Virus record (IMG/VR): IMGVR_UViG_3300042462_000689
Strand: one strand, 5' to 3'
Length of the DNA: 64,000 bases
Origin: a virus
The notes below the pieces were generated by a model. The model was not told the DNA's origin. It saw only the letters and a list, made by a program, of their open reading frames with translations, and did no database searches. A program made the translations under genes and the position numbers. Every line of letters begins with the position of its first letter. The stretch's first letter is position 1. Positions 1-64,000 of the stretch are shown in pieces.

Positions 1-115
1 TTCAATTCCACACTGACCACGCGCATTACCGCCGGAGTGGCAGGCAAGCGCGGTCTTTCTGCTGGCACTACCGGCCGTAATTCCACCACCATCGCCACCG
101 ATTAACATTTTTCCA

Positions 116-1267
116 ATGGCACCAACTGAAATCAATTCCCTGTTCATCAAAGCCGCCAGCGCCGTCCTTGCCCATTGCACTGCAGCGGCTGCGGAGCACG
201 GCGTAAAAGTCGGTGAAGCGCGTGAGCTTCCCTTTGCGGATTCAATTGCCGAACGGCACCGCCTCATTTCCGTCGGCGTCAAACATGCTGGGTGGATGGA
301 CTCCCTCAAAAAGAATCTCTCCGATGGTGCAGGTTGGGTGAAGGATAAAGCCACGCAGGTGGGAAACAAGGTCATGGACTCGAAGACCTACGAAGACCCC
401 GCAGTGCTCGCCGGGCTGGGCTCTGCGGCTGCCGGCGGCATCGGCACCATGATGACCGATCGCCGCCCTGGTGAGGGATTTGGAGGCAAGACGATGCGTG
501 TCGGACGCAATGCGCTGCTCGCAGGATTGCTTGGCGGAGGCTCTGCCGCAGCGCTGAGCCACGGGGTAGACAAAATCATGAATGCGCTGCCCAAGAATGA
601 CAAATCCCCAGGATCGACACTCTTTCATAGTCCGCAAATTAGAGCATTGTTCGGACTCGGAGGCTATGGGTGGACGACACGCAAGACCCCATTCATGAAA
701 GACCCATTAAGGGATATCGTGCACATCTCGGAAAAGCTCCCCGGCATTCGCCCTGGTGCCAATGGGCTGACTCAGGGAGGTGCAACAGCTAACCCGCAAG
801 TCTTCGTGGAAGCCAAGCAAAGCATCTTGGACAATTTGAAAGACAAATTAACCGGCAAGGGTCGTGTATTCGCGAAAAGCGAAATGCAGAATCTCGCAGG
901 TGGGGCATTGGGGCATGATGAAACCCGCGGGCTGCTCGGCAAACTGCGTGGTGCTGGAATCAATTACGGAAAGACGGACTTCGGCCCATTGAAAGACTGG
1001 AGCAAATCTTTGTTCGGGCGCATGCCTGACATCTCCGGAATGAGCGGAGCTAGTGGGGGTGCTGGGGTCATCGGTGCATCTGCCCCATCACTACGTGATG
1101 CACTCAGCGCAGCCACCGAACGCGCCCGCGTTGGAGCGCGCGGCGGATTTGAACGCCTGGCCAAAGGCCGCCTGACCAAAGGCCTGGCAGCCGCTGGCGT
1201 GGGCTATTATCTTCCGGACATATTGGACAAAACCTTCGGTGGTCTTCCCACGCACGTCGCCCCGTAA
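116..1267 (+). CDS. Gly/Ala-rich hypothetical protein, probable virion (internal/ejection) protein
   Basis: 383-aa ORF directly upstream of the protease; glycine-zipper-like hydrophobic segments (GLGSAAAGGIG, LLAGLLGGGSAAAL, GLAAAGVG); N-terminal IKAAS motif. Confidence 0.55.
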   Translation: MAPTEINSLFIKAASAVLAHCTAAAAEHGVKVGEARELPFADSIAERHRLISVGVKHAGWMDSLKKNLSDGAGWVKDKATQVGNKVMDSKTYEDPAVLAGLGSAAAGGIGTMMTDRRPGEGFGGKTMRVGRNALLAGLLGGGSAAALSHGVDKIMNALPKNDKSPGSTLFHSPQIRALFGLGGYGWTTRKTPFMKDPLRDIVHISEKLPGIRPGANGLTQGGATANPQVFVEAKQSILDNLKDKLTGKGRVFAKSEMQNLAGGALGHDETRGLLGKLRGAGINYGKTDFGPLKDWSKSLFGRMPDISGMSGASGGAGVIGASAPSLRDALSAATERARVGARGGFERLAKGRLTKGLAAAGVGYYLPDILDKTFGGLPTHVAP

Positions 1268-1273
1268 TTTCAA

Positions 1274-2776
1274 ATGATCAAGACCCACCACCAAGACGAT
1301 CAGGACGCCCTCTTCAAAGCCTGCGGAGGCGTGATGTCCCGCTTTCTGGATTTCGACGCCAGGGTGAAGTCCGCCGCCTCGGAGGTGATGCCGCGCAGCC
1401 TGCTGGAACAATACCGACCGCCGAAGGGATTCTTCGCACAGCATTTGGTGGCAATGGGTGACACCGAGATCTACGGGCAGAACCGCAATGCTGACGGTTG
1501 GTCCAAGGACGCCAACACCAAATACCATCCGACGTTCGTTTCGCATGGCGCCTATTTCCGGGAGCACAACCACGCCAATCGCCGGCTGGCCATCGGCTCC
1601 GTCAAATGCGCCCGCTACAATCCGACGATGTCCCGCATCGAGTTGATCGTTCATGGGGAGATTTCCAAATGCGAGGATATCTACGAGAGCATAAAGAAGG
1701 GCAGTGCCCGCAGCGATTCAATGTCTGCGCGCGTTCCCAATGATCGCTGCAACTGCTGTGGTAATCTCGCCCCCAGTCCGACTGAGTATTGCGATCACGC
1801 CAAGAATCACATGAACCAGTGGATGCCTGAGTTCAACAAGTACGCCTTCGTCTGGAACGACCACCCGACCTTCTTCGACATCAGCGACGTCAAATACCCG
1901 GCGGACCGCACAGCGCATTACCTGCAATACATGTTCCACGGCGACGAGGGCATGAAGAAAGCCGCCAGCGCAAAGCCCCAAATCATCACCGGCACGGATT
2001 GGGCTGCGTTCTATGGACTCAATGAAAACACTGGCGGCCTGCAATTGGGATTTGAGAAGCAGGCGCAATTGCAGCGCATGGCAGAGCACGAGACCTGGCT
2101 CAATGATGCCTTCAAACACACAGACCTGCGTACCCTCTCCGGCAATCCCAAGCTGGCCTACGCCTACGAGATGGGATCCAAACTGCTCGATGGTGAATTG
2201 AGCGATGCCGAGCTGACCACCGTCCGCACCCTGCGCCCCGGCACGTTCTTCGGTGAATTGGCGAAGCGCGCGTCCATCCTTCCCTTCCGCAGTTTCCTGG
2301 CCTACACCACCAACCGTTCAATTGTCGAGGTCAGCAATGACCCCGTCGTCAAATCCGCCTGCTCATTGCTGCCAGATGTGTTCAACCGCCTGCTCAGCGA
2401 TGGCTGCGGCTGCGGTGGAATCAGCCCTGATCTATTTGAGGGCAGCACGCCCGGAGTGACCGGGGTGGATGGTGGAGTGACCGACCCGGTGGAAGGCCTG
2501 CTGGATTCCGCCGAAAAGAAATTTTCAATTGAGGAAGCCCCGGCCCGCCGGCGCATCCTGAAAATCACGATCATCAAATCCGCCAGCGAATTGCCTCAGC
2601 TGCAATTGCTCGCCGCGGTGCCAACTGAATTGAAGTCCGCCGCTGAACGCATGGCAGGTCTCTACGGTCTCTACAAGCTCGCCGCCCTCTCCGCCATCCG
2701 CACCAACCACCCCAAGGGAATTGATGCGAAGCAGGAATTGGCAGTTGCCGCCCACAATAATTTCTGCGCACAGTAA
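1274..2776 (+). CDS. Prohead (capsid maturation) protease with Cys/His zinc-finger insertion
   Basis: REHNH...IGSV, SMSARVPNDRCNCCGN...YCDH and FFDISDVKYPAD match the large-phage prohead protease pattern; position upstream of scaffold and capsid genes. Confidence 0.75.
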   Translation: MIKTHHQDDQDALFKACGGVMSRFLDFDARVKSAASEVMPRSLLEQYRPPKGFFAQHLVAMGDTEIYGQNRNADGWSKDANTKYHPTFVSHGAYFREHNHANRRLAIGSVKCARYNPTMSRIELIVHGEISKCEDIYESIKKGSARSDSMSARVPNDRCNCCGNLAPSPTEYCDHAKNHMNQWMPEFNKYAFVWNDHPTFFDISDVKYPADRTAHYLQYMFHGDEGMKKAASAKPQIITGTDWAAFYGLNENTGGLQLGFEKQAQLQRMAEHETWLNDAFKHTDLRTLSGNPKLAYAYEMGSKLLDGELSDAELTTVRTLRPGTFFGELAKRASILPFRSFLAYTTNRSIVEVSNDPVVKSACSLLPDVFNRLLSDGCGCGGISPDLFEGSTPGVTGVDGGVTDPVEGLLDSAEKKFSIEEAPARRRILKITIIKSASELPQLQLLAAVPTELKSAAERMAGLYGLYKLAALSAIRTNHPKGIDAKQELAVAAHNNFCAQ

Positions 2777-2828
2777 TCCTTCTTGCAATCAAATCCCAAA
2801 TCACTCAACATCCAATCCAATCAATCCA

Positions 2829-4016
2829 ATGAGCACCGCCATTAAATCCTACGCCGACCTCGTCAAAAACGCTTCTGCGCTTTTGCAGCCCAAATCCGCC
2901 AGCTCCCCAATGGGTGGTGGCACCAATCCGGACTCGGGTCCGACTGATGCCATTTTCTCGGAAGGCAGCGCATCGGCCCCCAAGCAGGACGGCGATGACA
3001 AAAAGAAGCTGATGCTCCCGAGGGATGGCGAGCAGGGCAAAGCGCCGACGGACATTGCGACCAAAGACACCAAGCCTTCGTCGGTTGGCGAGAACGTGCC
3101 TTCGACAACCACACAGCCCGCAATTGACCCGAACCCCGATTTCAATACGAAGAAGCTCGCCGGCAAAGCCGCGGAACTCGCAAAGCGTGCAGCGGCCCTC
3201 ATGAACAAAACCGCAGCGGCCTCCGCAGCCGCCGCTCCGGCCGCCAAGGTCGCCGGCAGTTCCGTGGACAACCTCATCAATCCCCGCGACCCGCAATTCC
3301 ATTTCAAGCTCGCCAGCTTCGTGCTGGAGAATGAGGAAGTGCTCGCCGGTGTGCAGGAAGCCATGGAGCGCAAGCTCGGCGCGGATGAGGCCCTCGGCGC
3401 TATCAAGAACGCCTACGTCGCCCATGCGCAATTCATCGAAGCTGCCGGTCAGCAGGACCAGTGGGAAAAGCAGGCCGCTTACGAGAATGCAATGATCAAG
3501 CAGGCATTTGACCAGCTCTCGCCCGCCGACCAGAAGCAGGCCATCAAATTCGCCAATGCCCATGAGGCGGCGCGCAATGGTCTCAATCCCGAATTGAACG
3601 ACGCCTACAACCAGGGCATCCTCGATGCGGATTTCATTCTCAGCCGCACGACCAAATCGGCCGCCGGTATGCCGCCGGAAGCTGGTATGCCGCCGGAAGC
3701 GGCAGGCCCCGAGGCAATCCCGACCGAGGAATTCCCCGGCGCAGCGGAGCCCGAGGCGCAGGCATCTCCTGAGGAGATCATCGCCGTCCTCGAACAGCTC
3801 GTCCAGGAAGGCAAGATTCCGCTGGAAGAGGCGCAGCAGGTCGTCGAGGCCCTCATGGGCGGTGCTGGTGGCGGTGAAGGCGGCACGCCTCCGCTGGATG
3901 CCGGCGCAGGCGCTGGTGGTCCTCCTCCGACCGAAGGCGACGCTGAAGAGGCCATGGAACCCGAAGGCGAAGAGATCGCCAAAAAGGCCGCAGCCCTCCT
4001 CGGAATCAAACGCTAA
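2829..4016 (+). CDS. Scaffold/prohead core protein
   Basis: Acidic, Ala/Pro/Gly-rich low-complexity protein between protease and capsid; start placed at MSTAIKSY (ATG 2829) inside ORF 2721..4016; many K-x-A motifs. Confidence 0.6.
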   Translation: MSTAIKSYADLVKNASALLQPKSASSPMGGGTNPDSGPTDAIFSEGSASAPKQDGDDKKKLMLPRDGEQGKAPTDIATKDTKPSSVGENVPSTTTQPAIDPNPDFNTKKLAGKAAELAKRAAALMNKTAAASAAAAPAAKVAGSSVDNLINPRDPQFHFKLASFVLENEEVLAGVQEAMERKLGADEALGAIKNAYVAHAQFIEAAGQQDQWEKQAAYENAMIKQAFDQLSPADQKQAIKFANAHEAARNGLNPELNDAYNQGILDADFILSRTTKSAAGMPPEAGMPPEAAGPEAIPTEEFPGAAEPEAQASPEEIIAVLEQLVQEGKIPLEEAQQVVEALMGGAGGGEGGTPPLDAGAGAGGPPPTEGDAEEAMEPEGEEIAKKAAALLGIKR

Positions 4017-4037
4017 TCCTTTCCATTCACAATCACC

Positions 4038-4559
4038 ATGTCCGACCCGAATACCCAACTACCAGACGAGGAAGTCCGCAACATCGTGGATGAATCCCTC
4101 GGGCAGGTTGCCGAGGTGCTTGGTATGGTGAAAGCCGCCGAGGCCCGCATTGCCGCACAGGACCAGGAATTGACTGGCGTGCGCAATGAATTGTCCGGCG
4201 TCCGCGCCAAGCTGGCGGAAGCCAATGGTCGCGTCATTGAATTGGAGAAGGTGCGGCTGGAGAAGATCGCCAGCGCAAACAATGCGCCGCGGAATGTCTT
4301 CTCGGAGAATGCCATCATCGAAACCGTGGCGGCATTGCAATCCGCCAATCTCTGCTCGCCCGACTTCGCCGTGAAGATGGCAGGCAGCCTCCGTTCCGAT
4401 CCCTCTTACGCCCTCGATGTGCTCCAGCACCTCTCGGCAAATCTTTCGACGAATGCCCCGACAGCGGGACGTTCGGTGAAACGCGCATCCGCGCTGCCCG
4501 TCAATGCCCAGGCCTCCGACAAAGAGGACTGGTCTGAGATGGTCCGCAAAGGTGCGTGA
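4038..4559 (+). CDS. Coiled-coil scaffold-like head protein
   Basis: 173-aa ORF with heptad-like AEARIAAQDQELTGVRNELSGVRAKLAE segment in the head module. Confidence 0.55.
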   Translation: MSDPNTQLPDEEVRNIVDESLGQVAEVLGMVKAAEARIAAQDQELTGVRNELSGVRAKLAEANGRVIELEKVRLEKIASANNAPRNVFSENAIIETVAALQSANLCSPDFAVKMAGSLRSDPSYALDVLQHLSANLSTNAPTAGRSVKRASALPVNAQASDKEDWSEMVRKGA

Positions 4560-4599
4560 GCAGTAAACACAAAACCTAAAACAAGAAGCACAAAACATT

Positions 4600-5154
4600 A
4601 TGGGCCAAACAGTACCCGCCTATGGCATCGTTCAGAGCGCGAAACCGCACATGAAGATGCTGCGTGGTTGGAACCCGCTCAATCCGGGCCTCAACCGCAA
4701 CAAATCGCTTCCCACCAATGGGCTAACCATCGCGTCTGGTCAGGTGATCAGCGTCAATATCGTGAGCAGCGCAGAAGTCTGGCAGATCGGGGTCTCGTCC
4801 TCGACCCAGATCCCCTTCTTCGCCTATCAGGATTCTGACGATTTCGATGTCGTCGCATCTGGTGGTCTGACCGGCGTCTCCACGCTCGATCAGAACGAAC
4901 TGCAGACCGCGTTCTTCAAAGCCAGCCCCGACACGGTCGCCTACTCCCACGGAGTGCGCCTCAAGGCCGACGGCACCACGGGAGACGTCACCACGGCCCT
5001 CACCACGGATCGCGCCACCCTCGGGTATCTTTCCCGCGGCACCGGCCCTGTGGACATCGCAGCCTCCAATCCTGGCGTCACGCCGGATGGAAGCGGCCAG
5101 GTCCTCGTGCTGACCATCGCCACCAACTTCGAAACCAACGGGGCCTCCGCCTAG
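4600..5154 (+). CDS. Capsid decoration/cement protein
   Basis: 184-aa beta-rich ORF immediately upstream of the major capsid gene (gpD-like position). Confidence 0.55.
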   Translation: MGQTVPAYGIVQSAKPHMKMLRGWNPLNPGLNRNKSLPTNGLTIASGQVISVNIVSSAEVWQIGVSSSTQIPFFAYQDSDDFDVVASGGLTGVSTLDQNELQTAFFKASPDTVAYSHGVRLKADGTTGDVTTALTTDRATLGYLSRGTGPVDIAASNPGVTPDGSGQVLVLTIATNFETNGASA

Positions 5155-5178
5155 TCTTTTTAAGGAAAACATATCACA

Positions 5179-6129
5179 ATGAATATCAATCAAGACCAGA
5201 TTCAGGAACCCGAAGTTCTCAACGAGGAACTCGTCGATGCCATCGTCCGCGCGCCCGAAGGGCAGCTCAAGACGGCGTCCGACCTTTCTTCGCGCCTCAT
5301 CCGCCGCAAGCTCCGTGAAAACGGAATCCAGCGCCGCGTGCTTCCGTTCGAGGACGTCAATCAGAGCAATCTGAGCGACAGCCTCTACGCGGACAGCAAG
5401 CCCTGGATCATCGAAGAGATGGAAGGTGACATCCTCGGCTCGTCCGCGGTGAACTTCGACGACACCGGTGATACTGAATTCTTCCGCGGGGAAAAATTCG
5501 CTGTCATCTTCTACGTCGTCCAGACCAACGAGTTCCAAAAGAACACGTTCGAGCTGATGAACTACAAGACTGACATTCGTGAGATCACCACGGCCAATGC
5601 GCTGAAGGAGATCCACACGAAGGAAGACAGCAAGTTCTTCGGCACTGTGGACCAGATCGTCGGCAGCCCCTCGGGCGTCGGCGCGTCGGGTCTCCAGCAG
5701 AACTTCGAGCGTCTCGGCCGTATCAGCCGCGAACTCTACGTGGACAACATCTCCGAATTGGAGAATATGTCGCTCAATAATGGCTGTTGGGTCACCAATA
5801 GATTTTCGTCCAGACAATTCCTGAAATGGCGTCGTGACGAAGCCGGTGGTGACCTCTCGGAGAAGTTTGTCCTCAAGGGCCTCGAAGCGCTCGAAGAGTA
5901 CAGCATTTGGAACATCCCGCACATCGCGACGATCAAGAGCACGATCGTTCCCGACTACGTGGTGTACAAGTTCGCCGAGCCGGGCTACCTGGGCCGTGCA
6001 TATCGTCTGCAGGATATCACGACCTACGTGAAGAAGGAGAAGCACATCCTCACGATGCAAGCGATGGAGGTCATCGGCCTTACGATCGCAAACGTGAAGG
6101 GCGTGAGCAAGTCCACTCACGTTCTGTAG
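5179..6129 (+). CDS. Major capsid protein (HK97 fold)
   Basis: IRRKLRENGIQRRVLP and KEIHTKEDSKFF resemble capsid proteins of large myoviruses; very high codon bias; followed by a strong terminator. Confidence 0.8.
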   Translation: MNINQDQIQEPEVLNEELVDAIVRAPEGQLKTASDLSSRLIRRKLRENGIQRRVLPFEDVNQSNLSDSLYADSKPWIIEEMEGDILGSSAVNFDDTGDTEFFRGEKFAVIFYVVQTNEFQKNTFELMNYKTDIREITTANALKEIHTKEDSKFFGTVDQIVGSPSGVGASGLQQNFERLGRISRELYVDNISELENMSLNNGCWVTNRFSSRQFLKWRRDEAGGDLSEKFVLKGLEALEEYSIWNIPHIATIKSTIVPDYVVYKFAEPGYLGRAYRLQDITTYVKKEKHILTMQAMEVIGLTIANVKGVSKSTHVL

Positions 6130-6152
6130 CAGAAGCGCAGAAAATAATTCAC

Positions 6153-6193
6153 AAACCGCCGGTTCTCGAAAGGGAGCCGGCGGTTTTGTTTTT
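6153..6193 (+). terminator. Rho-independent terminator after capsid gene
   Basis: AAACCGCCGGTTCTC-GAAA-GGGAGCCGGCGGTTT stem with GNRA loop, then T-tract. Confidence 0.85.
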
Positions 6194-6235
6194 GCCCAGC
6201 ATTGTCTTTTCTCCCGAACCAATTACACTCACCCC

Positions 6236-6562
6236 ATGAATCAATTCCCAGTGACCTGCTCAAATGCCTACATGGAAGGCTTCATCAAAACCTGCGCTGA
6301 TTTGAATCTCGACGCCGACGCCTCCGCGACACTGCTGCAAACCAGGCAGCGGGAGGAGCTGTTTGCGGAATCTCCTGCTTATCGGGATGGATTCAAATCG
6401 GCGATGAACGGTGGTGTCAGTTTCAAGGTGCCGACGACAACGAAGACTTCCGCGGTCAAATTTATGGACCGTCTGTTTTCCCACACGGAATCCAACAACC
6501 GAAGGGAGATTGATTCCGCCGCTTCCATGTTGGCGCAATTGCAGTTTCCGTCCGCTGCCTAA
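6236..6562 (+). CDS. Hypothetical head-associated protein
   Basis: 108-aa ORF; YMEGFIKTCA and YRDGFKSAM internal repeat-like motifs. Confidence 0.55.
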   Translation: MNQFPVTCSNAYMEGFIKTCADLNLDADASATLLQTRQREELFAESPAYRDGFKSAMNGGVSFKVPTTTKTSAVKFMDRLFSHTESNNRREIDSAASMLAQLQFPSAA

Positions 6563-6567
6563 GTCAC

Positions 6568-7296
6568 ATGGCCTCGCAAACCGGCACCGTCAGCCTTGCC
6601 ATCGCGGAGACCACCGGGTCCGTGACTTTCCCGCTGTCGTTTGTGGCGCTGCCGGTAATTGATTCGCCCAGCATACAAAACACATCGGCTGATAATCCGA
6701 AGCTGATCCTGTTCTGCCTCATCACAGGGATCACACTGAGCGGGTTCACGTATCAACTCAGCGCGCCTCCCGACACTGCCAATTACAAGCTGGCGTATGA
6801 GGCCGAAGGACCAGTCGATCTACCGGCGACGCCATCGGTAACGACCAGCACGCCAGAGGCGGTCTCCTGCTCCTCCTGCTACATCACCGAGCAGGAGGTG
6901 CGCGAATACGTGGAGGATTACGACACCGAGCAGGGCATGCTCGGGAAGGTGGACTACGACTTCGCACCCAAGGCCATCCTCTCCGCCATGCAGGCATGCG
7001 CCCGCGAATACAACGGACTCCCTCCGCGGATCAGCAATGTGCGCCCCACTGCGCTGCCAAAGAATTCCAACCTGTTCTTCGACGGCATTGCCTATTTCCT
7101 CTACCTGCGCGCGCTGCAGCACGAAAAGCGGCATGATGTGCCTTACAAGGCCGGCAGCGTTGAAGTGGATATCGCAGCCCGGCGGATTGCGCATTACGAG
7201 GGAGCCATCAAAATGTTCAACGAGCGCTTTTTCGGTGTCGCAAAACAGCACAAGCGCCTTGCCAATTACACACTGATGTCCGGGCGGGTTGGGTAA
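6568..7296 (+). CDS. Head-tail adaptor with extra N-terminal beta domain
   Basis: Helical C-terminal ~140 aa (ITEQEVREYVED...YKAGSVEVDI) typical of adaptor proteins; position after capsid. Confidence 0.55.
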   Translation: MASQTGTVSLAIAETTGSVTFPLSFVALPVIDSPSIQNTSADNPKLILFCLITGITLSGFTYQLSAPPDTANYKLAYEAEGPVDLPATPSVTTSTPEAVSCSSCYITEQEVREYVEDYDTEQGMLGKVDYDFAPKAILSAMQACAREYNGLPPRISNVRPTALPKNSNLFFDGIAYFLYLRALQHEKRHDVPYKAGSVEVDIAARRIAHYEGAIKMFNERFFGVAKQHKRLANYTLMSGRVG

Positions 7297-7302
7297 TTCA
7301 CC

Positions 7303-8130
7303 ATGCAGTTCAATGCCGTCAGCATCCAACCCGGTTACGGACGCCACACCTGCGCCATCACCTGGAATGTCCCGGCGGCGGCTCAGCGCGGGCAGGTGTA
7401 CATCTACCGGTCCATCTCGGGCCTGCCTCCGTGGCAATTGATTCGTGACGCGGGAACGCCGGCTTCCGTGGGATATTATGTGGATCGCGGGGAGTTCATC
7501 CTCAATACGAATCTGGGAGCCATTCATTACCGGCTGCTGCTGGAATTGGCGGATGGTCAGCAATTTGATTCACCCATCATCAGCCTAAATATAACCATCA
7601 CCCCAAAGGAGCAAATCATTGTCCGCGACATCATGATGGCGGAATTGCGAAATATGCGCGGAGGTAACGGCGAACCAGTATTCATCTTTGCTCCGCTGAC
7701 GCATGGCCTGCCTGCCCCTGGATTTGATTTCGAGACCTACCAGATGCGCAGCACCGGCATGCAGGTGCCAGGAAAGGAAAGCTACGGAGAGGCCTTTGTG
7801 GGCGGCTTCGGCGCACCGGCCGTCACCTGGGTGATGCGCATGGGCAGCATGGTCACGGGTTTCGTCAAAGATCCGGACGGCGGCGGCACCTCGGACACGC
7901 AGCAGGTAAACGGCAGGATGCTCGCCTTTCCGCGACCGATGCCAAACTACATGGTCGTATTCCCGCGGATGGATGAGCGTTTTGTAATTGGTGAAGTCAT
8001 TCAACCATTCCTGTTTCGCAGCATCCTCCCAATTGGCTACGAGGTCACATTGAACCCCATCCAGAAAAACGATGATCGCTACCTGGTCCCGCTGCCCGAG
8101 ATGCCGCCGAGGATGTATCAACCGCTCTGA
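7303..8130 (+). CDS. Neck/head-closure protein
   Basis: Position between adaptor and tail terminator; beta-rich; N-terminal Ig/Fn3-like segment (YRSISG...YVD...YRLLL). Confidence 0.5.
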   Translation: MQFNAVSIQPGYGRHTCAITWNVPAAAQRGQVYIYRSISGLPPWQLIRDAGTPASVGYYVDRGEFILNTNLGAIHYRLLLELADGQQFDSPIISLNITITPKEQIIVRDIMMAELRNMRGGNGEPVFIFAPLTHGLPAPGFDFETYQMRSTGMQVPGKESYGEAFVGGFGAPAVTWVMRMGSMVTGFVKDPDGGGTSDTQQVNGRMLAFPRPMPNYMVVFPRMDERFVIGEVIQPFLFRSILPIGYEVTLNPIQKNDDRYLVPLPEMPPRMYQPL

Positions 8131-8133
8131 CCT

Positions 8134-8793
8134 ATGCTTACCGAACTCGAAGAATGGGAAGTGCTCGCCGGACAGCCGTTGACCGCGGTAAATCTGAGGC
8201 GCATGTTCCTGCTCCTCACGCAGCTGCATTATTCCCACCCGGCCAACTTCGGATTGCTGGAAGAGGATTTGAAGGACTGCCTTTGGGCTCCCAAGGCCGA
8301 TGATCGCAAACTGCATATCGGTCTGCATTTTAATTACGACCCGAAGGATGTCGCCGGTAAATTGCCGGCAATCCACTACGGACTGGGCAGCACGGATTTT
8401 CAGCAGACGGTGGTGAACGACCATGCCGGCTTCAACGAGGACTACTCGGGCGAGAATTCCATTTGCACCGCCAGTGCCCCTTTGATTTGGGCCCATTGCG
8501 CACGTACCGCGGATTTGGCCGCCAATCTCGCCGAGACCACGCTTTCATTTTTCACCGGCATCCGCTCTATGCTGATGCACCGTCTGCAATTGCAATTCTT
8601 CCACATCGCGGATTTGGCCGAGCCCCATTTGGAAAAAGTGGAAGGCGGACAAATGTTCTATCGCGTGGACTTGAAGGGGACGATCATTTACAGTCATGCG
8701 ATGACCGTTCTCACCCACAGCCACCGACTCAAGAAGGTGGATCAATCTGCCACCATCGAAGCCGACGGTATTGACCTTTCGTCCGCAACCTAG
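8134..8793 (+). CDS. Tail terminator/completion protein
   Basis: 219-aa ORF directly upstream of sheath; alpha/beta pattern. Confidence 0.5.
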   Translation: MLTELEEWEVLAGQPLTAVNLRRMFLLLTQLHYSHPANFGLLEEDLKDCLWAPKADDRKLHIGLHFNYDPKDVAGKLPAIHYGLGSTDFQQTVVNDHAGFNEDYSGENSICTASAPLIWAHCARTADLAANLAETTLSFFTGIRSMLMHRLQLQFFHIADLAEPHLEKVEGGQMFYRVDLKGTIIYSHAMTVLTHSHRLKKVDQSATIEADGIDLSSAT

Positions 8794-8811
8794 CATTATC
8801 ACTCCACTCCA

Positions 8812-11676
8812 ATGTCGATCGCCAACTACGTCCACCCACAATCCACGCTGAAGCAGTTCCTGACCAATGTCAGTTCGCCGGCGACCGCCATTCTCAATCC
8901 GCTGGTCATTGGCCCGCAATACCGCCTCAGCCGATTTGGCAAGGAGACGGTGCCCGCATACACGTACGCGGCGGCCTCCGGCGCCCAGGTCATTCCGTGG
9001 CAATACAGCAATGCGGCGGGCGTCACCACCAATCTACCCGGCACGGAGATTCCTGATTTGGCCTACACCCGGCTTTTCGGCAACGGCCTCGAAGCTTCGC
9101 TCGCGACGATCCTCACCGGCGACTCCGAGTATTTCCAGGTTCTCGATGCCTCCAATACCCAGACACTGAAGATGACGGCAGCGGATGTCAGCGGCGGCAC
9201 TCTGTGCGCCAAGCTGAAAGACCGCCCCGTGGCCGTCGGCGACATCGCCTACGTCACCTCCGCCTACGGTACGATCAAGCGCACAGTCACCGGCTTGCTT
9301 GGCAAGACGACCGCCGCCACCTTCGGCGTCAATACGCCGGACAACGATAATGGTTACATGAGCGGCAGCACCTACAATCCGGCGACGGCCGCAGCCTCGC
9401 ACTACACCTGCCTCACTGCTCCCGGCAGTCAGGATGTTGGCACTGAGGACAACGGCGTGGCGCTGATCGTCACCAACCCGGATGATTTCCAAGGCACCCT
9501 CCAGGGCGCGCTTCTCAATGGAGCCTACGGCGAGACATTCACGCTGACGGTCACCACCGGCGGCAACAACACGACCGCAGTCGTGACGGTGACATCAGCC
9601 AGCGGACGCTACGGCGGCACCCTCACATCCACCAGCGCAAACGCGGGTTTCCATACATTCACCAACAGCGGGTCCAGCAACATCATGGCCGGGCTCACCG
9701 TGAAGCTGGATCACACCGAGACGACTAGCTCCCTTACTTTGGGTTGGGTTTACACCTTCACCGTCACCAGCCAATACACCCGCGTCAGTACTGCCACGGC
9801 TCCCGTGACCGGAACCTACACCGGCACGGCGGACACCACCTACCTCATCGAAGTCACGACCGGCACCTACAATTCCGGCGCTCCCGTCGCCACCGGTGCG
9901 GTGGTCCGCATCAGCGACACCGCGGGCCTTGATGCCCCGGCTTCGGTCACATTGACGGACAACACGCTGTTCGATCTCGGCACCTCCGGTCTGCAGATGA
10001 AATTCGATCTCTCGCTCGGCGTGTGCCCGCAGGGCGGCATGCGCGTGGGTGATGTCTATTACGTCAATTGCGTCGCGGAGGCGCCCTCGACCACAGTCTT
10101 CGACAAGGTGGTGCTCGATGGTCCGGCTGTGGACGCCACGGTGTTCACCAATTACGCGACGCACGTGGAGGTGGAATTCCGCCTCCCCGTCACCGGTGAG
10201 ATTCTTTCCACCGCGGCGGCCGATGATGTCGCATGGGTTGCGGACCTCGAAGATGGGGTGACCATTGACTCCGGGTTGTCCCATTACCTCAGCACCCGAT
10301 CCACGGGTTATGAGTGGGTTCCGTTTGTGGACGACGTCGGCACCCTGTCGGTCTGGCAGCGTTCCCTCCAGCCGCCCGCATACGGCGAAGGTCGTATTGC
10401 AATTGCGAGCACCGACGACATCACGACGCTGCTTGGCACTGTGGACGTGGATAACGATTTGGCCATGGGTGCGAATGAAATGCTCAACGGCACTCTTGGC
10501 GCTGTCTCGGGCTACGTCCTGCGCACCGGCGGCACCACGCTCGCCGATTACAATACGGCGCTTGCAAAGATTCAGACGACCAAGCTGGTTTACGCCATTG
10601 CGCCGATGACCACGGATGTGACCATCCAGCAGGCCGTCGCCACTCATTGCACCACCACATCCGGCCCGACCAAGAAACGCTTCCGTCGCTGCTACGTCGG
10701 CACGGACAGCCCCGGCTCTTACGTCGCGCTCAGGACCGGAACCTCCGGCAATGTCACGGCGACGGTCAGTGCTTACAATGGTGGCGGCAACTTGCTGGTG
10801 ACCACCGCCACTGCCGGCGTGGATTTTACGCTGCTCGGACTCGCCAGCGGGGATATCGTCAAACTCATCGTCGCCGGTACGTCCTACCTGGTGGATTCCG
10901 TCATCAGCGCCACCGAACTCGTCCTTCAATCCGGTCCCGGAAGCCCGGTGGGTGCCGCGGTCGTCATTGAGATCTGGTATGCTGACACGCCAGCCAGTCA
11001 GGCCCTTTACGTCCGCAACCACTCGAAGCTCATTGGCAATCGCCGGGCCGTAAATGTCTGGACGGAGAATGGCACCGCAAATGGCGTCATCATCCCCAAT
11101 CGCTACGCGGCGGCCCACATCGCCGGCCTACGCTGCGCCATGCTTCCGCAGCAGGGCCTGACCCGCACGGAAGTCAGCACCTTCGACGCGGCCCCGGCCA
11201 TGAGCCTGCGCTACGACGACGACACGCTGGATGCCGTGGCAGCCGATGGCACCATGATCATCACGCAGGATGCGGAGAGCGGCGCGATTTACATCCGTCA
11301 TCAGCTCACCACAGACAGCGCCAACGGGGCGCTGGCTTACGAGGATTCCATTGGCGTGGTCGCGGATTATCTGTCCTTCCGAATTGACGCCATCGTCGAC
11401 GCCTACATCGGCAAACGTAACGTCACCAACGCCACACTCGTGGATCTGCGCAATGCGCTGCAAGATGAGTTGAACGCCAATACGCAGTCCGATTACGGGG
11501 TGCAGGCCGGCCCGCTGCTGGTCAGCTTCAACAGTCTGAAGATTACCCCGAATCCCATCATCAAGGATCGCGTCAAAATCACCTTCACCGCGGTTGTCGC
11601 TCTGCCGTTCAACATTGCGGAGACCATCATCAACTTTGACCAGGACCGCACACTCACCACGGTCATCGTCGCCTAA
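8812..11676 (+). CDS. Tail sheath protein
   Basis: 954 aa; conserved sheath C-terminus (GTMIITQD...IYIRHQLTT...YEDSIGVVADY...YIGKRNV...DRVKITFTAVVALPFN). Confidence 0.85.
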   Translation: MSIANYVHPQSTLKQFLTNVSSPATAILNPLVIGPQYRLSRFGKETVPAYTYAAASGAQVIPWQYSNAAGVTTNLPGTEIPDLAYTRLFGNGLEASLATILTGDSEYFQVLDASNTQTLKMTAADVSGGTLCAKLKDRPVAVGDIAYVTSAYGTIKRTVTGLLGKTTAATFGVNTPDNDNGYMSGSTYNPATAAASHYTCLTAPGSQDVGTEDNGVALIVTNPDDFQGTLQGALLNGAYGETFTLTVTTGGNNTTAVVTVTSASGRYGGTLTSTSANAGFHTFTNSGSSNIMAGLTVKLDHTETTSSLTLGWVYTFTVTSQYTRVSTATAPVTGTYTGTADTTYLIEVTTGTYNSGAPVATGAVVRISDTAGLDAPASVTLTDNTLFDLGTSGLQMKFDLSLGVCPQGGMRVGDVYYVNCVAEAPSTTVFDKVVLDGPAVDATVFTNYATHVEVEFRLPVTGEILSTAAADDVAWVADLEDGVTIDSGLSHYLSTRSTGYEWVPFVDDVGTLSVWQRSLQPPAYGEGRIAIASTDDITTLLGTVDVDNDLAMGANEMLNGTLGAVSGYVLRTGGTTLADYNTALAKIQTTKLVYAIAPMTTDVTIQQAVATHCTTTSGPTKKRFRRCYVGTDSPGSYVALRTGTSGNVTATVSAYNGGGNLLVTTATAGVDFTLLGLASGDIVKLIVAGTSYLVDSVISATELVLQSGPGSPVGAAVVIEIWYADTPASQALYVRNHSKLIGNRRAVNVWTENGTANGVIIPNRYAAAHIAGLRCAMLPQQGLTRTEVSTFDAAPAMSLRYDDDTLDAVAADGTMIITQDAESGAIYIRHQLTTDSANGALAYEDSIGVVADYLSFRIDAIVDAYIGKRNVTNATLVDLRNALQDELNANTQSDYGVQAGPLLVSFNSLKITPNPIIKDRVKITFTAVVALPFNIAETIINFDQDRTLTTVIVA

Positions 11677-11706
11677 TTCTAACCCAACTCAACTACCCAC
11701 ACTAAC

Positions 11707-12156
11707 ATGGCGACCGACTTCTTTGGCTTCGACAAGACCGTCAAAACCGACGGACAAATCATCACCGGCAATTTCGCGAGCATCAGCGCCAATGGCGCAA
11801 TGGCTCTCGTGCAGTCGGTCAATGCCTCCTACAACCGTCAGATCATCTCGATGTTCGAGGCGGGATCCAGCACCCTCTATTACCTCAACGGCAACAGCGA
11901 GGGGCAGATAACGATCAACGGTGCGGTCGGCAAGAGCGGCTTTTTCAAAAACTTCCGCGACATTGCGCAGTCGTGCGGCGCCATCAACAAGCTGTCCATC
12001 GACATTCTTTCCGGAAGCAAATGCGCCGTGGGTGGAAGCGGCGGCATCACCTTCTCGGGTGGGCTGGCTGAGGGATTCAATATCGCCTACCAGGCCGGCC
12101 CGATGGCAGTCACCGAGGGTGCGCAGATCCGCGTCGGCTCGATGAATATCCGCTGA
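11707..12156 (+). CDS. Tail tube protein
   Basis: 149 aa immediately after sheath; VQSVNASYNRQIISMFEAGS pattern. Confidence 0.75.
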   Translation: MATDFFGFDKTVKTDGQIITGNFASISANGAMALVQSVNASYNRQIISMFEAGSSTLYYLNGNSEGQITINGAVGKSGFFKNFRDIAQSCGAINKLSIDILSGSKCAVGGSGGITFSGGLAEGFNIAYQAGPMAVTEGAQIRVGSMNIR

Positions 12157-12199
12157 TTTTCGTTTGGTTACCGCGTTTGTTGGCGCGGGGTTCCTAGAG

Positions 12200-12239
12200 G
12201 CGTGGGTCGGAGTGCATACCGACCCACGCTTTCTTCTTT
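12200..12239 (+). terminator. Rho-independent terminator after tail tube
   Basis: GCGTGGGTCGG-8 nt-CCGACCCACGC perfect 11-bp stem, then TTTCTTCTTT. Confidence 0.8.
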
Positions 12240-12287
12240 CCAAGGGTCTGACTATCGCCACAATAGCTGGAATTTCTCATACCAAAT

Positions 12288-12479
12288 ATGCCCGCCGCAC
12301 CTGACCTCGAACAAATGGCCGAAGAAATGCGACTTGCACGCGAGCGTTGGACGCAGAGCATTCCCGAGGAACAAGACGCCGCCTACGCCGTGTATCGGAA
12401 GTTGCGGAAGGAATTGAATTCAGCCCGATGGGTCGAACATCAGCGTCAGCATTTGTCGTGGCATTCCGGAAATGAGTGA
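12288..12479 (+). CDS. Small hypothetical protein
   Basis: 63-aa ORF overlapping the start of the next gene. Confidence 0.45.
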   Translation: MPAAPDLEQMAEEMRLARERWTQSIPEEQDAAYAVYRKLRKELNSARWVEHQRQHLSWHSGNE

Positions 12480-14853
12480 TGCCTACTCATTCGGGCGTAT
12501 CGTCGAATACCGCCACACCGGCACTTACGCCGTAGCGCTGGACGACCGCACGCTCCTGCAGGACTGTATCTGGGTGGGTGGCGCATTGGCCGCAATGAGC
12601 GGAGTGCATCTCAAATACACCCTTCCCGTGGCGGCGCGCGTGGTCGTGATGGGTAGCTCCCCAGGTTTGATTCTTGGTGTTGTCCCAGGCCCATACGGAG
12701 ATCCCGCAACCAGGGACCGCCAGGCTGCCACGGGTGCCTTCGGGCTTAATACCACACTCACCGGCCTGTCTTCTCAGAATGCCACCGGACGGCAAATCTA
12801 CGATGAATGCGATCCACTGAGCGATCAATTACCGGGCGAGCTTGTGATGCAGAATGCGTTCAGCGTGGGCATCCAGATCATGACTCATTTCGCAAAGCTC
12901 TCCGCCGGTGAGCTGGCCAAGGTGGAATGCCATGTCCTCAATGACATGGTGCGCATCGTGAGCGACTGCTACCGCCATCATTCATCCTTTGGGGATTTCC
13001 AAATCACCAATGACGGACGGTTGAATGTGATTTGGAATGGCACCAGCTACCCACATGAGGCTGCTGGTCTGGTAAATCCCACCGACAAGAAGTTCCCGGC
13101 CGACAACAATGGTGTGGACTTCGACAGCCTGACGGATGACCTGACCAGCGCCAGCCGAAACAGGTTCTCGCAGTACATCGGTTTCCTCGGCAATTTCATC
13201 CACGTATTCGTGACAGACCCGACTTCCGTGCTCGGGGAGATGAGCAAGACAGCTTTGCGATCTGGCAAGTTCAGCGCCCATGTGGATATGGATGGATCGT
13301 TACTGATTGGATCGGTTGGGGACATTGTGCTCGAACGCAAGGTGCGCATCGTAGTCCCAATTCAACTGAAGCACCCGGAGGATCCCACCGGGGTGTTGGT
13401 CGATGGCTACGCCCAATTGAACAAGGAGTTCCTGAAGCTGTGGAAATATCCCAAGGATCCGCGGAAGATATTTGAGACGACCTACCAACTGCGGGAATAC
13501 TCGCGATTCCTGGATCAATTCCAGGGGCTGTCCAGATTCCACCAAATGGCGACCAAGGGGGAGTATCACGTCCCTTCCGAAGAGGAGACCCCGGCACCGG
13601 ACTGGCGGGGCAAACAGACCGACACTGAGGAAGCCAATGGCTATGATAATTCGACATCTTACGACACCTACGCCTGCATGCGTATCATGCGTGACGGGTC
13701 CATCATTCATTGGGACGGCACGGGTAGTTGCGTGGTGATGTCGCACGGAGACGTGCATGTGGCGGCCACCCGACACCTGACGCTGGAAGCCGCCGGGGAC
13801 GTGAGAATCATTGCAGGGGGCAGCCTCTACATGAAGGCCCGGAAGAACGTGGAGATTTCCGCAACGACCGGCTGGATGAAACTGAAAGCCAGGGCAGCAT
13901 GGCAGGCCTTGTGTGAATGGGGGACCATGTGGTTCAAGAGCGACGCCAATACCGCCAAGCCGGAGAAGGCCGAGAACACCGAGGAAGATCCGGCGCCGAT
14001 TGTGGGGCCGGCGGCCATTGTATTTGAGACCACAAAAGGCGGAGTGAAGGTTGCCAGCAAAGGCACCGTCTTTGTGGATATCGGCAAATGTCCCGAGGAG
14101 CCGGATCCCTCCTTCTCGGTAAAGACGGAGAGCGGAGGATTCATCGTGGATGCAAAGAAGGACATCCAATTCACCACACAGAAACTGTTCCATGCGACCG
14201 CACGCGGAAAGGGCTTCCTGTTCAAAGGCCCCAACATGCTGCTCGCCGGGCAGAAGTTCCAAGTGGGCAAATACGCGGAGCTTGGCGTCACCGGCCTAAA
14301 GGTCTCACAGGTGAACACCGCGCAGGTGATCTCGCACGGAGCCATCAAGGGCCCAAAGATTCCTGGTCCGAGCCCAGGGGGAAAGCCGCATCACAACCAC
14401 ATCCTCAAGCTGATGGGCGACGAGCCCGATTGGAGACCGGAGCCATTGGAATTGGAATCCGAGCCGGTTGATTGGGAGAGCACCGCCGAGGGCAAATTGA
14501 AATTCGCATTCTCGAAAAAGGAAGAATACATCCCCGATCCATATACCTTCATGGAAAGCCCGGCCCAGCAATTTCTGCGGTTGGATATGCCGGGGAAGAC
14601 GGCATTGAATTGGGCGGGTTCCTATACGGAAATCGAAAACCAATCTGAGAGACTCAAGCCGGCCGACAATGTGGACAGCAGCACTTCCGCGTTTCCTGGA
14701 TCAGGCGCGCAATTCCGCCAGCACAATGGTGGCGAGAGCCTGCACAAGCCGTCTGCCAAATCCGGAGCGGACTTGAACAAGACCACCGACCTGGTTACGG
14801 TGCCATTCACATTTACATTTCTCAAAACCGGAGCCAAATACCTCACACCATGA
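12472..14853 (+). CDS. Baseplate central spike (gp5/VgrG C-terminal-like)
   Basis: N-terminal OB-fold-like segment, then beta-helix-like repeats (GDVHVAATRHLTLEAAGDVRIIAGGSLYMKARKNVEISA). Confidence 0.6.
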   Translation: MSDAYSFGRIVEYRHTGTYAVALDDRTLLQDCIWVGGALAAMSGVHLKYTLPVAARVVVMGSSPGLILGVVPGPYGDPATRDRQAATGAFGLNTTLTGLSSQNATGRQIYDECDPLSDQLPGELVMQNAFSVGIQIMTHFAKLSAGELAKVECHVLNDMVRIVSDCYRHHSSFGDFQITNDGRLNVIWNGTSYPHEAAGLVNPTDKKFPADNNGVDFDSLTDDLTSASRNRFSQYIGFLGNFIHVFVTDPTSVLGEMSKTALRSGKFSAHVDMDGSLLIGSVGDIVLERKVRIVVPIQLKHPEDPTGVLVDGYAQLNKEFLKLWKYPKDPRKIFETTYQLREYSRFLDQFQGLSRFHQMATKGEYHVPSEEETPAPDWRGKQTDTEEANGYDNSTSYDTYACMRIMRDGSIIHWDGTGSCVVMSHGDVHVAATRHLTLEAAGDVRIIAGGSLYMKARKNVEISATTGWMKLKARAAWQALCEWGTMWFKSDANTAKPEKAENTEEDPAPIVGPAAIVFETTKGGVKVASKGTVFVDIGKCPEEPDPSFSVKTESGGFIVDAKKDIQFTTQKLFHATARGKGFLFKGPNMLLAGQKFQVGKYAELGVTGLKVSQVNTAQVISHGAIKGPKIPGPSPGGKPHHNHILKLMGDEPDWRPEPLELESEPVDWESTAEGKLKFAFSKKEEYIPDPYTFMESPAQQFLRLDMPGKTALNWAGSYTEIENQSERLKPADNVDSSTSAFPGSGAQFRQHNGGESLHKPSAKSGADLNKTTDLVTVPFTFTFLKTGAKYLTP

Positions 14854-15617
14854 CCGACATCAACACACCCGATCCCGCGCACGAACCAAAGCCCGACGAC
14901 GCCATCGACCAGGCCGCCATACAGGAATTGCTGGCTGCCGAGGATACAACCCCAAAGGCCATTGAGCTGGATGACGACACCACCGCAGAAGTCCGGGCGG
15001 CCCTCAATGCGGAAAAGAAAGAGCCCACACCAAAGACGCATTTGCCCATCCCGGATCAATGGCAGTCCGATGTGGACACCACGAGCACGATGCTTGATTG
15101 GGCCTTCAAGCAGGAGTCCGTCGGGAAGATTGAGGTCACCGCGCAGGAGAAGGCCATTTACGAGAAGGCATTCCTTCATGACTCAAACCTTTGCTTCGAT
15201 ATTGAATTCCAGGTGGGCAGCCTGAAGCCGAAGGTTCGCGTGAACAACCTGACCATCCTGATGGAGCGGGCCATTTCCGCAGCCATCGCCAAGGATGAGG
15301 AGGAGAAGCTGGTCCAGGGCACCGCGTCCATGTGGTCCGCGATGCAGCAGTATTGCCTGGTGCTGCAGGTGCAGTCCGTCGGCAACGCTCTGTTCGCCCC
15401 GCGTGTTGAAGTCACCACGCCCCCGCAATCGGTGGAGGCGCTGCGGGACGCCATCCGCGCATCAGTCCAGACCCACATCGGAAGCATGAGCGCCGCCCGG
15501 CTGAACATGCTCATCAAGGCCGTCTGCATTTTCGAAATCAAACAAAAGCTGTGCAATGAGAACATCGTGAATCGGGAGGACAACCAGGGTTTTTGGCGTC
15601 CCCAAGGTTCCGTTTAA
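14850..15617 (+). CDS. Tail assembly chaperone (gpG-like)
   Basis: Upstream of tape measure; ends across slippery heptamer G GGT TTT. Confidence 0.65.
   Translation: MTDINTPDPAHEPKPDDAIDQAAIQELLAAEDTTPKAIELDDDTTAEVRAALNAEKKEPTPKTHLPIPDQWQSDVDTTSTMLDWAFKQESVGKIEVTAQEKAIYEKAFLHDSNLCFDIEFQVGSLKPKVRVNNLTILMERAISAAIAKDEEEKLVQGTASMWSAMQQYCLVLQVQSVGNALFAPRVEVTTPPQSVEALRDAIRASVQTHIGSMSAARLNMLIKAVCIFEIKQKLCNENIVNREDNQGFWRPQGSV
15587..15593 (+). promoter_or_regulatory. -1 programmed ribosomal frameshift site GGGTTTT
   Basis: X XXY YYZ heptamer in frame (CAG GGT TTT TGG); the -1 frame is open and continues as ORF 15593..15994. Confidence 0.75.
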
Positions 15618-15994
15618 TGCTGACTGCATACCTTGGGGGGCGTCCAGAAATCGTCAGGCCCGATTACCCGCACGCGATGCGGAGTGTCATCCGTGAATCG
15701 CTTTTGCTGGAGGCGGTGGGTAAATCCGCGGCCGCCGCGACGCAAATCGAGCTGCTGTTAATTGAGACACAATTCGCCTCATTGCTCGACCCGCAAAAGG
15801 CCGCCGACGTCATGCGTCGGAAAATGGCCCGTGGGCGCTGGCTTGCCCAATTGAAGGCATTTGATCTCTATGCCAAGGCGCCCGACAACATCGGCGCCGA
15901 GAGCCTGATCAAACTTTACGAGGCACTGGAAAAAGGCGGGGTATTGCAAGACGCCATCGACTCGGAGGCTGATTCCGGCGACACTGGAGGGTAA
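15593..15994 (+). CDS. Tail assembly chaperone frameshift extension (gpGT-like C-terminus)
   Basis: In the -1 frame relative to 14850..15617; ends 6 nt before tape measure. Confidence 0.65.
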   Translation: MASPRFRLMLTAYLGGRPEIVRPDYPHAMRSVIRESLLLEAVGKSAAAATQIELLLIETQFASLLDPQKAADVMRRKMARGRWLAQLKAFDLYAKAPDNIGAESLIKLYEALEKGGVLQDAIDSEADSGDTGG

Positions 15995-16000
15995 TTCGAT

Positions 16001-18628
16001 ATGGCCTTCACTGACGGCGGATACATCACTCCCGAAGACATCGCACCTTACCAGAGTGGCGGCAATAGCCCCAGCCCTGGCGAGGCGATGCGTCGTTTCA
16101 AGGCGACGGAGCGGTATTACGACTTGCAGCGCTACGCGCTCGCCACGGACCGCCGCGTCAACATGGTCAATTCGACGATGGCGGGGGCATTCAAAGGGGG
16201 TAGTCAGACTACTGAGGCGTGGGCGAGATCAGACACCGGACGAGTCAGCCGTGACTTGATCGGCCTTGCGGCCTCGCATGGCGCGCTAGGTGGTGGCAAT
16301 CCAGTGGCGCTCATAGCAGGCATGGCCTCCGCAAATGGGATGAATCAATTCCGGGTGGGCGGGCCCGGTGGTGGGATGTCCGCGTTAGCCGGCGGCGGCA
16401 TGATGGCGGACATGATTACCAAGCAGATGTATTCTGCGTTTCAGAATCATGCATTTACCTCTACGGGGGCTGCCAACCTGAACGTCACGAACGGATTCAA
16501 CAAGGACCAGATGGGGGACATATTCAAATTGATGGGCCAACGGGGAATGATGAGCGGGATGAAGATGGGGGGATTTGAAATGGCGAATGGTAAGCTGTCG
16601 TTTCTTGAGGACAAGGGATCCATGAACCGCGTGCTGCAGCAATTCGAAGGCGTGAGCAAGATGCTGGCAAACGTCCGGGACTTGGTGGGAGATCGGCACG
16701 TCACTGAACTGGCTCGCGCCGCGGAGAGTCTGACCGGTCTGTCTCTGCGCAATGCCAATCCGGCGAAGCTGGGCGAGCGTCTCAATCGTGTGCGCAACAA
16801 TGCATCAATGCTGAATCTGGATGTGGAGTCCTATATGGGGGCGCACGAGCAGCTCATGGGGATGGTAGCCCCATTGGTGGGACGTCCAATGGCCTCTGTG
16901 ATGGCCCTGCGCGCTGGTGAGACCTCCGGCATTGCCAGCATGGGGCGGACTCAAATGGTTGGAGCGGCGGCTGCCCGAGGCGAACACATCGCCAATTTTT
17001 CGACGGGCGAAATAGCAGCGCAGGGCATGCAAAGCCAGCTTCAGATGATGAGCGAGAATCCGCAATTGCTCGAAGCATCATTTGCGGCCCAGAACATGAC
17101 CGACGACAACAAGAGTAAGCTGAATGCCGCGATTGGTGCTTTCTCCAAGGTGTCCAGCCGCGAGGAGCGCATTGCTGCCAGCGCCAATCTGCGCAAAGTA
17201 TTTGAACAGACATCGGGCGTCACCACAGGCACTTACAGCAGGCAATACAGCACGCAGCGTATGCTCAATACCATCGGCCCTGAACAGCAAGAAAACCTGC
17301 ACAATGCACTGAGCGGCATGGACCAGTCGATGAACAAGAACGTCATCGCAAAGCAGATGGCCGAGAATAACAATTTCGGGTCGGGGGCAGTTGGCGGGCT
17401 GGGCGCTAAGCAGATGGGGGGTTCGATGCATGCTTTCATGAGCCTGGCTCCCGACGAGCAGCAGGATATTATAGACAAGCTGCATGCCGGCAACACTGTC
17501 GGAGCGCAGGAGGCGCTGACTGCTGCGTCCAAGGATTTGCAAGTGGGTGGTATTTCGAAGGAAGCCATATCGGGGCTCGGTAAGATTCTGGCCGGCGGGG
17601 CGGATTCGGGTGCATTTCTGAACAAAGGTCGCAGCATCCTCGCCGGGGATCCGCGCCTGCAGGGGATTGTACATCCGAGATTAGTCAGGGAGGCCAAAGA
17701 AGCCGCAGCGATGAGATTTTACGCAGAAAACGTGGTGGGCGATGCGGACGACCGCAGCAAGCCGGACATGGGGGAGCAGTTCTACCAGGGGCTGGTGAAT
17801 GGCGTGAAGACGGACAATCAAACTGTCCTGATGCAGGCAGGCGCCGATGTCGAGACATTCGCAATTGACCCGGAAACCAAAATGCCGGTAATTGCACCGA
17901 ATTTGGAGGCTTTGCTGAATACCTACGGAGCGCCAGGAAAAGACGGCAAGCCAGGGACGGAATTTTCAGATGCGATAAGAGGAAAAAGCGTTGTAGAAAA
18001 AAATGACATCATGCGGCGCTACTTGGAGAACAAGGGAGTGGCTTTTTCTGTGGATATTGCAAAAAAGACCGGGACCGCAGTCAATGCGGGGAAAAAAAAG
18101 AGCATTTTGGACCACGACCAGTTTCTTTCTGAAGCAGCACAAGAATTGTCACTGAAAGGTGTGGGTGGGGCGGCTGGCGCTGCGGAAATAGAAGCGCTGG
18201 CAAATAAGAAGGAGGCGGATGCCAAGAACAAAACCTACAACGAACGCGCAATTAACGATAATAACCGCGCGGAGATCATGAAAGAACGGATGGATGCCAG
18301 CAGCGCGCTGTGGACCGGAGCGCTGGAAGGCACCGGAGGTTGGATGGCGAATGCACTGAAGGAAGGCGATGGAAATACGGCATTCGACATGGTGATGAAG
18401 CGGTCGCTTGCAGATCCAAAAGGATTTGAAAAGGATTTGAAAAAGGCGAAGGAAGATCTCGCAGACAAGACAGGGGACAGCGCAGAAACCAAAGGAGCAC
18501 ATGCAGCCGCCCGCAAGAATTTGGCCGCCCTTGAGGACAAGATGAAAGAGGCAAAAGCCACACCCGATCAAAAAACCGCGGACAATACAAAGAAGATTCT
18601 GGATCTGCTCCGCTTAAACTTAACATGA
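16001..18628 (+). CDS. Tape measure protein
   Basis: 875 aa, Ala/Gly/Met-rich helical protein directly after chaperone pair. Confidence 0.75.
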   Translation: MAFTDGGYITPEDIAPYQSGGNSPSPGEAMRRFKATERYYDLQRYALATDRRVNMVNSTMAGAFKGGSQTTEAWARSDTGRVSRDLIGLAASHGALGGGNPVALIAGMASANGMNQFRVGGPGGGMSALAGGGMMADMITKQMYSAFQNHAFTSTGAANLNVTNGFNKDQMGDIFKLMGQRGMMSGMKMGGFEMANGKLSFLEDKGSMNRVLQQFEGVSKMLANVRDLVGDRHVTELARAAESLTGLSLRNANPAKLGERLNRVRNNASMLNLDVESYMGAHEQLMGMVAPLVGRPMASVMALRAGETSGIASMGRTQMVGAAAARGEHIANFSTGEIAAQGMQSQLQMMSENPQLLEASFAAQNMTDDNKSKLNAAIGAFSKVSSREERIAASANLRKVFEQTSGVTTGTYSRQYSTQRMLNTIGPEQQENLHNALSGMDQSMNKNVIAKQMAENNNFGSGAVGGLGAKQMGGSMHAFMSLAPDEQQDIIDKLHAGNTVGAQEALTAASKDLQVGGISKEAISGLGKILAGGADSGAFLNKGRSILAGDPRLQGIVHPRLVREAKEAAAMRFYAENVVGDADDRSKPDMGEQFYQGLVNGVKTDNQTVLMQAGADVETFAIDPETKMPVIAPNLEALLNTYGAPGKDGKPGTEFSDAIRGKSVVEKNDIMRRYLENKGVAFSVDIAKKTGTAVNAGKKKSILDHDQFLSEAAQELSLKGVGGAAGAAEIEALANKKEADAKNKTYNERAINDNNRAEIMKERMDASSALWTGALEGTGGWMANALKEGDGNTAFDMVMKRSLADPKGFEKDLKKAKEDLADKTGDSAETKGAHAAARKNLAALEDKMKEAKATPDQKTADNTKKILDLLRLNLT

Positions 18629-19155
18629 CCAACATTTTCCCATCCCGCGGATGCATCTACGCATTCCAGCAGCAGGGCAATTCCGTGGGCTTCTATGCCC
18701 TGAATCCTCCCATCACCAGCAGCAACGCAGCACCGGTGCTCATCATGGGGGCCAGCCTGCAGGACCCGGACGTGCTGGTCCCCAAGAACACCCTTGATAA
18801 TTTCCATGTGCTTTACAGCTTCGGTGCCGGCTTCGGTTCGGTGAACATCATGGGCGTTGCCCTGCTGGGAAATGAGAAGTCCGGCGGCAAAAGTTTTGCG
18901 GAGGTGGTGAAATGGTTCCAGAAGAACCGGGCATCAAATTTGAAGAAACCAGTGCAGCTCTCCCTTCCCGGCAAGGTGGCCTACAATGTGTACATTTCGG
19001 GGCTCGTAGTCGGGCAGATTGACCCCAAATTTCACACGCAACAGTTTGTCTTGGGTGGTATTGTCGCGGAGACTTCTTCCGGCCCCGCAGCCGGACGCAA
19101 GGATGGCTTCACCGGCCTGACCACCGGAAGCCTGACCACCTCGTCCTTGTCCTAA
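18625..19155 (+). CDS. Tail tube initiator / baseplate tube-like protein
   Basis: After tape measure; HVLYSFGAGFGSVNIMG echoes tube protein LYYLNGNSEGQITING. Confidence 0.55.
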   Translation: MTNIFPSRGCIYAFQQQGNSVGFYALNPPITSSNAAPVLIMGASLQDPDVLVPKNTLDNFHVLYSFGAGFGSVNIMGVALLGNEKSGGKSFAEVVKWFQKNRASNLKKPVQLSLPGKVAYNVYISGLVVGQIDPKFHTQQFVLGGIVAETSSGPAAGRKDGFTGLTTGSLTTSSLS

Positions 19156-19168
19156 ACTCTTAAAAACC

Positions 19169-19906
19169 ATGAGATGCGAACTACTTCAATTGCTGGTCAA
19201 TGGTGATGTTCCCGCGAGTCCGTGGTTTACGCCAGTCACCCCATTTGACCCTGTGACTGCCTCCGAGGAGGCGACGGCGGTTCGGGACCTCCTGAAGATC
19301 ACCGACGCCACCTCGGACTATTTTGCAATGAGCGTGCTGCGGTGTCTGGTAGGCACTCCGACATTGCTGCATGAATTCGGAATTGAGTCTGCTACGTCAA
19401 TGGCGTGGCAGCTCTACCGCAATCCGCGACTGCAGCTTCCGCAGACCATCACATTGATGCCCGACAGGAACGGCGCACCGGAAGCAAACAGGCAGGTGTC
19501 CGACTGGCCTGTGTCTGTAGATTTTCAATTGCTATGCGTCGAGCCGAAGGCCGCGCGTATTTCCTGCGGCGGCCGATCGGAGCAAGTGCATGCGTTCTTT
19601 ACCAATGAGGACCTGTTTGTGGAATGGCCTTCCTGGGTTGGACTCAAAGGGGCATTGCGGTTCCTGGACGGCGTTAAGCACTGGACTCCCTCCTACGTCA
19701 TTGCGTTCAAAAACATCCCTGCCAATTATCCGACGAGGGCGGCATTGGCGGCCCTGCAAAAGACCACCGCGTGGCTGACGCTTCTTGAGAAACAGAACCT
19801 GCTTCAGCATTACATGGGTGCCGGTGTGGATGTGACAGAGCGGATGGCCCTGGTCGCGCTGGCTTTGATTCGGGACACCCGCATGCGTATTCCATATGAG
19901 CAGTAA
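19169..19906 (+). CDS. Hypothetical baseplate-region protein
   Basis: 245-aa ORF in tail operon. Confidence 0.55.
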   Translation: MRCELLQLLVNGDVPASPWFTPVTPFDPVTASEEATAVRDLLKITDATSDYFAMSVLRCLVGTPTLLHEFGIESATSMAWQLYRNPRLQLPQTITLMPDRNGAPEANRQVSDWPVSVDFQLLCVEPKAARISCGGRSEQVHAFFTNEDLFVEWPSWVGLKGALRFLDGVKHWTPSYVIAFKNIPANYPTRAALAALQKTTAWLTLLEKQNLLQHYMGAGVDVTERMALVALALIRDTRMRIPYEQ

Positions 19907-21413
19907 TATCTCATTCAGGGAGCCAAAGGTCAGCGGGGATGTGGGCGGAATCAAGCTGCGCATATCCGGAGCGCAGACGACGATGACGATCAATGAGATG
20001 CCGTCGTTGGCACTTTCTGTGCATCCGCAGGGAGTCAGATCAGGCGACCTGGTGGACCTGAGTTCTCCCGACATTACCAAATGGCTCGCCCAGAATCAGA
20101 CCCAGAAGTTCACGGACCTGACCACCGTCAATGTGTATCAGGATTCTGGATCCCGGAATTATCTGACTACCGCCGGGCTGCTCACGACGTCCGCTTACGA
20201 AGCGTCAAAAAGCTCATTTGAGGTGCATCTGGCACTGGCGACGAATGCGGCCTATTTGCAGGCTCTGCGCACCCACATTTACCGGACGGAGGGCAACGAG
20301 GCAAAGGACGACGATGAGCTGCTGCATGCGACCAGCATGGCGGAGATGTTCAGCCTGGTGCTCGACCGGCTGATCAAAAAATGGATTGAGAAGGCGAACG
20401 CGCGGACTGTCACAATGGCAAAGCTGGACGCGAAGATTATGGATCAGATGCATGCAATCAACGAGCAGCACAAGACCAAATGGCAGCGTCTGTTCAGCGA
20501 CAGCACGGCAACCACCAAGCTGCCGTTTATGCCGGACATGACGCAGGACATAAATGAGAAGATTCAGGATACCATCCGACAGGTGTTTCTGACGCAGGGA
20601 CGGGATTTCTTTCAGCAGATCCTGACGCTCTGCGAAATGTTTAACCTGCTCTATATTCCCGACGTCGGGGGAACAGACGCACCCTATGGGCGTTTAATCT
20701 CAAAGGACGCGGTGATGGGAGAGACTGCGCCCGGTATTATTTCTGCGACCCATTTCACATCCAGGCTTGGGGCCTACGATGTGGTGCCCCTGGCTGCCGT
20801 GGTGGTCGTCGGGCAGGGCACGGAGAATGTGAAGGAGTCCGGGTCGGATAAAGGAATGCCAACGGCCCCGGTGTATGCTACGTGGCCGAATCCGCTGCCG
20901 GAAAAATCAAACGGGCGATTCGAGCAAATCCCATTGCCCGTCTGGTTGCCTGCCATTTACGGTCCGTTGGATATGGATGACGCGGTCAAGGAGGCCAACG
21001 CGATGGGGTTGGATGCGAATGAATACATGCGCACAAAACACAAGCCGCGCAAAGACAGCATGGATAAGCAGCAGACGGCGCAGAGGAGCATCCTGGCGTG
21101 GTGGGCTCGGCTTGCGTATTTGGACATAGCCTTGGGACGGGATACGCTGAGCCTGGACATTCCGTTGGATTTTAGGGCGCAGCTCGGATACCGATATGCT
21201 GTGACCGACCGCAACAAGAAGAAGATGTTTACTGGCTTCCTGGCACACATCGCGCATTCCGTGGTGGTGGGTGAGGACAGCGAGAAATCCGCAACCGGCG
21301 ACGCCACCACCAGCCTCGTGTTCACGCATGTGGAATGTGAGGGGTTCGTGCTGCCCAACAAGGGCGCTCCATTTAATGCATTGCCGAAGCCACCGGAGAT
21401 CGCCAAAGAATAG
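19896..21413 (+). CDS. Baseplate hub protein (gp27/VgrG N-terminal-like)
   Basis: 505 aa; C-terminal LDIPLDFRAQLGYRY...FTGFLAHIAHSV...TTSLVFTHV pattern typical of hub proteins. Confidence 0.55.
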   Translation: MSSNISFREPKVSGDVGGIKLRISGAQTTMTINEMPSLALSVHPQGVRSGDLVDLSSPDITKWLAQNQTQKFTDLTTVNVYQDSGSRNYLTTAGLLTTSAYEASKSSFEVHLALATNAAYLQALRTHIYRTEGNEAKDDDELLHATSMAEMFSLVLDRLIKKWIEKANARTVTMAKLDAKIMDQMHAINEQHKTKWQRLFSDSTATTKLPFMPDMTQDINEKIQDTIRQVFLTQGRDFFQQILTLCEMFNLLYIPDVGGTDAPYGRLISKDAVMGETAPGIISATHFTSRLGAYDVVPLAAVVVVGQGTENVKESGSDKGMPTAPVYATWPNPLPEKSNGRFEQIPLPVWLPAIYGPLDMDDAVKEANAMGLDANEYMRTKHKPRKDSMDKQQTAQRSILAWWARLAYLDIALGRDTLSLDIPLDFRAQLGYRYAVTDRNKKKMFTGFLAHIAHSVVVGEDSEKSATGDATTSLVFTHVECEGFVLPNKGAPFNALPKPPEIAKE

Positions 21414-21415
21414 CC

Positions 21416-24406
21416 ATGACTGATCCACGCGACATCGAAAGGGCCAAGCGCCGCAACCTGAATCCTGGGTGCGCAGTTCCGGCTGCAGTTCCGGCGACCG
21501 CCATCACACCACCCACGCGGCCCGTATCGAATTGCGACGTACCTCCTGCCATTGCCGCGGATGCTTTCGACACCCCCGGAGCCACGGTCACCGCAACAGA
21601 CATCTCCACTGACATCCCGCTGATTCATATCACCAGCGCGGCCGTCACGGTCAATTGCTCCGATGTGGAGGGGGCCGGTCCGGTGGGTGAGTCCGTCACG
21701 ATAAATGCCGGGCAGATCGCCAGGGATATTTCCTGGCATTCATTTGCGGGAATCTCAGCGTCGCAACTGGCATTCATCGCCACGCTCAATCCGCTGGACG
21801 TTACCACAATTCTCACGCAATCCACGGCGGAGGCCGTCGCCGGCGCGTTCCGCCTGGCCTTGGAGCAGGCGGTCATTGCGCGGACGGCAGCCCTGACAGC
21901 CCTTGCCGCTGCCAATGCACAGGCCCGCGCCATTGCGGTCGCAACCCTGACTTGCGGATGGGTCAATGAACGGCAGGAGACCAATTGTGCCGCGGGCGCC
22001 TATCGCACGCCGGAAGATCCCGACCACGTTGCCATCAATCCCTCCGTCATTTCCGCAGGCTCCTCGTTCTCCACGCAGAGTCAGAACACGGCAAATGCGC
22101 AGGCCTTGGCTGCCGCTTTTTCTGCCATGGTGTGCGTGTATCCGAACACGGAGCAGACCGTCACGTGTCTGGATGCTGGGTTTGGGGAGGAAGTTCCGGT
22201 GGATGCTACGCCGTGGCCTGCACTCGACCAGATGCGAGTTGGGATAATCACCGTGCCGGCTGGTCGGGTCCTGTCCTCGGATTCCGCCGCAGACGCTGAT
22301 CAGCAAGCCCGCGCGCTGGGTCTCTCGCAGCTTTCCTGTTTCGCCATCAATGAGTTCGTCAAGGTGAGCTGCAGCGCGAGCGGAAAGCCAGGCACAGACG
22401 ACACCATTGTCAGCGATTTGACTTTGGGAATCCCCGGCAATTCCGTTGAGGTTCCGCAAGGATACCTGACCTCCACGACTTCCACCGCGGACGCAAATGC
22501 ATTGGCCCATGCGTTGGCCATGTCCCTGCTCCAATGCCGATGGACCAATTCCGAGATTGTCGTACAGTGCCCCGTTCAATCCGTGCCGGATCCGCGTAAT
22601 CCAGGAGCCACCGTGCTTTTGGATCCCTCGGACAAATCGCCAGGCATCCAGTTTCAAATGGCGGCCGGATCTTACTACTCCGAGGTGTCCCAGGTGGACG
22701 CAGACCAGCAGGCCATGGATGCTGCGCTGGCGCAATTGAACTGCATGTACTGCAACCAGGACATCGCTCCGACCTGCGTGCCGGAGGGAATTGCCCAGCA
22801 GGTGCGGGAGGGTGTCATCCCATTGCCCATCCCCGCGGCGATGGTCACCTCGGCCTGGTCCTCAGATGCCACGCTGGGCCTGGCGGCCAACACCTACTGC
22901 GACACGGACGCCTCGGTGGTGGAGATGACGGCCGGAAGCGCTCTGGTGGTGCCTGCTGCAATTCCCACCAACGACTGCAAATACGGCAACGATGCACAGA
23001 CCCTGCACTGCCCATCCGGGATGGTTGCCGCAGGGGCGGAGGATTTGTCGGGCGTGTTCATCGTTCCCGTCGGTACTTTTGTCGTGTCCGTGGCGGATGT
23101 GCCGCCCACGTTCCGACCTGGGGAGACGGATAGGGAAAAGGCCTTTGCGAATGCGCAGGCCGCGGCGTTCGGTATTTCCACCCTGGCTTGCAGCTTCCAG
23201 AACGCAGCACGCTCATTTACCTGCTCGCAGGACAAGGGGATGCCCCACGTGCATCCGAACTCGCTTGGTTTGGATTCCGCCCCCTTGGTAATTCCAGCGG
23301 GGCAGTTTACCTCCCTGAACTCCCAAGCCGAGGTCGACGCCGAGACTCAGGCTTACGGCATGTCCCAATTGCTGTGCTTTTACATGAACCGACGGATGAC
23401 GGTTCTCTGTGGGGACTCTCCCGCCGATGAATTCCGTGGCGGGGGATACAGCGACACAGGTGATCGGATCGCAATCACATACGGCACCGGGTCCATGACC
23501 CCGAAAGACGGCAGCTCACCAAAGGTCGCCGTGGATGCGCAGTCTATGGGCGCTGTGGGAAATCCTGTGCAGGTGGAAGCGGATACGATCCTGGACTGGC
23601 ACAGCCAGCGTGACGCGGATCAGGCGGCGCTTACGCTGGGTCTGAATTCCTTGAATTGTTTTTGGTCGAACGTGGACGTGCGCGTGACTTGCGGCGCCCC
23701 CGCGCAAATGCCGTGGGTGCCAGGCAATGCACTGGGCGCTCCCATCTCCGTCGGGCTGGGAATATCGGCCATCGGACATGTGCCCGCAGGTGCTTTCATC
23801 AGCGATATATCAATCAAGGCCGCATCATCCACAGCCTACGCCGTGGCCTATGGGATACCGGATTGTTTTAATTTCGGGAATGAGTTTGATTTGGGATTGG
23901 TGGGTAATGATGAATATGTAGCCGGCGATTGCGGGGAAGGTCGTCACAGTGTCGGGATGATGAACGTCCCCAAGAACACCTTCAAGGCCTCTACGAAAAC
24001 CGCCGCCGATAAAATGGCCACCGACTTCATCGAGGCCAACACCATCTGCGAAGCGAATGCCGCCAGCGCAGGCAATACGGAGCAGTCGCCCGCTGCCTGC
24101 ACCCCGATCTACCTCGGCTACGGTGTATTCTCAAATAGCCACCGTGTCGGATTGACCAAAATTCCCGCCGGCACCTTCAAGGCCGACACTGTAGCGGAGG
24201 CCGACACGCTGGCCTCGGATTTTCTCTTGGCCAACACCAGCTGTGAAGCGGATGTCACCGTGGATGTGCTCGTGGATTTGCGGTTGTCGGGCGGAAAGCT
24301 GCAGGGGAAATACAAAACGGTGACTGTGGCCGCTTCGGTGGCTGCCTCGCCCGAATGGAGAGATATGGTCACGACGATGACCAGCTCTCCCGCAACATGC
24401 CCATAA
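21416..24406 (+). CDS. Repeat-rich fibre/adhesin-like protein with ~12 DUF5977-like Cys-bounded units
   Basis: Units N-x5-6-C...VPAG-x2-S-x2-S-x2-(D/A)A(D/N)-x2-A...L-x-C repeated along 996 aa. Confidence 0.65.
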   Translation: MTDPRDIERAKRRNLNPGCAVPAAVPATAITPPTRPVSNCDVPPAIAADAFDTPGATVTATDISTDIPLIHITSAAVTVNCSDVEGAGPVGESVTINAGQIARDISWHSFAGISASQLAFIATLNPLDVTTILTQSTAEAVAGAFRLALEQAVIARTAALTALAAANAQARAIAVATLTCGWVNERQETNCAAGAYRTPEDPDHVAINPSVISAGSSFSTQSQNTANAQALAAAFSAMVCVYPNTEQTVTCLDAGFGEEVPVDATPWPALDQMRVGIITVPAGRVLSSDSAADADQQARALGLSQLSCFAINEFVKVSCSASGKPGTDDTIVSDLTLGIPGNSVEVPQGYLTSTTSTADANALAHALAMSLLQCRWTNSEIVVQCPVQSVPDPRNPGATVLLDPSDKSPGIQFQMAAGSYYSEVSQVDADQQAMDAALAQLNCMYCNQDIAPTCVPEGIAQQVREGVIPLPIPAAMVTSAWSSDATLGLAANTYCDTDASVVEMTAGSALVVPAAIPTNDCKYGNDAQTLHCPSGMVAAGAEDLSGVFIVPVGTFVVSVADVPPTFRPGETDREKAFANAQAAAFGISTLACSFQNAARSFTCSQDKGMPHVHPNSLGLDSAPLVIPAGQFTSLNSQAEVDAETQAYGMSQLLCFYMNRRMTVLCGDSPADEFRGGGYSDTGDRIAITYGTGSMTPKDGSSPKVAVDAQSMGAVGNPVQVEADTILDWHSQRDADQAALTLGLNSLNCFWSNVDVRVTCGAPAQMPWVPGNALGAPISVGLGISAIGHVPAGAFISDISIKAASSTAYAVAYGIPDCFNFGNEFDLGLVGNDEYVAGDCGEGRHSVGMMNVPKNTFKASTKTAADKMATDFIEANTICEANAASAGNTEQSPAACTPIYLGYGVFSNSHRVGLTKIPAGTFKADTVAEADTLASDFLLANTSCEADVTVDVLVDLRLSGGKLQGKYKTVTVAASVAASPEWRDMVTTMTSSPATCP

Positions 24407-24409
24407 GAC

Positions 24410-24985
24410 ATGCCCCTAGCAAAGCTACTGACGAATTGTGCCGGGACATCCCTTTTGACGAATTGCTCAGGCAACTCTCTGCTAAAGAACTGCCCGAAGA
24501 TGGAGATTCGCTACACATGGACTGGTTCCGCCGGCAGTCCCGGCAGTCCCGGCAGTCCCGGTCACGGTGCGGATTTATTTACAGAAACCACGTTCTTGGG
24601 CACTTCCTTGGGTTGGTATGCTTACGGAAACAGTGCTGGTTACTTAACTTGGAATCCCTACGAGACAGCGTATTCAGGCGGGTATGAGAAATGCACCGTC
24701 GATGTAGAAAAATCATACGAAGATGGAGCGTGGGGGGCAGCAACCGCAACAATAGATCTCAAAGCGGATTGGTGGTCTGGGAATTTTCCGCCCTACTCTC
24801 CTAACGGACTAGCTGGAGACTCGCTGACGATAACGGCGGCTTACAACGGCGTAACTCGGACACTAATAATCAACCCTAGTGCAATAACAGTGCTTGGTGA
24901 TTTCGTTATCGGCCCTGTTTCAATGATCGTGACCCACGTTGGCACCATCACGATTGACTCTGATGGAAACTTCACTCTCGTGTAA
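24410..24985 (+). CDS. Possible fibre tip / receptor-binding module
   Basis: 191 aa, AT-richer codons than neighbours, aromatic/beta-rich; LLxNC x3 N-terminus; GSP repeats. Confidence 0.45.
   Translation: MPLAKLLTNCAGTSLLTNCSGNSLLKNCPKMEIRYTWTGSAGSPGSPGSPGHGADLFTETTFLGTSLGWYAYGNSAGYLTWNPYETAYSGGYEKCTVDVEKSYEDGAWGAATATIDLKADWWSGNFPPYSPNGLAGDSLTITAAYNGVTRTLIINPSAITVLGDFVIGPVSMIVTHVGTITIDSDGNFTLV
24532..24558 (+). repeat. In-frame 9-bp tandem repeat (CGGCAGTCC x3, encodes GSP)
   Basis: Three perfect copies read directly. Confidence 0.9.
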
Positions 24986-25070
24986 CACGAGAGCCATGTT
25001 CTCCTGCCATCAGGATTGGGAATTTAGAATCCGGAGTTGCCAATTGCGCGCCGTGCGGTAAAAAACTTCC

Positions 25071-25862
25071 ATGCATATTGAAACCTTCCTGCTGATTGCG
25101 GTGCTGGCGTCCAGTCTCGGTTGCCTGCTCTTTTACATCCTGACCGTGTGGAATCACACCACCATGCCGCTGCGGCTGTGCAAAGCCGCCGCTGCTATCA
25201 CCGACTCGCACATGTATGGTGTGCGGCACACCCAGACCCGAAAGGATTGGCAATTCTGGCTGCTGGCTTACGCGCCGGCCTGGTTTTCAGAATGGGCGCT
25301 ATGCCACATTTGCCAATCGCCGTGGTGGACCGCACTGCTCTACCTGCCGACTGCGGTCATTTTTGCGGTGATGGGGATTCCATTGCTGCCACTGCTGCCC
25401 GCGGCATGCCTCAGCCTCGGGCTGGGGCTCTGGTTGTATCGTGCAACGTCGCAACCGGAATCCCCCACCCCCAATCAAGTTGCTGCGGCAGCTCCGCCGC
25501 AAATGGCGGAAATGGCGGAAAAGGAAATTGAGCCGCCCGCGCCTGAATTGCACATCGAGGAAAAGCCGTCTGCCCGGCTCGCCCAATACCAGCAGGCTTA
25601 TGGATTGCGGATGATCAAGACCGGCAACGGCACGACCATCGACCCAACTTCCATCACCGATGAGTATAAAAAGATGACTCTGTTTTTCTCAGACGACACA
25701 CCCTGCTGGTTTGCAGGCTGCGAGGAATTGCGCGCCAGGTATGCGGCGGAGACAAAAAAGGGAGATGCGAAATGCGAAGGCTGCGAGCTGGCACATGTGT
25801 ATCGGAAGTACGCATTGCTGGCGCTACATGCGGTCCGCGAATCCAATGCCGCAACCAATTGA
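25071..25862 (+). CDS. Membrane protein (DUF1360-like N-terminus) with Cys-rich C-terminus
   Basis: Three hydrophobic segments; CHICQSPWW motif; C-terminal CWFAGC...CEGC. Confidence 0.55.
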   Translation: MHIETFLLIAVLASSLGCLLFYILTVWNHTTMPLRLCKAAAAITDSHMYGVRHTQTRKDWQFWLLAYAPAWFSEWALCHICQSPWWTALLYLPTAVIFAVMGIPLLPLLPAACLSLGLGLWLYRATSQPESPTPNQVAAAAPPQMAEMAEKEIEPPAPELHIEEKPSARLAQYQQAYGLRMIKTGNGTTIDPTSITDEYKKMTLFFSDDTPCWFAGCEELRARYAAETKKGDAKCEGCELAHVYRKYALLALHAVRESNAATN

Positions 25863-26028
25863 CATTCCCGGATTGCAGATGCCTGCCAATTTGCGGCAGC
25901 GCATGGAGTTCGAACTGCATGAACTTAAATTGCGCAGCCGGGCTGGTTGCGGAGATTGCGGCGGTGAGATGTCTGCGGTCGTTCGCAAATATCAGCGGCT
26001 GGCGGCGATTGCCGCAAAGCCCAAGTAG
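25846..26028 (+). CDS. Small CxxC protein
   Basis: 60 aa from ATG 25846 (MPQPIDIPG...GCGDCGGEMSAVVRKY), overlapping upstream stop. Confidence 0.5.
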   Translation: MPQPIDIPGLQMPANLRQRMEFELHELKLRSRAGCGDCGGEMSAVVRKYQRLAAIAAKPK

Positions 26029-26043
26029 TGGTATCGTCCTCTG

Positions 26044-26802
26044 GTGACTGCGCCAAATCCCAGCGAAGATGACAAGCCATTAAAGGAGCCGCCTCCCCAC
26101 ATGGCTGCGCATGCTGCGTGGATGGCTGACGCCTCGCCCACCAATCTGTCTGCGACGGTGAAGCATTTGGAACCTACCATTCAGGGGGTGTTGCGTTCCA
26201 TGAATGCCGCCCAGGATCCAGCCCTGACTCTGCAGGCGCGCATCCTCACATCCCGCGCCGTCAAATCCTACGACCCAACCTACGGGGCCGCGCTGCCCAC
26301 GTGGGTGTCCCAGCAATTGCAGCCCCTGCGTAGGTTTCGCCGGATGAACCTGGCGCATCCGGTCCATGTGCCTGAGAAGATCCAATTGGACGCCTTTCAT
26401 CTGATGCAGTCCGAGAATGAGCTGCGCGATTCCCTTGGTCGCGATCCGGACGTCGAAGAGTTGGCGGACCATTCCAAATTGCCCGTGCACCGAATTGCAG
26501 GCATCCGCAAATCTTTCCGGCGGATGGCCTCGCAATCTTCCTTCGGGGAGAATGCGGCAATGCCCTCGGACACCCAGTCCGATCATTCCGATGAGGCGCT
26601 GCACTACGTGCACCATGAATCCGATCTGATTGACCGGAAGATTCTGGAGATGAAAACCGGGTATGGCGGAGCCCACGAGCCGATGCTTCCGCATGAGATT
26701 GCTAGAAAGCTAAACCTGTCCCCGGTGCAATTGAGCCGGCGGTCGGCCAAGCTGGCCACCAAGCTGGAGGAATTGAGGACCGCACTGCAAACCGTCAATT
26801 AA
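26044..26802 (+). CDS. Sigma-70 family sigma factor (FliA/SigF-like)
   Basis: Region 2 (RAVKSYDPTYGAALPTWVSQQL), region 3 (GRDPDVEELAD), region 4 HTH (PHEIARKLNLSPVQLSR). Confidence 0.75.
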   Translation: MTAPNPSEDDKPLKEPPPHMAAHAAWMADASPTNLSATVKHLEPTIQGVLRSMNAAQDPALTLQARILTSRAVKSYDPTYGAALPTWVSQQLQPLRRFRRMNLAHPVHVPEKIQLDAFHLMQSENELRDSLGRDPDVEELADHSKLPVHRIAGIRKSFRRMASQSSFGENAAMPSDTQSDHSDEALHYVHHESDLIDRKILEMKTGYGGAHEPMLPHEIARKLNLSPVQLSRRSAKLATKLEELRTALQTVN

Positions 26803-26806
26803 CCCG

Positions 26807-27157
26807 ATGTTCGCCGACACCACCCGCATCAATCGCGATTCACGATTCCCTGCCATGCAGGGGATTCTGGACGTGCTCAAGCAGAAGGAAAGCCTGCCGA
26901 TGGCCAGCGAGGCCTTCGCGGATTTCGATCTGAAAGAGTTGCAGTCGGAAGTGGAGGCGCAGAATGAAACGGCGCAGAATGCCGACACGCTGCAAGCCGC
27001 GGTCGAGCAATTGAAGCTGATTCACGTGGCAGCACTGAAGCGCGATTTGGATTATGCCAATGTGCGGCGTCGCAAGCTCTACGCGCTCGGGTATCATGAT
27101 GCCATGCTCCGCACCTACCGGCCTTCCCGAATCGCCAACATCTTCGGTTTCAAATGA
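26807..27157 (+). CDS. Hypothetical protein
   Basis: 116-aa helical ORF coupled to the next gene. Confidence 0.55.
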   Translation: MFADTTRINRDSRFPAMQGILDVLKQKESLPMASEAFADFDLKELQSEVEAQNETAQNADTLQAAVEQLKLIHVAALKRDLDYANVRRRKLYALGYHDAMLRTYRPSRIANIFGFK

Positions 27158-27546
27158 GGGGACTCCGACTCACATTCTCACAGGAAGGACCCATCAGCTT
27201 GAACGGCGATGCGGTGACGGATCTGGAGTGCATCCAGCAGAACGCGCTGGTCAATATCGGCACATCCAAGGGCAGCGACGCCATCTTTCCGGATAAAGGC
27301 ACCGACCTTTTCAAGGCCGCGGTAGGTGGTGTCATCTACGACATCCAGAGCGCACAGCACGCCGCCAATTTTGCCGCTCTCGACACCGTCACATTTTTGC
27401 GCGATCACGAATACGCATCGCAAAGCCAGAGCACCCTGGAAACATTGCAATTGAACCTCCGCGTCATTGAGGTTGGCCGCCTGCAATTTCAGGCCAGCAT
27501 GGTATTCAGCAACGGCGTGACCTCGGCCACGCAAACCTCACTTTAA
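27154..27546 (+). CDS. Baseplate wedge protein gp25-like
   Basis: 130 aa; GSDAIFPDKGTDL matches gp25/GPW motif; directly upstream of baseplate J. Confidence 0.65.
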   Translation: MRGLRLTFSQEGPISLNGDAVTDLECIQQNALVNIGTSKGSDAIFPDKGTDLFKAAVGGVIYDIQSAQHAANFAALDTVTFLRDHEYASQSQSTLETLQLNLRVIEVGRLQFQASMVFSNGVTSATQTSL

Positions 27547-27549
27547 GCA

Positions 27550-29331
27550 ATGGCGACAATACCCACTTCCGTCTGGCAACCCGATTTGATTTCCACCTAC
27601 TTCCCTGCATTGGGTGAGATGTCCACCGTGGCGCTGGCCTCCGCGCGTGCCCGCATTCAGAGCTACCTGCTCGTCGGGTGGCCGGATGTGGACATGCGCC
27701 CCGGCTCGGTCATTGGGGATTTGGTATTGGGTCCGTTTGCGCATCTCGTCGTCGCACTTGAAACATCCATGGGTCGGTTCATGTCCGATTTGGATTTCGA
27801 GCAGGTCGCCAGCGGCACGATCTTCAATTGTGAGTTCGTCACTGCCTTCCTGAAAAACTTCGCCGTGTATGAGCAGGATTCACTGAAGAGCACCGGCGTC
27901 ATCCGGCTGCTGTTCAATGCGGATGCGGAAGTCACCCTGGATCGTCGACTGCGATTTGCCATCGGAACGGGTACGTTCTCGATGCGGCTGCCGTTTCCTG
28001 GACAGATGCTGATTCGCCCCGTCGGCAATGCCATCACACCCGCGACCAACAGCCTCAACCTGGTGGACATCGGAGGCGGAGTTTACGCAGTGGACATTCA
28101 CGTCACCGGCACCATGGGGGCGCTGGTGACCCAGGGCGATTCAGCAACGCTCGACATGACCATCGCCGGATTGGTGAGCGCCGCGGCCGTCGTGGATTTT
28201 GAGGCCGGCAGTCCCGAGACATCCCTACCGACTCTGGCCACACAAGCACGCGAGCGGTTCTCCGCCAGCGCGCTGGTCACCCGCAATGCATCCGTCAATT
28301 ACCTGAAGCGGGAGTTTCCTGAACTGCGGGGCGTCAGCGTCACGCTCCCCGGAGATGCGGAAATGCTGCGGGCTTCTGTGAATGCGCTGGGCATTGCGGC
28401 ACCAGCGGCCGACATTTACGCCAAGTCCAGGGCGTGGGATTTCCACGACACGCAAGTCATTCGCGTTCCCTTCGTCACAACCCAGGGGGTGGTCTCGGTC
28501 AACCAGTTCATCACCCCGTTGTTGGTCTCGGGCAATCCGACGCTCGTGCGCAGCATTGTCAGCGTGGACGCGCCCTCGGTGATTATCACGCCAGGTGTTG
28601 AGTGCGACATCTACTCGCAGTCCTCGGACAGCGTAAAGGCCCCGCTGCTGACCTGCGCCGGCACCTCCCTTGAGCAGTTGTGGGCGGTGTTCCCGATGCC
28701 TCGCAATCCGACGACTGGTGTTGCTTTGGTTCCGCTGAACACGGAGGCCGACGGCTCCCAGTATGCCAATTTCAAAATCACCTACGTGCACGACCCTTTG
28801 CTGCAGCCGGTCGCCCAGCATCTCGACAACCCGGACGTCGCGCCGGTCAATTTTTCGGCCCTGGTTCGTCCTTTCATCCCGATCGTGCTTTCGCGGTTTG
28901 AGGTCGTCTACACCAAGCGCGCAGGCATGACCATGACCCTGGATGCCGCCAGGACCGAGATTTACAATTACCTGCGCGGTCTCTCCTACCCGGACGTGTA
29001 TTCGGATGCGAAGATCGGAGACGCCATGCTTTATGCTGGAGCCCAGGATGTGCGGGAAATTTCCATTGCCGGATCCCTGCAATGGAGCGCTGCCAACTAC
29101 GTGCTACCGGCGACTGCATCCACGCCAGTGGAGGATTTGGCTGCGGCCATCGCTGACCGCCGCGCCGCGCCCTCCGTCTTTGCCGGTTCCGCCGCAGGGC
29201 TGGTGATGGCCGCGCCATTTGTGGATCCGGTGCTCGGCACGGGCAGTGAGACATTTGCCACGGCGGGCTCCAGGAATATCACCCTGTTGCTGCAGCCTTC
29301 GACCATCACCTTCCGGGAGGAGCTGAGATAG
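27550..29331 (+). CDS. Baseplate J-like wedge protein
   Basis: PDVDMRPGSVIGDLVL N-terminus; AGSPETSLPTLATQARERFS motif. Confidence 0.75.
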   Translation: MATIPTSVWQPDLISTYFPALGEMSTVALASARARIQSYLLVGWPDVDMRPGSVIGDLVLGPFAHLVVALETSMGRFMSDLDFEQVASGTIFNCEFVTAFLKNFAVYEQDSLKSTGVIRLLFNADAEVTLDRRLRFAIGTGTFSMRLPFPGQMLIRPVGNAITPATNSLNLVDIGGGVYAVDIHVTGTMGALVTQGDSATLDMTIAGLVSAAAVVDFEAGSPETSLPTLATQARERFSASALVTRNASVNYLKREFPELRGVSVTLPGDAEMLRASVNALGIAAPAADIYAKSRAWDFHDTQVIRVPFVTTQGVVSVNQFITPLLVSGNPTLVRSIVSVDAPSVIITPGVECDIYSQSSDSVKAPLLTCAGTSLEQLWAVFPMPRNPTTGVALVPLNTEADGSQYANFKITYVHDPLLQPVAQHLDNPDVAPVNFSALVRPFIPIVLSRFEVVYTKRAGMTMTLDAARTEIYNYLRGLSYPDVYSDAKIGDAMLYAGAQDVREISIAGSLQWSAANYVLPATASTPVEDLAAAIADRRAAPSVFAGSAAGLVMAAPFVDPVLGTGSETFATAGSRNITLLLQPSTITFREELR

Positions 29332-30707
29332 TGGACCCCCTGCTTTCACAGCGCTACGACCTCTACGGACGGCTGGGAGATCTGTGGTCGCAAAAGGTCA
29401 AAGGCGCAGAGCAGCAAAAGGCCCGGCATCTGACTGCCCTCGCCCGGCACACCGCCAGCCAGGCGCATTTGATTTCCGGCATGCAACTGCTCGCCGGGCA
29501 ATCGACCTCCATCCGGGAGAACCTGGATTTGAATTACAAGCAGACGGACGTGATTCCGATCGGCGCCAACCTGCAGACCAGGAATCGTGTGAATTTTTCA
29601 GACGGCACCACGGCGTTCACTTTCTGGCGCAGACCAGCGGCGGGCTCTTGGGAGTTCTCATTTACAGGACACACGCCAGCGGGAGGAGAGGACGACATCC
29701 TATTGTCCACGGAGACGGACGATATCCTGCTGATGCCAGGTGGCACGCTGAATATCCCCATGCCCGAGGACTGGGCCGTGAACTACCTGCTGAAGATTCC
29801 GTTTAATTTGACTCCCTTGAAATTACGGGCAGCGGATGGAAGGGCGCTGTTCGCCGGAGCGGATTACGTCTGCGGCGTGGGCGTGCTGGGATTCCTACAT
29901 CATCCCGATACCATTTTCACCGGGCAGACCGTGCACGTTGCGAGTGCGTTCAAGGTCGAGGACCATCCGTTCAATTACACCCTGCAGGTGGATCCGGTAT
30001 TTGGTTCCGTCGAGGATATCGCCACCTACCAACGCGGCGCGCAGACTCCTTCCACGTTTCTGCGGGCGCTGGCCCGTGCCTGCAATTTCCAAGTGGCGCC
30101 GGCCGCGAGCATGGTCCGCGAGGTCATGCGCGGCGGCGGTCGTTTCTTTTACGGCTTCGACTGGGGACTCGTAGCGGTCGACTACCCGCACGAGGAATTG
30201 CATGTCGGGGATTCCGTAGTCGCTGGCGAGATCATCGGACAGCCGATCTCCATGCACAGCGCCACCAACGGCAATTCGGCGTGGTGGGCAGCCTTGGACT
30301 GGTCCGATGGGCTGGTGCTGGACGGGCTGTGTGCCTTCCCTGGACTGACCGCCCCCAATGAACCGCGCCGCGCCTATGCCGTGGATGAGGATGACGACGT
30401 GCATGTGCGAATTGATTTGGATGGTCCGACAGATCAACAGGATCTGTTCTGGGCGTCCGTGAAGCGCAATGAATTGCTGACCGGGAATTACCTGAATTCG
30501 GTTGTCGGGCTCTCCTCCATCTCGGACGTCAAATTTGTGAACCCGCTGCGGTTGATGTTCGAATACCTGCTCGGGGCCTGCGGCATCGTCATCACCCGCC
30601 GCAATGTCGGGCAATGGAGTGGCAGCAATCGCGCCCGATTTGAGAATTTTGTGTCGAGGGAGAAACCAATGGGTGCCATTGTGATTGTGCGCGATACCGC
30701 CGTGTAA
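29331..30707 (+). CDS. Baseplate wedge subunit (gp7/I-like)
   Basis: Follows baseplate J with 1-nt overlap (GTG start); last gene of the structural operon. Confidence 0.5.
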   Translation: MDPLLSQRYDLYGRLGDLWSQKVKGAEQQKARHLTALARHTASQAHLISGMQLLAGQSTSIRENLDLNYKQTDVIPIGANLQTRNRVNFSDGTTAFTFWRRPAAGSWEFSFTGHTPAGGEDDILLSTETDDILLMPGGTLNIPMPEDWAVNYLLKIPFNLTPLKLRAADGRALFAGADYVCGVGVLGFLHHPDTIFTGQTVHVASAFKVEDHPFNYTLQVDPVFGSVEDIATYQRGAQTPSTFLRALARACNFQVAPAASMVREVMRGGGRFFYGFDWGLVAVDYPHEELHVGDSVVAGEIIGQPISMHSATNGNSAWWAALDWSDGLVLDGLCAFPGLTAPNEPRRAYAVDEDDDVHVRIDLDGPTDQQDLFWASVKRNELLTGNYLNSVVGLSSISDVKFVNPLRLMFEYLLGACGIVITRRNVGQWSGSNRARFENFVSREKPMGAIVIVRDTAV

Positions 30708-30727
30708 TAGCCGGGGGTGGGTGGGGT

Positions 30728-30761
30728 GAAATATGGACGCCCAGCGCGTCATATACAAATG
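30728..30761 (+). promoter_or_regulatory. Conserved 34-bp promoter-like motif, copy A
   Basis: GAAATA tggacgccca GCGCG t CATATA c AAATG; same spacing as copies at 35754 and 36196. Confidence 0.7.
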
Positions 30762-31333
30762 TGAAGAAGGCTTCCTCTTCCATCCCGCAGCGCGCGTTGT
30801 GCGCTCCGGATATGGGCGGTCCATCCGCCTCGGGTGCTCCCGTGACAGAGCCGCTGCCCTACGGGTGTGTGGGCACTCGCGCCGAAGCGGAGGCGCAGAA
30901 GGCGCAAGCCCTGACGCGCGGTGCTATCACCGCGCAGGTTCACCACCTCGACGCAATCCCCGAACAGCGCCGCGATTTCCCCGCGGTGGGGGTCGCTGAG
31001 GCCGCCATTCTCAGCGATGGCACCTCCGAGGAGAGGGCGGCGCTGGCGTGGGCTCAGGCGTCGTATTGGGCGCGTGGCGGGCGCACACTCGATTCAATCG
31101 TCGAGTGTCTCGCCTCGGACCTGGAGGAGGGAACCTCCAATGGCGCCGGTAGCGAGGCGCACGGCTTCATTGCCGCACTGGAGCGTCGGCTGGAGGCGGC
31201 TCCGCGTGAGTCGCGGGTAGTCGTATCAGCACGCGCTGAGTGCTGGACGGTGGCGGCGGAGTTCCCGGAGGCGGACGGTCCCGATACTTCGGGTTTTGCC
31301 CACGGGCAGGACTTCGAGGGAGGCAGCTGGTAG
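30761..31333 (+). CDS. Hypothetical protein overlapping a hairpin-dense region (start uncertain)
   Basis: Open frame with coding-like GC3 and triple stop TAG TAG TAA; also many nested stems. Confidence 0.4.
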   Translation: MKKASSSIPQRALCAPDMGGPSASGAPVTEPLPYGCVGTRAEAEAQKAQALTRGAITAQVHHLDAIPEQRRDFPAVGVAEAAILSDGTSEERAALAWAQASYWARGGRTLDSIVECLASDLEEGTSNGAGSEAHGFIAALERRLEAAPRESRVVVSARAECWTVAAEFPEADGPDTSGFAHGQDFEGGSW

Positions 31334-31458
31334 TAGTAATGGCCCCGTGAGCCGATAAAGAAACGGCAGAATTTACAACGATGCAGTCATAAAAAGAGCT
31401 GCGGTCGAATCGTTGAGTTTCCACTGTGAAAAGGAAACTGTGTAGATGAGGAATTTTC

Positions 31459-31773
31459 ATGAAATTCATCAATCTCACACCACACGCCATTCACCTGAAT
31501 GACGGCCGTGTGTTCGAACCCTCTGGCCAGGTGGCCAGGGTCGGCTCGACCTACACGCCGTTCGACGGTGACGGTGTCTGTCAGGCTGTGTTCGGAGAAG
31601 TCCAGAACCTGCCCGACAAGGTGGAAGGAACGATGCTCATCGTCTCCGGAATGGTCAGCCAAGTGGTTGACGGTTACCGGAGCGACGTAGTGTCGCCTGC
31701 CACCGGGCACCCGGACACGAAGCGTGACGAGAAGGGCCAGATCAAGTCTGTGCCCGGATTCGTCCGCGCGTGA
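31459..31773 (+). CDS. Conserved phage hypothetical protein (NLTPH family)
   Basis: NLTPHAIHL...PSGQVARV...LP...LIVS...DVVSPATG...RDEKGQI pattern common in phages; GAGG upstream. Confidence 0.75.
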   Translation: MKFINLTPHAIHLNDGRVFEPSGQVARVGSTYTPFDGDGVCQAVFGEVQNLPDKVEGTMLIVSGMVSQVVDGYRSDVVSPATGHPDTKRDEKGQIKSVPGFVRA

Positions 31774-31805
31774 CCGAGGCGTGTGCTGCTGCATTTGGCA
31801 AGCGG

Positions 31806-31984
31806 GGCTCTGGCGAGCCTGTCAACAGAATCGCCCGGCACCATACAGACGCCTCTTCGTGGCGGTGCTAGAAACCGACAATTACGTCGGGCCAAGTCTC
31901 AGGTGATGGTCAAAAGAAGTGCCTCACCGCCCTCCCCGGAATCCCGAACCGGCGGTTGTAAAGTCGTGAAAGGCGGCAAGGGGA
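31806..31984 (+). ncRNA. Candidate structured intergenic RNA/leader
   Basis: Consecutive stems GGCTC/GAGCC, GCAC+CGCC/GGCG+GTGC, CCGAC/GTCGG, GGTGA/TCACC, TCCCC/GGGGA. Confidence 0.35.
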
Positions 31985-31990
31985 TGGTTA

Positions 31991-32254
31991 ATGACAAAAC
32001 CACCAGTGGGTAAGGCGGAAATCCAAGAAATCGACGGACGGCGGTTCTTGGTGGCGGAGTTGCCCGCCGAAACGGCAACCTGCGATGATCACATCGCAGA
32101 GCTCGTCGCCGGCCGCCCGGTCGTAGTGCCCTTTAGCAAAAGAGGGCACATGATCGGGAGGTTGAAGGCCCAGGGGGTCTTTACCACCTCAAAGCAGGTG
32201 GTCGCGGGGCAGTGGATCGCATTCTTCCCGTGTGCGCCGCGGGAGTGGAAGTAG
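31991..32254 (+). CDS. Small hypothetical protein
   Basis: 87-aa ORF followed by a terminator. Confidence 0.55.
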   Translation: MTKPPVGKAEIQEIDGRRFLVAELPAETATCDDHIAELVAGRPVVVPFSKRGHMIGRLKAQGVFTTSKQVVAGQWIAFFPCAPREWK

Positions 32255-32263
32255 CGGTCCGTC

Positions 32264-32311
32264 AGCGGGAATTGTCCGGGGGTAATTCCCCGGCGGTTCC
32301 CGCTTTCTTTT
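32264..32311 (+). terminator. Terminator-like nested hairpin
   Basis: AGCGGGAA...CCGGGG-gtaatt-CCCCGG...TTCCCGCT, then TTCTTTT. Confidence 0.6.
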
Positions 32312-32409
32312 AGGTGTGGCATCCCTGTCAGACCGCGGACCTGCGCCCCTTTTTTTTTCGCTGGTAGTTCCCACGCCCCAAGATTCACATTTGGCTTTGC
32401 AGCATTACG

Positions 32410-32847
32410 ATGTCATGCTTGGTGCAATTCGACATGCTCACACTCGCCCGCCAAGCCCTCGTAGATTTCACCGCCGACGACGCCTCCGCGTCCCAGCATT
32501 CCTGGCCCTTGAAGGTGGACGTGACACAGGACATCGGCGGTACCTTGTCGCCCAAGGTGTTCGTGTTCCATGCGCTGTTGCGGGATGCTGCATCAGCCGG
32601 GGATCGCTTCGAGGCAATTGCTTCCATCCACCAAATGGCTGATTTGCCCGAGGACGCCCCTTCCTACACGCCCGGCAATGACTACGCCATTCCGTTCTAC
32701 CGGCTCAGCTCGCTGACGTTCCATTGCACCTCCCCGACCGAGGCCGATGATCTGTGGGCGATCATCCAGGCAGACGTGACTGATTTGATCGAGGCGCACA
32801 ATTCCCTGCTGTCCCTGCAGACCACCGAAACCATTTCCATCCCGTGA
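32410..32847 (+). CDS. Hypothetical protein
   Basis: 145-aa ORF with coding-like codon use. Confidence 0.65.
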   Translation: MSCLVQFDMLTLARQALVDFTADDASASQHSWPLKVDVTQDIGGTLSPKVFVFHALLRDAASAGDRFEAIASIHQMADLPEDAPSYTPGNDYAIPFYRLSSLTFHCTSPTEADDLWAIIQADVTDLIEAHNSLLSLQTTETISIP

Positions 32848-33233
32848 GCACCCCATTCGTATTTGCAATCCCCGGCATGATGCCGCCTGCCACGCCCCAC
32901 AAGGATGCCCAGCTTCCTGTATTACGGGATGGATCGGCACGCATGTCCCTGGGAATATCCGCGGGCGAGAATCTACGCCCGGCGATCATTGACGTGTTCG
33001 ATGCCAAGGGGGTGCATCTCTATTGCGACAATACCGGCACGCATACGCTAGAGGTCACACAACCCGGAGGCCTCGCCGAGTACATCCAGCAATTCCCCGC
33101 CGGCACATTCCCACCGACGCCATGCAAGGTGTTCGTCACTTTGAAATCAGGAGATCAGATTGAAATGGTGGCAGGGCCGACGGATGTGGAGCGGGCGGCA
33201 TTTATTTGGCCTTGGGTGCCGCCGGAGAGCTAG
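32844..33233 (+). CDS. Hypothetical protein
   Basis: 129-aa ORF coupled by GTGA overlap. Confidence 0.6.
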   Translation: MSTPFVFAIPGMMPPATPHKDAQLPVLRDGSARMSLGISAGENLRPAIIDVFDAKGVHLYCDNTGTHTLEVTQPGGLAEYIQQFPAGTFPPTPCKVFVTLKSGDQIEMVAGPTDVERAAFIWPWVPPES

Positions 33234-35707
33234 CTCATCTCCACAATCTTCGGCAGCCCCTCGTAGTTCATCGGCGGTGTCTTGCCTCCGTAGAAATTCT
33301 CCAGCAGCCCAATCATGCTGTGCACGTCCGCCGTGCAAATGCCGTTCTCAATGGAGGCGCTGCGGCATTCACGCGTCATCTCCAGCAGCAGGTCCTGCAG
33401 GTCCACGTCCTTGATGGTGCCCAGCCGGATGGAGATGGTCTGGTTGGTGATGTGTTGCGTGAAGAATTCGGTGCCTCGGGCAAAGGGGATCTGATTGAGC
33501 AGGCGCTCAACGGTCTGATGCAGCGGCTGGGACATGGGCCATTCGAGGCCGGTGGCATTGCGTATGATGGAGGCCCCCTCCCGCGCCAGTGCCGCCGAAT
33601 TGCTCACGCTGCTGAATACCTTCAGGGCCGACCCCTGCGTGCCCATAATCCATTGCACACATTGCTGCATAATCCGCGGCACCATGAGCATCACCCGGCT
33701 CATCGTCGCATCGTCCACCGCACAATGCACCGCCTGCCCGTAATCGCTCAAGGACACAAGTGCCTGTTTTGATTTCTCCATCTGCCCCTGTGAGGCGCCG
33801 GTGACGAGCATGGGGAATCCTCGGCAGCCTTTGATCTCCACGCTGGATCCTTCCCGCGAGGAGAACGAGTATGGCTCCAATTGCCCAAGCGCCCGGAACA
33901 AATTGCGCATGATGTAATTGCCCTCCGGGGTGTAGATCAGACAGACCGGTTTCGTGGGGAAATCGGCGTAGCCACGTCCGACCATGCCAACGAGCTGGCT
34001 GATCAAATCTGCCACTGCCACGGGCACATCGGTCGTATTCTCGCCAGGCACCGGGGTCAGGGTGAGATCGTAAATTTTCCAGAAATCGCAAAGTGGATTG
34101 CCGTAGCGGATGTCCGGATTCCATTCCTTCGCCGTGACCTTGCCCCATGGCGTCATGAAGGCTTTGCGGCGCTCCGTCCAGCCCACGCCATCCAACCCCT
34201 CCACGCGCGGCAGGTTCTCGCTGATGGATCGGAAATAGACCAGAAGCTCCCTTGCATAATTGCGCTCGCGAATTGTTGGAAGTTTTCCGGCGGGATTATC
34301 TTCCGGCTTCGCCAGCTCCGACACACGCGCCGCATCTTCCAAAGTACTGAGTGCCTGCAATTGCTGACTGGTGAGCGAAAACGGATATTCCTTCCCCTGA
34401 AACTGCAGGACGCCCATGTGACAGGTCGCCTTGGAATCCACGAACACCACGTTGTTGCGCAATTCGAGGGTGAAATTCGTGAGGTCCACTTTCGAGCCAT
34501 CATCCCGGATGACATGATAGCCGTGGGCGGTGCGGTAATAGGAAAGGCTGCCGTCCTGGTGGATGAGCCGGGTCTGCCGGATACGCTCGACGGTGGCGGC
34601 CCAGTCCAGCTTCCCGTCCTGCTGCAGCTCGGAGATTAGCGCGGTGTAATGCCGGTCGCTGTATCTCAGGGCGCTGATGAGTAGCCCCACGCCCGCGTCC
34701 ACCCCCTTTCGCGCATGTGCTGCCTCCGCCACATGACGCACCACAAAATCATCCCAGGTTTCTAATTGATCATCCTCCGCCCGCTTCACGCTCACCCTCC
34801 CATTGATGGCCAACTCCGCCACTCCCGAGAGCCCGGCCGCGGATTCCTTTCGTAGATGAAAAGTCACTTCCTGCGGCTCCCACAACTTCTCCGAGCATTT
34901 GGGGCGGTAATGCACGCAGACCGCGAACCGGTCCCGAAAGGCCACGGCATTGACCGAATTGGCAGCCAGCGCCATGGAGTCGCTGGTGTGCAATTCGATG
35001 CGCTGACAATGCGGGTGAATGTCCAGCAGGCCGGTGTAGGCGAAGCGGCACTCATTGAGCCAGTTGACGATTACATCCTCGGGCCGTCCTGAAGGGTAGG
35101 CCATCCACCCCGTAATCACCGCCGGCGAGGAGTACAGCGGAATCACCACCGCGGCCTGGGAATTGGAAATGGGAAGCGGGGAGAGGGTGGCGTCCGGGTA
35201 GGCCGTGGTCGCCTTTTTGACGAACTCCTTGTAGCGCGCCCCGCTCAGCACCAGACACGAAGCGGACTGCGCTGCGATTTGGATGCCAGCGGTGCGCAGC
35301 CAGCCTGCCGTCTGCACCTCTGCAATCATCATCGAATTGCCCGACATCTCGGAGGCTTCCAGCAGGAATTGAATCAGGGCCCGGCGGTCCTCCAATTGGT
35401 GGGCAATCTGGCTGATGTCCGGATCGGGGTCGTGGGCGAAGCGGGAAGGGTAGGCCGTGAGGACGCTTTTGACGGCGGTTTTGTATCCGCCATCCAGCAG
35501 GGCCATGAAGTCCATCGCCGTGCCTACACGGAACTTGCAGCGCTTGTGTTCGCAAATGGCGTAGGTGGAAAAGGCATGCAGGGCGCCTCCACAGGACGGG
35601 CATTTGAGCAGCAGGCTGCGCGTGCCGCTCGTGACTTCCCCTTTGTGGAAATCATGAAGCACTTCGAGCATCGTAATTGATCGTTCGAGAAACTCAGGTG
35701 AGAGCAT
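33230..35707 (-). CDS. Primase-like protein (N-terminal Zn-binding domain, degenerate core, DUF927-like C-terminus)
   Basis: CPSCGG...CEHKRC...GTAMDF zinc-ribbon pattern; VVIPLY...ITGW; GWTERRKAFMTP; start placed at MLSPEFL (35707). Confidence 0.5.
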   Translation of the reverse strand: MLSPEFLERSITMLEVLHDFHKGEVTSGTRSLLLKCPSCGGALHAFSTYAICEHKRCKFRVGTAMDFMALLDGGYKTAVKSVLTAYPSRFAHDPDPDISQIAHQLEDRRALIQFLLEASEMSGNSMMIAEVQTAGWLRTAGIQIAAQSASCLVLSGARYKEFVKKATTAYPDATLSPLPISNSQAAVVIPLYSSPAVITGWMAYPSGRPEDVIVNWLNECRFAYTGLLDIHPHCQRIELHTSDSMALAANSVNAVAFRDRFAVCVHYRPKCSEKLWEPQEVTFHLRKESAAGLSGVAELAINGRVSVKRAEDDQLETWDDFVVRHVAEAAHARKGVDAGVGLLISALRYSDRHYTALISELQQDGKLDWAATVERIRQTRLIHQDGSLSYYRTAHGYHVIRDDGSKVDLTNFTLELRNNVVFVDSKATCHMGVLQFQGKEYPFSLTSQQLQALSTLEDAARVSELAKPEDNPAGKLPTIRERNYARELLVYFRSISENLPRVEGLDGVGWTERRKAFMTPWGKVTAKEWNPDIRYGNPLCDFWKIYDLTLTPVPGENTTDVPVAVADLISQLVGMVGRGYADFPTKPVCLIYTPEGNYIMRNLFRALGQLEPYSFSSREGSSVEIKGCRGFPMLVTGASQGQMEKSKQALVSLSDYGQAVHCAVDDATMSRVMLMVPRIMQQCVQWIMGTQGSALKVFSSVSNSAALAREGASIIRNATGLEWPMSQPLHQTVERLLNQIPFARGTEFFTQHITNQTISIRLGTIKDVDLQDLLLEMTRECRSASIENGICTADVHSMIGLLENFYGGKTPPMNYEGLPKIVEMS

Positions 35708-35753
35708 GTTCGATGTCAGCCTACGCCTCAAATTGCTTACGGGCAATCCCCAT

Positions 35754-35787
35754 GAAATACGGGGCGTTTGCGCGCCATATACAAATG
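35754..35787 (+). promoter_or_regulatory. Conserved 34-bp promoter-like motif, copy B
   Basis: GAAATA cggggcgttt GCGCG c CATATA c AAATG, followed by GAAAGCGA-ctc-TCGCTTTC hairpin. Confidence 0.7.
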
Positions 35788-35835
35788 ACGAAAGCGACTC
35801 TCGCTTTCACACCAAACTCAACCAAAACAACTCAA

Positions 35836-36087
35836 ATGAAAAAATTACTGATTATAATCCTGCTCGCGGTCGCGTTTCTGATTTGCCGCACCGGCCTCCC
35901 CACGGAGGTGACGTTCGAAAACCTCGCCATCCGCAAAGGCGCCGGTGTGGTGGACCAGGCAGCCGCACGGCTGCTGCTGGTGGTCATCAAACCCACCATC
36001 AAAGACTACGTGGTCTTCAAGACCGCGGAGTGGAAGAGCCTGACATTGGTCTGCTTGCCATTCGGCAAGTGGGGCACGTTGGAGTAA
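35836..36087 (+). CDS. Small exported/membrane protein
   Basis: MKKLLIIILLAVAFLIC signal-like N-terminus (ATG 35836). Confidence 0.6.
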   Translation: MKKLLIIILLAVAFLICRTGLPTEVTFENLAIRKGAGVVDQAAARLLLVVIKPTIKDYVVFKTAEWKSLTLVCLPFGKWGTLE

Positions 36088-36096
36088 AATTCTCGC

Positions 36097-36136
36097 GCGG
36101 GGGCGTTATCCCCCGCAGGGGCAGGTGCCCCTTTTT
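36097..36136 (+). terminator. Tandem hairpin terminator
   Basis: GCGGGGG/CCCCCGC then AGGGGC-AGGT-GCCCCT plus T-tract. Confidence 0.7.
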
Positions 36137-36195
36137 CGCTGGCAGTTTTATCCCAGGTCATGCGTAACCCAGGATACCGCACACCTGGGATACGC

Positions 36196-36229
36196 GAAAT
36201 AAGGACACGCAGCGCGTCATATAGAAATG
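36196..36229 (+). promoter_or_regulatory. Conserved 34-bp promoter-like motif, copy C
   Basis: GAAATA aggacacgca GCGCG t CATATA g AAATG; preceded by inverted repeat TATCCCAGG(36149)/CCTGGGATA(36184). Confidence 0.7.
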
Positions 36230-36231
36230 CA

Positions 36232-36556
36232 GAAGGTGATTCATATCCCCGACATCTTCCGAGTTTCCTGAAGCTCCTGGTTTAGCGATGAACCCACATG
36301 AACGGACGCGTCTCATGTGCTGTAATATTTCGCGCAGGGGTTTCAGAAAGTTCGGAAACTTTCGACCTTCCGCAGTGCGCGCCTGTGGTCTAGCAGGACG
36401 TATCGGTGCTCTGCCTCGCCCGCTCCTTCAAGGCGGGTAGGTGATTCTCCGGATCTCAGTTGTCTATTATTCGACACAAGGAGAGATTCCCGAGCAGGCG
36501 CGCATTGCGGCCCTTTTCAAATAAACAAAGCCACCAATGAGGTGTGCTTTTGTTTT
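36232..36556 (+). ncRNA. Candidate multi-domain structured ncRNA (unknown family)
   Basis: 16-bp stem 36370-85/36495-510, 12-bp stem 36268-79/36335-46, closing stem 36232-37/36365-70 and further hairpins with G-U pairs; no ORF of 60 aa or more in the ORF track starts before 36456. Confidence 0.6.
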
Positions 36557-36605
36557 CGGTATCAGATCTGGAACAGCAGTCAATTAAACCCAACAACCAA
36601 CCCAA

Positions 36606-38600
36606 ATGAAAACTCAAGAACTCAAACCCATCACAGGAACCGTCAGCAAGAAATTTATCGAGAAGGTCGATCGGTATTTCAACCACAGCAAGGAGACCAT
36701 CATCGTCGAACTCATCCAGAATGCCCGACGTGCCGGAGCCACGGAGATGCGCTGGACCATCGAGCCCGCCGGCCCTGAGCAATGCAGCATCACCGTCACC
36801 GACGACGGCTGCGGCGTCGAAGATCCGGCAGTGCTGCTCACACTCGGCGAATCAGGTTGGGATGCAGGCATTCAGACGGACGAGGATCCCGCCGGTGCCG
36901 GTTTCTTTTCGCTCTGTGGTCTGAGCGGGGCCGTGCATGTCTCCAGTCACAACTGGCGTATGACGCTCGACAAGGCCATCTTCACGCACGGGAAGGAGAC
37001 GCTCCCCTGCGCCACCAAGTCGCCCATCAAAGGCATGCGGCTGGAATTCATCACGAATGCGGAGAAGTCGGAATACTACGCGCACCATACCGCGGTAACT
37101 CGATGGATGGACGCTGTGGAGAAATGCTCCAAATACTGCGGGCTGAAAGTCAGCATCAACGATAAGCGCGTAAAGCAGGAGGATTTCCTGGCGGACGCAG
37201 AAGCGGTGGTGGAATGGAACGGTATCCGTATTGGGATTCACAATCGCCAGAAGCTGAGCGGCTATTCACTGGACCATGACGCGAACACCGCAAACTTCCA
37301 TGGCTGCGTGCTCGCCACACCCAAAATGCCCGAAGTCGGGGATTTCGGGAATGACGGCAAAAGCAAATATGCCGCAATCTTGGACATCCGGAACACCCAG
37401 CACATCAAGCTGGTCCTGCCGGCGCGCAACGGGATCTTACAGGATGCCAATTGGGAATTGCTCAAGACGCACATCGAGCGCCTGCTGGTCGAGCACGGAC
37501 TGAAGCGGCACGAAGGGAAACACCGGATGCCGTTTACGACGTATCAGCGCTTCAAGGCCATCGGCGTCGAATTGCCCGAGGCAGTGTCGTATTTGAAAGC
37601 AGTCTGCATCAAATGCCGTGACCATTATTCGGAACTGCAATACCCGGAGTTCGACAACGACATGGATCGTCGCGTGGATGTAAGGCATGGCCATCCGGTG
37701 CTGGTTCCCAATCTGGACGACAACGGGCTGAATCTGACGATGGCAATTGCCTTTGCGTGTAATTCGGTTTCTGTCACACCCGAGATTAAAGCTGAAGGTG
37801 GTTTCGATGTGGACGGTGCATTTGAACTACCCAAATTGGATGATTGCCTGAATATGCAATTCGTCCGCGCCAACGGCAATTTCAGCGGGTATTCCTGGTA
37901 TGACCGCCTGCCGTTCATCGAGGAGGACTCCGTGAAGTTCACGGTGAAGCAGGGCAAGCATGGAGTGTACACGAGCGAAGGCCAAAGCGACGCCCTGCAT
38001 ATGCCGCAGGGCCCGGATGAGCTGGCCTCGGAGATCCTGGTGGATTTCATCATCGAAAAGCCGGTGAGGGACAAGGGGATGGGCGAGAAGCGAGCACACA
38101 TCAATCTGCAACTGGAGACAGTGGCGTATTTCCGCACCGCCGACTGCTCGCATGTGGAGGACGGAAGCTGGGCATTTGCAAAGGCGTTACTCCCGGCGGA
38201 TAGCGGAGCCGAGGCGAACAATGCGCAGACCAAGGAGCGGGACATCCGCAGCCAGGCGGAGAACTGGATGTTGATTGCCTTCTGCGATCCACCGGATGAT
38301 TCGGATCATGAGGACAGCACCGCTGATGCGCAAAGCACCTGGACCTGCCGGAAAATGAAACAGGTGCTGCTGTCCCCGGAGAAGGCGTTTCAGGAGGCCA
38401 TTGAGGGTCAAGTTCGATCGCTGCTCAGCTCGGATGAATTCAATAAGGCCCGTCGCAAATCTGGAATCATCGGGTTGACTGTGGACTTCGAATATGGCGA
38501 TCAGCGTCCGGTCGGAGAGAAGCATTACAAATACTCAGAGAACAAGATGACGATTACGTTTCACAAGAAGGAAGCAACAACCATCAAAGGTAAATGCTGA
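36606..38600 (+). CDS. GHKL (HSP90/MutL/sacsin-like) ATPase domain protein
   Basis: ELIQNARRAGA (N box), TDDGCG (G1), GAGFFSL (G2). Confidence 0.8.
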   Translation: MKTQELKPITGTVSKKFIEKVDRYFNHSKETIIVELIQNARRAGATEMRWTIEPAGPEQCSITVTDDGCGVEDPAVLLTLGESGWDAGIQTDEDPAGAGFFSLCGLSGAVHVSSHNWRMTLDKAIFTHGKETLPCATKSPIKGMRLEFITNAEKSEYYAHHTAVTRWMDAVEKCSKYCGLKVSINDKRVKQEDFLADAEAVVEWNGIRIGIHNRQKLSGYSLDHDANTANFHGCVLATPKMPEVGDFGNDGKSKYAAILDIRNTQHIKLVLPARNGILQDANWELLKTHIERLLVEHGLKRHEGKHRMPFTTYQRFKAIGVELPEAVSYLKAVCIKCRDHYSELQYPEFDNDMDRRVDVRHGHPVLVPNLDDNGLNLTMAIAFACNSVSVTPEIKAEGGFDVDGAFELPKLDDCLNMQFVRANGNFSGYSWYDRLPFIEEDSVKFTVKQGKHGVYTSEGQSDALHMPQGPDELASEILVDFIIEKPVRDKGMGEKRAHINLQLETVAYFRTADCSHVEDGSWAFAKALLPADSGAEANNAQTKERDIRSQAENWMLIAFCDPPDDSDHEDSTADAQSTWTCRKMKQVLLSPEKAFQEAIEGQVRSLLSSDEFNKARRKSGIIGLTVDFEYGDQRPVGEKHYKYSENKMTITFHKKEATTIKGKC

Positions 38601-39013
38601 TCAAATGTGTCTGCTGTGGAAGCACCGCGCACGAGCACGCAGGCTGCATTGTGGCAGAGCGGGATGCATTGAAGTCCGCATTAGGGAAACTGCGCGAAGC
38701 GATGGAGCGCATCATCTGCGCCAATGGAGACTACTACACCGAAGCGCCCGAATGCGAACACGCCGTGGCTGAATTGCAGGACGCGATCCGGGCAGCGGCA
38801 AATATCATGCATCCTGCGATTCTTGACTTCGGCGTAATTGAAACAGGAGACCCACATCCCTCCCTGACGCATTTCCCGAACAAGGATCTTCGGGAAATCA
38901 TCACCGCGGCATCGCTGAAGGATTTGGAATTGCCGAAAGACGAGGCGTTCATTTCCATCATCGAGAAGCCCGCAGGCGATTCCGCAATTGCGAAACCAGA
39001 ACCCACAGGGTAA
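38594..39013 (+). CDS. Hypothetical protein
   Basis: 139-aa ORF with CVCCG and coiled-coil segment. Confidence 0.5.
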   Translation: MLIKCVCCGSTAHEHAGCIVAERDALKSALGKLREAMERIICANGDYYTEAPECEHAVAELQDAIRAAANIMHPAILDFGVIETGDPHPSLTHFPNKDLREIITAASLKDLELPKDEAFISIIEKPAGDSAIAKPEPTG

Positions 39014-39022
39014 TCTCCCCAC

Positions 39023-40105
39023 ATGCTGCGCGACATCATCTCAGACAAAAACCCATCTTTCCTCACGGTCATCGAACTCCCCGACTGGGTGAAACAGGCC
39101 GAGGTCATCTCCGACGACGAGGTGAAAAACCTGCACGCCTCCGCCTTTGCGGACCCGGTGCATCGGAAGCATCCCATGCATTCCAAGGTGGCGGCCTACA
39201 TGAGCGCCGTATATTTGGGAGCGCAGGGCGTGCCGGACACGGCCCCCGAGCTGCAGGCCGTCAAATCCGCCTCCGCAGTGTTTGGCATTGGTCATGAGGT
39301 CGCCGATATCCTCAGCAACCTGCGCGCGCAGGTCAAATCGGCCGCCGCCCCTGAATCGCTCCCGCGCTTTGCGCTGACGGTTAAGGTGGCGGCGGAAGAC
39401 AGCGAACCGACGGGCTTCTACCCGCTGACGTCCGCCGTGCAGATTCAGGACTCCGCGGTCCAATTGGTGAAGGACTTCAATTCCGGCACCGGTGAGCTGC
39501 CTGTGGATTGGTTCAAATCGGCCAGCGAGACCATCATGCGGGTCGCCCCGAGCTTCGGGCTGGCTGCCGATGAATTGCCCGCGGACGTGCGGGAAATGGC
39601 GGAACCTCGGGTGTTCGATCGCGACAAGGCGCTGGACCTCGTCGGGCATCGGAAGTTCGCCGGCGTCAGCGATGAATTGCTGGAGGTCTATCGGGACACG
39701 GTCAAATCCGCCGGTGCCGAAGGCGGCATCACAGTGGAGGAGGCCGTCTCGCTCATTGAAACCCTGGATCGCGCATCGGGAATCAAATACAGCACGGTGT
39801 TCGTGAATCCGTGGCGCATCTTCCACAGCGGCCCTTCGGTGGAAGCATTGAAGAAGGTGGCGTCGCAGTCGGTGTTCCTGGATCAGGTCATGATCCCAGC
39901 GATTCATTTCAGCACGCTCAATGAGGCGTCCGTGCGCTCGGCGCTGGGCAAGGAAACGGCGGACACGGTGATGCAGGCTGTGAAGCTGGCTTCTACCAAT
40001 CCCGGCGAGGCATCGGCGCTGCTGGCGCTGCTGCCAGCGGAGGTGCAGCGCGAGGTGCTTGTCGTGACACATACGACCCTGCGCGGCCTGTCCTCAGCGG
40101 CGTAA
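39023..40105 (+). CDS. Hypothetical protein, probable head/internal protein
   Basis: 360 aa, structural-gene codon bias, dense K-x-A(A/S/G) motifs. Confidence 0.65.
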   Translation: MLRDIISDKNPSFLTVIELPDWVKQAEVISDDEVKNLHASAFADPVHRKHPMHSKVAAYMSAVYLGAQGVPDTAPELQAVKSASAVFGIGHEVADILSNLRAQVKSAAAPESLPRFALTVKVAAEDSEPTGFYPLTSAVQIQDSAVQLVKDFNSGTGELPVDWFKSASETIMRVAPSFGLAADELPADVREMAEPRVFDRDKALDLVGHRKFAGVSDELLEVYRDTVKSAGAEGGITVEEAVSLIETLDRASGIKYSTVFVNPWRIFHSGPSVEALKKVASQSVFLDQVMIPAIHFSTLNEASVRSALGKETADTVMQAVKLASTNPGEASALLALLPAEVQREVLVVTHTTLRGLSSAA

Positions 40106-40110
40106 CGCAC

Positions 40111-40665
40111 ATGGCGAAGCTCGACAGCAAAACTGTCAAAGAGGCATTCGATCACGACGACACGCCGGCGATCGTGCTTTTCGCAATCGTCTGCAAGGCG
40201 TATCCCTGGATCCTGCCCACGGGGGACAACCCGGATCATGAGCCCGTAGATGCCATCACCATTTGGACATCCCTGCGGCATCAATTCGGAATTGTGACGT
40301 CGGTGGAGGCCGAGAACAAAATCATGGCGATGCTGACGGCAGTGGAGACGGACCTATACTACGAAAATCCGGAGATGTTCAAATCCATCACCGGGGCCAT
40401 TTGCCACGGGGATGTGGACGATGCCATCAACGGGAGTCTGTCGGATATCTCCGGCGCGGAGGCGTCCATTGCAATGCATGAGATTGATTTGGTGCGCGGC
40501 GAGGAGCATCCGGAATATGCGCCAGCGGTGCAGGAGATCATCAATCGCGAATTGAAGGAGGAGGCGAATGATGATGAGGATGGTGCGGATTTGCAGGAGG
40601 TGCTGCAGCGGCACGACAGTGAAATCAAGGACTGGCTCAAGCGATTGGGTCTTTCCGCAACCTGA
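40111..40665 (+). CDS. Acidic hypothetical protein
   Basis: 184-aa ORF 5 nt after the previous stop. Confidence 0.65.
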   Translation: MAKLDSKTVKEAFDHDDTPAIVLFAIVCKAYPWILPTGDNPDHEPVDAITIWTSLRHQFGIVTSVEAENKIMAMLTAVETDLYYENPEMFKSITGAICHGDVDDAINGSLSDISGAEASIAMHEIDLVRGEEHPEYAPAVQEIINRELKEEANDDEDGADLQEVLQRHDSEIKDWLKRLGLSAT

Positions 40666-40676
40666 AGATAAATAAA

Positions 40677-40853
40677 ATGAGTAAAGAAGACGCGGTACTT
40701 ATATTGCGCGCACTGAATGATGGGGATCTGTTTTACGCCCTGCGGGATATCATGCAAGGGCGTCGGGTAGAATACGCGGAGGCTGGTGATGAATACGGAC
40801 ACGCGACACGGGAAGCCAAACTCGCAGTGATTCGGCACATCCTGGGCGAGTGA
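40677..40853 (+). CDS. Small hypothetical protein
   Basis: 58 aa MSKEDAVLILRAL...RHILGE, translated by hand; A-rich upstream. Confidence 0.45.
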   Translation: MSKEDAVLILRALNDGDLFYALRDIMQGRRVEYAEAGDEYGHATREAKLAVIRHILGE

Positions 40854-41038
40854 GCAAAAAGAGTGAGCCCACGATGAGCATGGGCACATGGATGGCAACT
40901 GAGGGAGGACGCAAGTGTCCGCTGTGCGGACGCTATGCCAAAGCGCGTGAACTTGGCTGGCTCGGATTCAACACACCGACACTGTGCCTCGATATGTATG
41001 GTCACCTGCCTGGAAAGGGCTGCAACCGCAGAAAGTGA
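40850..41038 (+). CDS. Small Cys-containing hypothetical protein
   Basis: CPLCG motif; GTGA overlap with upstream ORF. Confidence 0.4.
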   Translation: MSKKSEPTMSMGTWMATEGGRKCPLCGRYAKARELGWLGFNTPTLCLDMYGHLPGKGCNRRK

Positions 41039-41055
41039 AAAACCAAACAAACCAA

Positions 41056-41256
41056 ATGAGTAAACAAAAGACCGGATCCCATCGCACCGCCCACAAGCGG
41101 AAGGATGGCATCCTTGAAATCGCAGGACTGGTCTCGCAGAAGGACCACCACACGATGAAGCGGATGGAGAAGAAACTTGAGGGACTAACCGTAAGGGAAT
41201 TCGCCGAGCAGACTTCGCAGCCTGGTATTCCTGGGTGGATTGAGAGGACTGCGTGA
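41056..41256 (+). CDS. Small hypothetical protein
   Basis: ATG 41056 after accaa; within ORF 40984..41256. Confidence 0.45.
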   Translation: MSKQKTGSHRTAHKRKDGILEIAGLVSQKDHHTMKRMEKKLEGLTVREFAEQTSQPGIPGWIERTA

Positions 41257-41531
41257 GCATCTTCCGCCCGCATCGACAGCCGGCGCAATTGCTTTATGAT
41301 GTATTCGAGGCAGAGGCAAAGCACCGCAAAGACAAGACGGTAGAAGATTGGATCTTGGACGAGCGGGAGGTCGTCTGGCGCGCAGCCCGAGACTGGGCGC
41401 AGCAAAATGGGAAGCCAGTCCCCACGATGGAAATGGTGAAGAAGGCAGAGAGATACGCATGCGGGCACACGGACTACGGAGCCAAATGGGCGTATGCGCT
41501 GGTGGAGGAAATGCAGAAGCAGGAATTATAA
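41253..41531 (+). CDS. Small hypothetical phage protein
   Basis: 92 aa; ACGHTDYGAKWA motif; coupled start. Confidence 0.55.
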   Translation: MSIFRPHRQPAQLLYDVFEAEAKHRKDKTVEDWILDEREVVWRAARDWAQQNGKPVPTMEMVKKAERYACGHTDYGAKWAYALVEEMQKQEL

Positions 41532-41535
41532 GCAA

Positions 41536-41772
41536 ATGACTGACGAAGAAAATCAAAAGCTAGTCCTGAATTTACGCCATGCTGTGGTATGCATGCGCCG
41601 TAATGCGGCGGAACTGAAAAGCGGAGAGGGATACTCATTCCCGCAATTGCAACCGCAGAGAGATGCGTCTGCTGGGACACTGGAGTTTTGGGCTGGAGAG
41701 CTGGAACGCATGATCCCTACAACTCAGCCCGAGATCACCCGCGACCCTCCCCCAAATGCCCCGGTCGAGTGA
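41536..41772 (+). CDS. Small hypothetical protein
   Basis: ATG 41536; overlaps the terminase 3' end convergently. Confidence 0.4.
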   Translation: MTDEENQKLVLNLRHAVVCMRRNAAELKSGEGYSFPQLQPQRDASAGTLEFWAGELERMIPTTQPEITRDPPPNAPVE

Positions 41773-43643
41773 ACGCCCGTCTTGAAATTGCGCTGCATCT
41801 CCAATTGCAACCCGCGGTCGAGCAGCAGAGGCTCGCCCATAATCAGCCGCCCCAACACGATGGCGAAATTCAGGGCATGGAGGGTGTCGTCGGGCTTTGA
41901 GCCGGAGCGGATGTAGCGGAAGGACTGCTGGCCGGCGGAGAGGTCACCAGGGGCGCGGTACATGTTCAGCAGATCGGAGAGGCAGGGCTTGGCCTCCTCC
42001 CATCGGTAGCAGCTCAGGCGCGAAGCATTGCGGATGACATCAAACAGGAACGTGATGCTCTCATTGCGGTTGATGCTGTAGTGGTTCGTCATCGAGGTGC
42101 TGGCGGGCCGCGCGACCATCGGGGAGCCGGGAGGAAGGGCGTAGCCCAGTGCGTAATGGCTGGATGCCAGCACGCCCTCCTCCTTGCGGAGCAGCAGATT
42201 GTAGGTGGCGCCGGCCGAGAAATCCGAGGCGATGAAACTGCCATGCCCGCGCTTGTGGGCCTGGGCGATTTTATGGAGGATGACGTCGTAGGCCATGCCT
42301 GCGTATTTAGACATGCTGATGATTTCCATCTTGTTGTAGGCCGTCAGCCCGAGCATGACGTGCACGGTGTAGGACTGCTTGGTCTTGTCCGCGGGATTCC
42401 AGTCGCTACCGCCCCAGTCAATTCCTGAAACCACATGGCGGTATCCTCCCTGCTGTGCACGGGCCAGCCTGCGCTCCGAGGTTTCCTCGGGATTGCAGAT
42501 GTCCTCCAAATCTTTCTCTGAGATTTCCCGCAGGCCGTCCTCGCTGGGGATGCCCATTACTTCCTGCATCCATTTCTTTACCTGCCCCATCTGGGTGTAG
42601 TCCTTCAGAGACTGGAACAGCGGGATCCACTGGATGGGATCGACTACGAACTCGGAAATCAGAATCTGCGGTATGTGGTAGGATTTGAATCCGGCCTCTG
42701 CGCGACCGGGATGCGCATGCACATACTCACCATCCTCCATGTTGAGTATCTTGCCTGTGTGCGGACAGGTGGGGCCTTCCACCTGGATGATGGGTAAGAT
42801 TTCTTCCGGGTCGCCGCAGTTGACCCAGTGCTTCCCGTCCGGACAGCGGACGTGCCATGTGCCCATGCTGCCCTGCTGAAACTTCGTTTCGAGCGCGGAA
42901 TCGAGCGTGAGTGAGGTGCCTGCAAACGTCTTGCACTTCAATGATTTCGATCTCAGCACCTGCTCGACTTCAGGCAGCAAATTCACATCGAACCCCTGAA
43001 ATTCGTCAAAAAGCAAATCAGATCCGGTCTTTCCGCGCGCATCTGAGGCGGTAGTAGCCACGCGCACCAACTCGATGAGTGACTGGTTCGGATACTCTTT
43101 CAGGTTCAGATTAGACCGATACCCCTTGGGCGTAGAATGGTATCGAAAGCAGCGCTCCATCTCGCGCAGCTTGGTCGCGTACGTGCGCATGTGCTGGGTG
43201 TGAGGTGCCACGTAGATGGATCGAAATCCTGGAAGCAAATGGGTCAGCACCAGCTGTCGTGCACTGAATGTGGTCGACTTGGAAACCTGCCGGCTTGCTC
43301 GAATCGTGGTCTCTCCACCGGAGTTGATCTCCGTCATTACGAACGCAAATGGTCGATTCAGAAGGGACAGCGGCCTGCGCAGAGGAGCGGCGGGAGTCCC
43401 CAACTCCACGGCATCTGGATCTTCAGGCAAAGACTCAATCGCCTCCGGAAAGAAATAAGGCAGGATCGGCCCGCAGTTGTAGTCGCATTTGCGGAAGATG
43501 TCCTGGATGATGCGGGCGGCCTCCGGGCTGTAGGGAGCCCCATCGCCAAGCTGCGCCTCCAATTGGATCATCTCCTGACTGAGACGATCCAATTCATTGA
43601 CGAACTTCGCATTCGTCAGTAATTCATGGTACAAGTCGAACAT
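41724..43643 (-). CDS. terL: Terminase large subunit (lambda gpA-like)
   Basis: Walker A RQVSKST, RGKTGSDLLFDEFQ, AGTSLTLD, nuclease GIDWG and KPDDTLHALNF; start at ATG 43643 with GAGGTG upstream. Confidence 0.85.
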   Translation of the reverse strand: MFDLYHELLTNAKFVNELDRLSQEMIQLEAQLGDGAPYSPEAARIIQDIFRKCDYNCGPILPYFFPEAIESLPEDPDAVELGTPAAPLRRPLSLLNRPFAFVMTEINSGGETTIRASRQVSKSTTFSARQLVLTHLLPGFRSIYVAPHTQHMRTYATKLREMERCFRYHSTPKGYRSNLNLKEYPNQSLIELVRVATTASDARGKTGSDLLFDEFQGFDVNLLPEVEQVLRSKSLKCKTFAGTSLTLDSALETKFQQGSMGTWHVRCPDGKHWVNCGDPEEILPIIQVEGPTCPHTGKILNMEDGEYVHAHPGRAEAGFKSYHIPQILISEFVVDPIQWIPLFQSLKDYTQMGQVKKWMQEVMGIPSEDGLREISEKDLEDICNPEETSERRLARAQQGGYRHVVSGIDWGGSDWNPADKTKQSYTVHVMLGLTAYNKMEIISMSKYAGMAYDVILHKIAQAHKRGHGSFIASDFSAGATYNLLLRKEEGVLASSHYALGYALPPGSPMVARPASTSMTNHYSINRNESITFLFDVIRNASRLSCYRWEEAKPCLSDLLNMYRAPGDLSAGQQSFRYIRSGSKPDDTLHALNFAIVLGRLIMGEPLLLDRGLQLEMQRNFKTGVHSTGAFGGGSRVISG

Positions 43644-43747
43644 GCCATCCACCTCACCGCAATCACTCCGCAAAGTCAAACCCGGCCAATTCCCGGCCGT
43701 CCGCTTCGGAACCGTCCCAACACTCAAACCAAAAACAATTGAACCAA

Positions 43748-44242
43748 ATGCCATCATCGAATCCGGCGACCACATCGCCGAGCCCGTCCCCGCAAGACCC
43801 GAAGGAAGCGCAGCCCAGCGGCGCGCCGACCGCTACAACTAATTGGGATTACCTCTGGAAGACGCCGGGGCCTCGAAAGCCCCGCCCCAAGGAAATCGCC
43901 AAACGCTACCCACGCCTGATGGCTGCCATCGGCGCTGCCATGAAGCGCTACGCGGAGGATCCTGCCACGCCGCCGGTCAGTTCCATTATCCTGGAGCCTG
44001 ACGACCTGCATCTGGATTTCCGCATCAGCCTGCGCACCGCAGACGGCACCACCAAGACCATCAAAGGCGACACCATCCTGCCGGACATCTTCGCCGTCAT
44101 GCAAATGCCGGGGGCCGTCAATAATTTCGAGGTCATCCTGCATCAGCTCGCCGTGAACCCGACACAGACGCGGTTCCAGTCGCTGCTGCAGGCCCGCGTG
44201 CAAGTCGAACAAACTCCGAATGACAGAATTCTGGGCTCTTGA
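43748..44242 (+). CDS. Hypothetical protein
   Basis: ATG 43748 after accaa; divergent from terL. Confidence 0.6.
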   Translation: MPSSNPATTSPSPSPQDPKEAQPSGAPTATTNWDYLWKTPGPRKPRPKEIAKRYPRLMAAIGAAMKRYAEDPATPPVSSIILEPDDLHLDFRISLRTADGTTKTIKGDTILPDIFAVMQMPGAVNNFEVILHQLAVNPTQTRFQSLLQARVQVEQTPNDRILGS

Positions 44243-44429
44243 AGAAAGGGCAGCCCGGCTGCTTCAATTGGAAGAGATCGCCGAGGGATTGCGGAATCTG
44301 GATTGGTGTATCGGATACGAATTAACCGAAGCGCAGCATGTCGAATTGGACGATCTGCGCACAAAAGCCTTTGAACTAATGAATAAAACAAATGAGTGCA
44401 GCACCAACAACAGAATCCCACGCCACTGA
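44220..44429 (+). CDS. Small hypothetical protein
   Basis: 69-aa ORF overlapping both neighbours. Confidence 0.4.
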   Translation: MTEFWALEERAARLLQLEEIAEGLRNLDWCIGYELTEAQHVELDDLRTKAFELMNKTNECSTNNRIPRH

Positions 44430-45192
44430 ATGCCATCGGCAGATCGCCGCCAATTACCCCCAAAAACCAGAGCACGAGTTCTTCATCCTCTCCGACGGCA
44501 GCGGCTACATTGACGGCTTCGCCGGTGCGGCCGTCATAGTCTACAGCCCTCAGCATTGCTTCTGCGATCTGAGCACCATTGCATGGTCCGGCGGGGACAC
44601 GGAGAGAGCAGAGTTTGAAGGGCTGCTGGCAGGTCTGCAGGGTATCATGAATCGTTGCAAATGGGACAATGGCGATGATTTCCAGATGCTGCGGATGAAG
44701 CGTCCGCTGGTGCATTGGTTGACGGACAGAGAATCGCTGGCCCTGGCCGTCGCCAGGAAGCCCGACGGCTCCACTTTCTACCGCCGCAAATCCACCCCTG
44801 ACCTATGGGCCCGGTTCGAGTGGTATGAGGCGATGTTCCGCATCACGCCGCATTACGAGTCCCGCAATGCCACGCCGGTGTTCCGCCTTATTGATCGGAT
44901 GGCCTCGGACATGCGCGAGATGATGCAGCGGTATGCCGCAGCCTGGCCGCAGGATTTGAAATGGATGAGCGGCTACGAGAAAATATGGAAGGCGCCGGAA
45001 TTGTTCGAGACGCACGTGGATGCCATGATCACCGCGCTCACGCCGATAGATCATATTGATGCCGAGAGGGAATCTCAGATGCTGGCGATCCTGGGCGCGG
45101 ATGTGTATCCAATCGTCTTGCAGACCGCCCGGAACGAAATTGCAAATGCGCCAATTGAGCGCCAGCACAAAACAAACAAACCATTGTTATGA
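44392..45192 (+). CDS. RNase H-like protein
   Basis: LSDGSG...AGAAV, ERAEFEGLLAGL, WLTDRES, PDLW, DRMAS: catalytic D/E/D/D of RNase HI fold. Confidence 0.75.
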   Translation: MSAAPTTESHATECHRQIAANYPQKPEHEFFILSDGSGYIDGFAGAAVIVYSPQHCFCDLSTIAWSGGDTERAEFEGLLAGLQGIMNRCKWDNGDDFQMLRMKRPLVHWLTDRESLALAVARKPDGSTFYRRKSTPDLWARFEWYEAMFRITPHYESRNATPVFRLIDRMASDMREMMQRYAAAWPQDLKWMSGYEKIWKAPELFETHVDAMITALTPIDHIDAERESQMLAILGADVYPIVLQTARNEIANAPIERQHKTNKPLL

Positions 45193-45851
45193 TCGCTACT
45201 GAAGTCCCTGATGATTTACCAGAAGACCAACCACACCATCCTGACAATCCCCCGGAGCTGGTGGAGAAGCTAGTAACCGAGAACATACGCCTGGTTTCCC
45301 ACATGCTGAAAGAATGGGGGGCGTTGCGTGGAGATTCGGAATATGACGATTTGTTCTCCGCGGGTATGCTTGGATTGTTCCACGTTAGCCGGCGGTTTGA
45401 TGTCAGCCGTGGATTCAAATTCAGCGCTATGGCCTGCCTAGCTATTCGCCGTGAGATGTGTAAAGTCTATACGGCCCGTCGGCGGCAAAAGCGCGGAGGC
45501 GGAAGACCCGACCTTTGCTTGCACACGTCCAATTCGGAACACGGAGGAATACCCCTGGAGGATCAATTGATCGACGAGCAGAATGTGGATGGGTTGCAGG
45601 CGTTGCTCAAAACAGATGACGTAGCGACTGTAATGAATTGTGTAATGAAACTCACGGAGTCGCAGCAAAAGTTCCTCGCGTTGCGATTCGGGATGGACGG
45701 AAAAGATCCACACACGTTGGTCGCGATCGGAATGCTATACGGAGTAACGGGCGCACGAGCCGGGCAACTGGAAAGCAAACTCTTAACGCGGTTGGCTTTC
45801 TTTATGAGGCAGGCGCAAAAAATTGACGAGACGGCGGAATGCCCATCCTGA
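45189..45851 (+). CDS. Sigma-70 family sigma factor (SigK/SigE-like)
   Basis: ENIRLV, YDDLFSAGMLGL...RRFDVSRGFKFSAMA, LALRFGMDGKDPHTLVAIG...GVTGARAGQLE. Confidence 0.8.
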   Translation: MIATEVPDDLPEDQPHHPDNPPELVEKLVTENIRLVSHMLKEWGALRGDSEYDDLFSAGMLGLFHVSRRFDVSRGFKFSAMACLAIRREMCKVYTARRRQKRGGGRPDLCLHTSNSEHGGIPLEDQLIDEQNVDGLQALLKTDDVATVMNCVMKLTESQQKFLALRFGMDGKDPHTLVAIGMLYGVTGARAGQLESKLLTRLAFFMRQAQKIDETAECPS

Positions 45852-45861
45852 ATGAAACCAA

Positions 45862-46098
45862 ATGAGTAAATCCTATTACCTCGACTACTATCGGGAACTC
45901 TGCCCGAGCGAAGAGGGTTGGGTAATTGGGCAACTGGCCGAGGAGCGCATCGCTGCGGATAAGAAAGAAAAGGAGTTGTGTGCCTTGCTGATGCGAATCC
46001 GCGAAGACTACAACCATCCGTGGCCAAATGAGAATTCCGGCACACATAACCATCGCACGACAACCTTCAACGAAATCACGGCTGTCCTCGCAAAATAA
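45862..46098 (+). CDS. Small hypothetical protein
   Basis: 78-aa ORF after accaa. Confidence 0.45.
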   Translation: MSKSYYLDYYRELCPSEEGWVIGQLAEERIAADKKEKELCALLMRIREDYNHPWPNENSGTHNHRTTTFNEITAVLAK

Positions 46099-46111
46099 AC
46101 ACCAAATCAAA

Positions 46112-55131: not shown

Positions 55132-56610
55132 ATGACCAAGTTAATTCACCTCATCCTCGATGACCTTGTCCTCGGCGTCTCACCCAGGACGCCCGAGATC
55201 GAGAAGCTGCTCACCTACGAGCTGAAGACCCTGGAGCCCGACCCCAAGAAGCCATGGATTCGCCGGGCGAAGAAGCAGAAGATCGAGATATTCAACCGGA
55301 TCGACAAGGAGGGCATCTGCGCCTTGAACACCCATCAGGGGATGTGGTGGCGCATTGTCCAATACTGCAATGAGAATGGTATCGCGGTCAAATGGGGGGC
55401 CGACCAACGACTGCCCTTTCCCGCGCCGCGGTATGAGCAGATGCGAGGATTCCGGTTCAGCCAGGAGGCACTGCTCAAGCAGGCCTTGCAGTATAATGTG
55501 AGCTGCTGCATCAAGGCCGTGACGAGATTTGGTAAAACGACCCTCCTGATCAATACACTCCGTGCGTTCAATGGATTGACAACGGTGGTCACCGCCCCCG
55601 GTATTGATTTGCTCAAGCAATTGAAGGATGAGATTGCCGCCGCGCTGCCAGACCGACAGGTCGTCATGATCGGAGGCAGTAGCAAGACGAAGTTTGCAAG
55701 CGAGGACATCACGGTGTGTTCGATGGATAGTCTCGACAAATGCGACCATGGACGGACTCGTCTTTTGCTAATCGATGAACCCCACGCCGCCGTCACGCGT
55801 GGTCGCATTCCGGATTTGCTCAAGTTTTCCAAGGCCAGGAAGATTGGCTACGGGGCCACGCTGGAGGGGCGCTATGACAATGCTGACATTCTTATCGAGG
55901 GCATCATCGGACCAACACTTGCAGAGAGGACGTATTTGGAAGCGGTGAAAGAAGGAGCCATTTGTGAGATTGTGGTGATTATCCTTCGGGTCAAAATCAA
56001 TACATCCTCGCTGCGCGGGCATCCTTCAAGGGACCAAGTCTACAAAAGTGTGGTGTATGAAAACGCTGATTTACATCAGAAGATTCGTGCTATTTCTGAG
56101 GACGTGATTCCGAAGGAATGGCAGACGCTCATCTTCATTGAGAATGAGAAGCAGGCGATAGGGATTCAAAAGGCAATGGGAGAGGAGACGACCATCGCGA
56201 TGGCAAAGCGCATGACCGCAAAAGAAAGGGATGCCGTCGCCGCCCGGATGAAAGACGGAAGTATCACGCGCTGTATATCTTCGGAGATCTTCGCGACCGG
56301 CGTTACGTTCAGCAACCTGCAGGTGGTCATCAATGCTACAGGGGGCGGAGGCTCGATTTCTGGGATCCAAAAGCCGGGGCGTTTGGCTGAAGTGCGCCCA
56401 AATAAACGATGCGGCGTCATGATCGATTTCATGTTTGAAAAAGATGGAGCACCGGAAGGAGTCCCGCAGTCTGGGGGAAATTCACCATATAGCTGTGTGA
56501 ACATAGACAGCTGGGCGCGGCATCGCGTTTACAAAAACAAAGGCTACACCATCCTATGGGCCGACACGATTGATGATGTCCAAAAACACCTGTTTGACCA
56601 CTGCGTGTGA
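55132..56610 (+). CDS. Superfamily 2 DNA helicase (UvsW/XPB-like)
   Basis: AVTRFGKTT, LIDEPH, GATLEGR, IFATGVTFSNL, QKPGRLA. Confidence 0.85.
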   Translation: MTKLIHLILDDLVLGVSPRTPEIEKLLTYELKTLEPDPKKPWIRRAKKQKIEIFNRIDKEGICALNTHQGMWWRIVQYCNENGIAVKWGADQRLPFPAPRYEQMRGFRFSQEALLKQALQYNVSCCIKAVTRFGKTTLLINTLRAFNGLTTVVTAPGIDLLKQLKDEIAAALPDRQVVMIGGSSKTKFASEDITVCSMDSLDKCDHGRTRLLLIDEPHAAVTRGRIPDLLKFSKARKIGYGATLEGRYDNADILIEGIIGPTLAERTYLEAVKEGAICEIVVIILRVKINTSSLRGHPSRDQVYKSVVYENADLHQKIRAISEDVIPKEWQTLIFIENEKQAIGIQKAMGEETTIAMAKRMTAKERDAVAARMKDGSITRCISSEIFATGVTFSNLQVVINATGGGGSISGIQKPGRLAEVRPNKRCGVMIDFMFEKDGAPEGVPQSGGNSPYSCVNIDSWARHRVYKNKGYTILWADTIDDVQKHLFDHCV

Positions 56611-56689
56611 GACCGCGAGTAAGCTCCCGCGCGTCCAGATTCGCAAACTTCGATCTTGAAAACCCAGCTTGTTGGGTTATTTTTCAGGA

Positions 56690-56863
56690 ATGCCATATGA
56701 AAAATACTCGACGAAGTTTGCAAGAATGGGAGGCCGAACTATCACGCTTAAAAAGTCTGAGGCTGCCCGCGCCAATGGGCGAAAGCCATGTGCTCCTGGA
56801 CGAAAGAGAGGCCGACCCAAAGTGGGTGACAAAAAGAATATGGGAAGTGGTGGGGATTATTAA
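56690..56863 (+). CDS. Small basic peptide with KSEAARANGRK...RGRPK DNA-binding-like motif
   Basis: 57 aa from ATG 56690; overlaps the HNH ORF out of frame. Confidence 0.45.
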   Translation: MPYEKYSTKFARMGGRTITLKKSEAARANGRKPCAPGRKRGRPKVGDKKNMGSGGDY

Positions 56864-57515
56864 TTACCACACCAACCCAGCGATCAAAGCGAGAGTGCAA
56901 GCGCACGCTAGAGCGACGGAAGAAAGGCAAAGACTCAATGATCCAGTAAAGTTCAAAGCCGCCGCTTGTGCAAAGACAAAGCGGTGGCAGTTGAAAAATC
57001 CAGACAAAGTCAAAGCCAATAAAGTTAGAAATCGAGATCGAGAAAGAGTGAGGGCCCGTGGAGAAAAAGCAAAGGCGAAGCGCCTGGCGTGGGTAGAGGC
57101 AAACAGGCGCAGAATTACGAATTACACCCTGACAAGACTGAAGTCAGACATCCAATTCAGACTGCGACATAATATCCGTAGCCGTGTGTACCAATTCGTA
57201 AAATCTCAAAAAATGAAAAAGCCCGCCGGGTTTTCCACCTACATCGGATGTTCACTGGCGGAATTGCAGGCGCATTTGGAATCATTATTTAAGCCCGGAA
57301 TGACATGGGAGAATTACGGAACAGGTGGATGGGAGATCGATCATATCCGCCCGCTGATTGACTTTGACCTGCAACAGAAAGAGGAGTTCCTGAAAGCATC
57401 CAATTACAAAAATCTACAGCCCATGTGGGCAGGGCTCAACCAGAGCAAAAACCGGCGAGAAAAACCACATCCAGATTACCCGGACCCGTCTTTGAAATTC
57501 ACCAAATGCGTCTAA
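56697..57515 (+). mobile_element. Free-standing HNH-type homing endonuclease (start uncertain)
   Basis: RLRHNIRSR...IGCSLAELQAHLESLFKPGMTWENYG...WEIDHIRP...NYKNLQPMWA..N.SK; AT-rich. Confidence 0.8.
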
Positions 57516-57817
57516 AACCAGAATACCAACCCGTAAGAGCCACACATCTCACCGACGCCCAACTCACCTTCGTGGGGCGTGTGGTGGCGGCAAAGCGCTG
57601 CGCCGCACAACTGCGCAGGATCCGGGCCGGCTACTTCATTGCGGACGAGACTCTATGGTTGTCCGTAAAGCGACAATGGACGAGGCAGGCCCGACAATCC
57701 GCACAGGAAATTAAGGCAGACGGAAACGCAATTCCCCGCAGGCCGCGGGAGGTTTACTACAACGGCCGGGATACCGGCAAATTCAAAGTGCTCGTCGGCG
57801 ATCTGCCGGCAGCTTAA
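57506..57817 (+). CDS. Basic hypothetical protein
   Basis: ATG 57506 after accaa. Confidence 0.55.
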   Translation: MRLKPEYQPVRATHLTDAQLTFVGRVVAAKRCAAQLRRIRAGYFIADETLWLSVKRQWTRQARQSAQEIKADGNAIPRRPREVYYNGRDTGKFKVLVGDLPAA

Positions 57818-57828
57818 CTGGTAATTCA

Positions 57829-58278
57829 ATGAAACCAACCAACACCAAAGAATACTTCGTCACGGAGAGCAACAGGATCGAGGGCATTTTACGCCCACCG
57901 ACACAAGAGGAACTGGAGACTTTCGCGCATTTCCTGCGATTGCCGCACGTCAGTGTGTTTGACCTGCATTCATTCGTAAGCGTCTATCAGCCGGATGCAC
58001 AGCTGCGTAATGTAGTAGGGCGCAATGTGCGCGTCGGCCATCATTGTCCGCCACCCGGAGGTCCGGAGATTCGCGAGCGGCTCATTGATCTACTGTCCCG
58101 CGCAAAACGCACACCGGACTCAGCTTATGCAATTCACCTGGAGTATGAAACCCTGCATCCGTTCACTGACGGAAATGGACGATCCGGTCGCGCCCTGTGG
58201 GCCTGGCAGATGCAAAGCTTCCCGTTGGGATTCCTGCATCACTTCTACTACCAGACCCTGAACGCCAACCAACACTGA
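57829..58278 (+). CDS. Fic domain protein with N-terminal inhibitory motif
   Basis: HPFTDGNGRSGR catalytic motif; SNRIEG fits (S/T)xxxE(G/N). Confidence 0.85.
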   Translation: MKPTNTKEYFVTESNRIEGILRPPTQEELETFAHFLRLPHVSVFDLHSFVSVYQPDAQLRNVVGRNVRVGHHCPPPGGPEIRERLIDLLSRAKRTPDSAYAIHLEYETLHPFTDGNGRSGRALWAWQMQSFPLGFLHHFYYQTLNANQH

Positions 58279-58279
58279 C

Positions 58280-58474
58280 ATGCCTGCATATCGCGTGCTT
58301 TGGGAGATCGACGTCATTACGGACAATCCAGTCGAAGCTGCCAGGGAGGCCTTGAAAATTCAACTCGACGCCGGGCGTTCGTGGTCCGGGGTCTTTGATG
58401 TGTTCGACGACGAGGGTAATAAGATGCGGGTAGACCTTGATGAGGATCCCGCTACCGCGGAACTCATAGGATGA
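58280..58474 (+). CDS. Small hypothetical protein
   Basis: 64 aa; YRVLWEIDV...PVEAAREAL phage pattern. Confidence 0.55.
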   Translation: MPAYRVLWEIDVITDNPVEAAREALKIQLDAGRSWSGVFDVFDDEGNKMRVDLDEDPATAELIG

Positions 58475-59145
58475 AAGACGGACCACCACCCCCACCGCAG
58501 GCACCCGCCAACCCCGCGACCATCAAGGTGTTGGCGGGGAACCTGCGTCGGGAATATATTGAGAAGATGCGGCAACTGACCGGAAACAAGACCTACAAGC
58601 CGAAGACCAAGGACAATGAGCCGGCGGTATGGGAAAAAGTAGCGGCAGTCTGCCACCGGCTGAATGCCCGGTTTGACAGTTTCCTTCAGGCGCAATTTGA
58701 GGAGACCAAAAACAAAGGCGGACCCTACGTCAATCAGCTGACCGGGGACTACGCCGCCTCCTGCTACCTGACCTACAAGAACCGCTGTCAGGGCCCCGCA
58801 ATGGAAGCTGGTCCGACCGCGACCGCGCCCACGGAACCGCCGGACTTCACCATTCCAGCCGACAGAGACTTGGAATTATCCCTGGCCAGCATCGCAGACC
58901 AGTGCATGAAAGCAGCCGGAACCTGCAACCCATTGGATCCGAAAGTGCAGGCGATATTCTTCCACGAATACTCCGGCATTCCTCCGGTCCTGCGCTGCGC
59001 CCTGTGTGGGGATGATCCGGAGGTGTTCCGCAAATACGGAAAGCAGGCCCGCGCCGCGCTGGAAGGCGATAGTCCCATGCAGAACGCCATGCGAGTGCTG
59101 GGCCTGCCAGTGCACGAAATACTCAACTATCAATCAAATGACTGA
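58471..59145 (+). CDS. Hypothetical protein (replication module)
   Basis: 224-aa ORF upstream of DnaB. Confidence 0.6.
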   Translation: MKDGPPPPPQAPANPATIKVLAGNLRREYIEKMRQLTGNKTYKPKTKDNEPAVWEKVAAVCHRLNARFDSFLQAQFEETKNKGGPYVNQLTGDYAASCYLTYKNRCQGPAMEAGPTATAPTEPPDFTIPADRDLELSLASIADQCMKAAGTCNPLDPKVQAIFFHEYSGIPPVLRCALCGDDPEVFRKYGKQARAALEGDSPMQNAMRVLGLPVHEILNYQSND

Positions 59146-59608
59146 ATTACAACATTGGAGCGACAAACTGGCGGAGTTGCATGAGCCCAAGGTAGTTCCT
59201 ACCAAGGAATCACCCCACTGCACCCATAATCATGTTTTTGCGTATCTCATGAAGTATGCCAAGATCGACTTCCAGAAACGCACGTTCACGATGCAATGTC
59301 GACATGGAGAAGAAATCACGGAGCAAACTATTTCCGTGTTTTTGCCGGCGTTGTGGGAGTGGGCGGATAAGCATATCGCCCGTATGGGAGAAGTGATTGG
59401 GGGTCTTATACGCCAGGCAGACGCAGACGGCATCCCGCTGGCGTATGCGACCATCCCCTACGAATGGCGGCAATTCAAGATGTCGCACATTTTGGGAGTG
59501 CGGCTGAGCTACGAAAAGGATGCCTTTATGGCATTCTCATACCTGCAATACGGCAGATTCTACTGCGCGGAGGATCCCGGTGCAGTAACTGAACCAAAGG
59601 AAACATGA
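59138..59608 (+). CDS. Hypothetical protein
   Basis: ATG 59138 overlapping upstream stop. Confidence 0.55.
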   Translation: MTELQHWSDKLAELHEPKVVPTKESPHCTHNHVFAYLMKYAKIDFQKRTFTMQCRHGEEITEQTISVFLPALWEWADKHIARMGEVIGGLIRQADADGIPLAYATIPYEWRQFKMSHILGVRLSYEKDAFMAFSYLQYGRFYCAEDPGAVTEPKET

Positions 59609-61071
59609 GCAACAAGCTGATTAAAAATTCCGTCCACAGCTTCCTGCGGGCCAATCGGGAGCTGTTCGAAATGCATGTGCTGGCGTCCGTCTGGTGGGAC
59701 CAGAAGTTCTTCATGCGCGTGATGCCGATGCTCTGCCGAGGACCCGATGAGAAGACACCCTGGACGGATGATTTCTCCGATCCAAAGCGCTCGGCCGTCT
59801 ATCGCGCCATGTACGACTACAACATGGCCTGGATGAGCACCAACCGCGATCCGAAGGCCAGGCTGCAGCCCATCGACATCGGCACGCTGCAAGGCTACCT
59901 GGTGTCGTATGCGCAGGCGGGACACACGCTGACCGAGGACGAGGTGATGCCGGCGGTGCAGATTTGGGTACAGGCCTGCACCATGGCCCAGGCTGTGAAC
60001 ATGCAGTTCATGAATCTGGCGGTGGGAGCTTGGATGGAAAGCCAACGGACTGAGGGAATGCTGAAGCGTCGGCTGAGCACGCGGAACTTTGAGGGCATGG
60101 TGGATCAGCTGGCAAAGATGAAGGCAGCCATGCAGCCCAAGGGGGAGCGGAATCAAATCTTTGGATTCGGACATGGCATCGACAACGAGCAGCTGGAGGT
60201 CATGCGTACGCCCACGCATTTCAAACCATTGGACCGGGCGCTGGGCGGGGGATTCGGGCAGGGGGAAGGGTCGCTCATCATCGCGGCCACCGGCGGGGGC
60301 AAGACGGTGTTTGCCACCCAAATGGCGGCGCTGATGTCCATGAATGGGGCCCGCGGCGTGTTCATTTCCACGGAGCAGCCGTTCCAGGAGTTGGAACCCC
60401 GCATCGTGTCGGCAATATGCCATGTGCCGTTCGACACGATCAAGGACCGGGTGGTTACGACAAAATTCGAGAGAGACCAATTGATGGAATATGCAAAACT
60501 GCGCGAGAGGCTGACCGCCAAAACCTTCTCCTTTGTGAACTGGGATGCCGATTCGGAAACGGATGTGATGGCGGAAGTGGACTCGATCGTCGAACGCGCC
60601 GGCTCCACCATGGGCGGCGTGGATTACCTGATCTTTGACTGGTTGGGGAAGGCCCTTGGGAAAAATGTGATGCATGATCCCGCGCGGTATCGGCTGGCCC
60701 TGCTCTCAGGTGCCACTGCAATCGTGGAGATGGCGAAGAAATACAAGCTGAGCGCCATTGCCATGGCCCAGGGGCATCCGGGACGTTGCAAAAACAATCC
60801 TCGGGTGGATTCCACCTGCCTGACGGAATGTCTCACGCTTGGCAATGACATGACCACCATCGTCGGAATCACCACGATGCTGAAGCCGGAGACAGAAAAG
60901 AAAACATGGGAGGCAAAGGATGAACCCACCTTTGAGGAAAAGCAGTCCTTCTACATGGGGAAGGCGCGCAAATCGCAGGCCTGCAAAGTGCCCGTGGTGC
61001 GGGACTTCGGATATCAAAGGTTCCGCCAATTTACCGCGGCGGACTTCAACAAATACAAACAAGAGAAATGA
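59605..61071 (+). CDS. dnaB: DnaB-like replicative helicase
   Basis: LDRALGGGFGQGE, Walker A AATGGGKT, FISTEQ, YLIFDW, IAMAQ, GKAR. Confidence 0.85.
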   Translation: MSNKLIKNSVHSFLRANRELFEMHVLASVWWDQKFFMRVMPMLCRGPDEKTPWTDDFSDPKRSAVYRAMYDYNMAWMSTNRDPKARLQPIDIGTLQGYLVSYAQAGHTLTEDEVMPAVQIWVQACTMAQAVNMQFMNLAVGAWMESQRTEGMLKRRLSTRNFEGMVDQLAKMKAAMQPKGERNQIFGFGHGIDNEQLEVMRTPTHFKPLDRALGGGFGQGEGSLIIAATGGGKTVFATQMAALMSMNGARGVFISTEQPFQELEPRIVSAICHVPFDTIKDRVVTTKFERDQLMEYAKLRERLTAKTFSFVNWDADSETDVMAEVDSIVERAGSTMGGVDYLIFDWLGKALGKNVMHDPARYRLALLSGATAIVEMAKKYKLSAIAMAQGHPGRCKNNPRVDSTCLTECLTLGNDMTTIVGITTMLKPETEKKTWEAKDEPTFEEKQSFYMGKARKSQACKVPVVRDFGYQRFRQFTAADFNKYKQEK

Positions 61072-61295
61072 GTAAAACGATCGACCAAATTGCAAGTGAT
61101 TGCGATCTACACGGAGCGGACATTGAAACGCTGAGGGACATCCTCGAAGACAAGACGGCGGTGATGCAGGAGCAATCCCCGACGAAAGACGGATTCTGTG
61201 ACATCATCGAGGCGCTCTACCGGCGCATTGAAAAGCTGGAGGAGGAGAGGGCAACGCTGGAGCGCAATTTCGCGCAGGCAGGTGGTCTGTGCTGA
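61068..61295 (+). CDS. Small coiled-coil protein (paralog of next gene)
   Basis: MSKTIDQIASDCDL...IIEALYRRIEKLEE. Confidence 0.6.
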   Translation: MSKTIDQIASDCDLHGADIETLRDILEDKTAVMQEQSPTKDGFCDIIEALYRRIEKLEEERATLERNFAQAGGLC

Positions 61296-61307
61296 ACCCC
61301 CGACCAA

Positions 61308-61700
61308 ATGAGTAAAACAACCAAACAGATAGCGGAAGACTGCGGACTCGACGATCCACTCGGGAAGATTCTCGATGGAATCCTGACGGAGCGATACAAA
61401 GCGCTCGATCAGGGCGAGGAGTATCTGCAAGAAATCGTCGGCGCGCTCTACCGGCGCATTGTGGTGCTGGAGGAATTGGTCGATGAACTGTGGGTATCTG
61501 AATGCGAGGACATCTTCCTCGTCAGTCAGACCTGCAACGGTGGCGAATGGAACAAGCTCGTCAAAAGCCAGGAGCGGTGGTGGTATTCGGAGCAAGAAGC
61601 GCAGCGCTGGCTGGATACGCAGGAGGACTGGTTCAAGGAAAGCAACAAGGTGTTCAAATGCAGGATCAACCTGACGGACATCCAGAGGACACAACAATGA
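61308..61700 (+). CDS. Small protein (paralog of previous gene)
   Basis: MSKTTKQIAEDCGL...IVGALYRRIVVLEE. Confidence 0.6.
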   Translation: MSKTTKQIAEDCGLDDPLGKILDGILTERYKALDQGEEYLQEIVGALYRRIVVLEELVDELWVSECEDIFLVSQTCNGGEWNKLVKSQERWWYSEQEAQRWLDTQEDWFKESNKVFKCRINLTDIQRTQQ

Positions 61701-61951
61701 GCAAATCAAAGACCAGGAAGAAAACGGTTTCCGAGCTGTACAACGAATACAGCTTCCATATCGGCGGCATGCGCCGCAGCGAATTGGAGGATGAGTTTTT
61801 CGAGATGTGCGATGAAGTGGAGGTGCAGGGACTGCAGGCGGTCTACCCGCACATGGATGGGTTTACAGGGAACAGCAGTGACGAAGTCCGCAGCATGCTG
61901 CTGGATTACTTCGAGGGGAAACAGGAAGGCCGAACCAAATTCAAAGAATGA
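61697..61951 (+). CDS. Small hypothetical protein
   Basis: ATG 61697, ATGA-coupled. Confidence 0.55.
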   Translation: MSKSKTRKKTVSELYNEYSFHIGGMRRSELEDEFFEMCDEVEVQGLQAVYPHMDGFTGNSSDEVRSMLLDYFEGKQEGRTKFKE

Positions 61952-62130
61952 AATCAAAACCCAAAAAGACTGAAGAACCAAAAGAGACCGGATGGACCTA
62001 TTCCGCATACCGGGCGACGCTGAAAAAGGACGGCAAATTCTTTGCGTTTGTGACGCCGGACGGCAGGGATTGCCTGGGTCCGGTGCAGATAAAGGAATTA
62101 CTGAATGCCCTGAATGCCGGGAGGGGGTAA
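61948..62130 (+). CDS. Small hypothetical protein
   Basis: 60 aa, ATGA-coupled. Confidence 0.5.
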
Positions 62131-62131
62131 A

Positions 62132-62671
62132 ATGAACACCGTAATTCAACTCGTCAGCGGTCACTACTTCAATTTCCTCAATCCCGAGGAATCGGTATTT
62201 GGAATTGAGGATGTGGCACATGCGTTGTCGCACATCTGCCGGTTTACCGGGCATGTGCGGGAGTTTATGAGCGTGGCTCAGCATTCCGTAATGGTCAGTC
62301 GTATCGTCCCGCCGGAGCATGCGCTGGCTGGTCTCCTGCACGATGCCTCGGAGGCCGTGATGGGGGACGTGTCGAGCCCACTGAAGGCCCTACTGCCGGA
62401 TTACAAGGCGATTGAGAAAAGAGTGCATGCCGCCATCATGGCGCGCTTTGGACTGCCGTCGGAATTACCAGACTGCGTAAAGGCGGCGGATTTGGTGATG
62501 CTGGCAACGGAGCGCCGGGATTTGATGCCAGCCGAGGACAACGACACTGAATGGTCTGTGCTGCATGGGGTGGTGCCGCTGATGGTGCGCCTTGAACCCA
62601 TGCATCCGGTAATCGCCAGGGCTTTGTTCTTGCGGCGGTATGCGGAGATTACAGGTGGGAAAATTAACTGA
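62132..62671 (+). CDS. HD-domain phosphohydrolase (YfbR/YfdR-like nucleotidase)
   Basis: [41 protein letters not shown]; start ATG 62132. Confidence 0.85.
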
Positions 62672-62692
62672 GAACACCAACCACATCAATAA

Positions 62693-62998
62693 ATGCGCAA
62701 ATACGAAGAAAAAGTCACACTCGTCAAAAAACGAGTGAAGGTGGTCATTGAATGCGACCTGTGTCGTGCAAATCGGAATCATTGGGCACAGAACCCATGG
62801 GAGATCGGACAGACCGAGGTCAGCATGCGCATTGGGGAGCTGGATCCCGGCGGGGACTTCGGGGAGGACACCACGGTGGATCTGTGCCCGAAATGCTTCA
62901 CCGAGAAGCTGCTGCCATGGCTGAAGACGCAGGGCGTCAAACCCCGCACCGAGAAGTGGGAAGAGCCGAACACACCCAGCCTGGAAGATCGCGATTGA
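62693..62998 (+). CDS. Small zinc-finger hypothetical protein
   Basis: CDLC...DLCPKC. Confidence 0.65.
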   Translation: MRKYEEKVTLVKKRVKVVIECDLCRANRNHWAQNPWEIGQTEVSMRIGELDPGGDFGEDTTVDLCPKCFTEKLLPWLKTQGVKPRTEKWEEPNTPSLEDRD

Positions 62999-63007
62999 CG
63001 GGTTCTC

Positions 63008-63206
63008 GTGATGTGTGCGAAGGTGTTGTCGTCCGCAAGGACTAGGGGTACCAATCCTCCGATTGTCGAAGCATCACACTAGACATAAACGCAGAAAATC
63101 TTAATGCCCGCTTGTGGTGGGCCGTATCCTCGTTGGTCCGCCGTGTGATGCCGGCGTAAACCTTTTTGTTGGTCTTGGATACTCCACCACTCGCGGGCGC
63201 CTTTTT
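63008..63206 (+). ncRNA. Candidate structured leader/sRNA upstream of replication initiator
   Basis: GTGATGT/GCATCAC domain with GTCC-GCAA-GGAC; long stem GCCCGC..GTGGTGG..GTATCC / GGATAC..CCACCAC..GCGGGC then TTTTT. Confidence 0.5.
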
Positions 63207-63216
63207 ATCTACGTCT

Positions 63217-64000
63217 ATGCAAAACTCAGATCCGCACCCAAATCCCCCCAAGCGCAGGACAGCGCGACTCGTAAGATCCGTGGCCCCATGGGAGATCGAC
63301 ATTCTTTGTCAGGAGGTGGAGCAGGCCACCATGCTCCACTACTTCCAATGGACCACGCAGAAGCACATCGAATGGAAGACGCCGCTGGCCATGCGGTTCA
63401 CTGAGGCGGACATCCGTCGGCAGGTATTCGCGGGACGAGGCGACCCCAAGACCGTTCGAAAATGGCTCCGGGCCATGGTGGACGAGAACCTCATCACAAT
63501 CACCAAAGATCCATCCAAGTTCGTGAACGGGTATCCCGACCGAGCGAACTGGATCACTGTCAATATGGAGGAGGTCAATCGGCGGAAAAAGCTGTGGGAA
63601 AACAGGCAGTGGGATGCATGGAATCCAGAGAAAAACAGGCTGCGTCCATCCGGGAATTTTCCCGGATCGTTAGCAGGGGGGATCGTCGGGACAGAACGAC
63701 ACACCCAACAGGTTCAAAACTCCCAAATGGAGGGGGATTGTCCATCCGGGAAATTTCCCGCACTAACAGGATCATCAGAAACAGGAACAAAAAGATCCCT
63801 TCCTTACCTTCCCCCAAGTCCGCAACCGGAGACCATCCGGGATTCCCTCCCGGCGGAGCCGGGTCCCTCCCTTGAAAGAGAAGAATCTTTTTTGGGCAGA
63901 CCCGAAAGCAAAAGGAAAACCGGCAGCGTTAAGAATCTGGTCTGGAGGATCCACCTCGATCCGGTGCCGCAGGACAGCGACGCCCTTGTGACATTCTCCA
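63217..64000 (+). CDS. Replication initiator-like wHTH protein (3' truncated by window end)
   Basis: Hand-translated open frame from ATG 63217 to the end: MQNSDPHP...EADIRRQVFAGRGDPKTVRKWLRAMVDENLITI...RANWITVN, then low-complexity linker; absent from the ORF track because it has no stop. Confidence 0.6.
   Translation, partial: MQNSDPHPNPPKRRTARLVRSVAPWEIDILCQEVEQATMLHYFQWTTQKHIEWKTPLAMRFTEADIRRQVFAGRGDPKTVRKWLRAMVDENLITITKDPSKFVNGYPDRANWITVNMEEVNRRKKLWENRQWDAWNPEKNRLRPSGNFPGSLAGGIVGTERHTQQVQNSQMEGDCPSGKFPALTGSSETGTKRSLPYLPPSPQPETIRDSLPAEPGPSLEREESFLGRPESKRKTGSVKNLVWRIHLDPVPQDSDALVTFS
63645..63853 (+). repeat. Iteron-like repeats inside initiator gene
   Basis: CCATCCGGGA at 63646, 63742, 63833; first two extend to palindromes TCCGGGAA-TT-TTCCCGGA and CGGGAAATTTCCCG. 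Confidence 0.7.

Follow-up and report, generated by a model that had tools for sequence, protein, structure and literature searches.

The window analysed here, a 64,000-nt stretch of DNA, covers positions 18521-82520 of the 185,656-bp IMG/VR phage record IMGVR_UViG_3300042462_000689, which possesses direct terminal repeats. The large terminase of this phage is at most 24% identical to that of any record in the phage collection and, judged by this protein, the phage therefore lies far from any isolate. An element of 325 nt (36232-36556) sits in a 518-nt gap of the window, which is bounded upstream by a terminated small gene on the plus strand and downstream by the start of a gene for a GHKL-type ATPase. 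The terminator of the small gene is predicted to insulate the element from upstream transcription. The ATPase gene, which opens a block of four genes running to 40665, is the likely cargo of a leader in this position. The coordinates of the features are collected in Table 1.

Table 1. Features at the ATPase locus, in positions of the window
Feature	Position	Strand	Description
Small upstream gene	35836-36087	+	Terminator at its 3' side
Terminator of the small gene	36117-36132	+	From terminator scan and sequence
Bipartite promoter-like motif (copy C)	36196-36229	+	GAAATA 36196-36201, 16-nt G+C-rich spacer, CATATA 36218-36223, invariant TG 36228-36229
5' arm of the 5'-terminal stem	36228-36237	+	Pairs with 36365-36374; inverted repeat with 36364-36374; in the MFE fold
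Module A (inner part of domain 1)	36257-36359	+	103 nt; ~22-bp helix capped by a 7+3-bp hairpin
12-bp helix	36268-36279 with 36335-36346		Two G-U pairs
7-bp helix	36295-36301 with 36313-36319
Domain 2	36370-36510	+	141 nt; closed by a 16-bp helix, with three hairpins inside
Closing helix of domain 2	36370-36385 with 36495-36510		16 bp
Inner hairpin of domain 2	36413-36423 with 36433-36442		Accompanied by two smaller inner hairpins
3' hairpin	36523-36556	+	A-tract upstream, T-tract downstream; -12.1 kcal/mol
A/C-rich spacer to the ATPase start codon	36557-36605	+	No Shine-Dalgarno sequence; nearly identical across three alleles
GHKL-type ATPase gene	36606-38600	+	664 aa; weak HATPase_c matches; first of four tightly packed genes
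Phage sigma-70-family factor	45189-45851	+	220 aa; Pfam Sigma70_r2 and r4 (regions 2 and 4 only)

The ATPase has no PADLOC match, no PDB sequence match and no strong Pfam match, and on the neighbouring genes PADLOC and PHROGs gave nothing informative except the large terminase at 41724-43775. Homologues of the ATPase and a common gene order are found in the relatives L023, L024 and L038, and IMG/VR scans for relatives of the protein returned none. Hundreds of homologues of ~555 aa occur in bacteria and on plasmids, among others in Agrobacterium, Shinella and Sphingobium; these, with P0004-P0120 among them, align with the phage protein of ~660 aa over the N-terminal half only.

The 3' hairpin of the element ends 50 nt upstream of the ATPase start, and no copy of the promoter motif occurs in the spacer between them. 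A search for a second promoter word before the ATPase start yielded too few consistent sites, and the recurring 10-mers proved to be A/C-rich leader words, with no clear second promoter among them. Such words, with no Shine-Dalgarno sequence, precede plus-strand gene starts in this spacer, at 35810-35835 and before many other genes, and gene starts of this type suggest a host with initiation that is independent of the Shine-Dalgarno sequence.

Promoter Motif and Predicted Start of the Transcript

The promoter-like motif upstream of the element is one of seven copies in the genome, all of which are located on the plus strand with invariant block positions. With two hexamer-like blocks, a spacing fixed at 16 nt (16-18 nt being usual) and co-oriented copies, it has the layout of a sigma-70-type bipartite promoter, and it can be aligned with the motif copies that precede the GHKL gene of L024 and L038, whose protein is ~31% identical. 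The preliminary description of this DNA had credited the element with its own promoter just upstream, and the seven co-oriented copies, together with their conservation in these two relatives, make that motif a credible one. Transcription would start at about 36226-36232. A candidate reader of the GAAATA-N16-CATATA motif is the phage sigma factor, which is the sole gene of the sigma-70 family in the genome and scores just above the cut-off of the NCBIfam sigma-70 superfamily model.

After every copy of the motif, a stem-loop starts 1-7 nt past the TG; the energies of these 5' stems are not exceptional in comparison with the genome background, and their regular position is suggestive of a meaning. 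Behind the copy at genome position 134452 lie 263 non-coding nt with a folding z-score of -7.6, and this leader ends in a perfect 27-bp hairpin and a T-tract directly before a 764-aa gene. Two further copies are also followed by structured leaders (z -2.7 and -3.5), and this promoter class therefore habitually has leaders that are structured and end in a terminator. The stretch at genome 134452-134754 (L043:12253-12555), which lies outside the window, shares the architecture of the element in unrelated sequence. Behind the copy at 30728, a 5' stem, the linker known from the element and a small G+C hairpin follow one another (30759-30815), with a likely ATG at 30813, and this stretch looks like a version of the leader that is free of the modules described below.

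A further non-coding stretch (63000-63210) opens with the 10-nt word that starts the transcripts of L038 and of the V3 allele introduced below (exact at 63016-63025) and reaches a T-tract shortly before a gene; it folds just mildly better than its shuffles (z -1.9), and no motif copy was seen upstream of it. An IMG/VR scan with the promoter and the transcript-start word found none.

Fold of the Element

All the helices listed in the preliminary description are present in the sequence, and nearly all of them also appear in the minimum-free-energy (MFE) fold. The whole element folds at -126.8 kcal/mol with a z-score of -5.4, and 0 of 100 shuffles were equally good, while separate folding gave z-scores of -3.5 for domain 1, -4.4 for domain 2 and -3.1 for the 3' hairpin. 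The closing helix of domain 1 (36232-36237 with 36365-36370) is found in the MFE fold and only partly in the centroid. The listed hairpin at 36346-36363 is absent from the MFE fold, where its 5' arm pairs with 36257-36266 instead; the local hairpin and the pairing of 36348-36357 with 36257-36266 are mutually exclusive. The latter pairing is stacked on the 12-bp helix, so that a near-continuous helix of ~22 bp arises (36257-36279 with 36335-36357, with one C.A mismatch), which is the long helix of module A.

No tRNA or tmRNA is contained in the element, as the preliminary description had stated. Across the whole window, Rfam 15 gave no match at gathering thresholds, and at E-values up to 10 it gave only chance-level miRNA and snoRNA matches of 13-19 bits against cut-offs of 40-86; the relatives L025 and L038 likewise returned nothing from Rfam, and BLAST of the region against 50,697 phage records yielded no match. 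The anticipated novelty with respect to Rfam is thus borne out, and as far as these collections reach, the element is new in sequence and restricted to a narrow clade.

The possibility that the locus holds no functional feature, being either a chance structure in a G+C-rich spacer or a small protein-coding gene, could draw on the small ORFs of 31-52 codons that are present on both strands, and it is nevertheless highly improbable. None of these ORFs is kept across the alleles: the 50-codon frame at 36288-36440, for instance, has lost its start in V3 and is altered in length in L025. The helices, in contrast, are maintained across the alleles, and none of the shuffles folds equally well. The element is real, strongly structured and non-coding, and on these points the preliminary description was correct.

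That description had further offered a choice between a leader for the GHKL ATPase and the partner or guide of an RNA-binding protein, such as the product of the gene at 54449-55108, which it had read as a RAMP. The position of the element fits the former, and the precedence of the same promoter before the gene in distant relatives is consistent with it. A guide or partner RNA, whether of the putative RAMP protein or of the ATPase, is exceedingly improbable, and its one argument is the presence of a structured RNA and of a RAMP-like reading of a gene in the same window. The gene lies 18 kb away and has no Pfam match, CRISPR-like repeats are absent, the element is not repeated in the genome, and no match of at least 13 nt to the rest of the phage genome was found in either orientation. 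Moreover, the content of the element varies while the flanking genes stay constant.

Alleles, Modules and Relatives

The ATPase protein cluster comprises 17 members, and comparison of the upstream DNA for 13 loci revealed three distinct alleles only, with lengths of ~330, 340 and 450 nt. Allele W, found in the window and in L034, consists of module A, domain 2 and the 3' hairpin. The L025 allele, which is identical in the independent assembly L047, contains the same parts and additionally a 123-nt module B in the 5' arm of the closing helix of domain 2. The V3 allele, represented by seven identical loci, lacks module A (alignment columns 30-132 in the two other alleles), carries module B, and has a shorter hairpin in place of 36413-36442.

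The enclosing helices accommodate these differences. In the window allele, the 5'-terminal stem encloses module A, and in V3 the same arm closes a small local hairpin. Module B is inserted between the positions corresponding to 36375 and 36376, and in the alleles that carry it, the 16-bp helix is made continuous again by a second copy of the arm. Every module is self-folding, and the modules are flanked by imperfect direct repeats of one leader sequence, which are ~10-17 nt long in general and ~17 nt long at module A; the terminal inverted repeats of module B measure 5-6 bp only.

The alleles occur in closely related strains, as the ATPases of strains that differ in module content are 88-100% identical. 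Since domains are present or absent among such strains and are missing in distant relatives, the view of the element as a multi-domain non-coding RNA in the sense of a conserved entity is not supported. In L023 (region 4914-5013), L032, L036 and L037, the locus is interrupted by scaffold gaps of exactly 100 N or by contig ends: two scaffolds carry the gaps, and two contigs stop exactly at module junctions. These breaks suggest the co-existence of several alleles within one sample. A deletion of the element, which the N-runs of L023 and L032 resemble at first, was rejected because runs of exactly 100 N are scaffold gaps.

Searches for the modules elsewhere were negative. No further copies were detected in the genome or among the relatives compared. 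With a covariance model built on domain 2, only domain 2 itself was retrieved from the whole genome and the distant relatives, and neither the module B words nor the domain 2 words brought up related sequence in IMG/VR. A scan of IMG/VR with the 16-mer of the closing helix gave 20 loci, all of which turned out to be chance matches on re-BLAST.

Protein-coding inserts were encountered at the same locus. In L025, and identically in L047, an extra cassette (L025:421-1023) lies between the small upstream ORFs and the RNA and comprises a promoter motif copy of its own together with a 5' stem, a 172-aa gene and a terminator; the 172-aa gene has no Pfam, PHROG or PADLOC match. By this comparison, the locus is a hot spot for the insertion of protein cassettes. 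The V3 and L025 strains also have a small ORF of 48-52 codons (L023:4657-4815, L028:1861-2019 and L025:159-305), which overlaps the end of the 82-aa gene and is missing in the strain of the window.

The distant relatives keep the promoter, a 5' stem and terminator-like hairpins, and the domains are missing from both L024 and L038. The leader of L038 is ~190 nt long (z -1.9), and the 203-kb contig L024 has a different non-coding leader, 270 nt long, in which two strong terminator hairpins occur (z -3.1); both possess a stem at the place of the 5' stem, with different arm sequences. L038 and V3 have the beginning of the transcript in common, as well as the 5' stem, the linker and what follows domain 2, and in L038 these backbone parts adjoin with no domains between them. 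Because of this adjacency, and because a 5' stem, the linker and a G+C hairpin also come after the copy at 30728, the two closing helices of the element may be read as the two hairpins of a short ancestral leader, with modules now filling its loops and junctions.

Selection on RNA or on DNA

The presence or absence of whole modules between near-identical strains is also what would be expected of palindromic insertions or recombination scars at the DNA level, in which selfish or neutral hairpin DNA (MITE- or PATE-like), or pieces stacked by recombination at a repeated leader sequence, would have produced the RNA fold as a by-product. The imperfect direct repeats around modules A and B, as well as the contigs and scaffolds that break at the junctions, fit such an origin. 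The same can be said of the helices, which are long and nearly perfect (12, 16 and ~22 bp) and thereby differ from typical ribozyme or riboswitch cores. Both strands fold well, the reverse strand reaching a z-score of -4.8. On the other hand, the modules are single-copy in the genome and the relatives compared, nothing related turned up in IMG/VR for the words of module B and domain 2, the terminal inverted repeats of module B are short, and the phage has no Y1 transposase.

The substitutions among the alleles provide a further point against the DNA-level origin. Seven one-sided transitions in helices all stay paired on the plus strand, as G-U or Watson-Crick pairs, and would give A.C mismatches on the opposite strand; one hairpin exhibits a clean swap of U-A to C-G, and two terminal pairs are broken. 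Pairing is thus kept in the sense of the plus strand, although single-stranded DNA hairpins on that strand could mimic this pattern. The plus-strand fold is more stable than the reverse in all three natural alleles, by 6, 18 and 10 kcal/mol.

The preliminary description had held that the G-U pairs favour selection at the RNA level. The pairing kept on the plus strand agrees with this, and the claim survives in a modest form, as the static counts of G-U against A.C favour the plus strand only modestly. Formal covariation is weak: among three near-identical sequences, 98% of cells are paired with three double changes, two of which lie in a re-aligned hairpin, and 14 of 500 shuffles were as good.

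Sequence identity gives no sign of extra constraint on the RNA segments relative to coding DNA. The segments common to W and V3 are 92% identical, as compared with 84% for the third codon positions of the ATPase and 96% for its first 600 nt, and purifying selection is unreadable from identity because the segments fall below the adjacent 600 nt of coding DNA. That identity does not exceed the neighbouring coding DNA is again compatible with DNA-level insertions. Taking the evidence on both sides, we consider an origin of the element by insertion or recombination at the DNA level unlikely, though still a serious alternative.

The 3' Hairpin and Putative Termination

The 3' hairpin resembles an intrinsic terminator. 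It possesses a bulged 6-bp G+C core and a 5-nt loop, and its T-tract is partly paired to the upstream A-tract; the tail is like that of the clear terminator of the small upstream gene. The hairpin was not called by the consensus terminator scan, probably on account of its bulges. It is kept in all three alleles, in which the changes are confined to the loop, to a bulge, or to a conversion of A-U to G-U. In 25001-45000, terminator-like sites show no enrichment.

A promoter and a terminator-like hairpin that bracket a non-coding unit would likewise suit a stand-alone phage RNA of ~330 nt acting in trans, perhaps as a scaffold for protein binding, as a sponge or as an anti-defence decoy, whose domains are quickly exchanged between strains. 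In L024, two tandem strong terminators follow after about 100-170 nt, as for a short RNA gene, and a short terminated transcript from a phage late promoter acts as a small RNA in the case described in PMC7547250. The locus is, moreover, a hot spot for accessory cassettes, exemplified by the 172-aa gene of L025 with its own promoter copy and the small ORF of V3 and L025, and the fast turnover of modules fits a function related to conflict. However, no domain is kept beyond the close clade, complementarity of at least 13 nt to the rest of the phage genome is lacking, no partner protein was identified, and no other promoter for the ATPase operon was found downstream. A trans-acting RNA is for these reasons improbable, though still a serious alternative.

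A related proposal, drawn by analogy, regards the locus as an RNA cassette site, at which self-folding domains would be gained, lost and swapped at a short conserved leader sequence downstream of a promoter dependent on the phage sigma factor, so that co-circulating strains would express different multi-domain RNAs acting in trans, such as decoys or sponges in the conflict between phage and host. We regard this extension as quite doubtful.

A Proposed Modular Leader of the ATPase Operon

The element is most simply a modular leader, that is, the transcribed 5' leader of the GHKL-ATPase operon or a promoter-proximal terminated transcript, and we give this explanation about an even chance of being correct. 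It is most likely a lineage-specific leader, and neither a widely conserved RNA family nor a guide RNA.

According to this proposal, transcription would start a few bases after the phage-specific two-block promoter, which is probably read by the sigma-70-family factor of the phage itself. The ancestral leader would have been short: first a stem-loop at the 5' terminus, next a brief conserved linker and a small G+C-rich hairpin, and finally, ahead of the start codon, a hairpin with its T-tract. In the clade of the window, its loops and junctions would have been filled by self-folding modules of 100-140 nt, namely module A, module B and the inside of domain 2. The RNA would act in cis, with the 3' hairpin and T-tract stopping part or most of the transcription, and the operon would therefore depend on read-through, which may be leaky, factor-dependent or polymerase-dependent. 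With regard to a dedicated factor, the genome lacks the Q antiterminator domain PF06530 and also a NusG/RfaH-like domain. For the 5' stem and the long helices, a role in protecting or processing the transcript is probable.

If the leader reading is true, an uncultivated lineage of large phages sets a promoter-proximal, terminator-ended structured leader before core operons, which would offer a way into the gene timing of a lineage that encodes a sigma factor of its own as well as split RNA polymerase genes. In addition, the natural alleles, three in all, constitute a rare and clean snapshot of the growth of a structured RNA: a simple leader has received entire hairpin domains in its loops and at its junctions, and the helices around them have remained intact. 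The confinement of the element to a narrow clade limits the value of this example, and the data do not separate an RNA function from insertion at the DNA level.

Comparison with Known Systems

GOLLD, ROOL, HEARO/omega RNA and the riboswitch or attenuator leaders of Rfam resemble the element in being multi-domain, phage-borne and non-coding. They differ from it in that no Rfam match and no core conserved in relatives was obtained here, and in that its helices are long and regular instead of forming compact tertiary cores. A riboswitch-type core conserved in diverged relatives was not found, the domains being missing in L024 and L038. No reverse transcriptase (RVT_1) matched anywhere in the phage, which separates the element from retrons.

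With MITEs, REP/BIME elements and IS200/IS605-derived PATEs, the modules have in common a self-folding unit of 100-140 nt, polymorphism in presence and absence, and short direct repeats at the borders. They are set apart by their single-copy state, by terminal inverted repeats of 5-6 bp, by the lack of a cognate transposase, and by their location inside one putative leader. The swapping of accessory protein genes at moron hot spots provides the analogy for the cassette-site proposal.

Stabilisers at the 5' terminus and leaders processed by RNase III are known from the ompA 5' stem-loop and from the RNase III sites in the early region of T7. Similar to these are the stem within a few nt of the putative 5' end after every promoter copy and, in the element, the near-continuous helices of 16 and ~22 bp, which are long enough for double-strand-specific processing; the difference is that the energies of the 5' stems are not exceptional.

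In the lambdoid late leader, the promoter PR' gives a short '6S' transcript that ends at the terminator tR', and the terminator is read through under Q antitermination. No similarity in sequence or structure connects this leader with the element, no Q-like or NusG-like gene was found in the present phage, the two-block promoter is a different one, and the leader here is far more structured and varies by whole modules. The likeness lies in the layout, as read from the sequence: a phage promoter, a non-coding transcript of a few hundred nt, a terminator or terminator-like hairpin, and a gene block, an order that recurs at 134452 and in L024. It would extend to the dependence of the gene block on read-through and possibly to a role of the short RNA of its own; in Shiga-toxin phages, the terminated RNA from the late promoter also acts as the small RNA StxS, as set out in PMC7547250.
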